58,128 bases of DNA from Pseudomonadota bacterium (lineage in GTDB: Bacteria; Myxococcota_A; UBA9042; GCA-2863065): the NCBI GenBank assembly GCA_947498315.1, contig CANMLD010000004.1, positions 1 to 58,128 on the forward strand. The letters are read 5' to 3'. The first letter of the stretch is position 1; each line of letters starts with the position of its first letter. Below the pieces are notes generated by a model. That model saw only the letters and a program-made list of their open reading frames with translations. It was not told the DNA's origin and made no database searches. This document shows positions 1-58,128 of the stretch, one piece after another. Made by a program: the position numbers and the translations under genes.

Positions 1-3000
1 ACGGTCACCGCGACCGATGACGCCGGCAACTCCTCGACCTTCGAAGAGACTTTCCGAGTCGACCTCGTCCCGGGACCCGCCACGTTGACCTTCGACACGC
101 CGGTCTCTGGCTGGGTACTGGCCTCAAAAGATGACGCCGACCCCGCCACGTTGAGCGTCTTCGAAAGCACCTTCACCATCGGTGTGTCCCGTGGGACCAT
201 TGGGTCCACCGTCACAGTCGCTTGCCGTGACCTCGGGACGCTCGGCGCCCACGCGCCCGTCGGGACCGCGTCCGTGACGGCGGCGGACGGCCCGCTGTCC
301 GTGGATGTGGCGATCCCGGTTGGGGCCCAGACTCTCCAGGAGTGCCGAGTCAGCGACAACGCTGCCAAGCCGGCGCCGGTCCAGTTTGCGACGTTTACGA
401 TCACCCTCCCGGCACCCGCGTTCGTGCTCGGCACGCCTGTTGCGGCTGGCCTGACCCGCGAGACGACAGTGTCGTTCTCGGCGGCGACCAAGAACCTGAA
501 CACGCTCTCGGGCACCTTGACCCTCACAGGACCCTCGGGCGTCGTCTATACGCAACCCGTCGGCCCGGTCGTCGCCAATGCGCTCTCGGGTGACTTCTAC
601 CTCACGGTCGATGGGACAGCCGGCGGCGCCCCCATCGCCGACGGCGTCTACTCCGTCTCGTTCTTCTTCGTCGATGCGCTCGGAAATGCGGCGTGTGAGC
701 AGCCGGGTGCTGTGTGTTCTGGCAGCTTCCGCTTCGACGCCACGGCCCCGACCGGCGCCTTCACGGCACCTGCTGCCGTGCTCACCCCCCCAGGTGATGC
801 AGATGGCAACGGCGCTGTCCCGGGCTACCAGTCAGACGTCACAGTCACGGTCGCCGATGGCGGCTTCGAAGCCGGCACGACGGTGTGCCTCACCGTTGGT
901 GCGAACAATGTCGGCTGCGACACCGTCGCCGATGGCGCCACCACGGTGGTGTTCCCGTCGGTCACGCTTCAGCCGGGTGACAACGCGCTCGTCGCGACCG
1001 TCGTCGACGTCGCTGGCAATGCTGGGACCGACGCGACCAGCGTCGTGACCTTGGTGAGCAACGCCCCGCAGGTCGCCATCGTGGTGCCGGCGCAGAACAC
1101 CTCCACCGCCACGGACACAGTAACGCTCACGGTCGAAGTGCGCGACAACCAGGGCGTTCTGGCCACGACCGGCGTGGACGTCACACTCTTCGTCAATGGC
1201 GTCGAGTCGCCGGCCGTCGAGACCGACCTCGGCGGTGGCCTCTATCAGGTCACGGTGGTCCTGCCGACCTTTGGGGTGAACGACCTCACCGCCAGAGCGA
1301 CCATCAACAACGGTGTCGAAGGCTTCTCGGCGCCGCGGCTCGTGAACTACAAGCAGGGCGCACCGTCGATTGCCGTGACGGGACCTGCCGATGGCTCGGT
1401 CGTGAACTTGACTACGCCTCTCTGCGACGTCGCGCCGGGCGACTGCCTCGCGACCGTCACTTGTACTGGTACGGACCTCGATGATGGCTCTGCGTCGTCG
1501 CTGACCGTCACCTGCGGCAGCGGCGCGGCAGCCACGTTCACGTCGACCGTCGCCGGCGGCGCGACCAGCTTCAGCGGCGTCACGCTGACGAACAAGAGCA
1601 CCTGCTCGCTCGTCTGCAGCGCCACTGACTCGGGCACCGGCCAAATCGCCACGTCGCCCGCCGCGAGCGTGCGCATCGACCGCACCGCTCCGGGGATCGC
1701 CAACTATGTCAAGCCGGCGTCGGGAACGCTCATCTTCGTCGATGACACTTCGGGTGACGCGGGCTTCCAGTTCATCGTTCAAGGTCGTGTCAGCGGCGTC
1801 GAGGCGGGTCAAGACGTGACCGTCACGGCGACCTGGGCCACGGGTAGCGAGACGCGAACGGTGACGCTCGCCGCTGGCACTGCAGACGGCGTGAACCAGT
1901 TCGTCACGTTCGGCGAGATGACGTTGCCGCAAGGCGCCGTCACGTTCACGATGACGGTCTCCGACTCGGCCGGAAACGCCGCGGCGCCGAAGGTTCAAGC
2001 GGTTCAGATCGTGAGCGAACAGCCACTCTTGCGCATCTCGACGCCAACCTACATCCAGCCGAAAGCGTGCGTCACCGACAATGACTGCCCGGGCCCCGGC
2101 GCCTGTTACGAGACCGGCGCCGGAAAGAAGTGCGCGCTTGGCTGGAACGCGTCGTCGAACACGTCGCTGCTCCTCCGCTCCGTGAACATCGCCCCGCTGA
2201 GCCCGAACCAGTTCCGCGTCTGCTCGGACAACCCGGCCTACGATGCCAACGAGGCGTGTACCGCCTCCGGCGCGGGCTTCAACGTCGTCCAGACCTTCGA
2301 TGTCACGCTGCCCGATTCGAACGCGAACATCAGTTCGACGATCGTCGACGGCGTCCACACGCTCGTCGGGGAAGCCCGCCTCGATGAAGCGGGCGCGACT
2401 TGGGTCAGCACAGTGGCGGCGTCGGTCGTCGCCGACCAGACTCGCCTCGTCGTCGTGGACCGCAGCGTCCCTCAGAACGCCGGAACGTCGCTTCCGGACG
2501 ACACGCTGGTGCCGCTCGGCTGCCTCAACGCGGCTGAAGGTGGAGGCAACTACGACATTACGACCACGTGTGACGAGGAGGGCGTCGTGAGGCTGCTCGT
2601 GAACTCGGTCCAAGTGAACAGCGCTGCCGCAGTCGCAGGCCAAGCCGTGACGTTCGCCGACGAGCCGCTCGCCGGAGGCCCGCTGACGGTATCGACCATC
2701 TGCGTCGATCTCGCAGGCAACGCCAGCCCGGCGAGTACCGTGGCTATCTCGGTCGACTCGGTTCTGCCGTCGCTCTCCTTCTCGAAGCCCTCCTCCTCGC
2801 CGATCTTGGTCGGCGGCGACCGCGACATCGTCGTGTCTTCCGATGAGGTGGGCGGAACGGTCAACCTGACTGACAATGGCGGCACTCCGGTTCAGGCGCT
2901 GGTGTCGGCCTCCCAAGAAGCCACGTTCGACGACGCGACCTTCGGGATCCTCTCCGATGGCAGCCACCAGCTCAGCGCTAGCGTCACCGATGCGTGTGGC

Positions 3001-6000
3001 AACACGGCCACGGCCAATGCCATCCCGCTCATTGTCGACACGGCGGCCCCGACCGTGGCCATCACGGGTCCCGCCGACGCTGCGCTCCTCATCGACGCCG
3101 ATGACGCCTCCGCGGTGGGCGGCTTCCAGGTGTCGCTCGCCTACGGGACGACTGGCGACGCAGCGACCTACAAGGTCTTCCTCGACACGAACTGCTCGGC
3201 GGGCTTCACGTTGTGCGAGGGCCCATCGCAGGTTCAAGCCGGCGCCATCCAGAACGCGGGCGGGGCCGAGGCGCCCGTACTGCTGACCCTCCCCATCCTG
3301 AAGACGCCCGACTTCGTTCGCATCACCGTTGAGGTCACGGACGCCGCTGGCAACAAGGCGACCGACTCTGTTGAGCTCACGGTCACACTCGTCGAGTGTA
3401 CCGTCGGCGTTGCGGGGATCCCCGTGACCGGCAACGTCGGGAACGCGCTCTGCGCTGTCGCAGGCACCGACTGCCCGTCAGTGGATCTCAACGTCGACGT
3501 GTCGCTCATCGGCGCCTGTGCCGGCGTGACGACGGTCTCACTCGTGATCGACGGTTCGGTCGTCGCGACGCAGCCGGTCGTCCTGTCGGGCGCGTCCTTC
3601 ACTCGCACGTTCACTCACGGCACGACGCCATCGGTCGAAGTCACCGGCGCCGGGCTCCAGACGGTCGCGAGTGGAGCGCTGGCAGTGACGGTCGATCTCC
3701 AAGACCCGATCCCGACGTTCAGCGCGACGACCGTTGGCGGTTTCGCCACCCCGGCCTCGGGCGCGACGGTGGTGTGGAACCAGCTCAACGATCTCGGCGG
3801 GGCTGCCGGTGTTCAGGTGAATCTGCGCCTCGACGTCACCGACGTGGGTGTGGGTGGGGGCGAGCTCGCCAGCTTGAAGATCGGCGCGACGTCCTTCACC
3901 GGCACCCCGACCTTCCCGATCGCCGTCAGCGGCACGACCTTTGGGACCGACGTGCTCTCGGTGACATTCCCGGACGGTGTGTCCCAAGTGGTGGTCCTCA
4001 CCGCTCAGGACGCCGTGGGCAACGCGGCGACGACGTCGTTCACCTACACATCGGACGTGGTGCCACCCGCGGCGCTCACCCTGGCGCTCTCCGACTTGAA
4101 CCCGCGTCGCCCTGCAGCCAAGCTCAGCTGGACGGCCGTCGCCGACAACGGCGCCACCGGCGCAGCCGCGTCGGGGGTCGACATCCGTTACGGTGTCGCG
4201 CCGATCACCGACGCCAACTTCGAGCTCGCTTGCCCTGCAGCCGAGCTCGTGCGCAGCGCCGCACTCCCGACCCCGGCAGCGCCCGGCACGGCCGAGAGCT
4301 ACGTCGTCACGGGGCCGGACTCCCGCGATCCGGCGAACCCGTGCAAGTTCCTGCCGCGTGTCGATGGCGGCACGTACTACTTCGCGGCCCGAGCCATCGA
4401 CGCCCTCGGCAACGTCGGGCCAATCGCGGCTGGCAGTGTGGCGAATACCGACTTGCTCAAGTTCAACGTCGCCAGGGCGGGCGTCGCGCGAGTCGATGGC
4501 GCTGCGCTGTGTACCGGTGCGGCGCCGACGTGCATCCTCGACTTCGACCGCCGCATCTCGCGCCTCGGCGACGTGAACAACGACGGCTTCGACGACTTCT
4601 CGGTCGGTGGCAACACCTCCTTTGGCTTCTGCATCCACTACGGCTCTGGCACGGTCGGCCCGGACATCCGCGTGCCGGCCAATCTGGCGGTGACGCCCGG
4701 ATTCGACGCCAACTGGCAGTGCCACCTCGCGCTCACGGGCGCCACGGACACGAACCGAGCGGGGCACTACGCTCAGAACGCGGGTGATCTCAACGGAGAT
4801 GGCCTTCAAGACATCGCAGTCCCTGCCTTCGTGGGGGCGTCGGTCGCCACCGGCGACCCGGAGATCCGGATCTACTTCGGCGTGAACGGCGGCCGGATCT
4901 CGACGGTGCCGGACGTCGTCATCAGGGGCTGGGCCAACGCGGAATCATCCTCGACGACGCGGTGGGGTGTTGGCGGCGACTTCAACGGCGATGGCCGCGG
5001 GGACATCGTCATCGGCTCCAAGGTAGGCAACGTCAGCGGTACCGCCGACGACAACAAGGTCTACGTCGTGCCGGGCAACGACACCTGGGCGAAGGTCTCG
5101 GGCGCGAGCCTCATCCTCGACATGACGAACGCAGCGACGCTGACGAACAACAACGTCCAGACGTGGCAGATGCCCGCGGTCCCGACCAACCCGGCCTTTG
5201 GAGCGCAGGTGGGCTTCGTCGGCAATGTTCTCAGCGACGTCGGCGCGACTCAGTACGACGACATCGTCGGCTTCTCCGCCGACTCGACCGCCCCGTCCGC
5301 GCAGACCAAAGCGGTCGTCATCAAAGGCCGCCCGACCCCCGCGGCGGCGAGCTTCACGCTCTCTTACGCGTCGGATGGTACCGGCGGTGACGATGCCAAT
5401 ACGGTCGTCCTGCGGCCAGACGCGCCCACGCAGAAAGACTTCGGTACGAACCCGAGCGTCCTCCGCCGTGACGTTACGGGCGACAACATCCCAGACGTCC
5501 TCATCAGCCACTCTCTTCCGACCAACCCCGGTCTGCGCGTCCTCTACGCCTTTGACGGTGCCAAGATTCGAAGCACGGCGGGCGGCACGTCGCTCCTCAT
5601 GGCGATGCCGCTCAGCGCCAATCAGCTCATCACGAGTCCCAAGATCGGCGACAGCATCTTCAAATCGCCAAACGGCGCTGGCTACGTGTGGGTCGGCAAC
5701 TTCGACTTCTTCGGCGACCTCGGCAACATCGTCGACGACCCGAACACCAACGTCGACGCCATCGCCATTGGCCACAAGAACCTCGATGACGCGGGCAAGG
5801 CCTACATTCGGCTGAACCACATCGACGCTGACCAGAGCTTCGCCTACGGCACCTTCCCGTGGTCGGACTTCAAGCTGACGGATCCCTTTGGCGGCACGGC
5901 GTTCGCCGAACGCGACATCCTGGGCGTTGGTGACCACAATGGTGACGGGTACGACGACTTCGCCGTCAGCACCGCGACAGGGTACGTGGTGCTCTTCTAC

Positions 6001-6003
6001 TGA
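1..6003 (+). CDS. Giant secreted/cell-surface protein, 5'-truncated by the window edge: tandem bacterial Ig-like domains followed by C-terminal FG-GAP (integrin-alpha-like) repeats
   Basis: Frame 1 is open from nt 1; the listed ORF 85..6003 starts at an internal TTG. A domain-end motif D.(A/L)GN recurs: VVDVAGNAG, VSDSAGNAA, CVDLAGNAS, VTDACGNTA, VTDAAGNKA, AQDAVGNAA, AIDALGNVG. The C-terminal ~480 aa carry Ca-binding FG-GAP loops GDVNNDGFDDF, GDLNGDGLQDI, GDFNGDGRGDI, VTGDNIPDV, GDHNGDGYDDF. Confidence 0.8.
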   Translation, partial: TVTATDDAGNSSTFEETFRVDLVPGPATLTFDTPVSGWVLASKDDADPATLSVFESTFTIGVSRGTIGSTVTVACRDLGTLGAHAPVGTASVTAADGPLSVDVAIPVGAQTLQECRVSDNAAKPAPVQFATFTITLPAPAFVLGTPVAAGLTRETTVSFSAATKNLNTLSGTLTLTGPSGVVYTQPVGPVVANALSGDFYLTVDGTAGGAPIADGVYSVSFFFVDALGNAACEQPGAVCSGSFRFDATAPTGAFTAPAAVLTPPGDADGNGAVPGYQSDVTVTVADGGFEAGTTVCLTVGANNVGCDTVADGATTVVFPSVTLQPGDNALVATVVDVAGNAGTDATSVVTLVSNAPQVAIVVPAQNTSTATDTVTLTVEVRDNQGVLATTGVDVTLFVNGVESPAVETDLGGGLYQVTVVLPTFGVNDLTARATINNGVEGFSAPRLVNYKQGAPSIAVTGPADGSVVNLTTPLCDVAPGDCLATVTCTGTDLDDGSASSLTVTCGSGAAATFTSTVAGGATSFSGVTLTNKSTCSLVCSATDSGTGQIATSPAASVRIDRTAPGIANYVKPASGTLIFVDDTSGDAGFQFIVQGRVSGVEAGQDVTVTATWATGSETRTVTLAAGTADGVNQFVTFGEMTLPQGAVTFTMTVSDSAGNAAAPKVQAVQIVSEQPLLRISTPTYIQPKACVTDNDCPGPGACYETGAGKKCALGWNASSNTSLLLRSVNIAPLSPNQFRVCSDNPAYDANEACTASGAGFNVVQTFDVTLPDSNANISSTIVDGVHTLVGEARLDEAGATWVSTVAASVVADQTRLVVVDRSVPQNAGTSLPDDTLVPLGCLNAAEGGGNYDITTTCDEEGVVRLLVNSVQVNSAAAVAGQAVTFADEPLAGGPLTVSTICVDLAGNASPASTVAISVDSVLPSLSFSKPSSSPILVGGDRDIVVSSDEVGGTVNLTDNGGTPVQALVSASQEATFDDATFGILSDGSHQLSASVTDACGNTATANAIPLIVDTAAPTVAITGPADAALLIDADDASAVGGFQVSLAYGTTGDAATYKVFLDTNCSAGFTLCEGPSQVQAGAIQNAGGAEAPVLLTLPILKTPDFVRITVEVTDAAGNKATDSVELTVTLVECTVGVAGIPVTGNVGNALCAVAGTDCPSVDLNVDVSLIGACAGVTTVSLVIDGSVVATQPVVLSGASFTRTFTHGTTPSVEVTGAGLQTVASGALAVTVDLQDPIPTFSATTVGGFATPASGATVVWNQLNDLGGAAGVQVNLRLDVTDVGVGGGELASLKIGATSFTGTPTFPIAVSGTTFGTDVLSVTFPDGVSQVVVLTAQDAVGNAATTSFTYTSDVVPPAALTLALSDLNPRRPAAKLSWTAVADNGATGAAASGVDIRYGVAPITDANFELACPAAELVRSAALPTPAAPGTAESYVVTGPDSRDPANPCKFLPRVDGGTYYFAARAIDALGNVGPIAAGSVANTDLLKFNVARAGVARVDGAALCTGAAPTCILDFDRRISRLGDVNNDGFDDFSVGGNTSFGFCIHYGSGTVGPDIRVPANLAVTPGFDANWQCHLALTGATDTNRAGHYAQNAGDLNGDGLQDIAVPAFVGASVATGDPEIRIYFGVNGGRISTVPDVVIRGWANAESSSTTRWGVGGDFNGDGRGDIVIGSKVGNVSGTADDNKVYVVPGNDTWAKVSGASLILDMTNAATLTNNNVQTWQMPAVPTNPAFGAQVGFVGNVLSDVGATQYDDIVGFSADSTAPSAQTKAVVIKGRPTPAAASFTLSYASDGTGGDDANTVVLRPDAPTQKDFGTNPSVLRRDVTGDNIPDVLISHSLPTNPGLRVLYAFDGAKIRSTAGGTSLLMAMPLSANQLITSPKIGDSIFKSPNGAGYVWVGNFDFFGDLGNIVDDPNTNVDAIAIGHKNLDDAGKAYIRLNHIDADQSFAYGTFPWSDFKLTDPFGGTAFAERDILGVGDHNGDGYDDFAVSTATGYVVLFY

Positions 6004-6135
6004 TCGCGAGTGGGGTCCCTTCTACAGGTTGTTGCCAAATCGACTTGATCCGATCTCGACGACCCGGCAACCGAGTATGTTACGGTGCCAGCGCCGCCCT
6101 AGCCGCGCACTTAGGCTTGCTTCAAGAGGTGTCTC

Positions 6136-6297
6136 GTGACCCAGTCCGCGTCTAGCCCGTCCGCAACATCTCCTGTGCCCCGACCGCGTCGCCCGTATCG
6201 GCGGCCCGTCTTGCGCTCCACCGAAGCCTTCGAGCGGATGGCGCTCCTCTCGTGTGGTGACGACGCTAGTCAGCCGGAAGAGTGCGCGGAGCTCTGA
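6136..6297 (+). CDS. Candidate small precursor peptide (53 aa) of the rSAM/SPASM cassette
   Basis: Absent from the supplied track (<60 aa). GTG 6136 is preceded by AAGAGG (6124..6129, 6-nt spacer). 53 codons run to TGA 6295..6297: VTQSASSPSATSPVPRPRRPYRRPVLRSTEAFERMALLSCGDDASQPEECAEL. It lies directly 5' of the kinase-like ORF and overlaps it by 16 nt. Codons mostly end in G/C. Confidence 0.4.
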   Translation: MTQSASSPSATSPVPRPRRPYRRPVLRSTEAFERMALLSCGDDASQPEECAEL

Positions 6298-7133
6298 ACC
6301 TCGAGGCGCCGGGCACCGTCCGCGTGCCGGTTGGCCCGATCTGCGTCGAGCTTCGAAGTGCGGACGACTCCGTCTTACGTTGGGCACGTGAGCTGGCTGC
6401 AGTCGCGTCGACGGCGTCGGCCCAAGGCACCCTCTTAAGCCTCCACGTCAGCGTCTCCGGGGAAGTACTCGATGGGCCGGTCGCGCCGACGTTGCGGACG
6501 ACCGGCGCCACGACGGAGCTCGCCTACCACGGGCTCCGCGCTATCGTGACGTCGACCGGCGCTCAGGCGACACTGTCCTTCGCGGGCGCGCAGGTCCTCG
6601 GCCTCGCCAACGTCGCGCGGGGGCAGCGGCGGCTAGCGAACCTCTTGCGCCTCGTCTCCGAGACGGTGTTGCGGCCAACGCCAATTGCGCTTCATGGTGC
6701 TGGGATCATTCATGAATCGAACGCTTACGCCTTCGTTGGACCACGCGGGGTCGGCAAGACGACGTTGGCGCGACGATTCGAGGCGTCCGCAAGGCTTGGC
6801 GATGACCACCTCTGGGCTTTACCGGACCGCGACGGTTACGCGCTTTGGCGCACGCCCTTTGCCGGCCGTGAAGGCACCGTCAGCCGCGCGGTGTCGTCGC
6901 CGCTCCGAGCTGTCGCGATCCTGACGCAGGGCAGGGTGACCTCGGCGCGAAGGCTGTCCGTCAGTGAGGCGCTCGCTCGCCTCCTCCCTGCGGTCGTGCT
7001 CCCGTGGGCTGAGGCTGCTTTCACCAAGTTGGCGCTCGAGCGAGTCGCGACCCTCGTAGAGTCCGTCCCTGTAATCGCCCTCGAGCTCGAACGTCTTGGG
7101 CCTGCCGTTGCCGCCGTGGAGAGCTGTCTATGA
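6282..7133 (+). CDS. HPr kinase/phosphorylase C-terminal-domain-like P-loop protein (HprK-related kinase)
   Basis: HGAGIIHESNAYAFVGPRGVGKTTLARRF P-loop context followed by LGDDHLW. The stop overlaps the rSAM start (ATGA 7130..7133). Start uncertain: GTG 6282 or GTG 6324. Confidence 0.7.
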   Translation: MRGALNLEAPGTVRVPVGPICVELRSADDSVLRWARELAAVASTASAQGTLLSLHVSVSGEVLDGPVAPTLRTTGATTELAYHGLRAIVTSTGAQATLSFAGAQVLGLANVARGQRRLANLLRLVSETVLRPTPIALHGAGIIHESNAYAFVGPRGVGKTTLARRFEASARLGDDHLWALPDRDGYALWRTPFAGREGTVSRAVSSPLRAVAILTQGRVTSARRLSVSEALARLLPAVVLPWAEAAFTKLALERVATLVESVPVIALELERLGPAVAAVESCL

Positions 7134-8461
7134 TCCTCGATTCACCGAACGACGCGGCACCTCCCGACGCCACGCCTTCGGCAGCGTCCTCTCCCGACGC
7201 CACGTCGACAGCAGCGTCCTCTCCCGACGTCACGTCGACAGCAGCGCCACTCCCCTCGGGGCTCGACGGTCGGCTCAAGGCGCTGTACCAGCGTCAGAGG
7301 CGGCTCATGAACCTCCATCTCGACCTGCTCTACGCCTGTGATTTGGACTGCCACCACTGCTACCTCGACGAGAAGAAGCGCCCTCAAGCGAGCACGGCGA
7401 CCATCATCGACATCCTCGAGCAAGCTGCCGAGATGGGCGCGCTTCAGGTCCTCTTCTCCGGCGGAGAGATCTTCCTTCGGAAGGATCTCTTCATCATCCT
7501 CGAAGCGGCTCGACGGCTGCGCTTCCACATCCGCCTCAAGACGCATGGCGGCAACATCACCGGCCACGACGCTCGTCGCCTTCGTGAGCTCGGGGTCGCG
7601 CAAGTCGACTTCAGCGTCTACGCGCTCGACCCTGCCGTGCACGACGGCTTCACCCAGAAGCGCGGCTCGCTCGAGCGCACCTTGCGAGGCATCGACCTGC
7701 TCGTGGCCGAGGGCCTCCGGGTCGAGGTCAAGTGTTCGGTCACGACTCAAAACCTCGCCCACTACCGGGAGCTGAATGAGCACTTCGGTAAGCGTGGGAT
7801 TCCGTGCACACTGAGCTCCAAGATCCGCGGCACGAACAGTATCACCACGAACACGTACGACTTGAACGCGGACTTCGAGGACAAGGTCGAGGTCGAGCTC
7901 TACCGGATCGCTCAGGCCGGTGGCCCGCGTACCCCGGGGCCCGCACCAGCTCCGACCGAGTCGCACTTCTGCAGCGCGGGCCGGACCATGATCTATGTCT
8001 CGCCGGATCTCGAGGTCTACCCGTGCGTGGCGTATCCGCGACCCGTCGGCGATCTCAGCGTACAGAGCCTCGCTGAGGTCTGGAGAGGCGACGCGACGCT
8101 CGCGGACGTCCGGGCGGCCACTCGTGCCGACACTCATCTTCCGGCCACCTCCGCGCCGCCCATGGTCGGCATCTGCGGGACGTGCCCTGCCCGTAGCCAC
8201 TGCAGCTACTGCCCCGGCTCGGCCTACATCGAGAGCGCTGGGGACGCGCTCATCCCGCCCGCTGTCGTGTGTGCCGCGGCCTTCGCCAAGCTCGAGGCGG
8301 TTACCCGTTGGGAGCAGGGGGAGCGCCCAGCGCCCGAACATGTGGCGGCGGTCAAGACCAAGCGAGGGCTCTTTCCCATCGCGGTGAACCTCGGCGTCCT
8401 TAGGCCGGCCGGCCCCTCCGCACACGGCGCCGAACACGCCGGAGGTTGTTCCTGCGGCTAA
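7130..8461 (+). CDS. Radical SAM enzyme with C-terminal SPASM-type auxiliary-cluster domain (peptide-maturase-like)
   Basis: CDLDCHHCY is the CxxxCxxC motif; SGGEIFLRKD is a GGE SAM-binding motif. The C-terminal Cys-rich block is FCSAGRTMIYVSPDLEVYPC ... CGTCPARSHCSYCPGSAY ... VVCAA. Start ambiguous: ATG 7130 (coupled to the upstream stop) or in-frame ATG 7307 (AGAGG at 7296..7300). Confidence 0.85.
   Translation: MILDSPNDAAPPDATPSAASSPDATSTAASSPDVTSTAAPLPSGLDGRLKALYQRQRRLMNLHLDLLYACDLDCHHCYLDEKKRPQASTATIIDILEQAAEMGALQVLFSGGEIFLRKDLFIILEAARRLRFHIRLKTHGGNITGHDARRLRELGVAQVDFSVYALDPAVHDGFTQKRGSLERTLRGIDLLVAEGLRVEVKCSVTTQNLAHYRELNEHFGKRGIPCTLSSKIRGTNSITTNTYDLNADFEDKVEVELYRIAQAGGPRTPGPAPAPTESHFCSAGRTMIYVSPDLEVYPCVAYPRPVGDLSVQSLAEVWRGDATLADVRAATRADTHLPATSAPPMVGICGTCPARSHCSYCPGSAYIESAGDALIPPAVVCAAAFAKLEAVTRWEQGERPAPEHVAAVKTKRGLFPIAVNLGVLRPAGPSAHGAEHAGGCSCG
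7161..7250. repeat. 3 x 30-bp direct tandem repeat (ctcccgacgccacg[cc/tc]...gcagcgtcct)
   Basis: Units at 7161..7190, 7191..7220 and 7221..7250 differ by a few bases. In the rSAM frame they encode PDATPSAASS / PDATSTAASS / PDVTSTAAPL. Confidence 0.9.
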
Positions 8462-8928
8462 ACGGACCTGCGGCCGGCAAGTCGGACACCGACCCGGTAG
8501 TCCCAGTCGCGTTGCTTCGCGACGCGCTCTCTCGCTTCGGTTGCGTCCACGTACGTGCCCTCGGCGAGAGCATGTCGCCACTCATCCCAAGCGGATCTCT
8601 CTGCCTCGTCGTCGCTGTCTCTGTCACTCAGCTCGAGCGCTTCGACATCGCCGCCGTGGCGCACGGCGAGACCCTGGTCATCCATCGGGTCCTGGCGACG
8701 GGGCCACGTGGCGTCCTGCTCGCTGGCGACAACGCACACAAGCCCGACCCATGGACCCCGTCAGGATCGCTACTCGGCCGGGTTGACATGGTCGTGCTCC
8801 CTGCCGGTGGGCAGCGCAGGCTCGATGGCCCTCTCTGGCGCCTTCTGGCCAGGCCCCTTCGGCTGCTTGGCCGCTTGCGTCGACTACGAGATCGACGACC
8901 CGGACCCGAACGGCGCCCTCGAGCCTGA
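8446..8928 (+). CDS. S24/S26-family serine peptidase, SipW/Sec11-like (Ser-His type), no N-terminal membrane anchor
   Basis: GESMSPLIPSGSLCLV (catalytic Ser box), FDIAAVAHGETLVIHRVL (His where LexA/SPase I have Lys), LLAGDNAHKPDPW and LLGRVDMVV. Overlaps the rSAM stop by 16 nt. The TTG start at 8446 is uncertain. Confidence 0.7.
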   Translation: MFLRLNGPAAGKSDTDPVVPVALLRDALSRFGCVHVRALGESMSPLIPSGSLCLVVAVSVTQLERFDIAAVAHGETLVIHRVLATGPRGVLLAGDNAHKPDPWTPSGSLLGRVDMVVLPAGGQRRLDGPLWRLLARPLRLLGRLRRLRDRRPGPERRPRA

Positions 8929-9031
8929 ATTTCGCCCGACGACCAAAGTCGAAGGGCTCGTAATCTTTGACCCGAGCCTGCGCTGGCTCTAGGCTCGCCG
9001 CGCGGCGTTGTCCGTTCGGAGCAGAGAACCC

Positions 9032-9934
9032 ATGCGGTGCATCTTGAAAATGGGGCTGACGCCGTCCCTCGCGGCGCTCGTGCTGTCCGCCTGTGGCACG
9101 AGTCAGACCGTGCGCATCGCCGCTCAGCTCGACGACGTTCAACGCGAGCTCCTCGAGGTCAAGAAGCAGCTGGCGACTCAGACCGTCATGAACCAGAACC
9201 TCGAGACCGATCTGTTCACCTTCAAGGACCGCCTCGAAACCTTGGAGCGGAACCGAAACCGTCGTGCCAAGACGGGAGATGAGCTCAGCACCGTTCGGAT
9301 TCGCCCGGAGTCCGGGCCCGAAGCCCGCTTCGATGCACGTGGAGACGCGCCGACACCCGTCGCCCGCCGCGACGATCCGGGCCGCGAGCCTGACTGCGCG
9401 CTCGGCGACGTGCTTACGGAAGACGGCCAGCGCCTGCCGGGGTGTGGCAAGGCTGACGGCCGCTCCGCACGAGACGACCGCGGCGCGCCCGGTGGGTCGC
9501 GTGTCGAACCCGAACCGCAGCCGGCGGAACGCGCGGTTCGGCCGAGCCCGAAGCGCGCCGACGTCGAGGCCAAGACGGCGTACGAGACGGCGATGTCCGA
9601 CTACCGAGCCGGCCGCTTCTATCAGGCCACCGAGGCCTTCCTCGACTTCGTTGACCGATTCCCGCGACACGAATACGCCGACAACGCGCTCTATTGGGCC
9701 GGCGAGTGCTACTACACGCGTGCGCTCTGGAACAAGGCGCTCGACCTCTTCGCGCGCGTCGTAGAGTCGTATCCGATGGAGAACAAGACCGCCGACGCCA
9801 TGGTCAAGATAGGCCTCTGTCAGATGAACCTCGGCAACACTCAGGCGGCCCGCGACGCGTTCGAGTCGGTCATTGGCATGTACCCGGACAGTCCGGTCGC
9901 GAACCTCGCCAAGCAGAAGCTCGAAGGACTCTGA
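9032..9934 (+). CDS. cpoB: Tol-Pal associated TPR lipoprotein CpoB/YbgF
   Basis: Lipobox LVLSAC; N-terminal coiled coil (QLDDVQRELLEVKKQLATQ); C-terminal TPR block YRAGRFYQATEAFLDFVDRFPRHEYADNALYWAGECYY...MNLGNTQAARDAFESVIGMYPDSPVANLAKQKL. ATG 9032 or 9050 preferred over TTG 9008. Confidence 0.75.
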   Translation: MRCILKMGLTPSLAALVLSACGTSQTVRIAAQLDDVQRELLEVKKQLATQTVMNQNLETDLFTFKDRLETLERNRNRRAKTGDELSTVRIRPESGPEARFDARGDAPTPVARRDDPGREPDCALGDVLTEDGQRLPGCGKADGRSARDDRGAPGGSRVEPEPQPAERAVRPSPKRADVEAKTAYETAMSDYRAGRFYQATEAFLDFVDRFPRHEYADNALYWAGECYYTRALWNKALDLFARVVESYPMENKTADAMVKIGLCQMNLGNTQAARDAFESVIGMYPDSPVANLAKQKLEGL

Positions 9935-9937
9935 GCG

Positions 9938-10945
9938 ATGATCACTTCCTGTTTGTTCATGCTCACTGCGGCCCTAACGACACAGGCCGACCGTTATGAG
10001 CCCTCGATCGTGACCGACACGGCGAGCTCCTACCGGCCCGCTGGGACTTACGTGGTGCTGGAGAACGACACGTTGTGGACTCTCTCCGAGATCCACTTTG
10101 GCAACCCCTTCTACTGGCCCGTCCTTTGGAGCTACAACCCGCAGGTCACGAACCCGCACTGGATCTACCCGGGGGACCTCCTCTATCTGCAGCCGCGCAT
10201 GAAGGAGAAGACCGAAGTCATCACCTTCGCCAAGAGCCGCTACAGCGACGCGCCGCGTCTCGAAGAGGTCCTCGCGCGCTTCAAGGGCTTCATCTCGGTC
10301 CGTGACTACAAGGAGTCTGGCCGGCTCGCGTCATCGCGTGAGGAGAAAGAGATGCTGGGCGAGTACGACGAGGCCTACCTCGAGTTCTCGATCCCAAAGA
10401 AGATCCTGCCGGGCGAAGAGTACACGATCTATCGCGTCGACCGGCCGGTCACCGACCCCGACACCGGCGAGACCCTTGGTTACATGATAAGGCACCTCGG
10501 GATCTCGCGCGTCCTGACCGTCGACAAGACCAAGCCATACGTAAAGGGCCTGATCCTGAAGAGCTGGCAGGAGATGCAGCGCGGCGATCTCCTAACCAAG
10601 CGCCTCTGGACTAGCGAGACCGTTCAGCCGGTCCAGAACCAGATTGGGACTTGGGCCCGTATCATGGATACCTTCCAGGATTCGACCAACATGGGCGAAC
10701 ACGACTACATCATCATCGACCAGGGCTTCAAGCAGAAGGTACGGCGTGGAAACCGCCTCGTGATCCGCCAGCGTGGCGACACCCTGCGTCCATCGTCTGC
10801 CGACGACCTCAAGAAGTATCCCTGGGAGACCATCGGCGAAGTCATGGTCCTCGAGCCCTTCGAGAACACGTCGATGTGCATCGTCCTCCGCTCCACCAAA
10901 GAGCTGTTGAAGGGCGAAGACCTGCAGATGATTCAAGGGTATTGA
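9938..10945 (+). CDS. LysM peptidoglycan-binding domain protein
   Basis: Signal-like N-terminus MITSCLFMLTAALTTQA. LysM motif YVVLENDTLWTLSEIHFGNPFYWPVLWSYNPQVTNPHWIYPGDLLYL. Confidence 0.75.
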   Translation: MITSCLFMLTAALTTQADRYEPSIVTDTASSYRPAGTYVVLENDTLWTLSEIHFGNPFYWPVLWSYNPQVTNPHWIYPGDLLYLQPRMKEKTEVITFAKSRYSDAPRLEEVLARFKGFISVRDYKESGRLASSREEKEMLGEYDEAYLEFSIPKKILPGEEYTIYRVDRPVTDPDTGETLGYMIRHLGISRVLTVDKTKPYVKGLILKSWQEMQRGDLLTKRLWTSETVQPVQNQIGTWARIMDTFQDSTNMGEHDYIIIDQGFKQKVRRGNRLVIRQRGDTLRPSSADDLKKYPWETIGEVMVLEPFENTSMCIVLRSTKELLKGEDLQMIQGY

Positions 10946-11014
10946 GGTCGACGAGTCAGGTCGGGGCTGTGAACGTTGTCTTCGGCGCTCGTGACCTGTA
11001 GGAGTCCGACTGTC

Positions 11015-12613
11015 ATGGCCAACTACTCGCCCACGAAGCTCCTCTCCCGCGGTTCCGAGTCGCTGTGGCTCTTTGCGTTTGCCATAGTGACGCTCAGCGC
11101 GCTCTGCGGCTGTCGTAAGAGCGCGGTCGCTGCATCGTCCGACCCGCCGAATCCAGACCAGGTGGCGCGGCGAAGCGCGGCGCCGCCCTCTGCAGCAGCC
11201 GTCACTCTCCTCAGCGAGTCGCCGCCGGGCAATCCTCCGGGCAAGGTGGCTCCAGATGCGCCTCGGGTTCAGTCGACGCACCAGTTCTATGGCGTCTACG
11301 TCACTGGCCAGAAGGCAGGCTACGCTGAAGAGTGGGTGCGCCCTTTGCCCGACGGCTCCGTCGAGCATGAGACGCAGGTCGTACTCACGATGCAGCGCCT
11401 CGGCCAGACCTTGAAGTTGAGGCTCTCGGATAAGGCCATCTACGGCCCGGATGGCGCCATGTCCCGCTTCGAGACGGTCGAAGACCTCGGGCCGAACGCG
11501 AGGACGGTCCGCTCCGGGCGTGTTGAAGGAGACCAGCTCGTAGTGACGGTCACGACCGGCGGAAAGTCGACCGAACAACGGCGGGCGGCGCCCAAAGAGC
11601 GTGCAGAAGATACGCTCCCGGCGCTGATGGTGCCTCGCCTGCGAGCGGCCGGCGCTGAGGGCACCACCTTCTGGCAGTTCGATAGGTCCACCCTCGACGA
11701 CATCGAGATCAAGAGCCGCATCGTGCGTGAGCGCGAGGTGCGGGTCTCGGGCGTCCCGACGGTGGTCCTCGAGGTGGATGGCCGGGACGAAAGGCGCGGC
11801 CTCACTCTCGGCAGCCGGCTCACGGCCTCGGGCCTCGCACTCGAGATGACTGTCGGCCCTGGCTTCAAGCTGGTCCTCGAGGAGGAGTCCGTCGCCAAGA
11901 ACCCGTCTTTGCAAGTCCCTGATCTCTATCGCCTGGCCGTCGTCCCGGCCGACAAGCCGCTCGGCCGCCCCGACGACGTGAAGCGCCTTCGACTTGCCCT
12001 CGACGGGCTCCCGGAAGCCGCAGGACCATCCGATGGCCGGCAGACCCGGTCCGAGGGGAGCGTACTCGAGGTGCGACGCGTCGACTGCAAGGACGTCCCC
12101 AAGACGGCCATCACCGCGGCGGAACGGAGCAAGTATCTCGAAGCTACGGCCTTCATCGACCACGCGGCGCCGTCCGTTCACGCAAGGCTGGCTAGTGTCG
12201 CTACCGGACCCGGGCGCGCCGAGCGGCTCAGTCGACTCGTGACCGGGGCGCTCCGCTACACCCTCGCGACCGCACCGATGACGGCGAGCGCCATCTTCGA
12301 AGGGGGCGCTGGTGACTGCACCGAATACGCGAGGGCGCTCGTGGCCCTTTTGCGCGCTGACGGCATCCCCGCCCGGGAAGTCTCCGGGATGGCGTGGTCG
12401 GGTGACGGCGAACCAGGTTTCGCCTTTCACGCCTGGGCAGAGGCCTACGTGGTCGCCGCCGGTGAATCGGACGGTCGATGGTGTGCGCTCGACCCAACCT
12501 GGGATCAGGTCACTCCCGACGCCACCCACATCGCGCTCTCCCGCGACGACCCCACCGCCATCATCGGCCTACTCGGTGGCGTCAAGGCCCGCATCATCGA
12601 CGTCGAGCGTTGA
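11015..12613 (+). CDS. Transglutaminase-like (Cys-His-Asp core) lipoprotein
   Basis: Signal/lipobox LSALCGC. Core GAGDCTEYARALVALLRADGIPAREVSGMAW ... FAFHAWAEAYV ... WCALDPTW. ATG 11015 with GGAG upstream. Confidence 0.75.
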   Translation: MANYSPTKLLSRGSESLWLFAFAIVTLSALCGCRKSAVAASSDPPNPDQVARRSAAPPSAAAVTLLSESPPGNPPGKVAPDAPRVQSTHQFYGVYVTGQKAGYAEEWVRPLPDGSVEHETQVVLTMQRLGQTLKLRLSDKAIYGPDGAMSRFETVEDLGPNARTVRSGRVEGDQLVVTVTTGGKSTEQRRAAPKERAEDTLPALMVPRLRAAGAEGTTFWQFDRSTLDDIEIKSRIVREREVRVSGVPTVVLEVDGRDERRGLTLGSRLTASGLALEMTVGPGFKLVLEEESVAKNPSLQVPDLYRLAVVPADKPLGRPDDVKRLRLALDGLPEAAGPSDGRQTRSEGSVLEVRRVDCKDVPKTAITAAERSKYLEATAFIDHAAPSVHARLASVATGPGRAERLSRLVTGALRYTLATAPMTASAIFEGGAGDCTEYARALVALLRADGIPAREVSGMAWSGDGEPGFAFHAWAEAYVVAAGESDGRWCALDPTWDQVTPDATHIALSRDDPTAIIGLLGGVKARIIDVER

Positions 12614-12679
12614 TGCCGTCGGCACTGCCTCGCTCAACCCGAACGTGACCGCCGACCCCCAGCCCCGTATGATGCGCCA

Positions 12680-13996
12680 ATGTCCCTCCTTCGCTACGTG
12701 ATAGACCTGCCAGCCCAAGCGCTTGCCGTGGTTGTCGGCGTGGCGGCGCTCGGCTGTGGCGCTGCAGAGACCAGCGTCTGCGTCGACTGCGATGGTGTCC
12801 CCGCTCAGACCGTGGTGGGGCGGCTCACCGGTGACGTCGCGCTCGCCATCGGTCCGCTCGACACCATCTGGTTCGCTGGCTACGACGACGACTTCGGCGC
12901 GTTGGTGGTCGGTCGCCTCGCAATGGACCTCATCGGCGAGACCGAGCTCATTGACCCCGTCCGCGTCGATGACGGAGAGCCCGTGACGCGTCGCGTCGGC
13001 CAAGGGGCGGCGCTCGCTGTCGACAGCACCGGGGAGCCCCGCGTCGCGTACCTCGTTGCCGAAGCCGGGCAAGCGTTCCTGGCGCGTCGGCGCGGCGCGT
13101 GGACCGTCGAGCCGCTCGATGGCCCTGATTGGCGCCGCCCGTCGGGCGGTTCGGATGAGGTAGCAGCAGAGAGTGACGAACTCACGCCCTTCGTCACCCA
13201 GGTCGCGCTCGCCCTCGATGCAGGTGGCGGCGAGCACGTGGCGACCCTCGACTCCACGACGGGCTCGCTTCGCATCTTCAGCAGCACTGGGGCGTGTCGG
13301 GACGCCGGGGCAGAGGTGACGGCCGCTGGTACGGCGCTGTTGGACATTGAACCACGTGTCGTCGACTCGTCCGTCCTCGAGGCGGCTGGCCTCGGCCCGA
13401 GCCGCATCGGTGGGGTGCCCTCCATCACCGTCGACGTCACTGGCGCTATCGCCGTCAGCTTCTACCTCGAGTCTACCGGCGATCTCGCGCTACTGACCTG
13501 CGTCGGCGAGTCGCTCGCCATTCGGACCATCGCGGGGAGCGATGGCGAACGTGATCTCGGTGATGTCGGCTACTGGTCGTCCGTCGCGGTCGATCCGCGC
13601 ACAGGGAAGCTCGCCATCGCCTTCTTCGACCGAACCCGTGGTCAGCTCGCTTACTCCACCAGCGTCAAGGGCGAGCCCACTGTCGTGGTCATCGACGACG
13701 GCTCTGGCGAGCTCGGCTCATTTTCACGCTACGTCGGCCAGATGCCGTCACTGGCATTCGCACCACTCGGATCGGCGTATCCGGGTCGCCCGACCGTCGC
13801 CTACCTCGATGCGTCGGAACGGGCCGTGAGGCTGGCAGTTCGCGACGACTTCGGACGATGGAGCCACGAGGTCATCGCGGAGGCCGAGCCGCTTCAGGGC
13901 CGGCTCGCCGCCGCATCAGGCGCCACCGGGACCTGGGTCGCGTTCTCACGGTTCGGTCGGCCGCATGTCGAGAAAGGCAGCAGCGATGCCGACTGA
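12680..13996 (+). CDS. Hypothetical secreted/lipoprotein with repeated beta-strand-rich segments
   Basis: ATG start; N-terminus LAVVVGVAALGCGAAE. Recurrent motifs PRVAYLVAE, KLAIAFFDRTRGQLAYSTS, PTVAYLDASERAVRLAV suggest a propeller-like repeat. No family recognised. Confidence 0.55.
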   Translation: MSLLRYVIDLPAQALAVVVGVAALGCGAAETSVCVDCDGVPAQTVVGRLTGDVALAIGPLDTIWFAGYDDDFGALVVGRLAMDLIGETELIDPVRVDDGEPVTRRVGQGAALAVDSTGEPRVAYLVAEAGQAFLARRRGAWTVEPLDGPDWRRPSGGSDEVAAESDELTPFVTQVALALDAGGGEHVATLDSTTGSLRIFSSTGACRDAGAEVTAAGTALLDIEPRVVDSSVLEAAGLGPSRIGGVPSITVDVTGAIAVSFYLESTGDLALLTCVGESLAIRTIAGSDGERDLGDVGYWSSVAVDPRTGKLAIAFFDRTRGQLAYSTSVKGEPTVVVIDDGSGELGSFSRYVGQMPSLAFAPLGSAYPGRPTVAYLDASERAVRLAVRDDFGRWSHEVIAEAEPLQGRLAAASGATGTWVAFSRFGRPHVEKGSSDAD

Positions 13997-15689
13997 CGTG
14001 GTCAGGACTCGTTCGCGCGGCCTTTGGCACTACTGTCTCGTCTTGTTCGCGTCTTCGGCGTGCTCCGAGCTCGTGACCGACGAGCTGTCCCCACAAGACC
14101 CGGCCCCGACTCGCAATTACTCGGGGTCAGCCCTTGCCTACCTCACCCCGTCTGGGCTCGCCAAGTATGAGGGTATGGCGAGTCACTTTGCGTCCAGCAC
14201 ATTTCCGGACGACGTACCGCTCTCGATGCCTGTCAGTGTCGTCCTCAGCGACACGCCTGGGCCACCGCGCACCATTGGTGGCGGAGATGGCGTCTGGAAC
14301 GTCCGTGTTCAGACGTTGACTCTAGACCTCAACCCCACGTCCGGTGCCAAGCCCGATGAGGCTCTGGCGGCTCGTGTCGAGGTGTCCCTCTACGGAGACC
14401 CGCTGCCCGTGACCGGCGAGCTCCCGGACTGTCGCGTAGTGCCCAGCGCGCGAGCCCTCGCGCTCCGGATCCCGCTCCAAGTGGGTCGGGACGTGCTCGG
14501 CCGTATTCAGGTCTCGGTGGCGTCGTCAGGCGCTTCGGTCATCGAGCCGCCAGGACAGCTCCCGGCGCTCGAGCTCTCGCTGGTCGACTGTGCGAGCCTC
14601 ACGCCGGCTGCCGCGCTCGATGCCCTGATGGGGCCGTTCCTCGATACACTCCTCGAGGACAAGGCGTTTACCTTGCCCCTGACGCGTACGGTCGCGACGC
14701 TCGTGGGTGCTCGTTTGCCCTCCCGGGTTACTGCCGTGTTCCCCGAAGGGGGTGAGTTGAGCGTCACCCTTCAGAGCGACATCAACAGCGCCGACCCACC
14801 TGTTCTGGTCTCGGGGCCCGCGCTGATCGCCCTCCCGTTCTCCATCGGGGTCACTGCGGTGGCGTCGGCCTGCTCCGGCCTCGCGGCGACGCTCCCTGCC
14901 CCCATCACGAGCCCAGCGCCGGAAGGGCTGACCTGGACAGGGGCCGACCTCGTCATGACCGTTCGACAGGATGCCTTGGACGCCATCATCGTCGCTGCAC
15001 TGTCCGCCGGCGGTCTTTGTGGGGTGGCACCGACGCCAATCGGCACGCTCGGAGAGGTGCTTGCGCTCGCTGGGGGCGCGGCCGTCGAGCCGACGGTAGC
15101 CGCGCTGCCCAAGAGCTCGCCGGTCGTCGCACGCCTCTCGTGGCTCTCAGCGCCCACGATGAAGATGACGGAGTCCGGCGAAGCCCTCTCTATCAGACTC
15201 GCGTCGAGCTCCGCCCTCGTTGAGACCTTCGTGCGTCTCGGCACCATCGACCATCTCCTCACTCGCCACAGCGGTTCGCTCTCGGTGAGCGGGCTCGTCC
15301 CCGAGCTGCGCAGTGATGGCGTCATTGCGCTCAGTGCGCCCGCGGACGCTCAGACGGTCTTCGACGGCCCAGTCCCCCTCGCGGCGAGAGTGGTGGCACG
15401 GCTTGCCGGTCGTTTGGCGCTCTTCCCCGTACCCGATAGGCTCCCGTTCCCTCTCGCAACGGCCTCCTTCTCGATGGCGGGACAACACCTCGTCATCCAC
15501 GCGACGTTCGTGGCGACCGGCCAAGCGACCGGCCCCGAGAGTGGTGCGTTGATCTCCGCGACGGGTGCCTCAGGGTGCACTGCCTCGGGGCATACGGTCG
15601 GCACGCGGTCTCAGCCGCCTTTGTTTTGGCTCATCGGGTTCACCGTGTTCGCCCTATCCCGGCTCGTTCGGCGGCGGCGCGCTCTCTGA
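13986..15689 (+). CDS. Secreted hypothetical protein with MYXO-CTERM-like C-terminal sorting signal
   Basis: C-terminus ...ATGASGCTASGHTVGTRSQPPLFWLIGFTVFALSRLVRRRRAL: a Gly-Cys motif, then a hydrophobic helix, then an Arg cluster at the extreme C-terminus. N-terminal hydrophobic segment WHYCLVLFASSAC. ATG 13986 overlaps the upstream stop. Confidence 0.6.
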   Translation: MPTDVVRTRSRGLWHYCLVLFASSACSELVTDELSPQDPAPTRNYSGSALAYLTPSGLAKYEGMASHFASSTFPDDVPLSMPVSVVLSDTPGPPRTIGGGDGVWNVRVQTLTLDLNPTSGAKPDEALAARVEVSLYGDPLPVTGELPDCRVVPSARALALRIPLQVGRDVLGRIQVSVASSGASVIEPPGQLPALELSLVDCASLTPAAALDALMGPFLDTLLEDKAFTLPLTRTVATLVGARLPSRVTAVFPEGGELSVTLQSDINSADPPVLVSGPALIALPFSIGVTAVASACSGLAATLPAPITSPAPEGLTWTGADLVMTVRQDALDAIIVAALSAGGLCGVAPTPIGTLGEVLALAGGAAVEPTVAALPKSSPVVARLSWLSAPTMKMTESGEALSIRLASSSALVETFVRLGTIDHLLTRHSGSLSVSGLVPELRSDGVIALSAPADAQTVFDGPVPLAARVVARLAGRLALFPVPDRLPFPLATASFSMAGQHLVIHATFVATGQATGPESGALISATGASGCTASGHTVGTRSQPPLFWLIGFTVFALSRLVRRRRAL

Positions 15690-15800
15690 TGGCGTCCGTG
15701 AAGCGGTGGGGACGGTGGCGACCTCGCCAAAGGCGGGGAGGGCGACCTCGATAGGCAGCTCGTTCCGAACGCCAGCGAGCCGACTTGGGACGTACTCTCC

Positions 15801-17387
15801 CTATCCTCCGATTACGCCGAGCGCCTCTGCTACGTCCCTGCGAACGAACATCAGAAACCAGATCCCCGGGGCGACCTCAGGCGTGTAGGGGACGTAGTTC
15901 GCCTCACCGCTGCGCACGCGTTCGACCAGCTCCCACTCGGCATGGACAGCCACGTTCAACTCGTCGCCTCGGCGAAACGGTCGCCGCTGCCACGTGACGG
16001 TGACGATGACCTCGGGCTGGCGTGCGAGGACGTAGGCAGCGTCGTGACGCTCGTGGCCAATCGCGTGCCGTTGCATCCGATCCGGGGGGAGCGTCGAGCG
16101 CGTTCGTGCGATGTGACGGTCGGTAAGACCGAGGAGATCGATGATCGGGTTCCCGGAGTGGTAGGCGATGGCGCCGACGGCGGCGGTCGCTAGCGTGGCG
16201 CCTTTGAAGGTCCTCCCGAGGAAGATGCCCGCCTCTTGGTAGCGGAGCACGTTGTCGAAGCCGTGTTGCGGCGGGATCGCATGCGCAAAGAACGCACGCC
16301 CCGCCAACAGAAGCGCAAGGGCGGCGGGGACGAACCCGGAGATCCAGGATCTCTTCGACAAGCGGCCTGCCAACGAAGCGGAGCCAACCACGGCGAGCGC
16401 AGCGCAAGCAGGCGCAAAAGGTGCCAGGAAGCGGCTGTATACGAAGGTGTCTCCGCCTGTGTAGAGAAAGGATGCCATCAGCAGGACGACCCCAGGGAAG
16501 AACAAGCGGGCCGCGATGCGCGCGGCCGGCTGCAGCAATGCCAGCCCCGCGAGCAGGCAGTATGGAAAATCAGAGATCCCGAGGAGGATGTAGTCCCAAC
16601 CGAGCGATAGGTGGGCGGCCGTGCCTCCCGCCTTTGCGTGCGCTGTATTCGGGACGAAGTCGCCGAAGATCCACCACCGGACCAGCGCTACGGCCCCGAG
16701 AGCCAAGGCCGGCAGCACCGCCCGGCGCCACGGGAAGGGACCTATCGCGAGGGGCCAGAGGAGCAGGAGCAGGGCGCACTCGGGGCGCGCCAGCGTGGCC
16801 AGCACGAGCAGAAGGCCAAGCAAGTTGCCCCGCTGGGTGACGTCCTCATCTGGCCGAGCCGACGCACGGAACAGGGCTGTCACCGCGAACGTAACCAGCG
16901 CTGTCTCGAGGCCGACCACGCTGTTCAAGAGGATGTGATCGTCGAGCACCAGGATGGCTAGCGTCGCAATGGTGACCACGAGACGGGCTTGGTCATCGAC
17001 GAGGCGGCCTGCGGTCAGCGCCGCCATTGAGACCGACGCGATCATCAACGCCGCGTTCAGAAGCTGGCTGGTGGCTTCGAGGTCACGGCTGAACAAGCGA
17101 AGCCCATGCAGAGCAAGCAGGTAGAGCGGCGAGGTGAACCCTTCGACAGGTGCCTCACCACACGAGTAGCGAAGGGCGCAGCCGGCGAAGCTGCTTTCGA
17201 CGTATCGAAAGTAGATGTACGCGTCGTCGTAGAGGGAGAAGGAGTGCTGGACCAAGAAGACGCCGACGGCCGCTATTGACGCCAGTACGACGAGAATCGA
17301 CAGCAGGGGCCCGGCTTGAAGTCTAGACAGGTTCAATCGATGAGCTCCTCGACGCGGGATCCTGCCGCTCCATTCAGCGGGGCTCAT
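15801..17387 (-). CDS. Polytopic membrane protein, GT-C-fold glycosyltransferase-like (putative)
   Basis: Many hydrophobic segments across the first ~400 aa. Acidic first-loop motif SLYDDAYIYFRY, as in GT-C arabinosyl/mannosyltransferases. Soluble C-terminal domain. Product assignment is tentative. Confidence 0.55.
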   Translation of the reverse strand: MSPAEWSGRIPRRGAHRLNLSRLQAGPLLSILVVLASIAAVGVFLVQHSFSLYDDAYIYFRYVESSFAGCALRYSCGEAPVEGFTSPLYLLALHGLRLFSRDLEATSQLLNAALMIASVSMAALTAGRLVDDQARLVVTIATLAILVLDDHILLNSVVGLETALVTFAVTALFRASARPDEDVTQRGNLLGLLLVLATLARPECALLLLLWPLAIGPFPWRRAVLPALALGAVALVRWWIFGDFVPNTAHAKAGGTAAHLSLGWDYILLGISDFPYCLLAGLALLQPAARIAARLFFPGVVLLMASFLYTGGDTFVYSRFLAPFAPACAALAVVGSASLAGRLSKRSWISGFVPAALALLLAGRAFFAHAIPPQHGFDNVLRYQEAGIFLGRTFKGATLATAAVGAIAYHSGNPIIDLLGLTDRHIARTRSTLPPDRMQRHAIGHERHDAAYVLARQPEVIVTVTWQRRPFRRGDELNVAVHAEWELVERVRSGEANYVPYTPEVAPGIWFLMFVRRDVAEALGVIGG

Positions 17388-17576
17388 GCTGCCACCAAAC
17401 GCGGACGTGCGTCATCGACCGTTTGTCAGCTCCCCTTCATCACGGGTCAGCCAGAGGCTCGCGTGCAACAGCGCGGTTGAGTTTGCGGCGGCGCGCTCGG
17501 TCGTCCCCTCTTCGAGACGAGCAGCGCCAGAGAATTCACGGTCAAGCTATTGTCTCCAACGGCCGAGAGTCCATCC

Positions 17577-18779
17577 ATGGACTCGACCACTGCAGCCGTT
17601 CGCGCGCTCTACGAGCGCTTCCCCTATCCTCATGGTGGCCCCGAGCTACGCGTCGGGTTTGATGCCGCGATGGTCCTCGGTTTGACGGCTCTTCAGCGGC
17701 CGCCCTCCTCATCGACCATGAATGTGCTCGACGCTGGCTGCGGGAGAGGGGTAGGCCTGATTGGGGCTGCGTCGGTTCAGCCGGAGGTCGCGTTCGTAGG
17801 GGTCGACGTGAGCCGAGTCTCTTTGGCCGACGGTCGCGCCACGGCGGCCGCGCTCGGGCTGGAGAACGTCGAGTTTCATGAGGTCGATCTCACCACGCTC
17901 GACGGGCTGCCCGTCCCCGCAGGTGGCTTCGATCTCATCCACAGCTCGGGCGTAATCCACCACATGGAGGACCCCGCGGCAGCGCTCCGTCGCCTCGGTG
18001 GCGTGCTGGCGCCCCACGGCGTCATCGTCTTGATGGTCTACGCGAAGCTCGGCCGGGAGCCCTACGCCCGGGTCACTCGCGCGATCGACGCCGTGGTCTC
18101 GGTCGGCTTACCTGTCTCCGAACGCCTCGGCCCGGCGCGGGCCCTGGTGACTGGGCTGGCGGCGCTCAATCCTGCGTTTGCAGAGGCGGCCGCGACCAGC
18201 GAGGTCGAGTTTGTCGACCGGTACCTGCACATCCAGGAGTGCGCCTTCGATGTTCGCCAGCTGTACAAGCTCGTCGCCGATGCGGGGCTCGAGGTCCTCC
18301 GCTGGTGCAACACGGACGCGTGGTCAGTCGACCAGGTCCCAGCCGGGCTGATCCGTGAGCAGGCGCGCGCGGCTGCGCCTGCGGATCGAGACACGCTCAT
18401 CGAGGCGCTCACAGGTCCCCGCGTCTTCGAGGTCTACCTCGTCAAGTCCGGAAACGTGCTCCGCCCACCACTTTCGGGTGACGCCGCGGCGGCGGCTCGA
18501 TTCGCCGTCAGTTCGGAGGGCAACTTCGAGCTGACGACGCGGTCCGTCCCCGGACAGGTTCGGCACGAGTCCCTCCGATTTCGCAAGGCGAGCGGGGTGG
18601 TCATCGAGCTTCAAGGGGTGCTCGGCCTCGCAGGGCTGTGTCTGCAGAACCAGGTGGGGCCGTTCACGGGTCACGAGTTCTACCAGGCCATCTTGGCTCA
18701 GGGGGCCTCGGCTCGGGAGGTCGGGTTCGCCCTGGCGGAGCTGCTCCGTCTCGGGCTCATCGTCCGGCCTAGCCAGTAG
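17577..18779 (+). CDS. Class I SAM-dependent methyltransferase with extra C-terminal domain
   Basis: Motif I VLDAGCGRGVG, FVGVDVS, IHSSGVIHHMEDP, GVIVLMVY. ATG 17577 preferred over TTG 17550. Confidence 0.75.
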   Translation: MDSTTAAVRALYERFPYPHGGPELRVGFDAAMVLGLTALQRPPSSSTMNVLDAGCGRGVGLIGAASVQPEVAFVGVDVSRVSLADGRATAAALGLENVEFHEVDLTTLDGLPVPAGGFDLIHSSGVIHHMEDPAAALRRLGGVLAPHGVIVLMVYAKLGREPYARVTRAIDAVVSVGLPVSERLGPARALVTGLAALNPAFAEAAATSEVEFVDRYLHIQECAFDVRQLYKLVADAGLEVLRWCNTDAWSVDQVPAGLIREQARAAAPADRDTLIEALTGPRVFEVYLVKSGNVLRPPLSGDAAAAARFAVSSEGNFELTTRSVPGQVRHESLRFRKASGVVIELQGVLGLAGLCLQNQVGPFTGHEFYQAILAQGASAREVGFALAELLRLGLIVRPSQ

Positions 18780-19062
18780 GGGCGCGGTCCGAACCGAGTC
18801 CGCGGACGAGTATGAGTCAGGTGCCCGTGCGGCCGGAGTTCCTTCCTTTCATGCCGATCCGGTTGATTCCCACGGGCGACCCGGGACGAGCTAAGGCCTG
18901 ACCTGCGGGGAGACGTGCAAGGATGGGCAAACGATCCTCGACCGAAACGCCGCCAGCTTTCGCCTCAAGGCTCCCATCGAGGCACGGGCCGTCGTGCCAC
19001 ATTCGCCCCAACGCGCACCGTACTCGACTTTTACGAGCAGTTCCCAACGACGGAGCCTTGGA

Positions 19063-19295
19063 GTGGGTCGGACAAAACGGAGATTGCGCGATCGCCGCGC
19101 ACGCCGGGGGTGTGGGGGTCGTTCCCCACCCGCAAGCGCACGCACCGCCGACGCAGCCGCCCTCTTGCTTCGACTGGGCGCCGATTGGCGCGTACTCGAG
19201 CGACGAAGGCGGGCTGCATCGCCCGCCTTTGAGCGAGAGCAACTCGATGCTAGAAAATTGCCGGTGGACGCCAATCGGAGTTTTGTCCGACCCAC
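19063..19295. mobile_element. MITE-like 233-bp element, copy 1 (15-bp perfect terminal inverted repeats)
   Basis: GTGGGTCGGACAAAA (19063..19077) is the exact reverse complement of TTTTGTCCGACCCAC (19281..19295). About 95% identical over its full length to 33433..33665. No internal transposase. Confidence 0.7.
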
Positions 19296-19516
19296 GGAAT
19301 GTCTGCGGAATTCGGCAGCAGGAGAAGAGCAGGGCCAGGCCGAAGAGGAGTGCCGGCTTCAGTGAGCGGCGTCGTGGCGCGGCGTTGGGGACTCCAGTGG
19401 GCGGCGTTTGGGGCGGGGACGACACGCCGGGAGGAAACTCAGATGGGTGGCTTCTGGCGACTCGACGGCCGCATGCTTGCTTCCCAACACCGCGAGGGCC
19501 CGGTACCGTCCGCCCC

Positions 19517-20563
19517 ATGGACGACCTCCACGCTGAACTCGACAAAGGCATCCTTCGCCCCCTCTACGTGCTCACGGGCCCCGAGCAGTTGCTTCGGCGC
19601 GAGGCGCAGTCGCGGATTTGCGCTCTGGCGCTCGAGAACAGCCCGAAGGAGTTCAACGAGACGCGCATGGTCATGAAGGAGACGCACGGCGACGCCATCG
19701 TCGATGCGTGTCGCACCTACCCGATGATGGGGGCGCGGCGGCTCGTGGTCGTGTCGGGCATAGAGTCGCTCAAGACCAAGGACTCGGAGGCGCTAGCCAA
19801 GTACTTCCTCGATCCCTCTCCCACGACGTGCCTCGTACTCGTGGTCGAGTCGGTCGACGCGCGGGTCAAGATATGGAAAGACGCAGCCAAGGTCGGGCGC
19901 ATCGAGAAGTTCGAAGCGCCGCGATCCTACCAGTTGGCGCCGTGGATCGAGGCGCGCGCCCGGCGTAAGTCGATCAAGATCCACGCCGACGCAGCGGCGC
20001 TGCTCGGCGACGTGATTGGCACCGACCTCTCGGCTCTCGAGGAGGCGCTCGAACGGCTCTATCTCTATGCGGCGACGGGGGACAAGCCCGAGAAGGACAA
20101 GCCGAAGATCGTCGAGGTAAACCTCGGCCACGTCGAGAACTGCATCGCGCGCACCCGAGTACACACGGTCTTCGAGCTCGGTGACGCGCTCGGCAAGAAG
20201 GACACCAAGATCGCGACGCGGATCCTCGAGGCCATGCTCGCGGCCAAGGAGTCACCGATCGGGATCCTCACCATGGTCGCACGCCACTTCCGTCGACTCT
20301 GGCAAGCCTCCGAGGTCCTGAACCAGGGCGGCAATCCCGACGACGTGGCGCGCGAGCTCGGTCTGCACCCCTTCGTCGCCAAAGAGTTTGTCAGTCAGGC
20401 GCGCCTCTTCAGCAGCCCCGACTTCGCCCGATTGCTCGAACGCTGCTTCGCGACGGACCGGCTCCTGAAGTCGAGCAAGCTCGGCGACGAGCTCCACCTC
20501 TTCAACCTGGTGCTCGAGGTCTGCGGTGGTGGGGCGCCTCGGCGTGGGTATGGGGTGCGGTGA
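19517..20563 (+). CDS. holA: DNA polymerase III delta subunit
   Basis: 348 aa from ATG 19517: MDDLHAELDKGILRPLYVLTGPEQLLRREA..., typical delta N-terminus and length. The listed ORF 18923..20563 has an implausible 5' extension running through the MITE. Confidence 0.8.
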   Translation: MDDLHAELDKGILRPLYVLTGPEQLLRREAQSRICALALENSPKEFNETRMVMKETHGDAIVDACRTYPMMGARRLVVVSGIESLKTKDSEALAKYFLDPSPTTCLVLVVESVDARVKIWKDAAKVGRIEKFEAPRSYQLAPWIEARARRKSIKIHADAAALLGDVIGTDLSALEEALERLYLYAATGDKPEKDKPKIVEVNLGHVENCIARTRVHTVFELGDALGKKDTKIATRILEAMLAAKESPIGILTMVARHFRRLWQASEVLNQGGNPDDVARELGLHPFVAKEFVSQARLFSSPDFARLLERCFATDRLLKSSKLGDELHLFNLVLEVCGGGAPRRGYGVR

Positions 20564-20685
20564 ACTAGGGCGAGGATTCGTCGACCGCCTGCGTTAGTTA
20601 ATTGCGCCGTTGGGCGAGCGTGACCTGAGACGGTAGATGGTCCCCCGACGACGACTCGCAGAGCCGCAAAGCTGCTCTGGGTAAC

Positions 20686-21563
20686 GTGAACTTTCGAGTT
20701 GTTCCGGATTTCTCGAGGTTCCGCGGCAAGAGGAACGCGTCAAAGAACGGAACGGACGTGCAAGAAGCTTTTGCCGGACTACGCCGCCGTCTACCGCCGG
20801 GATGGAGCGCCGAAGAACGCGGCTCGCCCCGAGGTACCAGCCTGCGCCTTTCGGGGCTCGATGCGAGTAATGTCGAGTTCTCCGTCGTAGTCCGCAAAGG
20901 GCTCGTCCCGCGTGATGTGCCCATGCTCCTGGCCGGGGCGGGGCGGACGGTCCGCGCCTGATCATCGCCCCCTTCCTCAGCGAGCGCGTGCGTCAACTCA
21001 TCGCACAAGGCGGCGTGAGCTACGTCGACGCGACGGGCAACCTCCGGGTCGTCGCCACCACGCCCGGCATCTTCCTTGAGGGTCTAGGCGCAGAGCGGGA
21101 CCCAGAGCGCGCCGCGCGTCCGCTGTACAGTCTGCGAGGCGCGGCAGCAGGCCGCGTCGTGCGGGCACTGGTCGAACTCGAACTTCCGTTGGGCTTACGG
21201 GCGCTGTCAACTACCTCAGCGACGCCGCTCGCGACCGTTTCCCGAGTGGCCACGTTCCTCGAGGCTGAGGCCCTGCTCACGCGGCACGCGCAGAATCGCG
21301 TCGTCGCAGTGGACTTGCAGGCGCTGCTCGCGCGGTGGTCGAAGGACTACGAGCTCACGAAGTCCAATGAACTCCGTACCTTCCTCGAGCCTCGGGGCCT
21401 CCCGGTGCTCTGGCCAAAACTTGCTCGGCTGTCCCGCTACACGGCCACGGGCTCGACCGCTCGACCCGGTATCCGGGTCTTGAAGGTCGTGCTGCGACCG
21501 GAGGTCCCTGGTCCGGGTGGCAAGGCGCTCCCGCCGCCGGAAGCGACCGTCACTCGGAAGTAG
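20686..21563 (+). pseudogene. Decayed gene of unknown family (frameshift near 20931..20960)
   Basis: ORF 20686..20961 (...EFSVVVRKGLVPRDVPMLLAGAG...) stops at TGA 20959..20961. A different frame continues without a start as ...PRLIIAPFLSERVRQLIAQGGVSYVDATGNLRV... (listed ORF 20988..21563). The junction lies in a G-run, GGCCGGGGCGGGGCGG. The C-terminal ~30 aa look non-native. Local GC is lower than the surroundings. Confidence 0.35.
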
Positions 21564-21621
21564 GTCCGCTGGCCTTCGCGTCGGAATGGCCAAGCCGAGC
21601 TCGTTTCGTTGATGCGGTCGG

Positions 21622-22107
21622 TCAGCCCGTCGCGGCTGAGACGAGGACCGGCTTCAGGACGCGGATGAGCTCAGCGGGCAACAGAGAGACGAGAAAGCCC
21701 CGTTTGCCTCCGTTCAGGTAAACCCGCGGAAGGGTTGCGATCGTGGACTCCAGATAGACCGGCATCGCTCGCTTCAATCCGAACGGCGAGGTCCCGCCCA
21801 CGAGGTAGCCCGAGTGCTTGTTTGCCGTGTCCGGGCTGCACGGCGTGATGCTGCGCACGCCCAGCGCCCGAGCCAAGCTCTTGGTAGAGACTTGCTTGTC
21901 ACCGTGCATGAGGACGATGAGGGGCGACCTCTGGTCGTCTTCCATCACGAGCGTCTTCACGACCGAGTGTTCCGGGACGCCCAACGCCTTCGAGGACGAG
22001 GTTGTGCCGCCTTTCTCCTCGTAGGGGTAGAGATGCGCCTCAAACTCGACCTTCTCAGCGCGAAGCACGCGCACGGCCGGTGTGACCGGGACCTCTTCCC
22101 GAGCCAT
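21622..22107 (-). CDS. ybaK: Cys-tRNA(Pro)/Cys-tRNA(Cys) deacylase YbaK
   Basis: 161 aa. TPAVRVL...YPYEEKGG...ALGVPEHSVVKTLVM...LIVLMHGDKQVSTKSLARALG...GYLVGGTSPFG...YLNGGKRGF matches the YbaK/EbsC family pattern. Confidence 0.85.
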   Translation of the reverse strand: MAREEVPVTPAVRVLRAEKVEFEAHLYPYEEKGGTTSSSKALGVPEHSVVKTLVMEDDQRSPLIVLMHGDKQVSTKSLARALGVRSITPCSPDTANKHSGYLVGGTSPFGLKRAMPVYLESTIATLPRVYLNGGKRGFLVSLLPAELIRVLKPVLVSAATG

Positions 22108-22111
22108 GGGG

Positions 22112-23446
22112 TTACGCGACGATGCGGGCGACCAGGTCGTAGTCGCCAGCTTGCACGACCTCGGCGCGGACGATGGTCCCCGGCTCGGCGTAGCCCTCGT
22201 TGATGTAGGTCACTCCGTCCACTTCGGGCGCCTGTCCCGAGTAGCGTCCCTGAAGCAGCAGGTCGGTCTCCTCGCTGCGCCCTTCCACGAGGACGTCGAT
22301 CTCGGTACCGACGAGCGCCTGAAGCTTGTCGGCGCTGATCTCCTGCTGCATCGCCATGAGCCGGTTGCGGCGCTCTTCCTTCACTTCAGCCGGGACGTCG
22401 TCCTCGAAGCGGGCGGCGCGAGTGCCGTCTTCCGACGAGTAGGTGAAGACGCCGACGCGGTCGAACTTATGCTCCGCCACGAACTCTTGAAGGCGTTCGA
22501 ACTGTGACTCCGTCTCGCCGGGGAACCCGACGATGAAGGTCGTGCGCAGGACGAGGTCCGGGACTCCACGCTTGAGCCGCCCGAGCAGGTCTTCGGTGAT
22601 GGACCGGGTCGTGCGTCGCTGCATGGTCATCAGCACGGCGTCGTCGATGTGCTGGAGCGGGATGTCCATGTACGGAAGGACCTTCTTCTCCGTGGCGATG
22701 ACTTCCACGAGTCGGTCCGAGACGTTGTGGGGATAGCAGTAGAGCAGGCGAATCCACTCGATGCCATCGACCTTGCATAGCGCTGGCAGGAGGTCATGCA
22801 GCTCGGTAGCGTCTTTCAGATCCGATCCGTAGTGCGTCAGGTCCTGCGCAATGAGGTTCAGCTCCTTCACGCCCGCCTCGGCGAGCTGTCGCGCTTCGAG
22901 CACGAGATCCGGGATGGCGCGGCTGCGCTGTTTCCCACGTAGTTTCGGGATGATGCAGAAGGTGCACTGTTGGCTGCACCCCTCGGCGATCTTCAAGTAC
23001 GACGTGTGCTTTGCCGTCGTGATCATGCGCGGCGTGGTTTGGTCATGGACGTAGTAGGGCCGCCCCACGGCGATGGTCGGCGTGCCAGGGAGGGCCGGCG
23101 TCTTCATGAGCTCAGCGATGCGGTGGTACTCACCGGTGCCGATGATGAGGTCGACGCCGGGGATCTCGTCTTTGATGGCGTCCGAGTAGCGTTGGGCAAA
23201 GCAGCCTGCCACGACCACCTTCTGCTGGTGGTTCGAGCGCTCCTTCACATCGACTAGGCCCCAGATCGCGTCGATGGACTCGACCTTCGACGCTTCGATG
23301 AACGAGCAGGTGTTGACCACGAGGACGTCGGCGTCGGACGGGTCGTCGACCAAGATGTAGCCCTCGCCGCCGAGCGCTCCGAGCATGACCTCGCTGTCGA
23401 CGCGGTTCTTGGGGCAGCCGAGGGTCTGAAAGTAGAGGCTCTTCAT
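22112..23446 (-). CDS. rimO: Ribosomal protein S12 methylthiotransferase RimO
   Basis: MiaB-family N-terminus YFQTLGCPKNRVDSEVM. rSAM motif CSQQCTFC. C-terminal TRAM-like domain. AGGAGG precedes ATG 23446. Confidence 0.9.
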   Translation of the reverse strand: MKSLYFQTLGCPKNRVDSEVMLGALGGEGYILVDDPSDADVLVVNTCSFIEASKVESIDAIWGLVDVKERSNHQQKVVVAGCFAQRYSDAIKDEIPGVDLIIGTGEYHRIAELMKTPALPGTPTIAVGRPYYVHDQTTPRMITTAKHTSYLKIAEGCSQQCTFCIIPKLRGKQRSRAIPDLVLEARQLAEAGVKELNLIAQDLTHYGSDLKDATELHDLLPALCKVDGIEWIRLLYCYPHNVSDRLVEVIATEKKVLPYMDIPLQHIDDAVLMTMQRRTTRSITEDLLGRLKRGVPDLVLRTTFIVGFPGETESQFERLQEFVAEHKFDRVGVFTYSSEDGTRAARFEDDVPAEVKEERRNRLMAMQQEISADKLQALVGTEIDVLVEGRSEETDLLLQGRYSGQAPEVDGVTYINEGYAEPGTIVRAEVVQAGDYDLVARIVA

Positions 23447-23735
23447 GGGCCTCCTGATATCAGAGGCGCTGGTGGGCTGCCATTCAATCTTGCAGCTTCG
23501 CCGCTTTGCGCCCCCTCGCGGCCGTGTCTGCCCCCTGACTCGGTGAGCCTACGACTGAGGCTGCGGGCACTTCCGCTCGCCCGGAAGGTCCAGAGTCGAA
23601 TGGACTGGAAATTGGGGTACGCACCCGATTCATTTGACACCGCCACGCAGAGGGAGCGAGCTTCCACGACATGGACTACCCAACCGAGGTCAACCTGCCC
23701 GACCTGTCGTTCACGCCCTCGCTGCGAGGTCGCCC

Positions 23736-24641
23736 GTGATCGAATGGATCCTGATCGGAGCCGGCGCCGCGGGTGCCGCCTGGTACGTGCGTCGGCAACG
23801 TGCGCTCAACCGGGCTGGTGAAGGTCCGGTGCGACGAGGCCCAGGCTCCCGCACCGCCCTCGTCGCGCCGACGGGCATGGACATTCAACGTCTCCTCGAT
23901 CAGGTGGTCGCTCGCCGAAAACAGCTCGAGGACGACCGAGCTCGCACCCTTCACGCGCTCGCTCGCGTCGAAGCCGTCGTGGCGGCGTCGGGCCCAGACT
24001 CGAACACCGATCGGCTCCTCGGGCATGCAGAGACGGAGCTCGATGCGCTCGAAGCCGCTCTCGCGGCGCTCGACGGTCGGCTTGTCATTGACCGCTTCGA
24101 AGCCTTTGCGGTCTATCTCGCACGCGAAGTGCGAGAGCCTCCGCCTGACGTGGGGCGTACGAGCGGCGCGACATTGGACCGCTTTCAGCGCGCTGCTCGG
24201 GCCATCGACGTGGCGGCAGCTCGGCTCGAGGAGGGCTTCGTGCCTGCGCAGATCGCCGCCGCGCTCGACTCGTCACGCGATGGAGGAGGTGACGACGGCG
24301 CCTGGGAGCGCGTCAAGCGCTGGGCCGGACCTGATTCACTGAACCGCGCTTTCGGTGGCGGCAGGGCACGTCTAGAGCGGCTGCGTCGCGAGCTCGCGGA
24401 CGAACAGCGCGCCGCGGTCATTGGAGACGCCTCGAACGCGCTCGGGCTTGGGAGTCTCGGCCCCATGAACAGCCATGATGACGCGCTCATCGGAGAGCTC
24501 ATTCAGCTCGACGCCGCGCTCGGCAGCGCCGTCCCGTCTAGAACCGACGCTGGCGGGGCTCTCGGAGACGCGCCTTCGACCTCGCGAGCCCAGCTCACCC
24601 TCGAAGCACTCACGGCGCGCGACAGAGTGGTCGGAGGCTGA
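23736..24641 (+). CDS. Hypothetical membrane-anchored coiled-coil protein
   Basis: GTG 23736 (GAGGT upstream) gives the N-terminal TM VIEWILIGAGAAGAAWYV, followed by an Ala/Arg/Glu-rich helical region. No family recognised. Confidence 0.45.
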   Translation: MIEWILIGAGAAGAAWYVRRQRALNRAGEGPVRRGPGSRTALVAPTGMDIQRLLDQVVARRKQLEDDRARTLHALARVEAVVAASGPDSNTDRLLGHAETELDALEAALAALDGRLVIDRFEAFAVYLAREVREPPPDVGRTSGATLDRFQRAARAIDVAAARLEEGFVPAQIAAALDSSRDGGGDDGAWERVKRWAGPDSLNRAFGGGRARLERLRRELADEQRAAVIGDASNALGLGSLGPMNSHDDALIGELIQLDAALGSAVPSRTDAGGALGDAPSTSRAQLTLEALTARDRVVGG

Positions 24642-24655
24642 CCTGGAAGAGGCGA

Positions 24656-26845
24656 CTACAGCGTCGGGCGGACCAGCTCTTCTATGACCTTGAGCAGGTC
24701 CGGTACGCGAAAGGGCTTTTTGAGAAAGCGCATCGGCCGCCCCTTGAACTCACTCTGGAACGTGACCTCCCGCGGGTCACCGCTCATCACGACGAGAGGC
24801 AGCGCTTGCTCGTGACCGACTAGACCTCGCACGAGGTCGAGGCCGCTCATGTCAGGCAGGCCGACGTCGATGATGGCGAGGTCCGGCTGGCTCTGACGCA
24901 AGTGGCGCAGCCCCGTGGCTCCACATTCGGCCCAGGTCACGCGAAAGCCTCGCGACGACAGCACGTCGACGCAGAGGTTGCGCACGACGTCGTTGTCCTC
25001 GATGACCAGGATGTGGAGAGGCGGGAGCGCAGTCGGCTCTTCGCTCAGACCGGGCGCCATGATCGAGACGCCGACGACCTCGGGGAGTATCAAGGTCAAG
25101 CGGTTCATGTCGTCGGCGTCGACGTTGGCGGTCAAGGTGCCACCGTAGGACGCCACCAGCGCTCGGCTCAGGGGCATCATCAGGCCGGAGCCCGCCGATT
25201 CGGCGTCCGAGTGGGCGATGGGGTTGAAGAGCCGGTCTAGGGCCACGGGCGACGCGGGGCGACCGTCGTCGCGGACGACGATGGCGACGCAGGCGATGGG
25301 CTCCGCGCGCCGCTCGAGCCGCAGTTCAATGCGGCCAGGACGGCCGTCGAGCCAACTCGAGATGTTGTCCCGAGCATGGGCGCACAAGTTGAGGAGCACT
25401 TGGCGTAGCTGCGCCGCTCCGATGCAGCATGGCAGCACCGTCGAGGCTAGGCCGCCCGTTGGCGCGTGGAGATAGAGGACGACGTGGGAGGGTAGCACGC
25501 TCCGAAGCAGCTCTTCGCAGCCGATGACCAGCGACGCCGCGTCGATGGGCGCCTGCTCGGATGGATGGCCGCGATTGGCGAGCGCGAGCAGGCCGTCGAT
25601 GACCACGGTGAGCCGGTCCGTCGCGTCGGTCAGTTGGCGTGCCGTGTGCCGGTAGGCCGTGTCGGCCTCGGCCTCGCCGCAGCTCCGCTGGCTGAGGATG
25701 GATGCGTGACCCTTCACGCCGACCAGGGCGTTGTTCAGATCGTGCGCGATGCGACCCACGAGCGACGCGAAGAGGTCGGCGCGGCCCATGTCTACGACCT
25801 GCTGTTCGAGGGCCACTTCGCGCGTGGCATCGACCACCATGATGACAGAACCGGTCTGGTCGCCATTCGGGCTTCGAAGGGGACGGGCGACGACGTTGAC
25901 GACAGTCTGGCGGCCGAAGATCGAGACGAACTCGACGCGCCTCAACTCGAACGGCGTGCCGTCACGAATGAGGGCGTCGAGAGCGCCGAACGCCTGCCTT
26001 ACGTTTGGCAGGTCGAGGATTCGCATCCCGATGGCTAGGCTGGGGCGATTCGGTGGGACGCCGAGGAGCTCACGCAACGCTGAGTTCTCGTGCCTGATGC
26101 GGCCTTCTCGGTCGAGCTGTATCACCCCGACCGGGAAGTGCCCGATCATCGTCAGCGCGACCTGCTCGGGCTCGTCAGTGTGGTCGCCCTCGCCAAGCGG
26201 AGACGGGGCTCGACCTACTGACGGCCGCAGGATTCGCGCTCTGGGACGGAGCAGCCGTTCCAGCCGATCGAACTCCGGCGCTACCGCAGGCTCCGTGGCG
26301 AGGTCGAAGCGTGACAGCGCCCGGTAGCGGAAGTGCAGGGATGTCCAGAGTTCGAGTAGACGAAGCAGGGCCCCCATGATGGAGGGCGTCACGTGCCGCT
26401 TCATCACGCCGAAGAGGTCACCACCGAGCGACGGCGCGAGCGCGAGGAGCGCGACAGTACGAGCAGTCAGGCGCGTCTCCGGATCGAGCGGATCCCCGCT
26501 GAGTGAGGCAACAGTCCATCCATCAGGCGCGTCACGATGCACCGCCCCGCTGCGTCGCTCCCACTCGGTGATGAGGACGCCTGGGTCTTCCCAGCGATCG
26601 AGTTCGAGCCATGCGGCCACGTCCTCGTCGGTCGCACCATCCGCGAGGAGCTGGGCGCCGTGAAGGAAGAGTGGGTAGCGTCGGCGCGTGACCTGCGAGA
26701 CGAAGAGCAGCACGCCGTCGATGAAGCGTCGTGGGAGCGGGGATTCGATGTAGCTCCGGACCAGCGAGTAAGCGAGCTCGTCGCCATCGTCCTCGTCGAG
26801 CAGGATGGGCCCTCCGCGAAAGGCCGCCCTGACTCTGGCGTGCAC
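24656..26845 (-). CDS. Hybrid sensor histidine kinase/response regulator (unknown N-terminal domain, PAS, HisKA, HATPase, REC)
   Basis: H-box IAHDLNNALVGVKGHASIL; ATPase region NLCAHARDN...DDGRP...GSGLMM; receiver ILVIEDNDVVRNL...DLAIIDVGLPDMSGLDLV...KKPF. Confidence 0.85.
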   Translation of the reverse strand: MHARVRAAFRGGPILLDEDDGDELAYSLVRSYIESPLPRRFIDGVLLFVSQVTRRRYPLFLHGAQLLADGATDEDVAAWLELDRWEDPGVLITEWERRSGAVHRDAPDGWTVASLSGDPLDPETRLTARTVALLALAPSLGGDLFGVMKRHVTPSIMGALLRLLELWTSLHFRYRALSRFDLATEPAVAPEFDRLERLLRPRARILRPSVGRAPSPLGEGDHTDEPEQVALTMIGHFPVGVIQLDREGRIRHENSALRELLGVPPNRPSLAIGMRILDLPNVRQAFGALDALIRDGTPFELRRVEFVSIFGRQTVVNVVARPLRSPNGDQTGSVIMVVDATREVALEQQVVDMGRADLFASLVGRIAHDLNNALVGVKGHASILSQRSCGEAEADTAYRHTARQLTDATDRLTVVIDGLLALANRGHPSEQAPIDAASLVIGCEELLRSVLPSHVVLYLHAPTGGLASTVLPCCIGAAQLRQVLLNLCAHARDNISSWLDGRPGRIELRLERRAEPIACVAIVVRDDGRPASPVALDRLFNPIAHSDAESAGSGLMMPLSRALVASYGGTLTANVDADDMNRLTLILPEVVGVSIMAPGLSEEPTALPPLHILVIEDNDVVRNLCVDVLSSRGFRVTWAECGATGLRHLRQSQPDLAIIDVGLPDMSGLDLVRGLVGHEQALPLVVMSGDPREVTFQSEFKGRPMRFLKKPFRVPDLLKVIEELVRPTL

Positions 26846-26851
26846 GCGGCC

Positions 26852-29236
26852 TTACTCGCCGATGGCCGGGAGGGCAGGCGGCGTCCCGGGTGGGATTTGG
26901 GGGACGGCTGCCTCTGAGTCGGGCGCAACGGAGTCGGGCGCGGGCGCCGAGTCATATTCGAAGACGAACTTGCCGTCTTTCGAGTCGATCCGCGCCACGC
27001 CGCCGTTCTCGAGAGCGCCAAAGAGGAGCTCGCTGGCGAGGGGCTGTCGCAGCTCGGTGCGGATGATCCGAGCCAGAGGGCGTGCTCCCATGGTGGGATC
27101 GTAGCCCTTTTCGGCGAGCAAGGCCCTCGCATCGTCGCTCAGGACGAGCTCCACCTTCTTCTTGGCGAGCTGCCCCGAGAGCTCTCGTACGAACTTGTCC
27201 ACGATACGCCCCATCACGTCACGGTCGAGTGGCGCGAAGCCGACCTTGGCGTCGAGGCGGTTCCGGAACTCTGGGCTGAAGGCGCGGTTGAACGCTTCAG
27301 AGTCGTCGCCCATGCCCGCCTGTCGACCGAAGCCGATACCGCCGCGGGCGACGTCGCGAGCGCCGACGTTGCTCGTCATGATGAGGATGACGTTCCGGAA
27401 GTTGGCCGACTTGCCGTTGTTGTCGGTCAACGTGCCATGGTCCATTACTTGGAGCAGGATGTTGAAGATGTCGGAGTGGGCCTTCTCGATCTCGTCGAGG
27501 AGGAGCACGCAGTGCGGCTTCTTGTTGACGGCGTCAGTGAGCAGTCCGCCCTGATCGAAGCCGACGTAGCCGGGCGGCGCCCCGATGAGCCGGCTCACCG
27601 CGTGACGCTCCATGTATTCGCTCATGTCGAAGCGCACGAGCTCGATGCCGAGGAGCTTCGCGAGCTGACGCGCGACTTCGGTCTTCCCGACGCCCGTCGG
27701 GCCGGTGAAGATGAAGCTCCCGATGGGCTTCTCCTCGTTGCCGAGTCCGGCTCGAGCGAGCCGGACCGCTGACGCCAGCTGCTCAATGGCCTGGTCCTGT
27801 CCGTAGATCGCGCTTCGGAGTCCCGCTTCGAGCGTGCGCAGGGACTCACGGTCGTCCTTCTGCACCTCCGCTGTGGGGATCTGGGCCATCGTCGACAGGA
27901 CCTTTTCGATGTCACCCCGGCCGATGCTCTCGAGGCGCTCTGCCACTGGACGCAGACGGTTCATGGCCCCGGCTTCGTCCATCAGGTCGATGGCCTTGTC
28001 GGGCAACTTCAGGTCACGCAAGTGCTTGACCGAGAGCTCGACTGCGGCTTCGAGCGCGATCGGCTGGTACTTGACGTGGTGAAACTCTTCGTACTTCGGT
28101 CGTAGGCCCTCGAGGATGGCGACGGCGTCCGACGGCGACGGCTCGCCCACGTCGACCTTCTGAAAGCGCCGCGCGAGGGCACGGTCCTTCTCGAAGTGCT
28201 TTCGGTACTCGCTGTAGGTCGTCGAGCCGATGCAGCGCAGCTTGCCGGAGTTGAGGGCAGGCTTCAGGAGGTTCGACGTGTCCATCGCGCCTCCTTCGGT
28301 GGAGCCCGCGCCGACGATCATGTGGATCTCGTCGATGAACAAGATGGCGCCTTTCTTGCCCTCGATGGACTTCAGCACGCCTTTCAAGCGCTCTTCGAAG
28401 TCTCCGCGGTATCGCGTGCCGGCGAGGAGTGCCCCGAGGTCGAGGGACCAGATCGTCGCGTCGAAGAGCGCGTCGGGGACGTCCTTCTCGACGATCTTTC
28501 GGGCGAGCCCTTCGATGATGGCGGTCTTACCGACACCGGGATCTCCGACCAATATGGGGTTGTTCTTCCGGCGGCGCGCCAAGATGTGAGCGAGGCGGGT
28601 TACCTCCGTCGCACGACCCACTAGAGGATCGACGTCTCCTTTCTCTGCGCGGCGGTTCAGGTTTTCGGCGTAGATCTCGAGAGGATCATCCTTCTCGGAG
28701 CCAGGCTTCTCCTCGCGTTCCGAGTCCCCGGCCGGCTCGAGCTCACCTTCCGGGCGTTCGAACGCGCTGCGGTGTTGACCGGCCCCTTCTTCTCGTTTGT
28801 CGCGGCGTGCCTTCGAGGTGCCGTGAGAGAGGTAGTTGACCACGTTCAGGCGCGTGACGTCGTTCGACTCCAGGAAGTATTTCGCGAAGGAGTCGGCTTC
28901 CCCGAAGATAGCGACCAGGACGTTCGGCCCAGTGGCCTGATCCTTCTTCGCCCCGAAGACGTGCAGCATGGCTCGTCGCACGGCGCGCTGGAAGGCGTCT
29001 GAAAGCGTCAGTTCGAGATGCTCGTCTTCAGGGATCGCGTCCATCCCGTCGAGGTGTTCGGAGAGCGCGCGTTTAACGCGACTGGGCTCCCCGCCGGCCT
29101 TCTTCACGACGTCGAGGGTCTCGGGGTCGTGAAGCAGCGCGAAGAGCAGGTGTTCGAGCGTGACGATGGAATGCCGGCGAGCGATGGCTTCGTGTTGTGA
29201 CAGCTCGATAGCGACTTGCAGCTCTGGGCTGATCAT
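26852..29236 (-). CDS. clpA: ATP-dependent Clp protease ATP-binding subunit ClpA
   Basis: N-domain [35 protein letters not shown]. Two AAA+ Walker A motifs, GDPGVGKTA and GPTGVGKTE. Start overlaps the clpS stop (ATGA). Confidence 0.95.
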
Positions 29237-29544
29237 TCGGGCTCCATGGTAACGAGCAACGGATGTCCATGGGACCGTGCGTACTCGGTGGTTTGCCGGA
29301 CCTTGGTCTCAGCGACTTCTCGAGAATAGACGCCCGCCACGCCCGAACCGGTGCGATGAACGAGGAGCATAACGCGTGTCGCGGAGGTGCGGTCGAGGTT
29401 GAAGAACCGGGTCAGCGCGTCCACAACGAACTCTTGTGTCGTGAAGTTGTCGTTGTGGAAAAGGACCTTGAACAAGCGCGGCTTGTCGGCCTTCGCTCGG
29501 TCTTTGGTGATGACGTTCTTTTGAGTATCGCGGTCGGTCGACAT
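29233..29544 (-). CDS. clpS: ATP-dependent Clp protease adaptor ClpS
   Basis: 103 aa. KPRLFKVLFHNDNFTTQEFVVDALTRFFNLDRTSATRVMLLVHRTGSGVAGVYSREVAETK. Confidence 0.95.
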   Translation of the reverse strand: MSTDRDTQKNVITKDRAKADKPRLFKVLFHNDNFTTQEFVVDALTRFFNLDRTSATRVMLLVHRTGSGVAGVYSREVAETKVRQTTEYARSHGHPLLVTMEPE

Positions 29545-29653
29545 GCTCAGTCAATATAGAGCCGGGCCCTTTCGACGCCAACCCGGGGCTGCCATGTATT
29601 ATGGATGACTGCCTGAACGGGCAGGGGGCCGGCTGGCCAGGTGGAATTCACTG

Positions 29654-29682
29654 TTGACAACCCGCCTACCTCACCGTAGCTT
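29654..29682 (+). promoter_or_regulatory. Sigma70-like promoter candidate for the rpsP operon
   Basis: TTGACA (29654..29659), a 17-nt spacer, then TAGCTT (29677..29682), ~70 nt upstream of ATG 29751, which has GAGGAG as its SD. Pattern match only. Confidence 0.35.
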
Positions 29683-29750
29683 CCCGCCCTCGCATTGGTG
29701 GCAACACGCCACCCCCCCGGCTACAGCATCCGGGCCCTGAGGAGACCATA

Positions 29751-30002
29751 ATGGCCATCAAGTTGCGCCTTGCTCGTTACGGCGGAAAAAAGCACGCCTT
29801 CTACCGACTCGTTGCCGCCGACGAGCGTGCACGTCGTGACGGACGCTTCCTTGAGCAACTGGGCACCTACGACCCGAACCAGAGGCCTGCTGCCGTGCGG
29901 CTCAAGGCTGATCGTGTGAAGCACTGGCTCAGCGTCGGCGCCCAGCCGTCCGAGACGGTCGGCAAGCTGCTCAAGGACCATCTCAACGCTCCGGCGACCT
30001 GA
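29751..30002 (+). CDS. rpsP: 30S ribosomal protein S16
   Basis: [42 protein letters not shown]. Confidence 0.95.
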
Positions 30003-30003
30003 G

Positions 30004-30279
30004 ATGTCCGACACCGCAGTGCCCGGTACCGCAGCCTCCGAAACGGGCATCCGCGACCTCGTCGACTTCATAGCTCGGGCGCTGGTCGACAGCCCCGAGC
30101 AGGTGACGGTGCGCGAGGTCAAGGGTGAGCAGACGTCGGTGCTCGAGCTTCAGGTCGCCAAAAACGACGTGGGCAAGATCATCGGCAAGCAAGGCCGCAC
30201 CGCGCGTGCCCTGCGCACGGTGCTGAAAGCGGCTTCCACCAAGCTGAAGAAGCACGCTCACCTCGAAATCCTGGAGTAG
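30004..30279 (+). CDS. KH-domain RNA-binding protein (YlqC/UPF0109 family)
   Basis: [18 protein letters not shown]...[28 protein letters not shown]. Conserved position between rpsP and rimM. Confidence 0.9.
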
Positions 30280-30283
30280 TGCC

Positions 30284-30919
30284 TTGGCCTCCGTGCCGCC
30301 TGTGCCGGTGGCGCCACGCTCCAGTGGTGCGGCTGATCCGGGAACCTCAGCCGGAGACGGACTCATCGAGTTCGGCAAGGTCGGACGTCCTCATGGCGTC
30401 CGCGGTGCCATCCTCGTATGGCCTCACAACGCTGAGTCGGTGCTGCTTGCGGACCTCGCGAGCGTGGAGGTCCGCACCCCGGGCCTGAAGGCTCGTCGCC
30501 TCACCTTCACTCAGCGCCGTAGACAGCCCAATGGGAGTTGGCTCGTGACCTTCGACGGCATGTCCGCTCGGGAACATGCTGAGGCTCTGAACGGGTCCAC
30601 CGTTTGGATTCGGGAGTGCGAGCTGCCGCCGCTCGATGACGGCGAGTATTATCACCACAGCGTCATTGGCGCGTCGGTCGTGACGCCTTCAGGTCGAGAG
30701 CTCGGTCGCGTCTTGGAAGTGCTCGAGACCAGCACCGACGTGTTCGTGGTGAGCCGACCGGGGCGTTCGCTTCTGTACGTGCCCGTCGTCGGGGACTATG
30801 TCCTGACCATCGACGGCGCGACCCGTCGCGTGACGGTGGTTGAAGACGCCGACGCATTGCTCGACTTCGACGGCGAGGACGACGCCACGGTTGGCGACGA
30901 GCACGAGGAGCCGGCATGA
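30284..30919 (+). CDS. rimM: 16S rRNA processing protein RimM
   Basis: LIEFGKVGRPHGVRGAILVWPHN... plus a C-terminal PRC-barrel-like part. Start uncertain: TTG 30284 or in-frame GTGs at 30296, 30305, 30311. Confidence 0.85.
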   Translation: MASVPPVPVAPRSSGAADPGTSAGDGLIEFGKVGRPHGVRGAILVWPHNAESVLLADLASVEVRTPGLKARRLTFTQRRRQPNGSWLVTFDGMSAREHAEALNGSTVWIRECELPPLDDGEYYHHSVIGASVVTPSGRELGRVLEVLETSTDVFVVSRPGRSLLYVPVVGDYVLTIDGATRRVTVVEDADALLDFDGEDDATVGDEHEEPA

Positions 30920-31647
30920 AGGCCCACGTCCTGACGCTCTTCCCCGAGCTCGTGAAACAGCCGCTGGACCACAGCATCGTCGGTCGTGCGGTCTCTCGTG
31001 GGCAGCTCTCCGTCGACGTGCACGACATTCGCGCCTTTGCGACCAACAAACACGCGAAGGTCGACGACAACCCTTACGGCGGAGGGCCAGGCATGGTCAT
31101 GACGCCTCAGCCGCTCGTCGACGCTATCGAGGCCACTCGCGCCCTTTGCGGAAAGCCTTGGGTCATCGCGTTCTCGCCGGCGGGTCGGCTCCTCGATCAG
31201 ACGCGGGTACGTCAGTTGGTAGCCGAGTCTGTGACCGAAGGCCGTGAGTGCATCTTCGTTTGCGGTCGCTACGAAGGCATCGACGAGCGGGTCCTGAGCG
31301 GTTGGTGCGACGAGATCGTCAGCATCGGCGACTACGTGCTCAGCGGTGGTGAATTGGCGGCTCTGGTCGTCATTGACGCCATGGCTCGGCTCGTACCGGG
31401 CGTGCTCGGCAACGCCGCTTCGCCCGACGACGAATCGCTCGAGCAGGGGCTCCTCGAGTACCCGCAGTACTCACGACCCGAGTCGTTTCGGGGGCGCGAC
31501 GTCCCCGAAGTTCTGCTGTCCGGGGATCACGCCCGGATCGCCTCCTGGCGGCGTGCGAGAGCCCTCGCGCGCACTCGGGAACGTCGTCCAGACCTGTTCG
31601 CTCGCCTGACTCTGTCAGCGACGGACAAAAAACTCCTTGAATCGTAG
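30916..31647 (+). CDS. trmD: tRNA (guanine37-N1)-methyltransferase TrmD
   Basis: LTLFPELV...DDNPYGGGPGMVM...CGRYEGIDERV...SIGDYVLSGGELAALVVIDA. ATGA overlap with rimM. Confidence 0.95.
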   Translation: MKAHVLTLFPELVKQPLDHSIVGRAVSRGQLSVDVHDIRAFATNKHAKVDDNPYGGGPGMVMTPQPLVDAIEATRALCGKPWVIAFSPAGRLLDQTRVRQLVAESVTEGRECIFVCGRYEGIDERVLSGWCDEIVSIGDYVLSGGELAALVVIDAMARLVPGVLGNAASPDDESLEQGLLEYPQYSRPESFRGRDVPEVLLSGDHARIASWRRARALARTRERRPDLFARLTLSATDKKLLES

Positions 31648-31653
31648 GGAAAC

Positions 31654-32244
31654 GTGGGTATCTTCATCGCCCTCGTACACCATCCCGTGCTCACACGCAC
31701 CGGGGCGGTCGGCACGACTGCCGTAACCAACGTCGACCTGCACGACCTCGCTCGTGCTGGCCGCACGTACGGCATCGAGCGGTTCTTTGTCGTGACGCCG
31801 ATTGCGCTCCAACTCGAGCTGGTCGACCGCATCATCCGTCACTGGACGGAAGGTGCGGGCGGTACCCGAGTTCCCGCGCGAAAGAAAGCGTTCAGCATCA
31901 CCGAAGCCTCCCCATCGCTCGACCACACCGTCGAGCGCATCCGGGAGCGCACAGGTGAAGAGCCCGTCATCGCCGTCACAGGCGCCGGGCTCGCGCGCGA
32001 CACGGTCCCGTTCATCGAAGCCGGTACTCGATACCGAAACAGCACGACGCCACTGCTCGTGCTCTTCGGCACCGGGCACGGCCTCGCCCCTGAGGTGATG
32101 CAACGCGCTCACCTCCGTTTACCGGCTATCTTGGGGAGCGCCCCAGATGGCTACAACCACCTGTCCGTTCGAGCAGCGGCGGTGGTCATCATGGATCGAT
32201 TGCTCGGTGACACCGCCGCCCGACCTGGGCCCGGTGCCGACTGA
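31654..32244 (+). CDS. Predicted SPOUT-type RNA methyltransferase (TM1570-like, trmD-linked family)
   Basis: 196 aa. IALVHHPVLTRTGAVGTTAVTNVDLHDLARAGRTYGIERFFVVTP...LLVLFGTGHGL. Position between trmD and rplS is as in Thermotoga TM1570. Confidence 0.6.
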   Translation: MGIFIALVHHPVLTRTGAVGTTAVTNVDLHDLARAGRTYGIERFFVVTPIALQLELVDRIIRHWTEGAGGTRVPARKKAFSITEASPSLDHTVERIRERTGEEPVIAVTGAGLARDTVPFIEAGTRYRNSTTPLLVLFGTGHGLAPEVMQRAHLRLPAILGSAPDGYNHLSVRAAAVVIMDRLLGDTAARPGPGAD

Positions 32245-32320
32245 GCTGACCTGTTCTTGCACTCGGGGCCCGAGCCGATCGAACCCCGCGCTGCGGATGA
32301 GCGCCAAAGAAGGACCTCCC

Positions 32321-32671
32321 ATGAGCTTGATGAACGAGATCGACGCTGCGCACCTCAAGTCCGACCTGCCCGACTTCCGTGCCGGTGACTCCCTTCGCAT
32401 ACACGTCCGCGTGATCGAGGGCGACAAGGAGCGCGTTCAGGTGTTCGAGGGTATCTGCATTCGTCGTCACAATGACGGCGTCCGCAGCACCTACACCGTC
32501 CGCAAGGTCAGCTACGGCATTGGGGTCGAGCGCATCTTCCCGCTCCATAGCCCACGCATTCGCCAGATCGAAGTCCGTGGCTTTGGTAAGGTCCGTCGCA
32601 GCCGCCTCTTTTACCTCCGTGCTCTGAAGGGCAAGAAGGCCAAGATCGAGACAGTCGAAAACCACGGCTGA
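32321..32671 (+). CDS. rplS: 50S ribosomal protein L19
   Basis: ATG 32321 (AAAGAAGGA upstream). PDFRAGDSLRIHVRVIEGDKERVQVFEGICIRRHNDGVRSTYTVRKVSYGIGVERIFPLHSP. Confidence 0.95.
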   Translation: MSLMNEIDAAHLKSDLPDFRAGDSLRIHVRVIEGDKERVQVFEGICIRRHNDGVRSTYTVRKVSYGIGVERIFPLHSPRIRQIEVRGFGKVRRSRLFYLRALKGKKAKIETVENHG

Positions 32672-32748
32672 GCTGGCGCCTCCGGCAGCCTCGGCTGCCC
32701 GACTCGCACCTACAGTGGGCGTCCCCCAGCGGGACGCGCGGTCGTGCC

Positions 32749-33432
32749 ATGCCCCGTGCCCGGCGCCCAGCACCGGATGTCCCGTCGCTCTTTGAAGCGG
32801 TAGCGGTCTCTTATGAGGTCGGCGAGATTGAGTCTTGGGCTCGTCTTCGCGGCATCGACGTGTTGCTTGGTGTCGACGAAGCCGGCAAAGGCCCTTTTGC
32901 TGGGCCCGTCGCGGCCGCGGCCGTCGTACTCCCCGCTACCTTCACGCTCCCTGGCCTTCGAGACTCGAAGCGTCTCTCTGAAGCGGACCGAGAGCGTCTC
33001 TACCCCTTGATCATGGACCAAGCGCTTGGCTACGGCATCGCGCTCGAAGGCGCCGACGTCATTGACGCCATAGGCCTTCAACCCGCGACCCATCGGGCGA
33101 TGCACCGCGCCATGGCTGCAGCGTTCGAGTCCGCTCCCAAAGTGGGGCTCGTCGTCGTCGACGGAAAGAACCTAATCCCGGGTGTCGTCCATCCACAGCG
33201 CGCCGTCGTCAAAGGGGATGACCGCTGCTTCGCAGTTGCCGCGGCCTCGGTCCTAGCCAAGGTCACCCGCGACCGCCACATGGTGGAACAAGACGCGCTG
33301 TGGCCGATCTACGGATTCCGGGTCCACAAAGGCTATGGCACCGAGGCCCACCGGGCGGCGCTCCGAGAGCACGGCCCGTGCCCCATCCATCGTCGTAGCT
33401 TCAAGGGGGTCGTGCCGCTTGGCGGCCCTTGA
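32749..33432 (+). CDS. rnhB: Ribonuclease HII
   Basis: LLGVDEAGKGPFAGPVAAAAVVL...DSKRLS...VVDG...ASVLAKVTRD...GYGT. Confidence 0.9.
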   Translation: MPRARRPAPDVPSLFEAVAVSYEVGEIESWARLRGIDVLLGVDEAGKGPFAGPVAAAAVVLPATFTLPGLRDSKRLSEADRERLYPLIMDQALGYGIALEGADVIDAIGLQPATHRAMHRAMAAAFESAPKVGLVVVDGKNLIPGVVHPQRAVVKGDDRCFAVAAASVLAKVTRDRHMVEQDALWPIYGFRVHKGYGTEAHRAALREHGPCPIHRRSFKGVVPLGGP

Positions 33433-33665
33433 GTGGGTCGGACAAAATGGAGATTGAGCGATCGCCGCGCACGCCGGGGGTGTGGGGGTCGTACCCCACC
33501 CGCAAGCGCACGCACTGCCGACGCAGCCGCCCTCTTGCTTCGACTGGGTGCCGATAGGCGCGTACTCGAGCGACGAAGGCGGGCTGCATCGCCCACCCTT
33601 GAGCGAGAGCAACTCGATGCTAGGAAATTGCCGGTGGACGCCAATCGGATTTTTGTTCGACCCAC
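33433..33665. mobile_element. MITE-like 233-bp element, copy 2
   Basis: Begins at the nucleotide after the rnhB TGA (33430..33432). TIRs are GTGGGTCGGACAAAA (33433..33447) and TTTTGTTCGACCCAC (33651..33665, 1 mismatch). About 12 substitutions versus copy 1. Confidence 0.7.
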
Positions 33666-33713
33666 ACAATGACGGGAGCCGAAGGACGCAGGGCCGAAAG
33701 GCCCCACCCTGCC

Positions 33714-35732
33714 TCAGAAGAAGACGCTGATAGGGATGCAGATGTCGATGAAGCAGTTAACGCAGAAGCCAGCGCACGGAACCGAACATCCCGGCTTTCC
33801 TCCCGTCGTAGGAACGCATGCACCGTTCGTCGTACAGACTCCCGCCACCGTGATCGACTGGCACAGCCCGTAGTCGATCTCGGTCTTGCAGGTCTGATTC
33901 TCCTTGATGAAGCAAGACCCGCCGCTGCACTGGCCGAGAGGGCAGTTCTGGCTGCCCGTGTTGCAGTTGCCGCCGTCCTTCGGCTGGCAGATGCCGAAGA
34001 CGCATTGACCGGCCGTACACCCGCCGCCATCGCCGTACGTGCAGGGCGTCCCGTTCGGACCGGCGGTGTACTGGCAGCCGGAGACCGGGCTGCAGTTGAC
34101 GTCGACGGTACACGGGTTGCCGTCGTTGCACTTCTTCAGGCCACCGGCCTTGCAGACCGAGCCCACGCAGACGTCGCCATCAGTGCACGCATTGCCGTCT
34201 TCACACGGCGCCGTGTTGGCTTTGTATAGGCAGCCGACCGAGGGGTCACAGAGGTCGTCGGTGCAGGCGTTCTTGTCGTCACAGTAGATCGGGTTGTTGC
34301 CATCGCAAACACCGTTCTTGCACACGTCGACCTGGGTGCAGACGTTGTTGTCGTCACACGGCGTCGCCTTCGGCTGGTTCACGCACGAGCCATCGGCCTG
34401 GCAGCTATCGTCGGTGCAGGAGTTGCCGTCGTTACAGAGGTCTTCGTCCGTCTTGCCGTTGCAGTTGTTGTCGATGCTGTCGCACTTCTCGAGCGAGTTC
34501 GGGTAGATCTCCTTGTTGAAGGGATCACAGTCGGTCAGGTCGGGGTACGAGTCGTTGTCGTCGTCCGGGTCGCAGACGTCGCCGCTCGTGTCGCCGTCGA
34601 AGTCCGCCTGTGTGCCCGTCTGCGGGTCGGGCTTGTTCGGATCGAGCGGGCAGTTGTCCTGAACGTCGAGGACGCTGTCATTGTCGTCGTCTTCGTCGAT
34701 GCAGTCGGCCTGGTTGTCGCCGTCCTGATTGTTGAAGCCGTTGTCGTTCATGCCGTCGCAATCTTGGTCGAGACCGTCGCAGATCTCCTGCGTCGCCGTC
34801 GGGGCGTTGCAGGTGCCCGTTCCGAGGCCAGGGTTACAAGTCAGCGTGCCGAAACAAACGCCGTACTGGTTCTCGACCTTGCACTGCTCCGGGATGGTGA
34901 TGTTGTCGACTTGATTGTCGCAGTTGTCGTCGATGGCGTTGCAGACCTCCACGCCCGGAAGCTGCGAGCTGCATTCGGTGAGGCCTGGCTGAAGGCACTC
35001 CCGGAAGCCGTAGCAAGTGCCGGTGTCGTTGGTCGCATAACAGGACGTGGACTTGCCGAGCGCCGTCGCGAGCTGGCTGCACGTGCACTCCGCGCCATTG
35101 GCCGGGACGCACTGCGTCTTCTCCGAGCCAGGCAGCTCCGAGCACGTGTAGCCCCATGGGCATGACGCATCGTCGCTGCAGACGGCACCGCAGAACTTGC
35201 CCTTCGGGCCGTAGTCGATGCAGGTATTACCGGCTTGACCTTCGTACTTGAGGCAGTCCTCATTCGAGTCGCACGGGTCGCAGAGCTGTGAGAAGCGAGG
35301 CACGCAGATGTAGGCGACGTCACCGCCGACGCCAGTCACGTTGGCGCAGAGCCAGCCGTCTGGACACGCGTTGGTGCAGGGTTGGGTGCAGACTTTGCCG
35401 TCGGCGGTCTCCACGCAGTAGCCGTCGTTGCAGTCGTCGCCAGTCTCACAGGCCCAGCCGAACTCACGAGGCTTGGCCACGAAGGTGTCTTCAGGCGGGC
35501 CTGCGTCTTGATCGCTCGTATCCTTGCCGTCGCCAGGGGTGGGTACGTCGCCCAGCGGCGAGCCTGGGGTGTCCGAACCCACGTCGAAGCCTTGGGAGTC
35601 CCCAGCCACCTTGGTATCGGAGTCCCCCTTGACGGGCGGACGCTCGACGAGGTCCTCGCTACAAGCTGCGACCTGAAGTGCCGCCAGAGCGACCACCCAA
35701 TAGAACTTATAGCCCACGACTCGCCTCCGCAT
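33714..35732 (-). CDS. Cys-rich secreted lipoprotein with MopE-type CDxxDxxCDG motifs, thrombospondin type-3-like Ca-binding repeats and myxobacterial Cys-rich repeats
   Basis: Lipobox LQVAAC from ATG 35732. EVCNAIDDNCDNQVDN, EICDGLDQDCDGMNDN, EKCDSIDNNCNGKTDE. DGDNQADCIDEDDDNDSVLDVQDNCP...DFDGDTSGDVCDPDDDNDSYPD. Repeats CNDGNSCTDDSC, CDDNNVCTQVDVC, CDDKNACTDDLC, CEDGNACTDGDVC, CNDGNPCTVDVNC. Confidence 0.8.
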   Translation of the reverse strand: MRRRVVGYKFYWVVALAALQVAACSEDLVERPPVKGDSDTKVAGDSQGFDVGSDTPGSPLGDVPTPGDGKDTSDQDAGPPEDTFVAKPREFGWACETGDDCNDGYCVETADGKVCTQPCTNACPDGWLCANVTGVGGDVAYICVPRFSQLCDPCDSNEDCLKYEGQAGNTCIDYGPKGKFCGAVCSDDASCPWGYTCSELPGSEKTQCVPANGAECTCSQLATALGKSTSCYATNDTGTCYGFRECLQPGLTECSSQLPGVEVCNAIDDNCDNQVDNITIPEQCKVENQYGVCFGTLTCNPGLGTGTCNAPTATQEICDGLDQDCDGMNDNGFNNQDGDNQADCIDEDDDNDSVLDVQDNCPLDPNKPDPQTGTQADFDGDTSGDVCDPDDDNDSYPDLTDCDPFNKEIYPNSLEKCDSIDNNCNGKTDEDLCNDGNSCTDDSCQADGSCVNQPKATPCDDNNVCTQVDVCKNGVCDGNNPIYCDDKNACTDDLCDPSVGCLYKANTAPCEDGNACTDGDVCVGSVCKAGGLKKCNDGNPCTVDVNCSPVSGCQYTAGPNGTPCTYGDGGGCTAGQCVFGICQPKDGGNCNTGSQNCPLGQCSGGSCFIKENQTCKTEIDYGLCQSITVAGVCTTNGACVPTTGGKPGCSVPCAGFCVNCFIDICIPISVFF

Positions 35733-35795
35733 CGGGCACGCCGAACCCAGCGCCCCCGCGAGTCTAGCAAGATCGGGGCCCCATTTCACTCAACT

Positions 35796-36833
35796 TTACG
35801 AGATACGTCCCGGCGATTTCTTGACTGCCGCCAGAGCCGCAACGCGGGCGAGGTACGCTCGGTACCAGCGGACGGTCTCTTCGAGCCCCTGACGCAGCGA
35901 AACCTTGGCCGACCAGCCCCACTCCGAGCTGGCTTTTGAGATATCGAGCCACTGATTCGGGATCTCGTACTTGGCTTGATTGAGAACGACGGGCTCGGGA
36001 CCACCGGCGAGCTCGCGTACCAAGCTGGCCACCTCGAGCACTGTACGCGGCTCGCCCGTGCCGAAGTTGAAGGCTTGGCCGCGCACATCCGGGCGGTCGA
36101 GAGACTTGGCGAGGAGCAGGTAGCCGTCCACGGCGTCGCCCACGTACATGTAGTCCCGCTTCATCAAGCCGTCGCTTCGGATGGTGAAGGGGCGCCCTTC
36201 CACGGCGCAGCGCACCGCGTCGGGGACGAGGCGAGACCAGTTGAGGTCACCCGGCCCATACGTGTTGGCGTTGCGCGTGATGGCGAGCGGGAGGCCGTAG
36301 GTGAGTGAATAGGACTGCGCGATGATGTCGGCGCACGCTTTGGACGCGTCGTAAGGGTAACGACCGTTGAGCGCGTAGCTCTCGTCGTACGGCAGCTTCT
36401 CGTGGACGCCGTAGGCTTTGTCTGAAGACGCGACCACGATACCCTTCAGCGTCTTGCAACGGCGTGCGCCTTCGAGCGTGCACCACGTCCCGGCGATGTT
36501 GGCTTCGAAGGTCGAGATGGGGTTCGAGTTCGCCGTGCCGACGATGGCCTGCGCAGCGAGGTGGAAGGCGTACGTGATCTCGTGTTCCGCGAAGACCCGT
36601 TCCATCAGGGCGAGATCGCAGATGTCGCCCGAGACGATGCTGACGCGGTCTTCAATCCCGAGGGCCCGCAACGTGCTGTGAGCCTTACGGTCACGCTCGA
36701 TGACGAAGACGTCCGCGCCAGCGTCGAGGAGCCCCGCGGCGAGGTTGCCGCCGATGAACCCGGTCGCGCCGGTGACGAGGACGCGTTCATGGCGATAGTC
36801 TCGGTGCGCCAGTGATTCAGAGGCGTGGCTCAT
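35796..36833 (-). CDS. NAD-dependent sugar-nucleotide epimerase/dehydratase (extended SDR; CDP-hexose 4,6-dehydratase-like by context)
   Basis: VLVTGATGFIGGNL Rossmann motif, SSDKAYG, YDASK (YxxxK). ATGA overlap with rfbF. Confidence 0.8.
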   Translation of the reverse strand: MSHASESLAHRDYRHERVLVTGATGFIGGNLAAGLLDAGADVFVIERDRKAHSTLRALGIEDRVSIVSGDICDLALMERVFAEHEITYAFHLAAQAIVGTANSNPISTFEANIAGTWCTLEGARRCKTLKGIVVASSDKAYGVHEKLPYDESYALNGRYPYDASKACADIIAQSYSLTYGLPLAITRNANTYGPGDLNWSRLVPDAVRCAVEGRPFTIRSDGLMKRDYMYVGDAVDGYLLLAKSLDRPDVRGQAFNFGTGEPRTVLEVASLVRELAGGPEPVVLNQAKYEIPNQWLDISKASSEWGWSAKVSLRQGLEETVRWYRAYLARVAALAAVKKSPGRIS

Positions 36834-37573
36834 GGACGTTCCGCTCCTTGAACAGTCGAGACCGACTCACCGAGACCCAGCACCCATAGCTGTTCACCTC
36901 GTCTCTGCATCTCGTTCAACTCCAGGTACTCTTTGTGAGTATTCATCGCTTTCCAGAACCCTTCATGTCGGCACGCGTTGAGACGACCTTCCGCGACGAG
37001 CGCTTCGAAGACCTCCTTCTCGAGCTCGCCGAGGTGGAGGCGCTCCGCTATCGCGGTCGACACCGACATGAAGCCGCCATTGATCCACTCTTTCATGCGC
37101 GACTTCTCTGAGAAGCCGCGTACGCGGCCATCCTCGTCGAGGTTCATGACGCCGAAGGGAGAGAATGGCTGCACCGCCGTGAGAGTCACCACGCTCTCCG
37201 TCGCTCGTGCCATCGTGTCGACTCGAGCGAGGTCGACATCGGAGAGGTCGTCGCCGTAGGAGAGCCAGAAGCGGTCCGTACGGACGTGCTTCAGTGCCCT
37301 CTGCACACGCTCGCTCTTGGTGGCTTCGACGCCGCCATTCGAGATGATGACTTCCCAGCCGGGCTCTGGGTTCTGTTCGAACCATGTCCCGATCTGATGG
37401 CCTTCGTAGCCAACGCAGAGGATGAAGCGGCGGTGCCCCTGTCTCGCGAAGATCTGCATGATGTGCCAGAGGATGGGGCGGTCGCCGATCCGAGCGAGAC
37501 CCTTGGGCGTCTCCAGCGTCAACTCCGCGAGGCGAGTGCCCTTGCCGCCGGCGAGAATGAGTACGTCCATCAT
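36830..37573 (-). CDS. rfbF: Glucose-1-phosphate cytidylyltransferase
   Basis: VLILAGGKGTRLAELTLETPKGLARIGDRPILWHIMQIFARQGHRRFILCVGYEGHQI. About 247 aa, typical RfbF pattern. Confidence 0.8.
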   Translation of the reverse strand: MMDVLILAGGKGTRLAELTLETPKGLARIGDRPILWHIMQIFARQGHRRFILCVGYEGHQIGTWFEQNPEPGWEVIISNGGVEATKSERVQRALKHVRTDRFWLSYGDDLSDVDLARVDTMARATESVVTLTAVQPFSPFGVMNLDEDGRVRGFSEKSRMKEWINGGFMSVSTAIAERLHLGELEKEVFEALVAEGRLNACRHEGFWKAMNTHKEYLELNEMQRRGEQLWVLGLGESVSTVQGAERP

Positions 37574-37609
37574 CGTGATCTCCCAGTCATCGTGGGCTGC
37601 TCTCGAGGC

Positions 37610-40156
37610 TCATGGAGATTCATCTCCGGGAGGGGGCGCGTCGAGGGGCGATGGCTCGCCCGTCGTCGTCTCGCCCGTAGTCGGCTCGCCTAGGGACTCG
37701 GGCTCGCCTAGGGACTCGGGCTCGCCTAGGGACTCGGGCTCGTACCCAGTCACGGAGCGTTGGTCGGCTGCCGCGGCCGCCCCGAACAACGTCGAGCCGT
37801 CCGAGACTGGCGCATCGAAGAGCCACGCCGGTAGTCCACGGAAGGACGCGGGGAGCGGTTTTGGACCGAAGACCTCCGCCTCGAAACGAAGGCGCATGTC
37901 AGTAGCGAGGCCGTCAGCCATGAGGGCGCGTGCCCGATTCTCCAGTGCCTTCAGGGATTTGAGCTGCTTCGCTGGGACCTTCGCGGTTCTCAAGACCTCG
38001 ATTGCCCTGAGGCCATCTCCAGACGCGAGGGCAAGGTCGGCGGCGGCGAGGACAGACTCGCCGTCGCCAGCGGACAAGAAGAGCTGGAAGGCCTCGTAGT
38101 CTTTCCCGCGACTGCGATAGACCTCTGCCAAGTAGCGGTAACCACTGGCGATATCGAGAGCCATGAGGCGAGTCCCCGTCGCTTCGAGGGCGTCGAAGTC
38201 ACGCCGGCGTAGTTGAACCGCGGCGACGGCTTCGAGGACCTCCCCGGACTCGGGGAACGCCATTGGCAGGGCTCGGAGGACGCCAGCGCGCGGCTCCTTC
38301 ACCGAGCGGAGGTACCGAGCGGCCATGGCGCTGTTTGGAAGCGCCGCCGCGAGATCCGCGCTCGAACGCGCGCTTGCCGTGAGCATCCGAAAGATGCGAT
38401 CCCGAACCAGATAGTTTCCTGGCGACGACAGCCCGCGCCTCATCTCGGCCCAACGCTGCTCGCCGCTGAGCAGCGCCGCCCGTGCGAGGGCGATTCGTGC
38501 TTCGCCCGGTGCAAGGAGCGCGGCATGGTCTAGGAGCGGCAAGCTGCGCTCGGCGGTGCCCGCGGCAAAGAACGCGTAGGCATCGGCCGCAAACGCTTCG
38601 GCCGCGGCCCGAGGGTCGGCCGAGATCGCCGCGTCACGGCGACGTCCGGGTTCGAACCCGGCCCGTGAGACGAGGACGGGGAGCATGGCCGCGGCGACGA
38701 GCGCGGTCACGGCCGGGCCCAACCACCCGAGCCGGATCCCCGAACAGTCCACCCGTATGACGCCGACGATCACCGCCGCCACAACGGCCACCCCAAGGAT
38801 GTCGAGGCTGAAGTCGACGAGGTTGTGCAGCAGCAGTCCCAGGACGGCGATGCCGGCGCCTCGCGTCAGCGGTTGGTCCAGAGAACGTCGTAAGGGGCGT
38901 ACGAAGAGCCACGCACCGACGATGATGGCGGTGAGCCCGAACGGGATGCCGTAGTCGACCAGGATCTGGAGGGGCGTGTTGTGCGCATGGGTGATGGTGA
39001 GGTCGGAGATGTCATGGTTCATCTGCGTCTGCGCGAGGCTGAAGGCACCTCGTCCAACGCCGACCGCCCACCACCCCTTCAGGACGGCGGCGCCAAGGTG
39101 CCTTACGCTTCTCTCGCTCTCGTCGAAGAGCTCAGAGAGGGCGGGGATGGTTGCGAGCTGCTCGGCAGCAGGACTCGCGAGCAGCAAAAACACGACGAGG
39201 CCGAGGCCGAGGACGCCAAGCAACTTCCGGAGGTTTGGAACGCCGGCCTCTTGCCGAGACGCGATGATGACCATGACGGCGCAGAGCCCCGCGCAAAGGA
39301 TCCCAGCACGCGACCCGGTCAGGAGCGCCCCCGCGATCAAGACGACCGACACCGTCCCCCAGAAGAGGCGCTGACGGGGGACGATGGTCTCGGTAGTGGC
39401 CAGCGAGAGGGCGATCGGCGCTCCGATGTTCAGGAAGGCCGCGAGATGATTTGGATTAACCAGCGTCGATGAGTAGACGGCGCCATACGTCGACGCCGAA
39501 CCGAGCTTCGGAACCTCGATGACTCCAAAGAGGTTGTCCAAGCCAAGGATGGCGTGCACTAGGCCGACGGCCATCAGGAGGAGGCCCGCGAGCGGGATGG
39601 TCATCAGTAGCCGGTTCCGGTCGCTCTCGCGGTCGGCGACGCGACGTGCCAAGAGATACGCCGTAGTCACGGCCACCATCCAGGCCAACATCAAGGCGGT
39701 GGCGCGGGGGTCGAGGCTGAGCGCGATCAGTGATGGCGCTTCGTTACCGAGCGCAGCGGCAGCCAGAAGCGCTGTGGACGCGGTACGCGGCGACAGGAAC
39801 TCGACCCAGCCGGTGGGCATGGGCATGATCTGTAAGGCCGTCACAGCCGTCATGCCGAGTAGCAATGCCCCAAAGGCGTCGATGATCACGCCTCTGCTGC
39901 GAATGTAGGAGATGGCGAATCCGCAGAGCAGCAGTGAAGCGCCTGCGCCGATCACCTCGGCATGAACACCACCGACGGCGAGGAGGATGCCGAGCTGCGC
40001 CAGGACGAGGATGATGAATGCGATACGGCGGGACAGCAGGGGTGTGCCGAGCGCATCCAGGGACTCGCCCGTCCGGCGGTGGCGGCTCAGCCCCCTGTCC
40101 AGGGCGCTCTGCTTCGTCGAAAGCTCGCCCGTTGTCGCGTCGGTTTCGATGCTCAC
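37610..40156 (-). CDS. O-antigen ligase/polymerase-like (Wzy_C) polytopic membrane protein fused to a TPR-like domain and a low-complexity acidic tail
   Basis: Multiple TM segments. Wzy_C-type loop THAHNTPLQILVDYGIPFGL. C-terminal helical repeats (AEVYRSRGKDYEAFQLFLSAGD...). Tail GYEPESLGEPESLGEPESLGEPTTGETTTGEPSP. Confidence 0.7.
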   Translation of the reverse strand: MSIETDATTGELSTKQSALDRGLSRHRRTGESLDALGTPLLSRRIAFIILVLAQLGILLAVGGVHAEVIGAGASLLLCGFAISYIRSRGVIIDAFGALLLGMTAVTALQIMPMPTGWVEFLSPRTASTALLAAAALGNEAPSLIALSLDPRATALMLAWMVAVTTAYLLARRVADRESDRNRLLMTIPLAGLLLMAVGLVHAILGLDNLFGVIEVPKLGSASTYGAVYSSTLVNPNHLAAFLNIGAPIALSLATTETIVPRQRLFWGTVSVVLIAGALLTGSRAGILCAGLCAVMVIIASRQEAGVPNLRKLLGVLGLGLVVFLLLASPAAEQLATIPALSELFDESERSVRHLGAAVLKGWWAVGVGRGAFSLAQTQMNHDISDLTITHAHNTPLQILVDYGIPFGLTAIIVGAWLFVRPLRRSLDQPLTRGAGIAVLGLLLHNLVDFSLDILGVAVVAAVIVGVIRVDCSGIRLGWLGPAVTALVAAAMLPVLVSRAGFEPGRRRDAAISADPRAAAEAFAADAYAFFAAGTAERSLPLLDHAALLAPGEARIALARAALLSGEQRWAEMRRGLSSPGNYLVRDRIFRMLTASARSSADLAAALPNSAMAARYLRSVKEPRAGVLRALPMAFPESGEVLEAVAAVQLRRRDFDALEATGTRLMALDIASGYRYLAEVYRSRGKDYEAFQLFLSAGDGESVLAAADLALASGDGLRAIEVLRTAKVPAKQLKSLKALENRARALMADGLATDMRLRFEAEVFGPKPLPASFRGLPAWLFDAPVSDGSTLFGAAAAADQRSVTGYEPESLGEPESLGEPESLGEPTTGETTTGEPSPLDAPPPGDESP
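37683..37742. repeat. 3.3 x 18-bp tandem repeat (ggctcgcctagggactcg)
   Basis: Identical units at 37683..37700, 37701..37718 and 37719..37736, plus a partial unit at 37737..37742. On the minus strand they encode the EPESLG repeats in the tail of the Wzy_C-like protein. Confidence 0.9.
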
Positions 40157-42021
40157 GCGACCTCCCGATCCGAGCCGACGTGCGCCGGGCTTCGCTCTTC
40201 AGGGGACTTGCTGGCGGGGGCAGCCTTGGACTCCGGTCCCTGGGAAGCCACGCCAACGCCAGCCCCCATGAACTCCGGCATGGTCGCGTGCCCCGCTTGG
40301 CTCACGCCGTCGCGAAAGAGGACTTTGGAGACCGTCTGGGCCAAGATCGCAAGGTCGAGTAGGACGCTGCGATGTTCGACGTACCAGACGTCATGGGTGA
40401 ACTTCTCCTCCCAGGACAGTGCGTTACGGCCGTTCACCTGAGCCCAGCCCGTCACACCAGGCTTCACCTCATGTCGCCGGTTCTGCTCAGGGCTGTATCT
40501 TGGGAGATAGCGCATGAGGAGCGGGCGTGGGCCGACGAGGCTCATGTCGCCCGACAGGACGCTCAAGAGGGTGGGGAGCTCGTCGACGGACGTGGCTCGC
40601 ATCAGCTTGCCCACCCGGGTGAGCCGCACGGCGTCGAACTCTGGACCTGTCTCGTGTTCTCTGGGGTCGCGCATGGACCGGAACTTCTTCATCGCGAAGG
40701 GGCGGCCGTGTTTGCCGGGACGCTCCTGGCGGAAGAGTACCGGCGCGCCCGCCGTGACGCGGGTGGCGATGGCTCCCGCCGCGAGGATGGGCCCGACCCC
40801 CAGCAGCGCGAAGCTCGCCACGGCCACGTCGAGGACGCGTTGGGCGAGGTCGAAGACGGGATCGGGCACCTCTCGACGGGAGGCCTCGGCGAGTAGACGC
40901 TCCCACCGAGCCGCCAGGATCTTCAGGTCGTAGTGCTCGACGACGGCGGCGCGCGCGGCTCGTCGACGCGGCGCGAGCGTCTCGTCTGGCCGGTCGAGCG
41001 CGTCGACCATCGCCTTTGCGGCGCCTTCGACGTCACCGGGCGCGACGAGCCAACCGCAGCCGTGTCCGGTCACGAGCGCGCCCAGGTCCGAGTCCGCGGG
41101 CGCAATCGCAAGGATCGCGGCACCTGCACCCATCGCGGAGAGCGCTTTACTGGGGATCGACGTGCGATGGGCAGCGGGTTTCAGTGTCGCCACTGAGATG
41201 TGGGTGCGCACGAGGAGGCGGGCCCACTCGCGGTCCGCCAGTGGGGGGACGATGCGGACGGCGGCCAGATGGCCCAAGGCGTCGCGCAGCCGAGCGAGGC
41301 CCGGGCCAGAGGCGGCGATGACGATGGCGACGGCCGCGTTGGGGCGCTGTGCGAGGAGCGCCGGGACGGCAGCCGCCAACGTCTCGACGTCGTGGACATG
41401 GCCGGCGTTGCCCACGTAGCTAATGACCAGCTTGTCGGCGATGAAGCGTTCGAGGTCGCTCTCCGGAGGACCGGCTAGGGCGACAGGGTCGAGCTCGTTT
41501 GCGTCTGCACCGGTCTCGAGTACCGCCCACCGCCGCGGCGTCCCGTAGCGCGCCCGCGCGTGTTCACCCATCCCTTGGCCGATGAAGACGACGGCGTCGG
41601 CGTTCCGAAAGGTAAAGTGGTTTGCCGCCGACGCGACTCGGGCCATCAAGCCGGTCGAGGAAGCGACCCCACCGGCTTCGAGCGCGTCAGGATAGAGGTC
41701 GTAGACGAGCGGGACCACTGGGCGCCCGTGCAAAAAGCGCGTCGCGACCAAGAACGCAGGGAGGAAAAACGGGTTCGTCGTCGGAACCAAGACGGCGTCT
41801 TCGGCAAAGGCGTCACGAAGCGCCAATAGTGGCGTCCCGAGTAAGGAGACGAGGCGACCCCGAAGCCGACCGGCTTTGCCGCTCGCCATCAAGGCTCGCC
41901 ACTGCTCCGGACCGAGAGAAGCGCTGACGCGAGCGCTGACCTCCCGGGCGCTCAGTTCACGGGCGAGGCGCTCCATGGGCCCCCCGCCGACGCACGAGCT
42001 GATGAGGACAGAACGCTTCAC
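40153..42021 (-). CDS. Fusion protein: N-terminal GT4-like glycosyltransferase + C-terminal phosphoglycosyl (bacterial sugar) transferase
   Basis: C-terminal ~200 aa: re-entrant helix VLDVAVASFALLGVGPILAAGAIA, PVLFRQERPGKHGRPFAMKKFRSM, DELPTLLSVLSGDMSLVGPRP, KPGVTGWAQVNGR (Bac_transf signature). N-terminal ~380 aa is GT-B/GT4-like. GTGA overlaps at both ends. Confidence 0.8.
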   Translation of the reverse strand: MKRSVLISSCVGGGPMERLARELSAREVSARVSASLGPEQWRALMASGKAGRLRGRLVSLLGTPLLALRDAFAEDAVLVPTTNPFFLPAFLVATRFLHGRPVVPLVYDLYPDALEAGGVASSTGLMARVASAANHFTFRNADAVVFIGQGMGEHARARYGTPRRWAVLETGADANELDPVALAGPPESDLERFIADKLVISYVGNAGHVHDVETLAAAVPALLAQRPNAAVAIVIAASGPGLARLRDALGHLAAVRIVPPLADREWARLLVRTHISVATLKPAAHRTSIPSKALSAMGAGAAILAIAPADSDLGALVTGHGCGWLVAPGDVEGAAKAMVDALDRPDETLAPRRRAARAAVVEHYDLKILAARWERLLAEASRREVPDPVFDLAQRVLDVAVASFALLGVGPILAAGAIATRVTAGAPVLFRQERPGKHGRPFAMKKFRSMRDPREHETGPEFDAVRLTRVGKLMRATSVDELPTLLSVLSGDMSLVGPRPLLMRYLPRYSPEQNRRHEVKPGVTGWAQVNGRNALSWEEKFTHDVWYVEHRSVLLDLAILAQTVSKVLFRDGVSQAGHATMPEFMGAGVGVASQGPESKAAPASKSPEERSPAHVGSDREVA

Positions 42022-42944
42022 GAGGCGACCGTCGACGCGAGAGAGGGGGATGGATTGACCTTCAAGTGTCCAGGATCGCGGTTACTTCGACGAGAGGTCA
42101 AGAAAGCGGTCGCCAGCTCGCCTGCCGTCTGAAATGTCGCTTCCCTGAGCAGGCGCTTCAGCGTCTCCAGCGAGCGCTGGCGACCGATCGACTGCGCCAC
42201 TCGGAATCGTTCCACGGTGAACCGGCGCCAAGGGGAGAGGGGGGCGGCCACGGCCGAGAGCGGGCCGGGATCGAGCTGATAGGGATGAAGGTATAGTACG
42301 GCGCTGCGGCCGGCCGATGCGAGCCCACTGAGCGCACGTGCGACGACGTCGGTCGGCAGCGCTCGGAAGTAGCCGCCACCCGCGATCGGCAGCCGCAGCG
42401 ACCCCACGGGGGCCGTCGCCAGTGGCAACTCCACCAGCCGTCCGCCCGCGACGGCATGGGGTTCGCTAGGCCACCCTGGGATCCCGTAGCGACCGTGGCG
42501 GATGGGGTAGATGGAGCTGTCGTAGTCGAAGCCCGCCGCGGCGATGCACTCGAGCGCCCAGAGGTTCTCGCGGCGAATCGAGAAGTACGGTGCCCGAAAG
42601 CCGCGCGGTGAAACGCCGAGGAGGTCACTGAGGGTCGTGCGGGCGGCCTCGAGCTCTACCATCAGCTCCGCTCGCGTCAGGGTAAAGAGCTGAACATGCC
42701 GCTGCCCATGGCTAGCGAGCTCGTGCCCGGCGGAAGCGATCCGTCGAACGAGGTGCGGAAAGGCGCGCGCCGTGACGCCCAACACGAAGAAGGTCGCCTT
42801 CACGGCGTGCTCATCGAGGAGCGCCAGGACATTGTCCGTGGCCCGCGCCAGCGCCTCTTCACCTAGCGGGCGGTCGAGACCGGTCGCCTCGCCGTACACC
42901 ATCTGGTGCCAACCTTCGTAGTCGATGGTGAGGACGTGCTTCAT
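42018..42944 (-). CDS. Polysaccharide deacetylase (NodB-type, DUF3473-containing family)
   Basis: LTIDYEGWHQ...AVKATFFVLGVTA...GHELASHGQRH...GFRAPYFSI. Confidence 0.85.
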   Translation of the reverse strand: MKHVLTIDYEGWHQMVYGEATGLDRPLGEEALARATDNVLALLDEHAVKATFFVLGVTARAFPHLVRRIASAGHELASHGQRHVQLFTLTRAELMVELEAARTTLSDLLGVSPRGFRAPYFSIRRENLWALECIAAAGFDYDSSIYPIRHGRYGIPGWPSEPHAVAGGRLVELPLATAPVGSLRLPIAGGGYFRALPTDVVARALSGLASAGRSAVLYLHPYQLDPGPLSAVAAPLSPWRRFTVERFRVAQSIGRQRSLETLKRLLREATFQTAGELATAFLTSRRSNRDPGHLKVNPSPSLASTVAS

Positions 42945-43007
42945 GAACTCGGCCGGCTTGGTTGCAGCTTGGAGGCAGGCTGATCGGGACTGCCTGGAAC
43001 TTAGGCC

Positions 43008-44696
43008 TTAGGCTCGAGCTTTGCCAAGCGGGGTCGCCTCCAGCAGCGCCGAGACGGCGACCACGAGCACACACCCGATCACGTTGAACCACAGGAACCC
43101 GATGTCGGTTGTGAGCCATAGGCCGATGACGATGCACTCGGAGAGGACGGCGGCGGTGAAGACAGGCGTGGCCGAGATTCGCTTGAGGAAGAGGGCGACC
43201 ACGAAGAGTCCCAGCACCGTACCGTAAAAGACCGAGCCAATGACGTTGACCGCTTGAATGAGGTTCTCGAGGTGGGACGCGAACGCGGCGAACGCCATCG
43301 CGAGCATTCCCCAGAGCATGGTGTAGCCCCTTGACGCTGTGAGGAGCGCGCGGTCGTCGCGAGCGCCACCGAAGGCGCGGCGGTGGATGTCGATGACCGT
43401 CGTGGTCCCGAGGGCGTTCAGCTCACTCGATGCCGATGACATCGCGGCGGCGAGAATGACAGCCAAGAGCAGCCCAACGACGCCTTCCGGCATGTGGCCG
43501 AGCACGAATGAGATGAAGATGTAGTCTGTATCTTTCCCGCTCGCCCCGGGGACAGTGGCCTTCACTAGCTGGCGGGCCTCCTTGCGGATGAGCTCCACCG
43601 TCGCTGCGGCCGCTTTCAATCGCTCTGCCGCCGCCGTCGTGTCCTCCCCGCTCTGTCGCGCTGCCACGAAGGCGAGCGCGGACGTACGGCTCTCGTCAGT
43701 CGCTAGGGCGTGCCGAGCTTCGAGCGCGTCGAGCGCCACGCGTCCAGCCTCAGAGTCGTTCACCTGTCCCAAGGTCCGCTCGTCGAAGTAGACGGGAGAT
43801 GGCTCGAACTGGTGAAAGACGAGGACCATCACCCCTACGAAGAGGATGAGGAACTGCATCGGGATCTTGAGCAGCCCATTGAAGAGCAAGCCAAGTCGGC
43901 TCTCGGCGGTCGATTTGCCGCCGAGGTAGCGCTGCACCTGCGATTGGTCGGTTCCGAAATACGAGAGGGCCAAGAAGAATCCACCAAGGAGCCCTGACCA
44001 CACGTTGTAGCGATTGGTCAGGTCGAGCTCCAGGTCGACCGCATTGATGCGACCGAGGACTCCGGCGACGGCCGTGGCGTCCGCCAGCCCGACCGAGGCT
44101 GGGAGCTTCCACACGACCATCACGGCCGCGAGCACGAGGCCGCCCAACATCACGGCCATCTGCTGCTTCTGAGTCGCGCTGACCGCTTCCGAGCCTCCGG
44201 CGACCGTGTACCCGACGGTCACGATGCCAATCGCAAGCGACGTCAGGACGACGTCCCAATCCAAGACGGCAGCCAGGATGAGCGCCGGCGCATAGATGGT
44301 GATGCCGGCGGCGAGACCGCGCTGGATGAGGAAGAGGGACGCGCCAAGGAGGCGCGTCTTCAGGTCGAAGCGCGACTCCAGGTACTCGTAGGCGGTGTAG
44401 ACCTTGAGTCGATAGTAGACCGGCACGAAGGCGACCGAGATGACGATCATGGCCAGCGGCAAGCCGAAGTAGAACTGAATGAACCGGAGACCATCTGTGT
44501 AGGCTTGCCCGGGCGTAGACAAGAAGGTGACGGCGCTCGCCTGTGTGGCCATGATCGACAGCCCGATCGTGGGCCACTTCAGCCCGGAGTCTCCTCGAAG
44601 GTAGCTCTCTCCGGTCTGGGGGCGCGACTTCCACATGCCGAGGGCGATGATGGCGCCGGTCGTGAGCAAGAGGACCAGCCAGTCGAGCAACGTCAC
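43008..44696 (-). CDS. Sodium:solute symporter family transporter
   Basis: 562 aa polytopic protein. YLRGDSGLKWPTIGLSIMATQASAVTFLSTPGQAY...GGSEAV...YFGTDQSQVQRYL. GTG start overlaps the upstream small ORF stop (GTGA). Confidence 0.9.
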   Translation of the reverse strand: MTLLDWLVLLLTTGAIIALGMWKSRPQTGESYLRGDSGLKWPTIGLSIMATQASAVTFLSTPGQAYTDGLRFIQFYFGLPLAMIVISVAFVPVYYRLKVYTAYEYLESRFDLKTRLLGASLFLIQRGLAAGITIYAPALILAAVLDWDVVLTSLAIGIVTVGYTVAGGSEAVSATQKQQMAVMLGGLVLAAVMVVWKLPASVGLADATAVAGVLGRINAVDLELDLTNRYNVWSGLLGGFFLALSYFGTDQSQVQRYLGGKSTAESRLGLLFNGLLKIPMQFLILFVGVMVLVFHQFEPSPVYFDERTLGQVNDSEAGRVALDALEARHALATDESRTSALAFVAARQSGEDTTAAAERLKAAAATVELIRKEARQLVKATVPGASGKDTDYIFISFVLGHMPEGVVGLLLAVILAAAMSSASSELNALGTTTVIDIHRRAFGGARDDRALLTASRGYTMLWGMLAMAFAAFASHLENLIQAVNVIGSVFYGTVLGLFVVALFLKRISATPVFTAAVLSECIVIGLWLTTDIGFLWFNVIGCVLVVAVSALLEATPLGKARA

Positions 44697-44854
44697 GAGT
44701 AGGCCTGGGTGAGCGCCCAGCCGAGCGCGATGTAGGTCACGAGGGATGCGAAGAGGATCCAGTAGGCACGCCGCCAGGAGCCGAAGACCGGCGGCGGCGT
44801 TCTGTCCGGGCTCTCTCTGTCGGCCGACCTATCCGGTGGCGGTACTGCACTCAC
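44693..44854 (-). CDS. Small single-TM protein translationally coupled between the PIG-L protein and the symporter
   Basis: GTG 44854 overlaps the upstream TGA (GTGA) and its own TGA overlaps the symporter GTG. 53 aa: VSAVPPPDRSADRESPDRTPPPVFGSWRRAYWILFASLVTYIALGWALTQAYS. The rest of the listed ORF 44693..45052 overlaps the upstream gene. Confidence 0.45.
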   Translation of the reverse strand: MSAVPPPDRSADRESPDRTPPPVFGSWRRAYWILFASLVTYIALGWALTQAYS

Positions 44855-47427
44855 GGGACGTCGACGGGGAGCGACAGGAGGTTCTGGAAGAGCCGAAAGG
44901 CCCCGGGGACGCCCGCCGGGAGTTGCCTGAAGAACGCGAGGCCCGTGTAGACATAGACGCCGCGACCGTGGCGGGCGACGAGGAGGCCGCCATCTTGAGG
45001 TGGCTCTCCCGGATCGGCAGAGGAGAAGATGGCGCTGTACTTCGGATCCCACTCAGAGGCGTAGTAGAGGCCGCGTTCTTGAACCCAGCCCTCGAAGTCG
45101 CCTGGTGTGAGCGCGTTCGGCGATGTGAGGGCAGGGTGCGCTGCATCCTTTGGCGTCATGGTCGCCGTCTCGTCGGTCACGCGGCCCTGCGCGACCGTGA
45201 ACGGGTAGGGGCCAATAGGGCCCTTCAGTGGGGCGAGCCGGCTGTTGGTCATGTACTGAACGATGAGGCGGCCGCCAGACTCGACCCACGTGAGGAGGCT
45301 CGGGAGCCGACCGTGCAGATCGGGGGTGTGGTTGAAGGCGCGCACGCCAATGACCACGGCGTCTAGGTTGGCGAGCACCGCAGGCTCGAGCTGTGGCGCA
45401 TCGAGCTCTATCACCGTGTAACCCACGGCCTCGAGCGATTCGGCGACTCGGTCTCCCGGACCCGCGATGAGGCCGATGCGGCCACGTTTCCCCGCGAGGG
45501 TCACCGGGACCAACCGAGCTACCGCGGGCTCGCGCACGGTCAACGCAGGGATATGCGGATAGGCAATCGTGGTTTCACCGGTCGCCGCGACGGGCCCGGC
45601 GCCGCTGCCGTCATCGATGAGGACGCGCATACGTCCATCGCCCGCCGACAGGGCGTCCTGCGTCCCTGAGACTCGAAAGACCACCGCCTTTGGGGCCGGC
45701 GTCCCATCCAAGGTCACGGCGATGACGGCGGGGGAGGCGGTCCACCCCGCCGGGACCTCGAGTGAGACCTGAGCTGTCCCGCTTTCGCCCAAGCTGCTCA
45801 CGGTCACCGACACGTCGACCGGCTCGCCATTCGGGATCATGACGGCAGGGCTGTTGAACCGAGCCGAGTGACGGGTGGCGGTCTCTACCCGGGTCGTCAG
45901 CTCACCATCGATCGGGTCCACCCACGCCGTCAGGAGCGGGGTTCGAACCACAATGGCGACACCTGCCACCCGAAGATCCATGGCGACTTGCAGAGCGGCT
46001 TCCGAACGCTCCGGCTCACCGAGCTCAGTCGCGAGCACGTCCCACGGGGCGTCGTCGAGCCTGAACACGGCAGCGGCGTTCGTCGGTTCTCGTTTCGGCA
46101 GCGTGAGGTCGTGGGAGATGACCGTCGGCACATTCGGTTTCACCGATGCCGCTGTCGGCTCTCGGAGCTTCACATGACCGTCTGGGAAGCGAATCGCTTC
46201 CCAAGTGACATCGCCACCCTGACGGGCATTGAAGGCCACCGTCACGGGGATGGCCTTGCCATTCGGGGCCGCTCGGACAGGGGCCGTGAGCTGACCAGCA
46301 CGGGCTTCGACCGTGATCCCAGCGCACGCGATCAGGAGCGACTCGACTTCATTGAGTTTATGAGCGACCCAGAGCGCCTCGGTGGAGCGAGGCTTCAATG
46401 TCGAACTCAGCGAGGAGACTGCCCGATGAAGCTTCTCGAGGGCCGGGAGCGACTTCTCTGGTGCCCGAGGGTCGAAGCCTCGCTTCAGCGCGTTCAGCAG
46501 CGGCGGGACCCGCGTGCTGCCGGGGACGCGTGACCACGTGGTGTCGAACCCGGCGAAGGGGGCGTCTTTTGGTCCGGGCTCGCCGGCAAGGGGTTGGAAG
46601 TACTCCTTGATACTCCCGCGCTCGGCGGCGACGCCAAAGCCCTGTGACTTGTGCATCGACCGGCTACGGGCGGCCAGCTCGCCGACCGTCGTCCCGAGCA
46701 GCGGCACGTAGGCACCGATCTCGGCGCTCTGGAAGCCCGAGAGGTCGGTCTCAGGCGTGAAGCGCCAGTGCGAGACGTTGTGGATGAGACGGTGAGCTTG
46801 CCAGACGTCGACGTAGGTCAACTGTTCGGGGAAACGACTGGGATCGGCGGCGGCGCTGAAGGCCTGGGCGGCGAGGAGAGCGGATGCGGTGTGATGGCCA
46901 TGGTTGGGCGGCTCGGTGTTGAATCGCGTGACGATGACGTCGGGGCGCATGCGCCGTATTGCCCAGACGAGGTCACCCAGCACTATCTCTTTGCCCCAGG
47001 CCTTCAGAGTCTCGTCGGCGGTCTTCGAATAGCCGAAATCGCGCGCCCGCGAGAAGAGCTGCTCGGCGCCGTCGATACGGCGCGCCGCTAGCAGCTCCTG
47101 AGTTCGGATGAGTCCAAGCAGCTCGCCCTGTTCGGTCCCGACCAGATTCTGCCCTCCTTCACCGCGCGTGAGGGAGATGTACGCCGCTCGGAGGTGGCGA
47201 ATGCGCGTGAGCCACGTCAGTAGCCGGGTGTTCTCGTCGTCCGGGTGAGCGGCCACGTAGAGTACGCTTCCCAGAACGCTGAGGCGGTCTATCGCGGCTG
47301 TGATCTCGCCACTATGAAGCGCCGCGCGTGTCGACGGCACGGTGTGGGCGGGAGGGGCCGAGTAAGCCAGCTCCAAGGTCGCGGACGACAAGAGCATCAG
47401 GGTGAAGCCAACCATGCGCGGCACCAT
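44851..47427 (-). CDS. Secreted PIG-L/LmbE-family deacetylase fused to large C-terminal domains including a class-I glutamine-amidotransferase-like (ThuA-like) module
   Basis: Signal peptide MVPRMVGFTLMLLSSATLELAYS from ATG 47427. LYVAAHPDDENTRLL and GHHTASA are the PIG-L metal motifs. The C-terminal part is RIGLIAGPGDRVAESLEAVGYTVIELD...AVVIGVRAFN...GGRLIVQY. Confidence 0.8.
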   Translation of the reverse strand: MVPRMVGFTLMLLSSATLELAYSAPPAHTVPSTRAALHSGEITAAIDRLSVLGSVLYVAAHPDDENTRLLTWLTRIRHLRAAYISLTRGEGGQNLVGTEQGELLGLIRTQELLAARRIDGAEQLFSRARDFGYSKTADETLKAWGKEIVLGDLVWAIRRMRPDVIVTRFNTEPPNHGHHTASALLAAQAFSAAADPSRFPEQLTYVDVWQAHRLIHNVSHWRFTPETDLSGFQSAEIGAYVPLLGTTVGELAARSRSMHKSQGFGVAAERGSIKEYFQPLAGEPGPKDAPFAGFDTTWSRVPGSTRVPPLLNALKRGFDPRAPEKSLPALEKLHRAVSSLSSTLKPRSTEALWVAHKLNEVESLLIACAGITVEARAGQLTAPVRAAPNGKAIPVTVAFNARQGGDVTWEAIRFPDGHVKLREPTAASVKPNVPTVISHDLTLPKREPTNAAAVFRLDDAPWDVLATELGEPERSEAALQVAMDLRVAGVAIVVRTPLLTAWVDPIDGELTTRVETATRHSARFNSPAVMIPNGEPVDVSVTVSSLGESGTAQVSLEVPAGWTASPAVIAVTLDGTPAPKAVVFRVSGTQDALSAGDGRMRVLIDDGSGAGPVAATGETTIAYPHIPALTVREPAVARLVPVTLAGKRGRIGLIAGPGDRVAESLEAVGYTVIELDAPQLEPAVLANLDAVVIGVRAFNHTPDLHGRLPSLLTWVESGGRLIVQYMTNSRLAPLKGPIGPYPFTVAQGRVTDETATMTPKDAAHPALTSPNALTPGDFEGWVQERGLYYASEWDPKYSAIFSSADPGEPPQDGGLLVARHGRGVYVYTGLAFFRQLPAGVPGAFRLFQNLLSLPVDVP

Positions 47428-47527
47428 AAGGGGTCGACGCGGCGATCGCACTCCTTGATGCTTCAATTCTTCAGCGGGATTCACCGCCCCCCAGACGCAA
47501 CTGACGCGCGAGCTCTCGAAACGGGCG

Positions 47528-49234
47528 ATGCAAAGCCGATCGAGACTTGCGTCCAGCCTATCGGCCTGTATCACGGCAGACGTGACGCGCTCCTTTGCTG
47601 CCGCTCTTCTTTCGGGTTCGCCTGACGCACTCGAGTTCCTCCCCAATTACCTCGACACCAGCGAGCGGCTTGCCGCAGCAGAGGTGGGCGCGGGCATCGC
47701 AGACCGGCGAGCCCTCTGCGACGTGCTCGCCGCGCAGGACGTTCCGCGGGGCCCCGGAGCGCTTCGCAGCCTAGAGCGGCTCCGGCAGCCCGACGCTGTC
47801 GCCGTGGTGACTGGCCAGCAAGCCGGCCTCTTTGGCGGCCCCCTGCTCACGATTTACAAGCTCCTCTCTGCGGTCGCCAATGCCAGGGTGCTCGAGGCCG
47901 AGCTCGGCAGGCCCGTCATCCCGATGTTCTGGCTCCAGAACGAAGACCATGACTTCGCTGAGATCGCCGAGACGTGGGTTCCCGCCCGTTCGGGAGGATT
48001 GATCAGGTTGTCCGTAGAGCCAGCGCCAGGTCTCGAACGCTGCTCCGTCGCTCACCACCCGCTCGGTGAGTCCGTGGCTGGTGCGCTCTTCGAACTCTCT
48101 GCGCTCCTCGGAGACGGCCCTCTCGCGAGCGCCGTCATATCGCCGCTCCAGGGTGCGTACTCGCCCTGCCGTTCCATCGCGAAGGCCTTCGCCGAGTGGC
48201 TCTCCGGCATTTGTGACCCGATGGGCGTCATCATCGTCGACAGTCGTGATGCAGGCCTGGCTCGGCTCGCCCTGCCGATCCACCTCCAAGCGCTGGCCCG
48301 GGCGGCTGAGATCGCAGCCGGGCTCCACGCGAGAGAAGACCGGCTAGCTTCGCTCGGGTTCGTCGGTCAAGTGCACGTGCGGGAGGGCGCGCCGCTCGCG
48401 TTCTTTCACCCCGACGGACCTCTCGGGCCACGCTTCCGACTCGCTCCCTGTGAAGGGGGCTACAGTCTCATTGGGCGCGAGGGGGTCATCTCGCTGGCCG
48501 AGCTGCGAAGCGCTGCCGAAGGCGATCCTCGTGTCCTGTCGAGCTCTGCCTTGCTTCGGCCACTCATTCAGGACTTGCTCCTTCCGACCGTCGCCTATGT
48601 CGGCGGGCCGGCCGAGCTCGCTTACTTCGCTCAGATGGGTCCTCTATACGCCGCCTTCGGCCGTCCGATGCCACTCATCGTCCCGAGGGCCCGCTTTCGA
48701 CTCATCGAAGAGCGGACTCGCCGGCTCCTTACGGACCTCGCGCTCTCCCCGGACCTCGTGAGTCGTCCCCGCGACGAGCTCCTCGCCTTGATGGCGAGCC
48801 GCGACGCAGACGGCTCCGTCGACACTCCCACCGTTCCTGCGCCCTCGGAGCTCAGGGAGCGCCTTCAGGAGCGATTCAGACGCGTGATCATCGCCGAGGA
48901 GGCCGCCATCGTCACGGTAGATGCCACCTTGAGAGGCCCACTCGACAAGTTGATCGAGGCCACGTCGGAGAGCGCCGCTCGCTTCATCCTGAAATACGAA
49001 CGCGCTTGGCGTGGCCGTGACCAATTGACCGCCGACCGACTCGACCGTCTTCGACTCTTGCTCGAGCCGAACGGAGTACCCCAAGAGCGGGTTCACGGTC
49101 TCCCCTACTACCTCTCTCGATACCCTGACCTCCTCGAACGCCTCTTGGAGCGTATCGAGCCCTTTTCGGGGGCGCTCATTGACGTCGAGCTAGGCTCCCC
49201 TTCGCCGGCGCCGACGCTGGAGGTGGCTCCATGA
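47528..49234 (+). CDS. bshC: Bacillithiol biosynthesis cysteine-adding enzyme BshC
   Basis: 568 aa. LRPLIQDLLLPTVAYVGGPAELAYFAQ resembles the B. subtilis YllA/BshC core as I recall it. First gene of the bshC-bshB1-bshA run. Confidence 0.75.
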   Translation: MQSRSRLASSLSACITADVTRSFAAALLSGSPDALEFLPNYLDTSERLAAAEVGAGIADRRALCDVLAAQDVPRGPGALRSLERLRQPDAVAVVTGQQAGLFGGPLLTIYKLLSAVANARVLEAELGRPVIPMFWLQNEDHDFAEIAETWVPARSGGLIRLSVEPAPGLERCSVAHHPLGESVAGALFELSALLGDGPLASAVISPLQGAYSPCRSIAKAFAEWLSGICDPMGVIIVDSRDAGLARLALPIHLQALARAAEIAAGLHAREDRLASLGFVGQVHVREGAPLAFFHPDGPLGPRFRLAPCEGGYSLIGREGVISLAELRSAAEGDPRVLSSSALLRPLIQDLLLPTVAYVGGPAELAYFAQMGPLYAAFGRPMPLIVPRARFRLIEERTRRLLTDLALSPDLVSRPRDELLALMASRDADGSVDTPTVPAPSELRERLQERFRRVIIAEEAAIVTVDATLRGPLDKLIEATSESAARFILKYERAWRGRDQLTADRLDRLRLLLEPNGVPQERVHGLPYYLSRYPDLLERLLERIEPFSGALIDVELGSPSPAPTLEVAP

Positions 49235-50022
49235 GCCGCCCTCATCGCGCTCTCGACCTCTTGGCCTTCGCTCCCCACCCCGACGACGCCGAGCTCTTTG
49301 CAGGAGGGCTCATCGCGATCTCTGCCCGACGAGGCCACCGCGTGGGCATCATCGATCTCACACGGGGCGAGCGCGCTACCCGCGGAGATCCCGACACCCG
49401 CGCCCTCGAAGCCCAAGAGGCCGCACGTATACTCGGGCTGTGCCACCGCGAGAACCTCGGGCTCCCCGACGCCGCCCTCGCTGCCACTACGGGCGCCTTG
49501 GGTGAGCTCGATGACGTCGACTCTCCCATCCTTCGCGTCGTGAACGTCATTCGGCGACTAAGGCCCACCGTCGTCATTGCGCCGCCCCGCATCGAGCGTC
49601 ACCCCGACCATGAGCACGCGGGGGCGCTGGTGCGTCGAGCGCTGTTTCTCGCCGGGCTCGTCAAGGTGGTCGACGTCGATGCGCTGCCGCCGTTCACCCC
49701 TCGCCAGACCCTCGTCATGCCGATGCGAGTGGAGCTGCCCGTCAGCTTCGTCGTGGACATCACCGACGCCATCGAGGTCAAGCGAGAGGCCATCCTCGCC
49801 CACAGGAGCCAGGTCGGCAGCCCCGAAGCCGACGGTCCCCTCATTGGGAGCGCGCTCGCCCTGGCGGCGATCGAAGCTCGCGACCGCTATCACGGCGTCA
49901 TGATCGGCGCCGCTGCCGGCGAGCCCTACTTCATCGAGAGCGCCTTCGCCATCCCCGATCCCGTCGCATTTTTCCGAGACCTCGCGACGGGCCCAGCCCA
50001 CCTCTTCCCACGGCGGCATTGA
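49231..50022 (+). CDS. bshB1: N-acetyl-alpha-D-glucosaminyl L-malate deacetylase BshB1 (PIG-L family)
   Basis: LLAFAPHPDDAELFAGGLIA...VGIIDLTRGE...ERHPDHEHAG...AHRSQ. Overlapping stop/start on both sides. Confidence 0.8.
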   Translation: MSRPHRALDLLAFAPHPDDAELFAGGLIAISARRGHRVGIIDLTRGERATRGDPDTRALEAQEAARILGLCHRENLGLPDAALAATTGALGELDDVDSPILRVVNVIRRLRPTVVIAPPRIERHPDHEHAGALVRRALFLAGLVKVVDVDALPPFTPRQTLVMPMRVELPVSFVVDITDAIEVKREAILAHRSQVGSPEADGPLIGSALALAAIEARDRYHGVMIGAAAGEPYFIESAFAIPDPVAFFRDLATGPAHLFPRRH

Positions 50023-51245
50023 TGAGCCGCACCCGATTGCGCATCGGCGTGGTCTGCTACCCGACCTTCGGAGGTAGCGGCATCGTGGCGTCAGAGATTG
50101 CGGAAGCGATGGCCGAACGCGGTCACGAGGTCCACGTCATCTCGACGGCGCCGCCGGTACGTCTGCGGCATAGCCGCGAAAACCTTCGCTTCCATCAGGT
50201 CGGTGCCTTGGAATACCCGCTGCTCGAGCCAGGCGGTTCTTACGCGATTGCGCTCGCCAGTAAGCTAGTCGACGTCGCGACCTGGGCCGGGCTCGACGTG
50301 GTCCATGCGCACTACGCAGTCCCACACGCCACGTCGGCGTGGATGGCGCGCGAAGTGCTTGGCGACCGCCGCTTTGGGCTCGTGACGACCCTCCACGGCA
50401 CTGATATCACTCTGGTCGGCTCCGATCCGAGCTTTCAGCCGATTACGCGCTTCTCAATCGAGAAGAGCGACATCGTCACGGCGCCGTCGGAGTTCCTTCG
50501 CGCTGAGACGGGCGCACGCCTCGGCGTGCTCCGACCTGGACTCGCTCTTGCGACCTCGGCGAGTGACTCACGCCAGGACGTCACCGAGGGAATCCACGTC
50601 ATCCCGAACTTCGTCGACGTCGAGCGGTACGCCCCTCGCCGTTCCCCACCGCACGGCGAAAGCACGTCGTCGGGCGGCGCCCGTAACTGGAGTCACGCCG
50701 AACCGCTCCTCGTCCACGCGTCGAATTTCCGCCCCGTAAAGCGGATCATGGACGTCATGTCGATCTTTGGACGCGTCGCTGCACAGCGATCCTGCCGCCT
50801 CGTCATGGTCGGCGACGGCCCTGAGCGGCAACGCGCCGAGAGCTGGACGCGTGAGCACGGGCTCGCGTCGAGGGTGTGCTTCCTGGGTCGCCAAGAGGAG
50901 TTCGTCGACGTACTAGAGCAAGCGAGCGTCTTCTTACTCCCGAGCGAATCGGAGAGCTTCGGCTTAGCCGCGCTCGAGGCGATGGCATGTGGAGTCCCGG
51001 TGGTGGCCTCCCGGGTCGGCGGGCTGCCAGAGGTCATCGAGGATGGCGTATCGGGCGTACTCGCGACGCTTGGCGATGTAGACGCCCACGCGAACGCCGT
51101 GCTTTCGCTCTTGAACGACCCTGAGCGGATGGCCGCCATGCGGCTGGCAGCCCGGCAGCGAGTCCTGGACCGCTTCCAGCCGGCGCCCGTTTTGGACGCC
51201 TACGAGGTGCTCTATCTGGCCGCCGCCGGATTCCGCTCGAGGTAG
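50019..51245 (+). CDS. bshA: N-acetyl-alpha-D-glucosaminyl L-malate synthase BshA (GT4)
   Basis: RIGVVCYPTFGGSGIVASEIAEAMAERGHEVHVIS...HAHYAVPHA...TTLHGTDITLVGSDPSF...SNFRPVKR...VGDGPE...ESFGLAALEAMACGVPVVASRVGGLPEVIEDGVSG aligns colinearly with B. subtilis BshA as I recall it. Confidence 0.9.
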   Translation: MMSRTRLRIGVVCYPTFGGSGIVASEIAEAMAERGHEVHVISTAPPVRLRHSRENLRFHQVGALEYPLLEPGGSYAIALASKLVDVATWAGLDVVHAHYAVPHATSAWMAREVLGDRRFGLVTTLHGTDITLVGSDPSFQPITRFSIEKSDIVTAPSEFLRAETGARLGVLRPGLALATSASDSRQDVTEGIHVIPNFVDVERYAPRRSPPHGESTSSGGARNWSHAEPLLVHASNFRPVKRIMDVMSIFGRVAAQRSCRLVMVGDGPERQRAESWTREHGLASRVCFLGRQEEFVDVLEQASVFLLPSESESFGLAALEAMACGVPVVASRVGGLPEVIEDGVSGVLATLGDVDAHANAVLSLLNDPERMAAMRLAARQRVLDRFQPAPVLDAYEVLYLAAAGFRSR

Positions 51246-51258
51246 GTTCAGGGACTGG

Positions 51259-52095
51259 CTACTTCCAGTCCTTGAGCGCCTTCTCGACCTCGGCCTTTGA
51301 GAAGAAGTAGCTGTCCTTGTTACCGAGGTCCCACGCGATCTGGGCGAACTTCAACGCCTCGGCTTTGTCGCCCTTCCGATTCAGAATGTCCGCCTTGACC
51401 CAGTTGTTGAACCAAGTCGACTGAATCCCGATGGACTTTTCAACGAGGGCCAGCGCCTTGTCGAGGTCCTTGGCCGTGTCTGCCATGTAGCGAGCCGCGT
51501 TTAGATGCGGCCGCCACGACATGCCGAGCTCCTTGTCGATGCTCGCGAGGGCTTGCTTCGCCGTGTCGGTGCCGAAGGGCACTGAGATGCGGAGCTTCTC
51601 CCACTCGATGTCGAGCGACGCTCCGGCCTCGGTAGCGTCCGAGATGATGAAGGCAAACCGCTCACGGTGTGGAATTGCCGTCGTCTTCGCTTCCACGCGA
51701 ACCGCGTCGTCCTTCTCGTCGTACTGCTTGCCGCTAGCCCAAAGGTCGGTCGCCTTCGAGAGGACGAAGGTCCAGCCCTTCTTGGTCGGCAGCGTTACGA
51801 TGGCATAGGTGCCCGCGGCGACGGACTTTCCGTCCACCGTCACGTCACGCGAGAACGTGATCTTGGTGGCCGCGTTCGCACCGGTGCGCCAGATCTTGTC
51901 GAAGGGGACGAGGTCGCCCCAAATGGTGCGGCCCTTCACGGCGGGGCTCGAGTACTCGACCGTCACGTCCGTGAGCCCCACACGTTGCATCACCTTTGCG
52001 GCTGGGCTAGGTGCCGGCAGTTCGAGCTGTGCGAGCGCAGGGCTAGCGGCCGTCAGGGCCACGGCGAGGAGGAGTTTCGAGAGGGGGAATCGCAT
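51259..52095 (-). CDS. DUF2911-domain secreted protein with C-terminal TPR-like region
   Basis: Signal peptide MRFPLSKLLLAVALTAASPALA from ATG 52095 (GAGGAG upstream). GDLVPFDKIWRTGANAATKITFSRDVTVDGKSVAAGTYAIVTLP. Confidence 0.75.
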   Translation of the reverse strand: MRFPLSKLLLAVALTAASPALAQLELPAPSPAAKVMQRVGLTDVTVEYSSPAVKGRTIWGDLVPFDKIWRTGANAATKITFSRDVTVDGKSVAAGTYAIVTLPTKKGWTFVLSKATDLWASGKQYDEKDDAVRVEAKTTAIPHRERFAFIISDATEAGASLDIEWEKLRISVPFGTDTAKQALASIDKELGMSWRPHLNAARYMADTAKDLDKALALVEKSIGIQSTWFNNWVKADILNRKGDKAEALKFAQIAWDLGNKDSYFFSKAEVEKALKDWK

Positions 52096-52348
52096 CAATG
52101 GGCTCCTCAAACGGGTGCGTAATGAAGGTGGTGATGTGGGTTTCGAGATCAAACTTCGGCGGTCTTTCAGTGAGCGGCGCAACTGCCGAACGCCGCTGAC
52201 GCGCGATCGGGGCGGAAGACTACCGTGCGTGATCGCATCCGCAAGCGCCGACCGGGCGTTTCTCCCCGTTCCAGTCGACGTACCCTCGCAAGTCAAGTAT
52301 CGACTCAACACCCTTCCGGGCGCTCCCCTTCTGTGCCACCCTGCCGCA

Positions 52349-55315
52349 GTGGGGATCTTCAACCGCTATCGAAAGGTGGGGCTGCTCGGCCAGGGCGGCA
52401 TGGGCCAAGTCTACCTCGCCTTCGATCCCATCCTCGAGCGTTATGTGGCCATCAAGCAGATCGGCCAGGCCATCCTCGATCACGCTGAGAACGTGACGCT
52501 ACTCGGCTACTTCGAGCGCGAGGCCAAGGTCGTCGCGGCCCTGCAGCATCAGAACATCATTCAAGTCTTCGAGTTCGGGCAGCCATCTGGCGAGCCGGCA
52601 TACATCGTGACGGAGTTCGTCGACGGCATCACCTTCGAGGAGCTCATCGAGTCGCGGCCACTCCTCTCGCCAGCCGCTGTGCTCGGCCTGCTCCTTCCAG
52701 TCGCTGAAGCGCTCGAGTACGCGCACGCCCGGGAGATCGTCCATCGAGACCTGAAGCCCGGAAACGTCATGATCTCAAGGCACGGCCGGGTCTATCTGAT
52801 GGACTTCGGCCTCGCAAAGCCTATTGGAAGCTCAGGCCTCAAGTCGATGATCATCGGCTCGCCTGCGTTCATGGCACCCGAGCAGATCGAGGGCAAAGAT
52901 ACCGACCGACGCACGGACGTCTTCGCGTTCGGCCTCCTCGCCTTCGCGCTCGCCACGGGCGACCTGTTCTTCTCTGCAGAAGCGCCCCGAGCCTTCATCG
53001 AGATCCTCACCGAAGAGTATCCGAAGCCGAGTCACTTCGAACGATTGGGTTCGCCGGAGCTCGTCGAGCTCCTACGCGGTACCGTTCAACGCGATCCGAT
53101 GCGTCGCTTCGACGGAATGCAGCCGATCATCGACCTCATCGAGCGGTCCCTCCCAGCGCTCGGCGTCTACTCTAGCGCCCGCGAAGTCCGAAGGATGGCG
53201 GAGAGCTGGGCGCCTCTCATGCCCCAGCAATACACCCTCGGTGCCACCGGATCGGCGATCCGAGACACGTCGCCCGTCGAGCGTTTCACCCTTGGCCCCG
53301 ATGTCGTCGCGTCGGATCGCTTCGAGGACGAGCCTGAAGCCGACTCCGAGCCGATCCGCGGTGAGTTCCTCCCCCCGGGCCATCGTGCTTTCGTGGCCTC
53401 TGAAGCCGAGACGGTCGTGGAGTTCCTCTTGCCGCAGGCGTCCGCGGACGCGTTCCGCCCCGAAGCCGACCTGTCGCCCCCCGTCGGGCGAGTGCCCATC
53501 GCTCATGTCCTGACTCGTCCCGACGCGTGGTCCGAACATTCCGACGCGGCACCAGCGACGTTTCATGCCGCGAGCACGGTCGTCGTGCGCGCGGATGGGT
53601 ACGGCAGCGAAGACACGCCGACCGAACCTCGTATCGACATGCGGACGGCGCGTCCGGTGCCTGCAACGCCGGTAAGGGCACCGCCGCAGGGAGGCGTGCT
53701 GAAGTCGATTGAGCCGCCGGAAGCCGCACCCCGCCTCGACCGCACCCGTCGCCGACTCTTTGTCCCGACCTTTCCAACGACGGTGGGAGGCCGGGCGTCC
53801 GTCGTCGAGATTCCTGCTGCCATTGACGATGCCGATCCCCGTCTCACAGCGCTTGCACGCTCAGGGACCCCGACCCTCAGCAAACGCCTTCTCTGGCTGG
53901 TCGCGTCACTGGGTGGTGAGGCGTCGTTTGCCGCGCTCCGCCCGCTGTTAGCCCTCATCGACGGGACCGACGCCCGTGAAGTGGGTTCTGCGCTAGCCAG
54001 CCTTGTGGACGTTGGCTTCGTCGAGCAACGCGGCGACGACGCCATCGGGATCCGAAGTACCGTCACCGTCACGGACATTCTGGGTCGCATCGGGCGAGAT
54101 CCCGCCCTGCCTCGCGTCCGCGGAGCCATCCTCACCCACTTCTTGAATGAGGCGCGCGACGCCCAACTTCGGTGCGACTCCGAAGAAGTCGAAGCTTGGC
54201 TGGCGCGAGCTGCCACTGTCGTTCGCGTCGACCCCGACGTCCCCCCTGGCCTCGTCGCGGACGTCCTCCTTCAACTCGCCGCCGCCGAGCTCACCACTGG
54301 CCGTCGCGAGTCCGCGCGCGGGCTGCTCGACGACGTCTTCGGATTGAGAGGCATGAACGCCGCTGGCGTTGTCCGTCTGCGCATCGGGTTTGCCTACCTC
54401 TACGACGCTGAAGGTCGACTCGAGCGGGCTTTCGATGCTCTCTCCGATGGCGCTGCGGCGGCGCTCGAGGCAGGCGAGGATGGGCTCTGGGCCACTGTGG
54501 CGCTGCATCAGGGTGAGTTACATATCCGTGAAGGTGAGCTTCGGCGCGCCAGCGCAAGGTTAGAATCCGTCCGCGACCCACTCCCTACCGGGCCACTGAA
54601 GTTGCGGTATGCCCTCGCGCTGTCCGAAGTCGTCTGCTGGCTCGACGGCCCGAAGGTCGCTGCTCATCTTCTGGACAGCGCCATCAGCGCCCTCGACGGC
54701 GATGACATCGGCCTCGAGACGCGCGCGCTCGTCGGTCTCGGCGTCTTGCTCACTCGCGCAGGGCAGTTCTCTGCGGCCGAGTCCCGACTCGAACAGGCCC
54801 GAAGTACCGCTCGGGCGCTGGGCCTACGCGCCGTCGAGGTTGACACGCTTGTTGCACTCGCCGACCTGACCCGCACCGAAGGTCAGCCTGACGACGCAGT
54901 GCGCCATGCGAGGCGAGCGCTCGCTCTCGCGACCACCCTTCGGGATTCCCGGCGCCACGGGCTCGCCGCCATCGCACTGTCGCGAGGACTGCTCGACGCC
55001 GGTGAGCCCGACGCCGCAAGGCAATCGGCAGAAGCGGCGCTCACCCTGCTGTCGCCATGGCGTTTCGACCGTTATCCAGCCGAACTGGCAATGGTCGGGG
55101 TCTTGCTCGCCGACGGCGCACAACGCGAAGCGACGAGCCGCATCGAACGTCTCGACGACGACGTGACCATGCGCGGCATGAAGTGGCCCATCGTTCGAGA
55201 GCTCAGGCGCGCGCTCAGCAGTTCGACTCGCCGCCTTCCCAGCTCGGATGACGTCTCCGATTGCGACGTGCGAGAGCTTCATAGGCTGGTAGGCGGTGCG
55301 CCTGCGCCGCGCTAA
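52349..55315 (+). CDS. Eukaryote-like Ser/Thr protein kinase with ~700-aa C-terminal helical/TPR-like regulatory region
   Basis: LLGQGGMGQVYLAFD (G-loop), VAIKQI, HRDLKPGN, DFGLAK, FMAPEQ. GTG 52349 is preferred (GTG 52229 is possible). The listed 5' extension to 51809 overlaps the convergent DUF2911 gene. Confidence 0.85.
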   Translation: MGIFNRYRKVGLLGQGGMGQVYLAFDPILERYVAIKQIGQAILDHAENVTLLGYFEREAKVVAALQHQNIIQVFEFGQPSGEPAYIVTEFVDGITFEELIESRPLLSPAAVLGLLLPVAEALEYAHAREIVHRDLKPGNVMISRHGRVYLMDFGLAKPIGSSGLKSMIIGSPAFMAPEQIEGKDTDRRTDVFAFGLLAFALATGDLFFSAEAPRAFIEILTEEYPKPSHFERLGSPELVELLRGTVQRDPMRRFDGMQPIIDLIERSLPALGVYSSAREVRRMAESWAPLMPQQYTLGATGSAIRDTSPVERFTLGPDVVASDRFEDEPEADSEPIRGEFLPPGHRAFVASEAETVVEFLLPQASADAFRPEADLSPPVGRVPIAHVLTRPDAWSEHSDAAPATFHAASTVVVRADGYGSEDTPTEPRIDMRTARPVPATPVRAPPQGGVLKSIEPPEAAPRLDRTRRRLFVPTFPTTVGGRASVVEIPAAIDDADPRLTALARSGTPTLSKRLLWLVASLGGEASFAALRPLLALIDGTDAREVGSALASLVDVGFVEQRGDDAIGIRSTVTVTDILGRIGRDPALPRVRGAILTHFLNEARDAQLRCDSEEVEAWLARAATVVRVDPDVPPGLVADVLLQLAAAELTTGRRESARGLLDDVFGLRGMNAAGVVRLRIGFAYLYDAEGRLERAFDALSDGAAAALEAGEDGLWATVALHQGELHIREGELRRASARLESVRDPLPTGPLKLRYALALSEVVCWLDGPKVAAHLLDSAISALDGDDIGLETRALVGLGVLLTRAGQFSAAESRLEQARSTARALGLRAVEVDTLVALADLTRTEGQPDDAVRHARRALALATTLRDSRRHGLAAIALSRGLLDAGEPDAARQSAEAALTLLSPWRFDRYPAELAMVGVLLADGAQREATSRIERLDDDVTMRGMKWPIVRELRRALSSSTRRLPSSDDVSDCDVRELHRLVGGAPAPR

Positions 55316-55359
55316 CTTGCCTGCGCGATAAAGAAACTGGCAGATCAGGTGATGGACCG

Positions 55360-56400
55360 ATGAACGCCCACGAACTGAAGCCACCTTTCCCCTACTCCCC
55401 CTTCCCGGACGGCTGGTACGTCGCGGAGTTTTCAAACGCGCTGGGGCGAGGAGAGGTGAAGCGGCTGACTGCCCACGGTCGCAACTGACTGCTCTGGCAC
55501 ACGGACTCTGGCATCGCGTACATGTCCGACGCCTACTGCCCTCACATGGGCGCGCACCTCGGCCACGGCGGCAAAGTGCGTGGGGAGGCTATCGAGTGCC
55601 CCTTTCACCTCTTTTGCTTCGACGGTGCGGGGTCCTGCGTCTCCACGCCCTACGGCACCAAAGTGCCGCCGAAAGCCAAGCTGCCGATGGTGCCCCTCGA
55701 AGAGAAGAACGGGCTGCTGCTCGCTTGGTTCCACTCCGAAGGCCGGGCACCCGATTGGCATGCACCTGCTCTCGAAACCACCGGCTGGCTGCCACTCACG
55801 ACCGAGGAGTGGGTCATCAATACCCACCCTCAGGAGACCACCGAGAACAGCGTCGACCTCGGGCATCTGCCGGCGGTGCACGGCTATCGCGACGTCGAGA
55901 TATTGACGCCAGTCGCGGTGGATGGGCCGCTCCTGACCACGCGGTACGCCGTGTGGCGCAAGGGGCTGGCTCATTTCACCACGGACTTCCGAATGGAGTT
56001 CAACATCTCCGTCTGGGGCCTTGGCTACAGCTTCGTCGAAGTCGAGGTGCCCGCCTTCCGGCTCAAGTCCCGCAACTTCGTGCTCGTTAGCCCCATCGAC
56101 GGACAGCGCTCGTACTTTCGCAGCGCCATGACCGTCTCGGATGAGTCCGATCCGAAGGGGCTGTCACCCCTGCTCGGGCTGCTCCCAAAGGCGCTGTCGC
56201 TTCGTCTCGTCCGGGCAGCGGCGTTCCACGGCTACGTGGCTGACATCAAAAAGGATCTCGCTATCTGGCAGACCAAGCGCTACGTCGAGCCACCCGCGCG
56301 CGCCGTCGGTGACGGGCCCATCGGGGTATTCCGGCGCTATTGCCGCCAATTCTACTCGGAGCTACATCCCGCCGCACATCTCGTCGCACAGGCAGGTTGA
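55360..56400 (+). pseudogene. Rieske [2Fe-2S] non-heme-iron oxygenase (KshA/Neverland-like) interrupted by an in-frame TGA at 55486..55488
   Basis: ATG 55360 (AGGTGA upstream) reads MNAHELKPPFPYSPFPDGWYVAEFSNALGRGEVKRLTAHGRN*LLWHTDSGIAYMSDAYCPHMGAHLGHGGKVRGEAIECPFHLFCF. This contains the CxH...CxxH Rieske motif. Downstream lies ENSVDLGHLPAVH (DxxHxxxxH iron site). The listed ORF 55522..56400 would lack the first Rieske strands. Confidence 0.55.
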
Positions 56401-56434
56401 CGTCACGAGCCGCTCGTCCGCCACACGAGGGGGG

Positions 56435-57280
56435 TCAGCGACCGCGAGCTCGCTTCCAGACCTCGGGCAGGCCGATGCGAGTGAACGCGTCGTAGCCGTA
56501 GGTCGGGTACGCCGCCTCGATGTCCGCCTCGAGCGCTGCGAGCACCGCGGGCGAGGGATCCTCCGAAGGCTTCTCAGCGCGGACGCGCTCCCAAACGGCC
56601 AGCAGGTATGCGCGCTGCGCCGCGATGAGCTCCGGACCGCCAGACGGACCGCGCCCGACGAAGACGCGCGACGGTTTGAGCTGCGCCACGGCATCGAGGG
56701 TCTCCATCCACTCCGGCAACAGTCCGAGCTCAATCCACGCGTGGGCGCCGCTCGAGACGAGGTCACCAACGAACACGGCGCCGTCCACCTCCACCACCAC
56801 GTGCGCGCGACTACAGCCCACTCCGAAGACGTGGAACTTGAGCGTCAGTCCACCCGCGTCCACGGTCTGCGTGACGTTGCCAAAACGCTCGATCTCAGGC
56901 GCGTCCGAGGGGTAGTCCGGGCTGTACTTTTCGAAGAACCACGTCTTCCGCAGCGCGTGCACTGCCGGGATCTCGGCTGCAACCTGCTCCGATGTGATGA
57001 CGCGCACTCCCCGAGCTCGGAGCGCCGCAGCCCCATTGAACTTGTCGGGGTTCGGGTGCAGTACGACGGCTAACACCACCTTCTTCCCCGTGACCCGCTC
57101 GGCCTTCTCCAATGCAAGGATACCGACATCGGGCAGGAACTGCGTGTCGATGAGGATGAGGCCTTCAGGCCCCTCGATCCAGTGGCTGTTCGTCTCGAAA
57201 AAGAAGGGCCGTGACGTGAACGTCCCGACAGGCACCTCGGCCGTCGACATCACAGCCAGGACACTCAACGCTGCCAGCAT
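56435..57280 (-). CDS. Secreted metallo-beta-lactamase-fold protein with a degenerate metal motif
   Basis: Signal peptide MLAALSVLAVMSTAEV from ATG 57280 (GAGGG upstream). GLILIDTQF...VVLHPNPDKFNG (HxNxDK in place of HxHxDH)...HVFGVGCS...FVGDLV...GAHAW. The longer listed ORF would overlap the tRNA. Confidence 0.7.
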   Translation of the reverse strand: MLAALSVLAVMSTAEVPVGTFTSRPFFFETNSHWIEGPEGLILIDTQFLPDVGILALEKAERVTGKKVVLAVVLHPNPDKFNGAAALRARGVRVITSEQVAAEIPAVHALRKTWFFEKYSPDYPSDAPEIERFGNVTQTVDAGGLTLKFHVFGVGCSRAHVVVEVDGAVFVGDLVSSGAHAWIELGLLPEWMETLDAVAQLKPSRVFVGRGPSGGPELIAAQRAYLLAVWERVRAEKPSEDPSPAVLAALEADIEAAYPTYGYDAFTRIGLPEVWKRARGR

Positions 57281-57294
57281 CACGCCCTCACTTC

Positions 57295-57380
57295 TGGTGC
57301 CGGGAGCGGGACTTGAACCCGCACGCCTTTGGGGCAAGGGATTTTAAGTCCCCCACGTCTACCGATTCCATCATCCCGGC
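57295..57380 (-). tRNA. tRNA-Leu (anticodon UAA), type II with long variable arm, CCA encoded
   Basis: Minus strand: GCCGGGA-TG-ATGGAATCGGTAGACGT-GGGGA-CTTAAAA-TCCCT-TGCCCCAAAGGCGT-GCGGG-TTCAAGT-CCCGC-TCCCGGC-ACCA. Acceptor 7 bp, anticodon stem 5 bp, T-arm GCGGG/CCCGC with a TTCAAGT loop. Confidence 0.9.
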
Positions 57381-57982
57381 TTAGTTGATTTCATTGATGT
57401 TTTCGAGCTTGCTCTTCGTCCATCCTCTCCGTGTGTCCTATTCTAGTCTAATTCTTCTCGGCGCTGACCGGCGGCTGTCGGCGGCAACCGGCGCCAACCG
57501 GCGGTCTGGCCGAACACTCAATGCCAGCTCCTCCCGATCCTCAGGACGGGAAAGTGTCGGCCACTCGACCCGGGCCCGACGCGGTTCACCCACGACGAGA
57601 ACGGAATCTTGCCCCACGAGGAGCGCTGCGATCTCGGTCAGTTCGACCGCAACCGACGCGACCTCGACCTCGCGCTCAGGCGGCGAGGGGATCTTTATGC
57701 TCAGAGGCAGCGCTCGCGTCAAGGCCAGCGCCGTCCGTCGGAACGCCCACATCGGGCGCCGAGAACACCGAGGGTCAGCCAACGTGCTGAAGGCCGGTGG
57801 GGTCGCTTTGGGCGAGCTCAGGACGAGGGGAGCCTTCGGCCGGCCACGCCCGGCGGTGGCAAAGCTGCTGGTCCCAAACGCGACCAGCCGAACCTCGATG
57901 GCCGCTAGGGCAGGGAGCTCAGCCCGAAGCCGACCAGGGCCTGGCATTGGGCCGGCTTGGGCGTCCCGCAGTGAGCCCTGGG

Positions 57983-58128
57983 TCATGTGATGGCGCTAAC
58001 GAGTGACTGCCGGACGCGCTCGGCGGCGTTCTTTAGGTCCGTCTCGTCCACGCGTTGATAGCGTCGCAGCATGTGCGTCGTTTTGTGTCCGGTGATCCGC
58101 ATTATCGGACGCATGCGGGCCTCATCTG
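57983..58128 (-). CDS. Tyrosine recombinase/phage-type integrase, C-terminal 48 codons only (gene continues beyond the window)
   Basis: Minus-strand frame reads ...DEARMRPIMRITGHKTTHMLRRYQRVDETDLKNAAERVRQSLVSAIT* (TGA 57983..57985). GH(K/S)xxxMLxRY contains the catalytic Tyr box of the integrase family. Confidence 0.75.
   Translation of the reverse strand, partial: DEARMRPIMRITGHKTTHMLRRYQRVDETDLKNAAERVRQSLVSAIT

Follow-up and report, generated by a model that had tools for sequence, protein, structure and literature searches.

A rare RiPP-type cassette with ScmC-like, radical SAM/SPASM and peptidase genes beside a giant surface-protein gene in Myxococcota

Results

Organization of the locus

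The window analysed here comprises positions 1 to 58,128 of contig CANMLD010000004.1 (assembly GCA_947498315.1; GTDB Myxococcota_A), which starts inside a giant gene and so lacks the 5′ end of that gene. Four overlapping plus-strand ORFs at 6136–8928 encode a small peptide, a ScmC-type protein, a radical SAM (rSAM)/SPASM enzyme and an S24-like peptidase (Table 1). The first-pass annotation had described co-directional ORFs with overlaps of 16 nt, ATGA and 16 nt; these are present as annotated, except that the first overlap is uncertain because the start of the ScmC-like gene is uncertain. In homologues this gene begins about 14 codons further on or has a 4-nt overlap with the peptide stop, and the true start may be a GTG about 14 codons downstream of the annotated one. 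The cassette is indeed flanked by an adhesin gene (Big_13/FG-GAP) and by cpoB, the latter above its NCBIfam cut-off.

Table 1 Features of the cassette and its flanks.
Feature	Position	Strand	Evidence
Giant Big_13/FG-GAP gene, 3′ part, 1972 codons	85..6003	+	Pfam Big_13 3.2e-13, FG-GAP 7.6e-11
Shine-Dalgarno-like AAGAGG	6124..6129	+	6 nt 5′ of precursor GTG start; read from sequence
Precursor peptide gene, 53 aa, GTG start, MTQSASSPSATSPVPRPRRPYRRPVLRSTEAFERMALLSCGDDASQPEECAEL	6136..6297	+	12 distinct homologues
Leader recognition/junction region Y21-R34, YRRPVLRSTEAFER	6196..6237	+	six-sequence alignment A5
Putative 19-residue core, MALLSCGDDASQPEECAEL	6238..6294	+	invariant C40, C50; acidic tail
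ScmC-type P-loop phosphotransferase-like protein, 283 aa	6282..7133	+	Pfam PF27840 ScmC, precomputed
Walker A G153-T161 of ScmC-type protein	6738-6764	+	GPRGVGKTT
Radical SAM/SPASM enzyme, 443 aa	7130..8461	+	PF04055 1.8e-19, PF13186 7.6e-8
CxxxCxxC of rSAM, C70/C74/C77	7337-7360	+	read from sequence
Seven-Cys SPASM region of rSAM	7970-8272	+	invariant in six closest family members
Soluble signal-peptidase-I-like S24/S26, archaeal/SipW-type Ser/His peptidase, 160 aa	8446..8928	+	TIGR02228, PF00717
Peptidase Ser/His residues	S42 nt 8569-8571, H80 nt 8683-8685	+	invariant residues
YbgF/CpoB gene	9008-9934	+	TIGR02795 102.9 bits vs NCBIfam cut-off 90.1
LysM-like protein gene	9938-10945	+	follows YbgF/CpoB gene

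The cassette belongs to a larger conserved block

Every related locus in which the region is visible has the order PqqD/RRE, giant Big_13/FG-GAP lipoprotein, precursor, ScmC, rSAM, S24, CpoB and LysM-like. A neighbourhood comparison, proposed at first pass as a check, found the four cassette genes syntenic in L001, L002, L003/L048, L035-37, L038, L042, L044-47 and L050, down to about 27–35% ScmC-like protein identity. They are not the self-contained unit originally described, as the conserved block in relatives also includes the giant adhesin gene and PqqD. In L035/L036 and L042, too, the S24 gene is followed by the YbgF/CpoB and LysM-like genes; though syntenic in such distant relatives, these are probably not pathway members. 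The ORFs that we scanned in the 58-kb contig included neither an exporter nor an NTP transferase, and there is no immunity gene in the housekeeping chromosomal context of the cassette.

In four independent lineages the giant gene is directly preceded by a PqqD gene, whose product matches best, among NCBIfam models, the lasso (top), HPr-rel-A and GeoRSP PqqD chaperones. Giant homologues of 2355–3085 aa are found at the equivalent position in L001, L003/L048, L035-37, L042, L047, L038 and L050, with lipobox-like signal peptides and a C-terminal end ...GYxVLFY, and stand between the PqqD and precursor genes wherever the region is visible. The RRE appears to be missing from the window because the contig begins within the giant gene, and the earlier reading of a system without PqqD/RRE was thus a contig-edge artefact.

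The precursor peptide is conserved at the amino-acid level

The small cysteine-containing ORF called at first pass has twelve distinct homologues, each directly 5′ of a ScmC-like gene. Their final 27–35 residues are near-invariant although the codons differ: the window and L039 differ by 18 synonymous and 2 non-synonymous codons, and L002 and L003 by 22 and 2. The window and L003 precursors share an identical C-terminal 27 aa, whereas their ScmC proteins are 44% identical. The stretch CAAGAGGTGTCTCGTGAC around the Shine-Dalgarno-like site is identical in L001. These sequence comparisons identify the small ORF as a genuine gene under strong amino-acid-level purifying selection, and show the precursor to be better conserved than its enzymes.

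The leader carries a YxxPx[L/V] motif of the RRE-binding type followed by FE[R/K], by analogy a putative cleavage junction. Invariant positions in alignment A5 (six sequences) are Y21, P24, R27-S28-T29 and A31-F32-E33-R34 in the leader and A36-L37-L38-S39-C40, C50, E52 and L53 in the core. The L042, L045 and L047 precursors have H, Y, K and T variants in the leader/junction region, Q in place of L38 and a different tail. All 12 variants retain the C-x9-C spacing while the nine intervening residues vary. The core is rich in Cys and Asp/Glu, contains neither a CxPxR-type sulfatase motif nor a C-terminal GVY-type motif, and shows no conservation of thioether acceptor residues between subtypes.

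The precursor profile also matches a peptide of a homologous Verrucomicrobiota cassette (hhalign E 1.9e-5), which comprises NTP_transf_5, ScmC, PqqD, rSAM, precursor, beta-propeller and S24 genes. There the precursor gene is downstream of the rSAM gene, ruling out a purely positional upstream ORF. Its product has Ala where S39 stands and a core without acidic acceptor residues, and the cassette encloses a secreted PQQ_2/BamB-like beta-propeller protein. In Kiritimatiellae, a PqqD-rSAM-ScmC trio adjoins a large DUF11/LTD surface protein.

Three putative maturation enzymes

Of the cassette proteins, the rSAM enzyme is the best conserved (58–86% identity among family members). Both the CxxxCxxC motif and the SPASM cysteine cluster noted earlier are present, with C281, C299, C349, C352, C358, C361 and C381 invariant in the six closest members and Pfam matches to both domains. 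There is no RRE fused to it, and its scores stay well short of every NCBIfam cut-off (best AhbD, 95 vs 500 bits), lying far under those of AhbD/NirJ, PqqE and MftC, families of the cofactor type against which the first-pass annotation had wanted it checked. Its closest PDB entry by sequence is SkfB (3.4e-14). Foldseek searches with an AF2 model, disordered at residues 1–43, matched SkfB, SuiB, PqqE, CteB and anSME about equally, with the epimerase EpeE also among the neighbours. Judged from the model, the structural neighbours are peptide maturases; because they match about equally, the reaction type is not readable from sequence.

The second protein had been called an HPr-kinase-C-like kinase. 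Its P-loop (GPRGVGKTT), H138 and D174-D175 are invariant and its fold supports the PEPCK/HprK relationship, but its Pfam family is PF27840 ScmC, with no match to Hpr_kinase_C. TIGR04249 scored 14.9 bits against a cut-off of 125, and TIGR04249/04352/04355 are all far under their cut-offs. The family profile matches the PEPCK active-site segment in the PDB (2.7e-5), and the AF2 model (pLDDT 89.9) retrieved PEPCK (8e-7) and HprK/P (1e-4) in Foldseek. We conclude that the predicted likeness to HprK/PEPCK is at the fold and active-site level only.

In the peptidase family, G40, S42, M43 (GxSM), H80, R81, G94 and D95 are invariant, in agreement with the reported GESMSP...IHRV...GDN signature; a LexA Lys aligns with H80, weakly (E 0.49). 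The window peptidase matched TIGR02228 sigpep_I_arch (6.9e-8; 32.5 vs cut-off 51.85) and PF00717 (6.7e-5; 23.0 vs 23.3), and the L035 orthologue also matches SipW. These S24 and signal-peptidase matches are real though below curated cut-offs. As also noted earlier, there is no membrane anchor: the window protein has no transmembrane-quality segment (maximum KD19 1.65, inside the catalytic core), and no lineage has an anchored form. By analogy, this S24-like protein is a putative leader peptidase.

Relationship to known systems

The combination of enzymes, previously considered unassignable to any RiPP class, resembles linear polyphosphorylated peptide (LPP) systems of Bacillota, with an rSAM enzyme added. 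LPPs, exemplified by lppA-K-B-S-D-N of Paenibacillus alginolyticus, are defined by an RRE, an HprK-like kinase, a SipW-like leader peptidase and a YxxP...FET leader (Popov et al., Nat Commun 2026, PMC13381572). Their leaders follow the consensus YxxPxVLxHQxIxFET and are cut after FET, and they provide experimental precedent for RRE-dependent SipW-like leader cleavage (LppS) and HprK-like Ser phosphorylation (PMC13381572). Both systems have a discrete PqqD-type RRE, a leader YxxPx[V/L] followed ~6–8 residues later by an aromatic-Glu-X junction (FET in LPP, FE[R/K] in the Myxococcota family, YET in the Verrucomicrobiota relative), an HprK-superfamily P-loop enzyme and an anchorless archaeal/SipW-type Ser/His(/Asp) peptidase of putative leader-cleaving function here; LppK, LppS and LppB were compared by description. 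Both lie at cell-surface loci, with capsule genes in LPP and the giant adhesin and CpoB/LysM here. In contrast, LPP systems lack an rSAM enzyme and belong to a different phylum, whereas the cassette has a ScmC protein with no recognisable Hpr_kinase_C family, the Myxococcota block has no NTP transferase or MsbA-like exporter, and its core is short with an invariant C-x9-C and no Ser at core position 3 (LPP cores are variable and 35–200 aa).

The PqqD-rSAM-ScmC combination is itself flagged by Pfam ScmC and by the TIGRFAM families SynChlorMet (TIGR04248-04251: ScmC, ScmD, ScmE, ScmF) and GeoRSP. The SynChlorMet, GeoRSP and HPr-rel-A systems share a PqqD chaperone, rSAM/SPASM and HprK-related/ScmC P-loop protein; we found no experimental work on them, only TIGRFAM/NCBIfam definitions. 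Pfam ScmC includes the window protein, and TIGR04249 is the NCBIfam model that its relatives match best, but scores are far under cut-offs (ScmC 14.9 vs 125, ScmE/F 53–63 vs 400, GeoRSP rSAM 71 vs 400). The cassette differs in having one rSAM rather than two, and further contains a giant lipoprotein gene, an identified precursor family and a SipW-like peptidase.

Sactipeptide and ranthipeptide maturases (SkfB, CteB, AlbA, PapB, StsB) share rSAM, a full SPASM domain and a Cys-containing substrate core, and include the nearest solved structures by sequence (SkfB) and fold. The cassette enzyme differs in lacking an N-terminal fused RRE, in its kinase-like and signal-peptidase-like partners, in a core of only two Cys and in scores under the maturase models (StsB 83 vs 625, SkfB 55 vs 300, AlbA 50 vs 850). 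Phosphorylated lasso peptides of the paeninodin type share the YxxP-type leader, discrete PqqD/B1-type RRE and HprK-superfamily enzyme, but the conserved block has no asparagine-synthetase-like lasso cyclase or B2 cysteine peptidase, and the core no macrolactam acceptor pattern. The reported absence of a lasso cyclase and exporter holds for the conserved block and the scanned contig ORFs, respectively.

Discussion

The cassette represents a real, rare and uncharacterised RiPP-type pathway, as judged from sequence, with chemistry that we infer. Comparative evidence supports well a scheme in which a ribosomal peptide would be modified by an rSAM/SPASM and a kinase-like enzyme and freed by a soluble ER/archaeal-type Ser/His peptidase. 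We consider it probable that this locus represents the downstream portion of a conserved RiPP-type block that modifies and releases a small peptide by the following mechanism. A discrete PqqD-family RRE, encoded upstream of the giant gene in relatives and here off the contig, would bind the precursor at YxxPx[L/V]. The rSAM/SPASM enzyme, without an RRE of its own, would modify the C-terminal core, most likely converting the C-x9-C cysteines to sacti- or ranthipeptide-type thioether cross-links. The ScmC-type enzyme, with a complete PEPCK/HprK-like His...GxGKTT...DD site, probably phosphorylates the peptide using ATP; by analogy with LppK and paeninodin kinases, the best candidate site is the Ser beside the first Cys (S39), invariant in the Myxococcota family. 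The anchorless peptidase would cut the leader after FE[R/K], RRE-dependently, as LppS does after FET, yielding an acidic, cross-linked, possibly phosphorylated peptide of ~19 residues. For the phosphorylated and/or cross-linked, proteolytically released peptide first envisaged, synteny, selection and the low rSAM scores against cofactor-family models speak in favour, and its chemistry stays predicted.

Several observations count against this proposal. The S39 equivalent is Ala in the Verrucomicrobiota precursor, YxxP and FE[R/K] are spaced two residues closer than the corresponding LPP motifs, and thioether acceptors are unconserved between subtypes. Neither exporter nor NTP transferase was found among the scanned contig ORFs, and the RRE gene is off-window. 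The ScmC family is remote from HprK, and the ScmC-type protein could therefore act on another substrate or as a scaffold.

Alternatively, the modified peptide might serve the giant beta-propeller lipoprotein as a dedicated partner rather than being a free natural product, in the form of a small cross-linked subunit, peptide-derived cofactor or maturation factor, although we regard this as unlikely. Precedents exist: QhpC/QhpD of quinohaemoprotein amine dehydrogenase involve Cys-Asp/Glu thioethers and a beta-propeller subunit, and PqqA/D/E supply beta-propeller quinoproteins. The giant FG-GAP/Big_13 gene separates the RRE and precursor genes in every lineage with a visible region, the Verrucomicrobiota locus likewise includes a beta-propeller protein and the Kiritimatiellae trio adjoins a large surface protein, the Cys- and Asp/Glu-rich core is extraordinarily constrained, which would be unusual for antibiotics, and the cassette sits in a housekeeping setting with no exporter or immunity gene. 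However, this evidence is one of adjacency in three cassette types examined, the peptide has no route across the inner membrane, PqqE, MftC and QhpD-type models are under cut-offs, and the Verrucomicrobiota core lacks acidic acceptors. Less likely still is an LPP-like linear phosphorylated peptide on which the rSAM performs non-cross-linking tailoring (epimerisation, Cys-to-formylglycine oxidation or MftC-like C-terminal oxidative decarboxylation). What the cassette shares with LPP (RRE, leader motif, kinase-like enzyme and SipW-like peptidase) fits it, as do anSME and EpeE among the structural neighbours, beside cross-linkers, and partial MftC and PqqE matches. Yet two invariant Cys at fixed spacing with a full seven-Cys SPASM domain typically mark a thioether-forming maturase, and the core contains neither the sulfatase-type nor the GVY-type motif.

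We find it very improbable that the enzymes mature the giant lipoprotein, with the rSAM modifying this protein, the S24 protein as its dedicated SipW-like signal peptidase and the small ORF regulatory or incidental. The peptidase does match archaeal-type signal peptidase I and SipW best, TasA and TapA, both biofilm proteins, are known SipW substrates (cited in PMC13381572), and the linkage between the cassette and the giant gene is strict. However, the peptidase is unanchored in every lineage, so exported substrates would be out of reach, and the lipobox-type signal peptides of the giant proteins are signal peptidase II substrates. The small ORF, moreover, is under amino-acid-level purifying selection, encodes an RRE-type leader and has a homologue that, in another phylum, follows the rSAM gene.

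Returning to the RiPP-type pathway, its linkage to giant-lipoprotein and envelope genes, its housekeeping region and the lack of an exporter suggest a physiological role connected with the cell surface rather than that of a classical secreted antibiotic.

The conserved block

The four open reading frames that the first-pass annotation placed between an adhesin gene and cpoB are all present on the forward strand (see table). Their upstream neighbour is the 3′ part of a giant gene encoding a Big_13/FG-GAP protein, and the downstream neighbour encodes YbgF/CpoB with a score above the cut-off. The overlaps of 16 nt, ATGA and 16 nt are also there, but the first hinges on the start chosen for the second gene, which encodes the ScmC-like protein: close homologues of this protein start about 14 codons downstream or have only a 4-nt overlap with the peptide stop codon. 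Promoter, terminator and Rfam scans over positions 5800–9200 were uninformative.

The first-pass reading depended on synteny in related genomes, and the same order is kept across loci. In relatives, a PqqD gene is followed by genes for a giant lipoprotein, the precursor, the ScmC-like protein, a radical SAM (rSAM)/SPASM enzyme, an S24-like peptidase, YbgF/CpoB and a LysM-like protein. We found this block in loci L001, L003/L048, L035–L037, L042 and L050, and fragments of it in L002, L038 and L044–L047. In L001, L003/L048, L035–L037 and L050, the PqqD gene is the one directly 5′ of the giant gene. Its products (89–97 aa) match Pfam PqqD, and their best NCBIfam matches, all weak, are to lasso, HPr-rel-A and GeoRSP PqqD chaperones. 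The giant proteins (2355–3085 aa) have lipobox-type signal peptides and share a conserved C terminus, ...GYxVLFY. Because the window is a whole contig that begins inside the giant gene, a gene for such a leader-binding protein (RRE) is not visible in the window; the reported lack of a recognisable PqqD/RRE is thus an artefact of the contig edge. Nor is the unit self-contained, as the conserved block is larger, running from PqqD through the LysM-like gene with the giant gene included. The gene 5′ of PqqD varies by lineage, which indicates that the block starts at PqqD. One candidate member of the system, the PqqD-coupled gene for a ClpX-like AAA+ protein in L035, was rejected, since a DeoC-like gene takes its place in L048 and L050.

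Elsewhere in the window, a gene for a transglutaminase-core protein is followed by two open reading frames (438 and 574 aa) without a Pfam or NCBIfam match, and a complete bacillithiol biosynthesis operon is carried on this apparent Myxococcota contig.

Coordinates of features in the window and in related loci
Feature	Location	Strand	Details
Precursor ORF	6136–6297	+	53 aa; GTG start, AAGAGG six bases 5′
ScmC-like ORF	6282–7133	+	283 aa
rSAM/SPASM ORF	7130–8461	+	443 aa
Tandem repeat in rSAM gene	7161–7254		
C-terminal tail of rSAM	8432–8458		
S24-like ORF	8446–8928	+	160 aa
Transglutaminase-core gene and two following ORFs	10976–15689		Transglutaminase-core gene at 10976–12613
691-aa protein	33714–35789	−	MopE-type putative Cu-binding motifs; Dictyostelium CTDC-type Cys-rich repeats
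Exopolysaccharide/O-antigen-type cluster	35796–42944	−	NAD-dependent epimerase/dehydratase; Wzy_C-like 848-aa protein; fused GT4 + Bac_transf sugar transferase; polysaccharide deacetylase with DUF3473
Bacillithiol biosynthesis operon, complete	47528–51245		bshC 360 vs 266, bshB1 225 vs 183, bshA 461 vs 274 bits (score vs NCBIfam cut-off, exceeded in each case)
Verrucomicrobiota cassette	L051 7040–14752 (also L052, L053)		NTP_transf_5, ScmC, PqqD, rSAM/SPASM, 59-aa peptide, secreted DNRLRE/PQQ_2 (BamB-like) beta-propeller, 161-aa lipoprotein-like, S24
Kiritimatiellae locus	L004 7909–10450		PqqD, rSAM, ScmC-like; adjoins divergent 1107-aa DUF11/LTD surface protein
PqqD-coupled gene	L035 466–1847		ClpX-like AAA+ ATPase without N-terminal zinc finger; 4-nt overlap
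PqqD-coupled gene	L048 9087–10270; L050 2–1094		DeoC/LacD-type aldolase; 4-nt overlap in L048

The precursor peptide

We recovered 12 distinct homologues of the small peptide, each encoded directly 5′ of a ScmC-like gene, so that the small upstream open reading frame is conserved as the first-pass reading needed it to be. The N-terminal 20–30 residues vary among homologues, and the remainder follows the consensus [R/K][R/K]PY[R/N]xPx[L/V][R/H]STxA[F/Y]E[R/K][L/M]AL[L/Q]SC-x9-C-x-EL. In the window, the predicted end of the leader reads ...PYRRPVLRSTEAFER, and MALLSC... follows at the predicted junction. Pairwise comparison of the last 35 codons gave 18 synonymous and 2 non-synonymous differences between the window and L039, 15 and 2 between the window and L003, and 22 and 2 between L002 and L003. 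Window and L003 do not differ in the last 27 residues of the peptide, whereas the ScmC-like proteins of these loci are only 44% identical; constraint is therefore tighter on the peptide than on the enzymes. We conclude that the small open reading frame is a real gene under strong selection; on synteny and the codon evidence, we rejected both a regulatory upstream open reading frame and chance adjacency. A metagenome scan with the precursor alignment returned three loci only, and one of these repeats L003.

Predicted activities of the three enzymes

The third protein is the rSAM/SPASM enzyme originally described (Pfam Radical_SAM, 1.8e-19; SPASM, 7.6e-8). It is 58–86% identical within the family, with CxxxCxxC and seven SPASM cysteines kept. 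About 27 clusters have at least 44% identity to the window enzyme, and hundreds more from Myxococcota, Acidobacteriota, Verrucomicrobiota and Methylomirabilota have 35–40%. The enzyme falls outside the cofactor (PqqE/MftC/AhbD/NirJ) and sulfatase-maturase groups, in either of which the first-pass interpretation would have failed: every equivalog cut-off is missed and no NCBIfam cut-off is approached (score/cut-off: AhbD 95/500, NirJ2 92/500, PqqE 70/381, MftC 63/265, StsB 83/625), and the AhbD and NirJ matches cover the N-terminal rSAM core only. Among solved structures, the closest are those of the peptide maturases SkfB, SuiB, PqqE and CteB, plus anSME, and these structural neighbours do not discriminate the reaction type. 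A fused RRE would not fit into the protein. In the structure model, residues 1–43 are disordered. The sequence for this disordered N terminus includes a 30-nt tandem repeat, kept in frame (3.2 copies, 89% matches), that encodes a Pro/Ser/Thr/Ala-rich extension absent from homologues. The opposite end carries an EHAGGCSCG tail conserved in the window, L001 and L003; it is missing from L035, L042 and L046, and we rejected it as a feature of the system.

The second protein had been called an HPr-kinase-C-like kinase. Its fold and its His/P-loop/Asp-Asp site are indeed HprK/PEPCK-like, but it has no Hpr_kinase_C match and falls short of the HprK-related A and B models. Precomputed Pfam assignments place it and its relatives in PF27840 ('ScmC'). 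A search of 1.84 billion cluster representatives with the ScmC profile found 4261 relatives at E<=1e-3, of which only 8 reached E<=1e-30. Across 22 ScmC relatives, H138, G158-K159-T160-T161, D174-D175, P192 and G195 are invariant, and R196 and E197 nearly so. The H...GxGKTT...GDD segment of the family profile aligned to the active site of ATP-dependent PEP carboxykinase (2.7e-5), and the AlphaFold2 model (pLDDT 89.9) matched PEPCK (E 8e-7) and HprK/P (E 1e-4). From these results, we assign the ScmC-like protein as a predicted phosphotransferase of the PEPCK/HprK superfamily that has an intact active site and lies outside the HprK family proper. A contig scan with the ScmC alignment, which relied on the P-loop pattern alone, returned 30 irrelevant P-loop loci (L005–L034), and genuine relatives numbered just two, L003 and L004.

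The S24/signal-peptidase call for the fourth protein draws support from Peptidase_S24 (23.0 versus 23.3 bits) and TIGR02228 (6.9e-8), but both scores are just under the curated cut-offs. Relatives match TIGR02228 at 3.7e-9 (L035) and at 54.9 bits, above the cut-off of 51.85 (L051), and the L035 protein matches the SipW model at 2.8e-4. The Ser/His signature recognized earlier is invariant as GxSM (S42), H80-R81 and G94-D95. When the S24 profile was compared with the PDB, the general-base Lys of LexA, the sole match and a weak one (E 0.49), aligned to H80. As first reported, there is no membrane anchor: the protein is without a transmembrane segment in any lineage.

Related cassettes in other phyla

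A Verrucomicrobiae rSAM, P0226, sits in a related cassette (L051–L053), the S24 protein of which is soluble, signal-peptidase-I-like and above the TIGR02228 cut-off. The Verrucomicrobiota peptide (...KYVKPRCVSEPIYETLALACGKLPGQGGFCNAAPRRS) aligned with the Myxococcota precursor profile (hhalign E 1.9e-5), with Y, P, S, [F/Y]E, LAL, CG and the second Cys in register. We conclude that this cassette is a second architecture of the same system, closer to that of the linear polyphosphorylated peptides (LPPs) of Bacillota. At the Kiritimatiellae locus, L004, the rSAM had no SPASM match at the threshold used and there was no S24 gene nearby.

Comparison with known pathways

The statement that the cassette could be assigned to no described RiPP class has been overtaken by the 2026 description of LPPs (Popov et al., Nat Commun, PMC13381572). 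LPP precursors carry YxxPxVLxHQxIxFETxxS, the core Ser3 is polyphosphorylated by LppK, and LppS cleaves after FET only when the leader is presented by LppB (PMC13381572). The authors report no earlier description of LppS-type peptidases in RiPP pathways and do not mention radical SAM enzymes (PMC13381572). Our precursor carries YxxPx[L/V] and FE[R/K], with a spacing shorter by 2 residues than in LPP and with neither HQ nor a +3 Ser; the candidate Verrucomicrobiota junction, ...IYET/LALACG..., follows the LPP pattern more fully, and that relative also has NTP_transf_5. Compared with LppS by description, the S24-like protein shows the archaeal/SipW-type leader-peptidase feature (invariant S42, H80 and D95). 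Unlike LPP loci, neither the PqqD-to-LysM block of L035, L036, L042 and L048 nor the scanned window ORFs include an NTP transferase or an MsbA-like exporter. The cassette departs from the LPP class in lacking the NTP transferase, an exporter and a Ser at +3, and in having an rSAM.

The ScmC-like protein belongs to the broader Pfam ScmC family, but SynChlorMet (TIGR04248–04251) has two rSAMs (ScmE and ScmF) where the cassette has one; the match to TIGR04249 (ScmC) is weak (14.9 bits versus a cut-off of 125), ScmE and ScmF score 52.9 and 62.7 versus 400, and the PqqD proteins of relatives have no ScmD match. An rSAM domain, a SPASM domain with seven Cys and a core with two recall sacti/ranthipeptides, with the StsB, SkfB and AlbA models below cut-off. 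A lasso cyclase had been reported absent, and at no locus did the conserved block include an asparagine-synthetase-like cyclase or a B2 cysteine peptidase. By analogy, the cassette would work like an LPP pathway with an added sacti/ranthipeptide-type step. Literature searches for SynChlorMet/ScmC, or for HPr kinase with radical SAM, RiPP and PqqD, found nothing relevant, and neither kinases nor S24 peptidases come up in the rSAM-RiPP compendium, RRE-Finder or the structure-based RRE paper.

Proposed pathway and role

In the pathway that we propose, the PqqD-type RRE would bind the precursor leader, C40 and C50 would form one or more thioethers, and the peptide would undergo ATP-dependent phosphorylation, for which S39 is the best candidate, although the outgroup lacks this Ser. 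Following the same logic as the LPP leader and junction, RRE-dependent leader removal would occur after FE[R/K] (FER in the window), releasing the 19-residue core MALLSCGDDASQPEECAEL. The first-pass interpretation was right in its core, a RiPP-type pathway, and wrong about the missing RRE and self-containment. We consider it probable that the pathway is functional, of RiPP type and has the roles assigned here, and hold the specific chemistry with less confidence than the pathway as a whole. The system itself is real, rare and uncharacterised.

Stronger conservation of the precursor than of the enzymes, a housekeeping region, the lack of an exporter and the linkage to the giant gene suggest a physiological role in the cell envelope over antibiosis. 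A more specific reading, the main rival to our proposal or an extension of it, would make the cross-linked and/or phosphorylated product a dedicated partner of the giant beta-propeller surface lipoprotein, acting as a covalently rigidified small subunit, a peptide-derived cofactor or an assembly factor. QhpC in amine dehydrogenase, and PQQ, are comparisons for a peptide that serves a protein. Support comes from the position of the giant gene, which lies between the genes for the RRE and the precursor, from the large secreted repeat proteins found in both of the other cassettes examined, and from the housekeeping surroundings without an exporter. We regard such a partnership as rather unlikely. 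In this reading, the block would be a new 'RiPP-for-a-protein' kind of system, serving a multi-thousand-residue adhesin across Myxococcota and, in variant form, in other phyla. The cassette spans only about 2.8 kb, to which the PqqD gene adds 0.3 kb, so a direct test by heterologous expression is feasible.

We found no biochemical study of ScmC/SynChlorMet-type proteins in the literature. If confirmed, the pathway would be the first to join radical-SAM/SPASM chemistry to RRE, HprK-like kinase and SipW-like peptidase machinery, and would carry that recently discovered machinery beyond Bacillota, into Myxococcota, Verrucomicrobiota and probably further phyla. A first functional handle on the widespread Pfam ScmC/TIGRFAM SynChlorMet-type proteins would also be gained.
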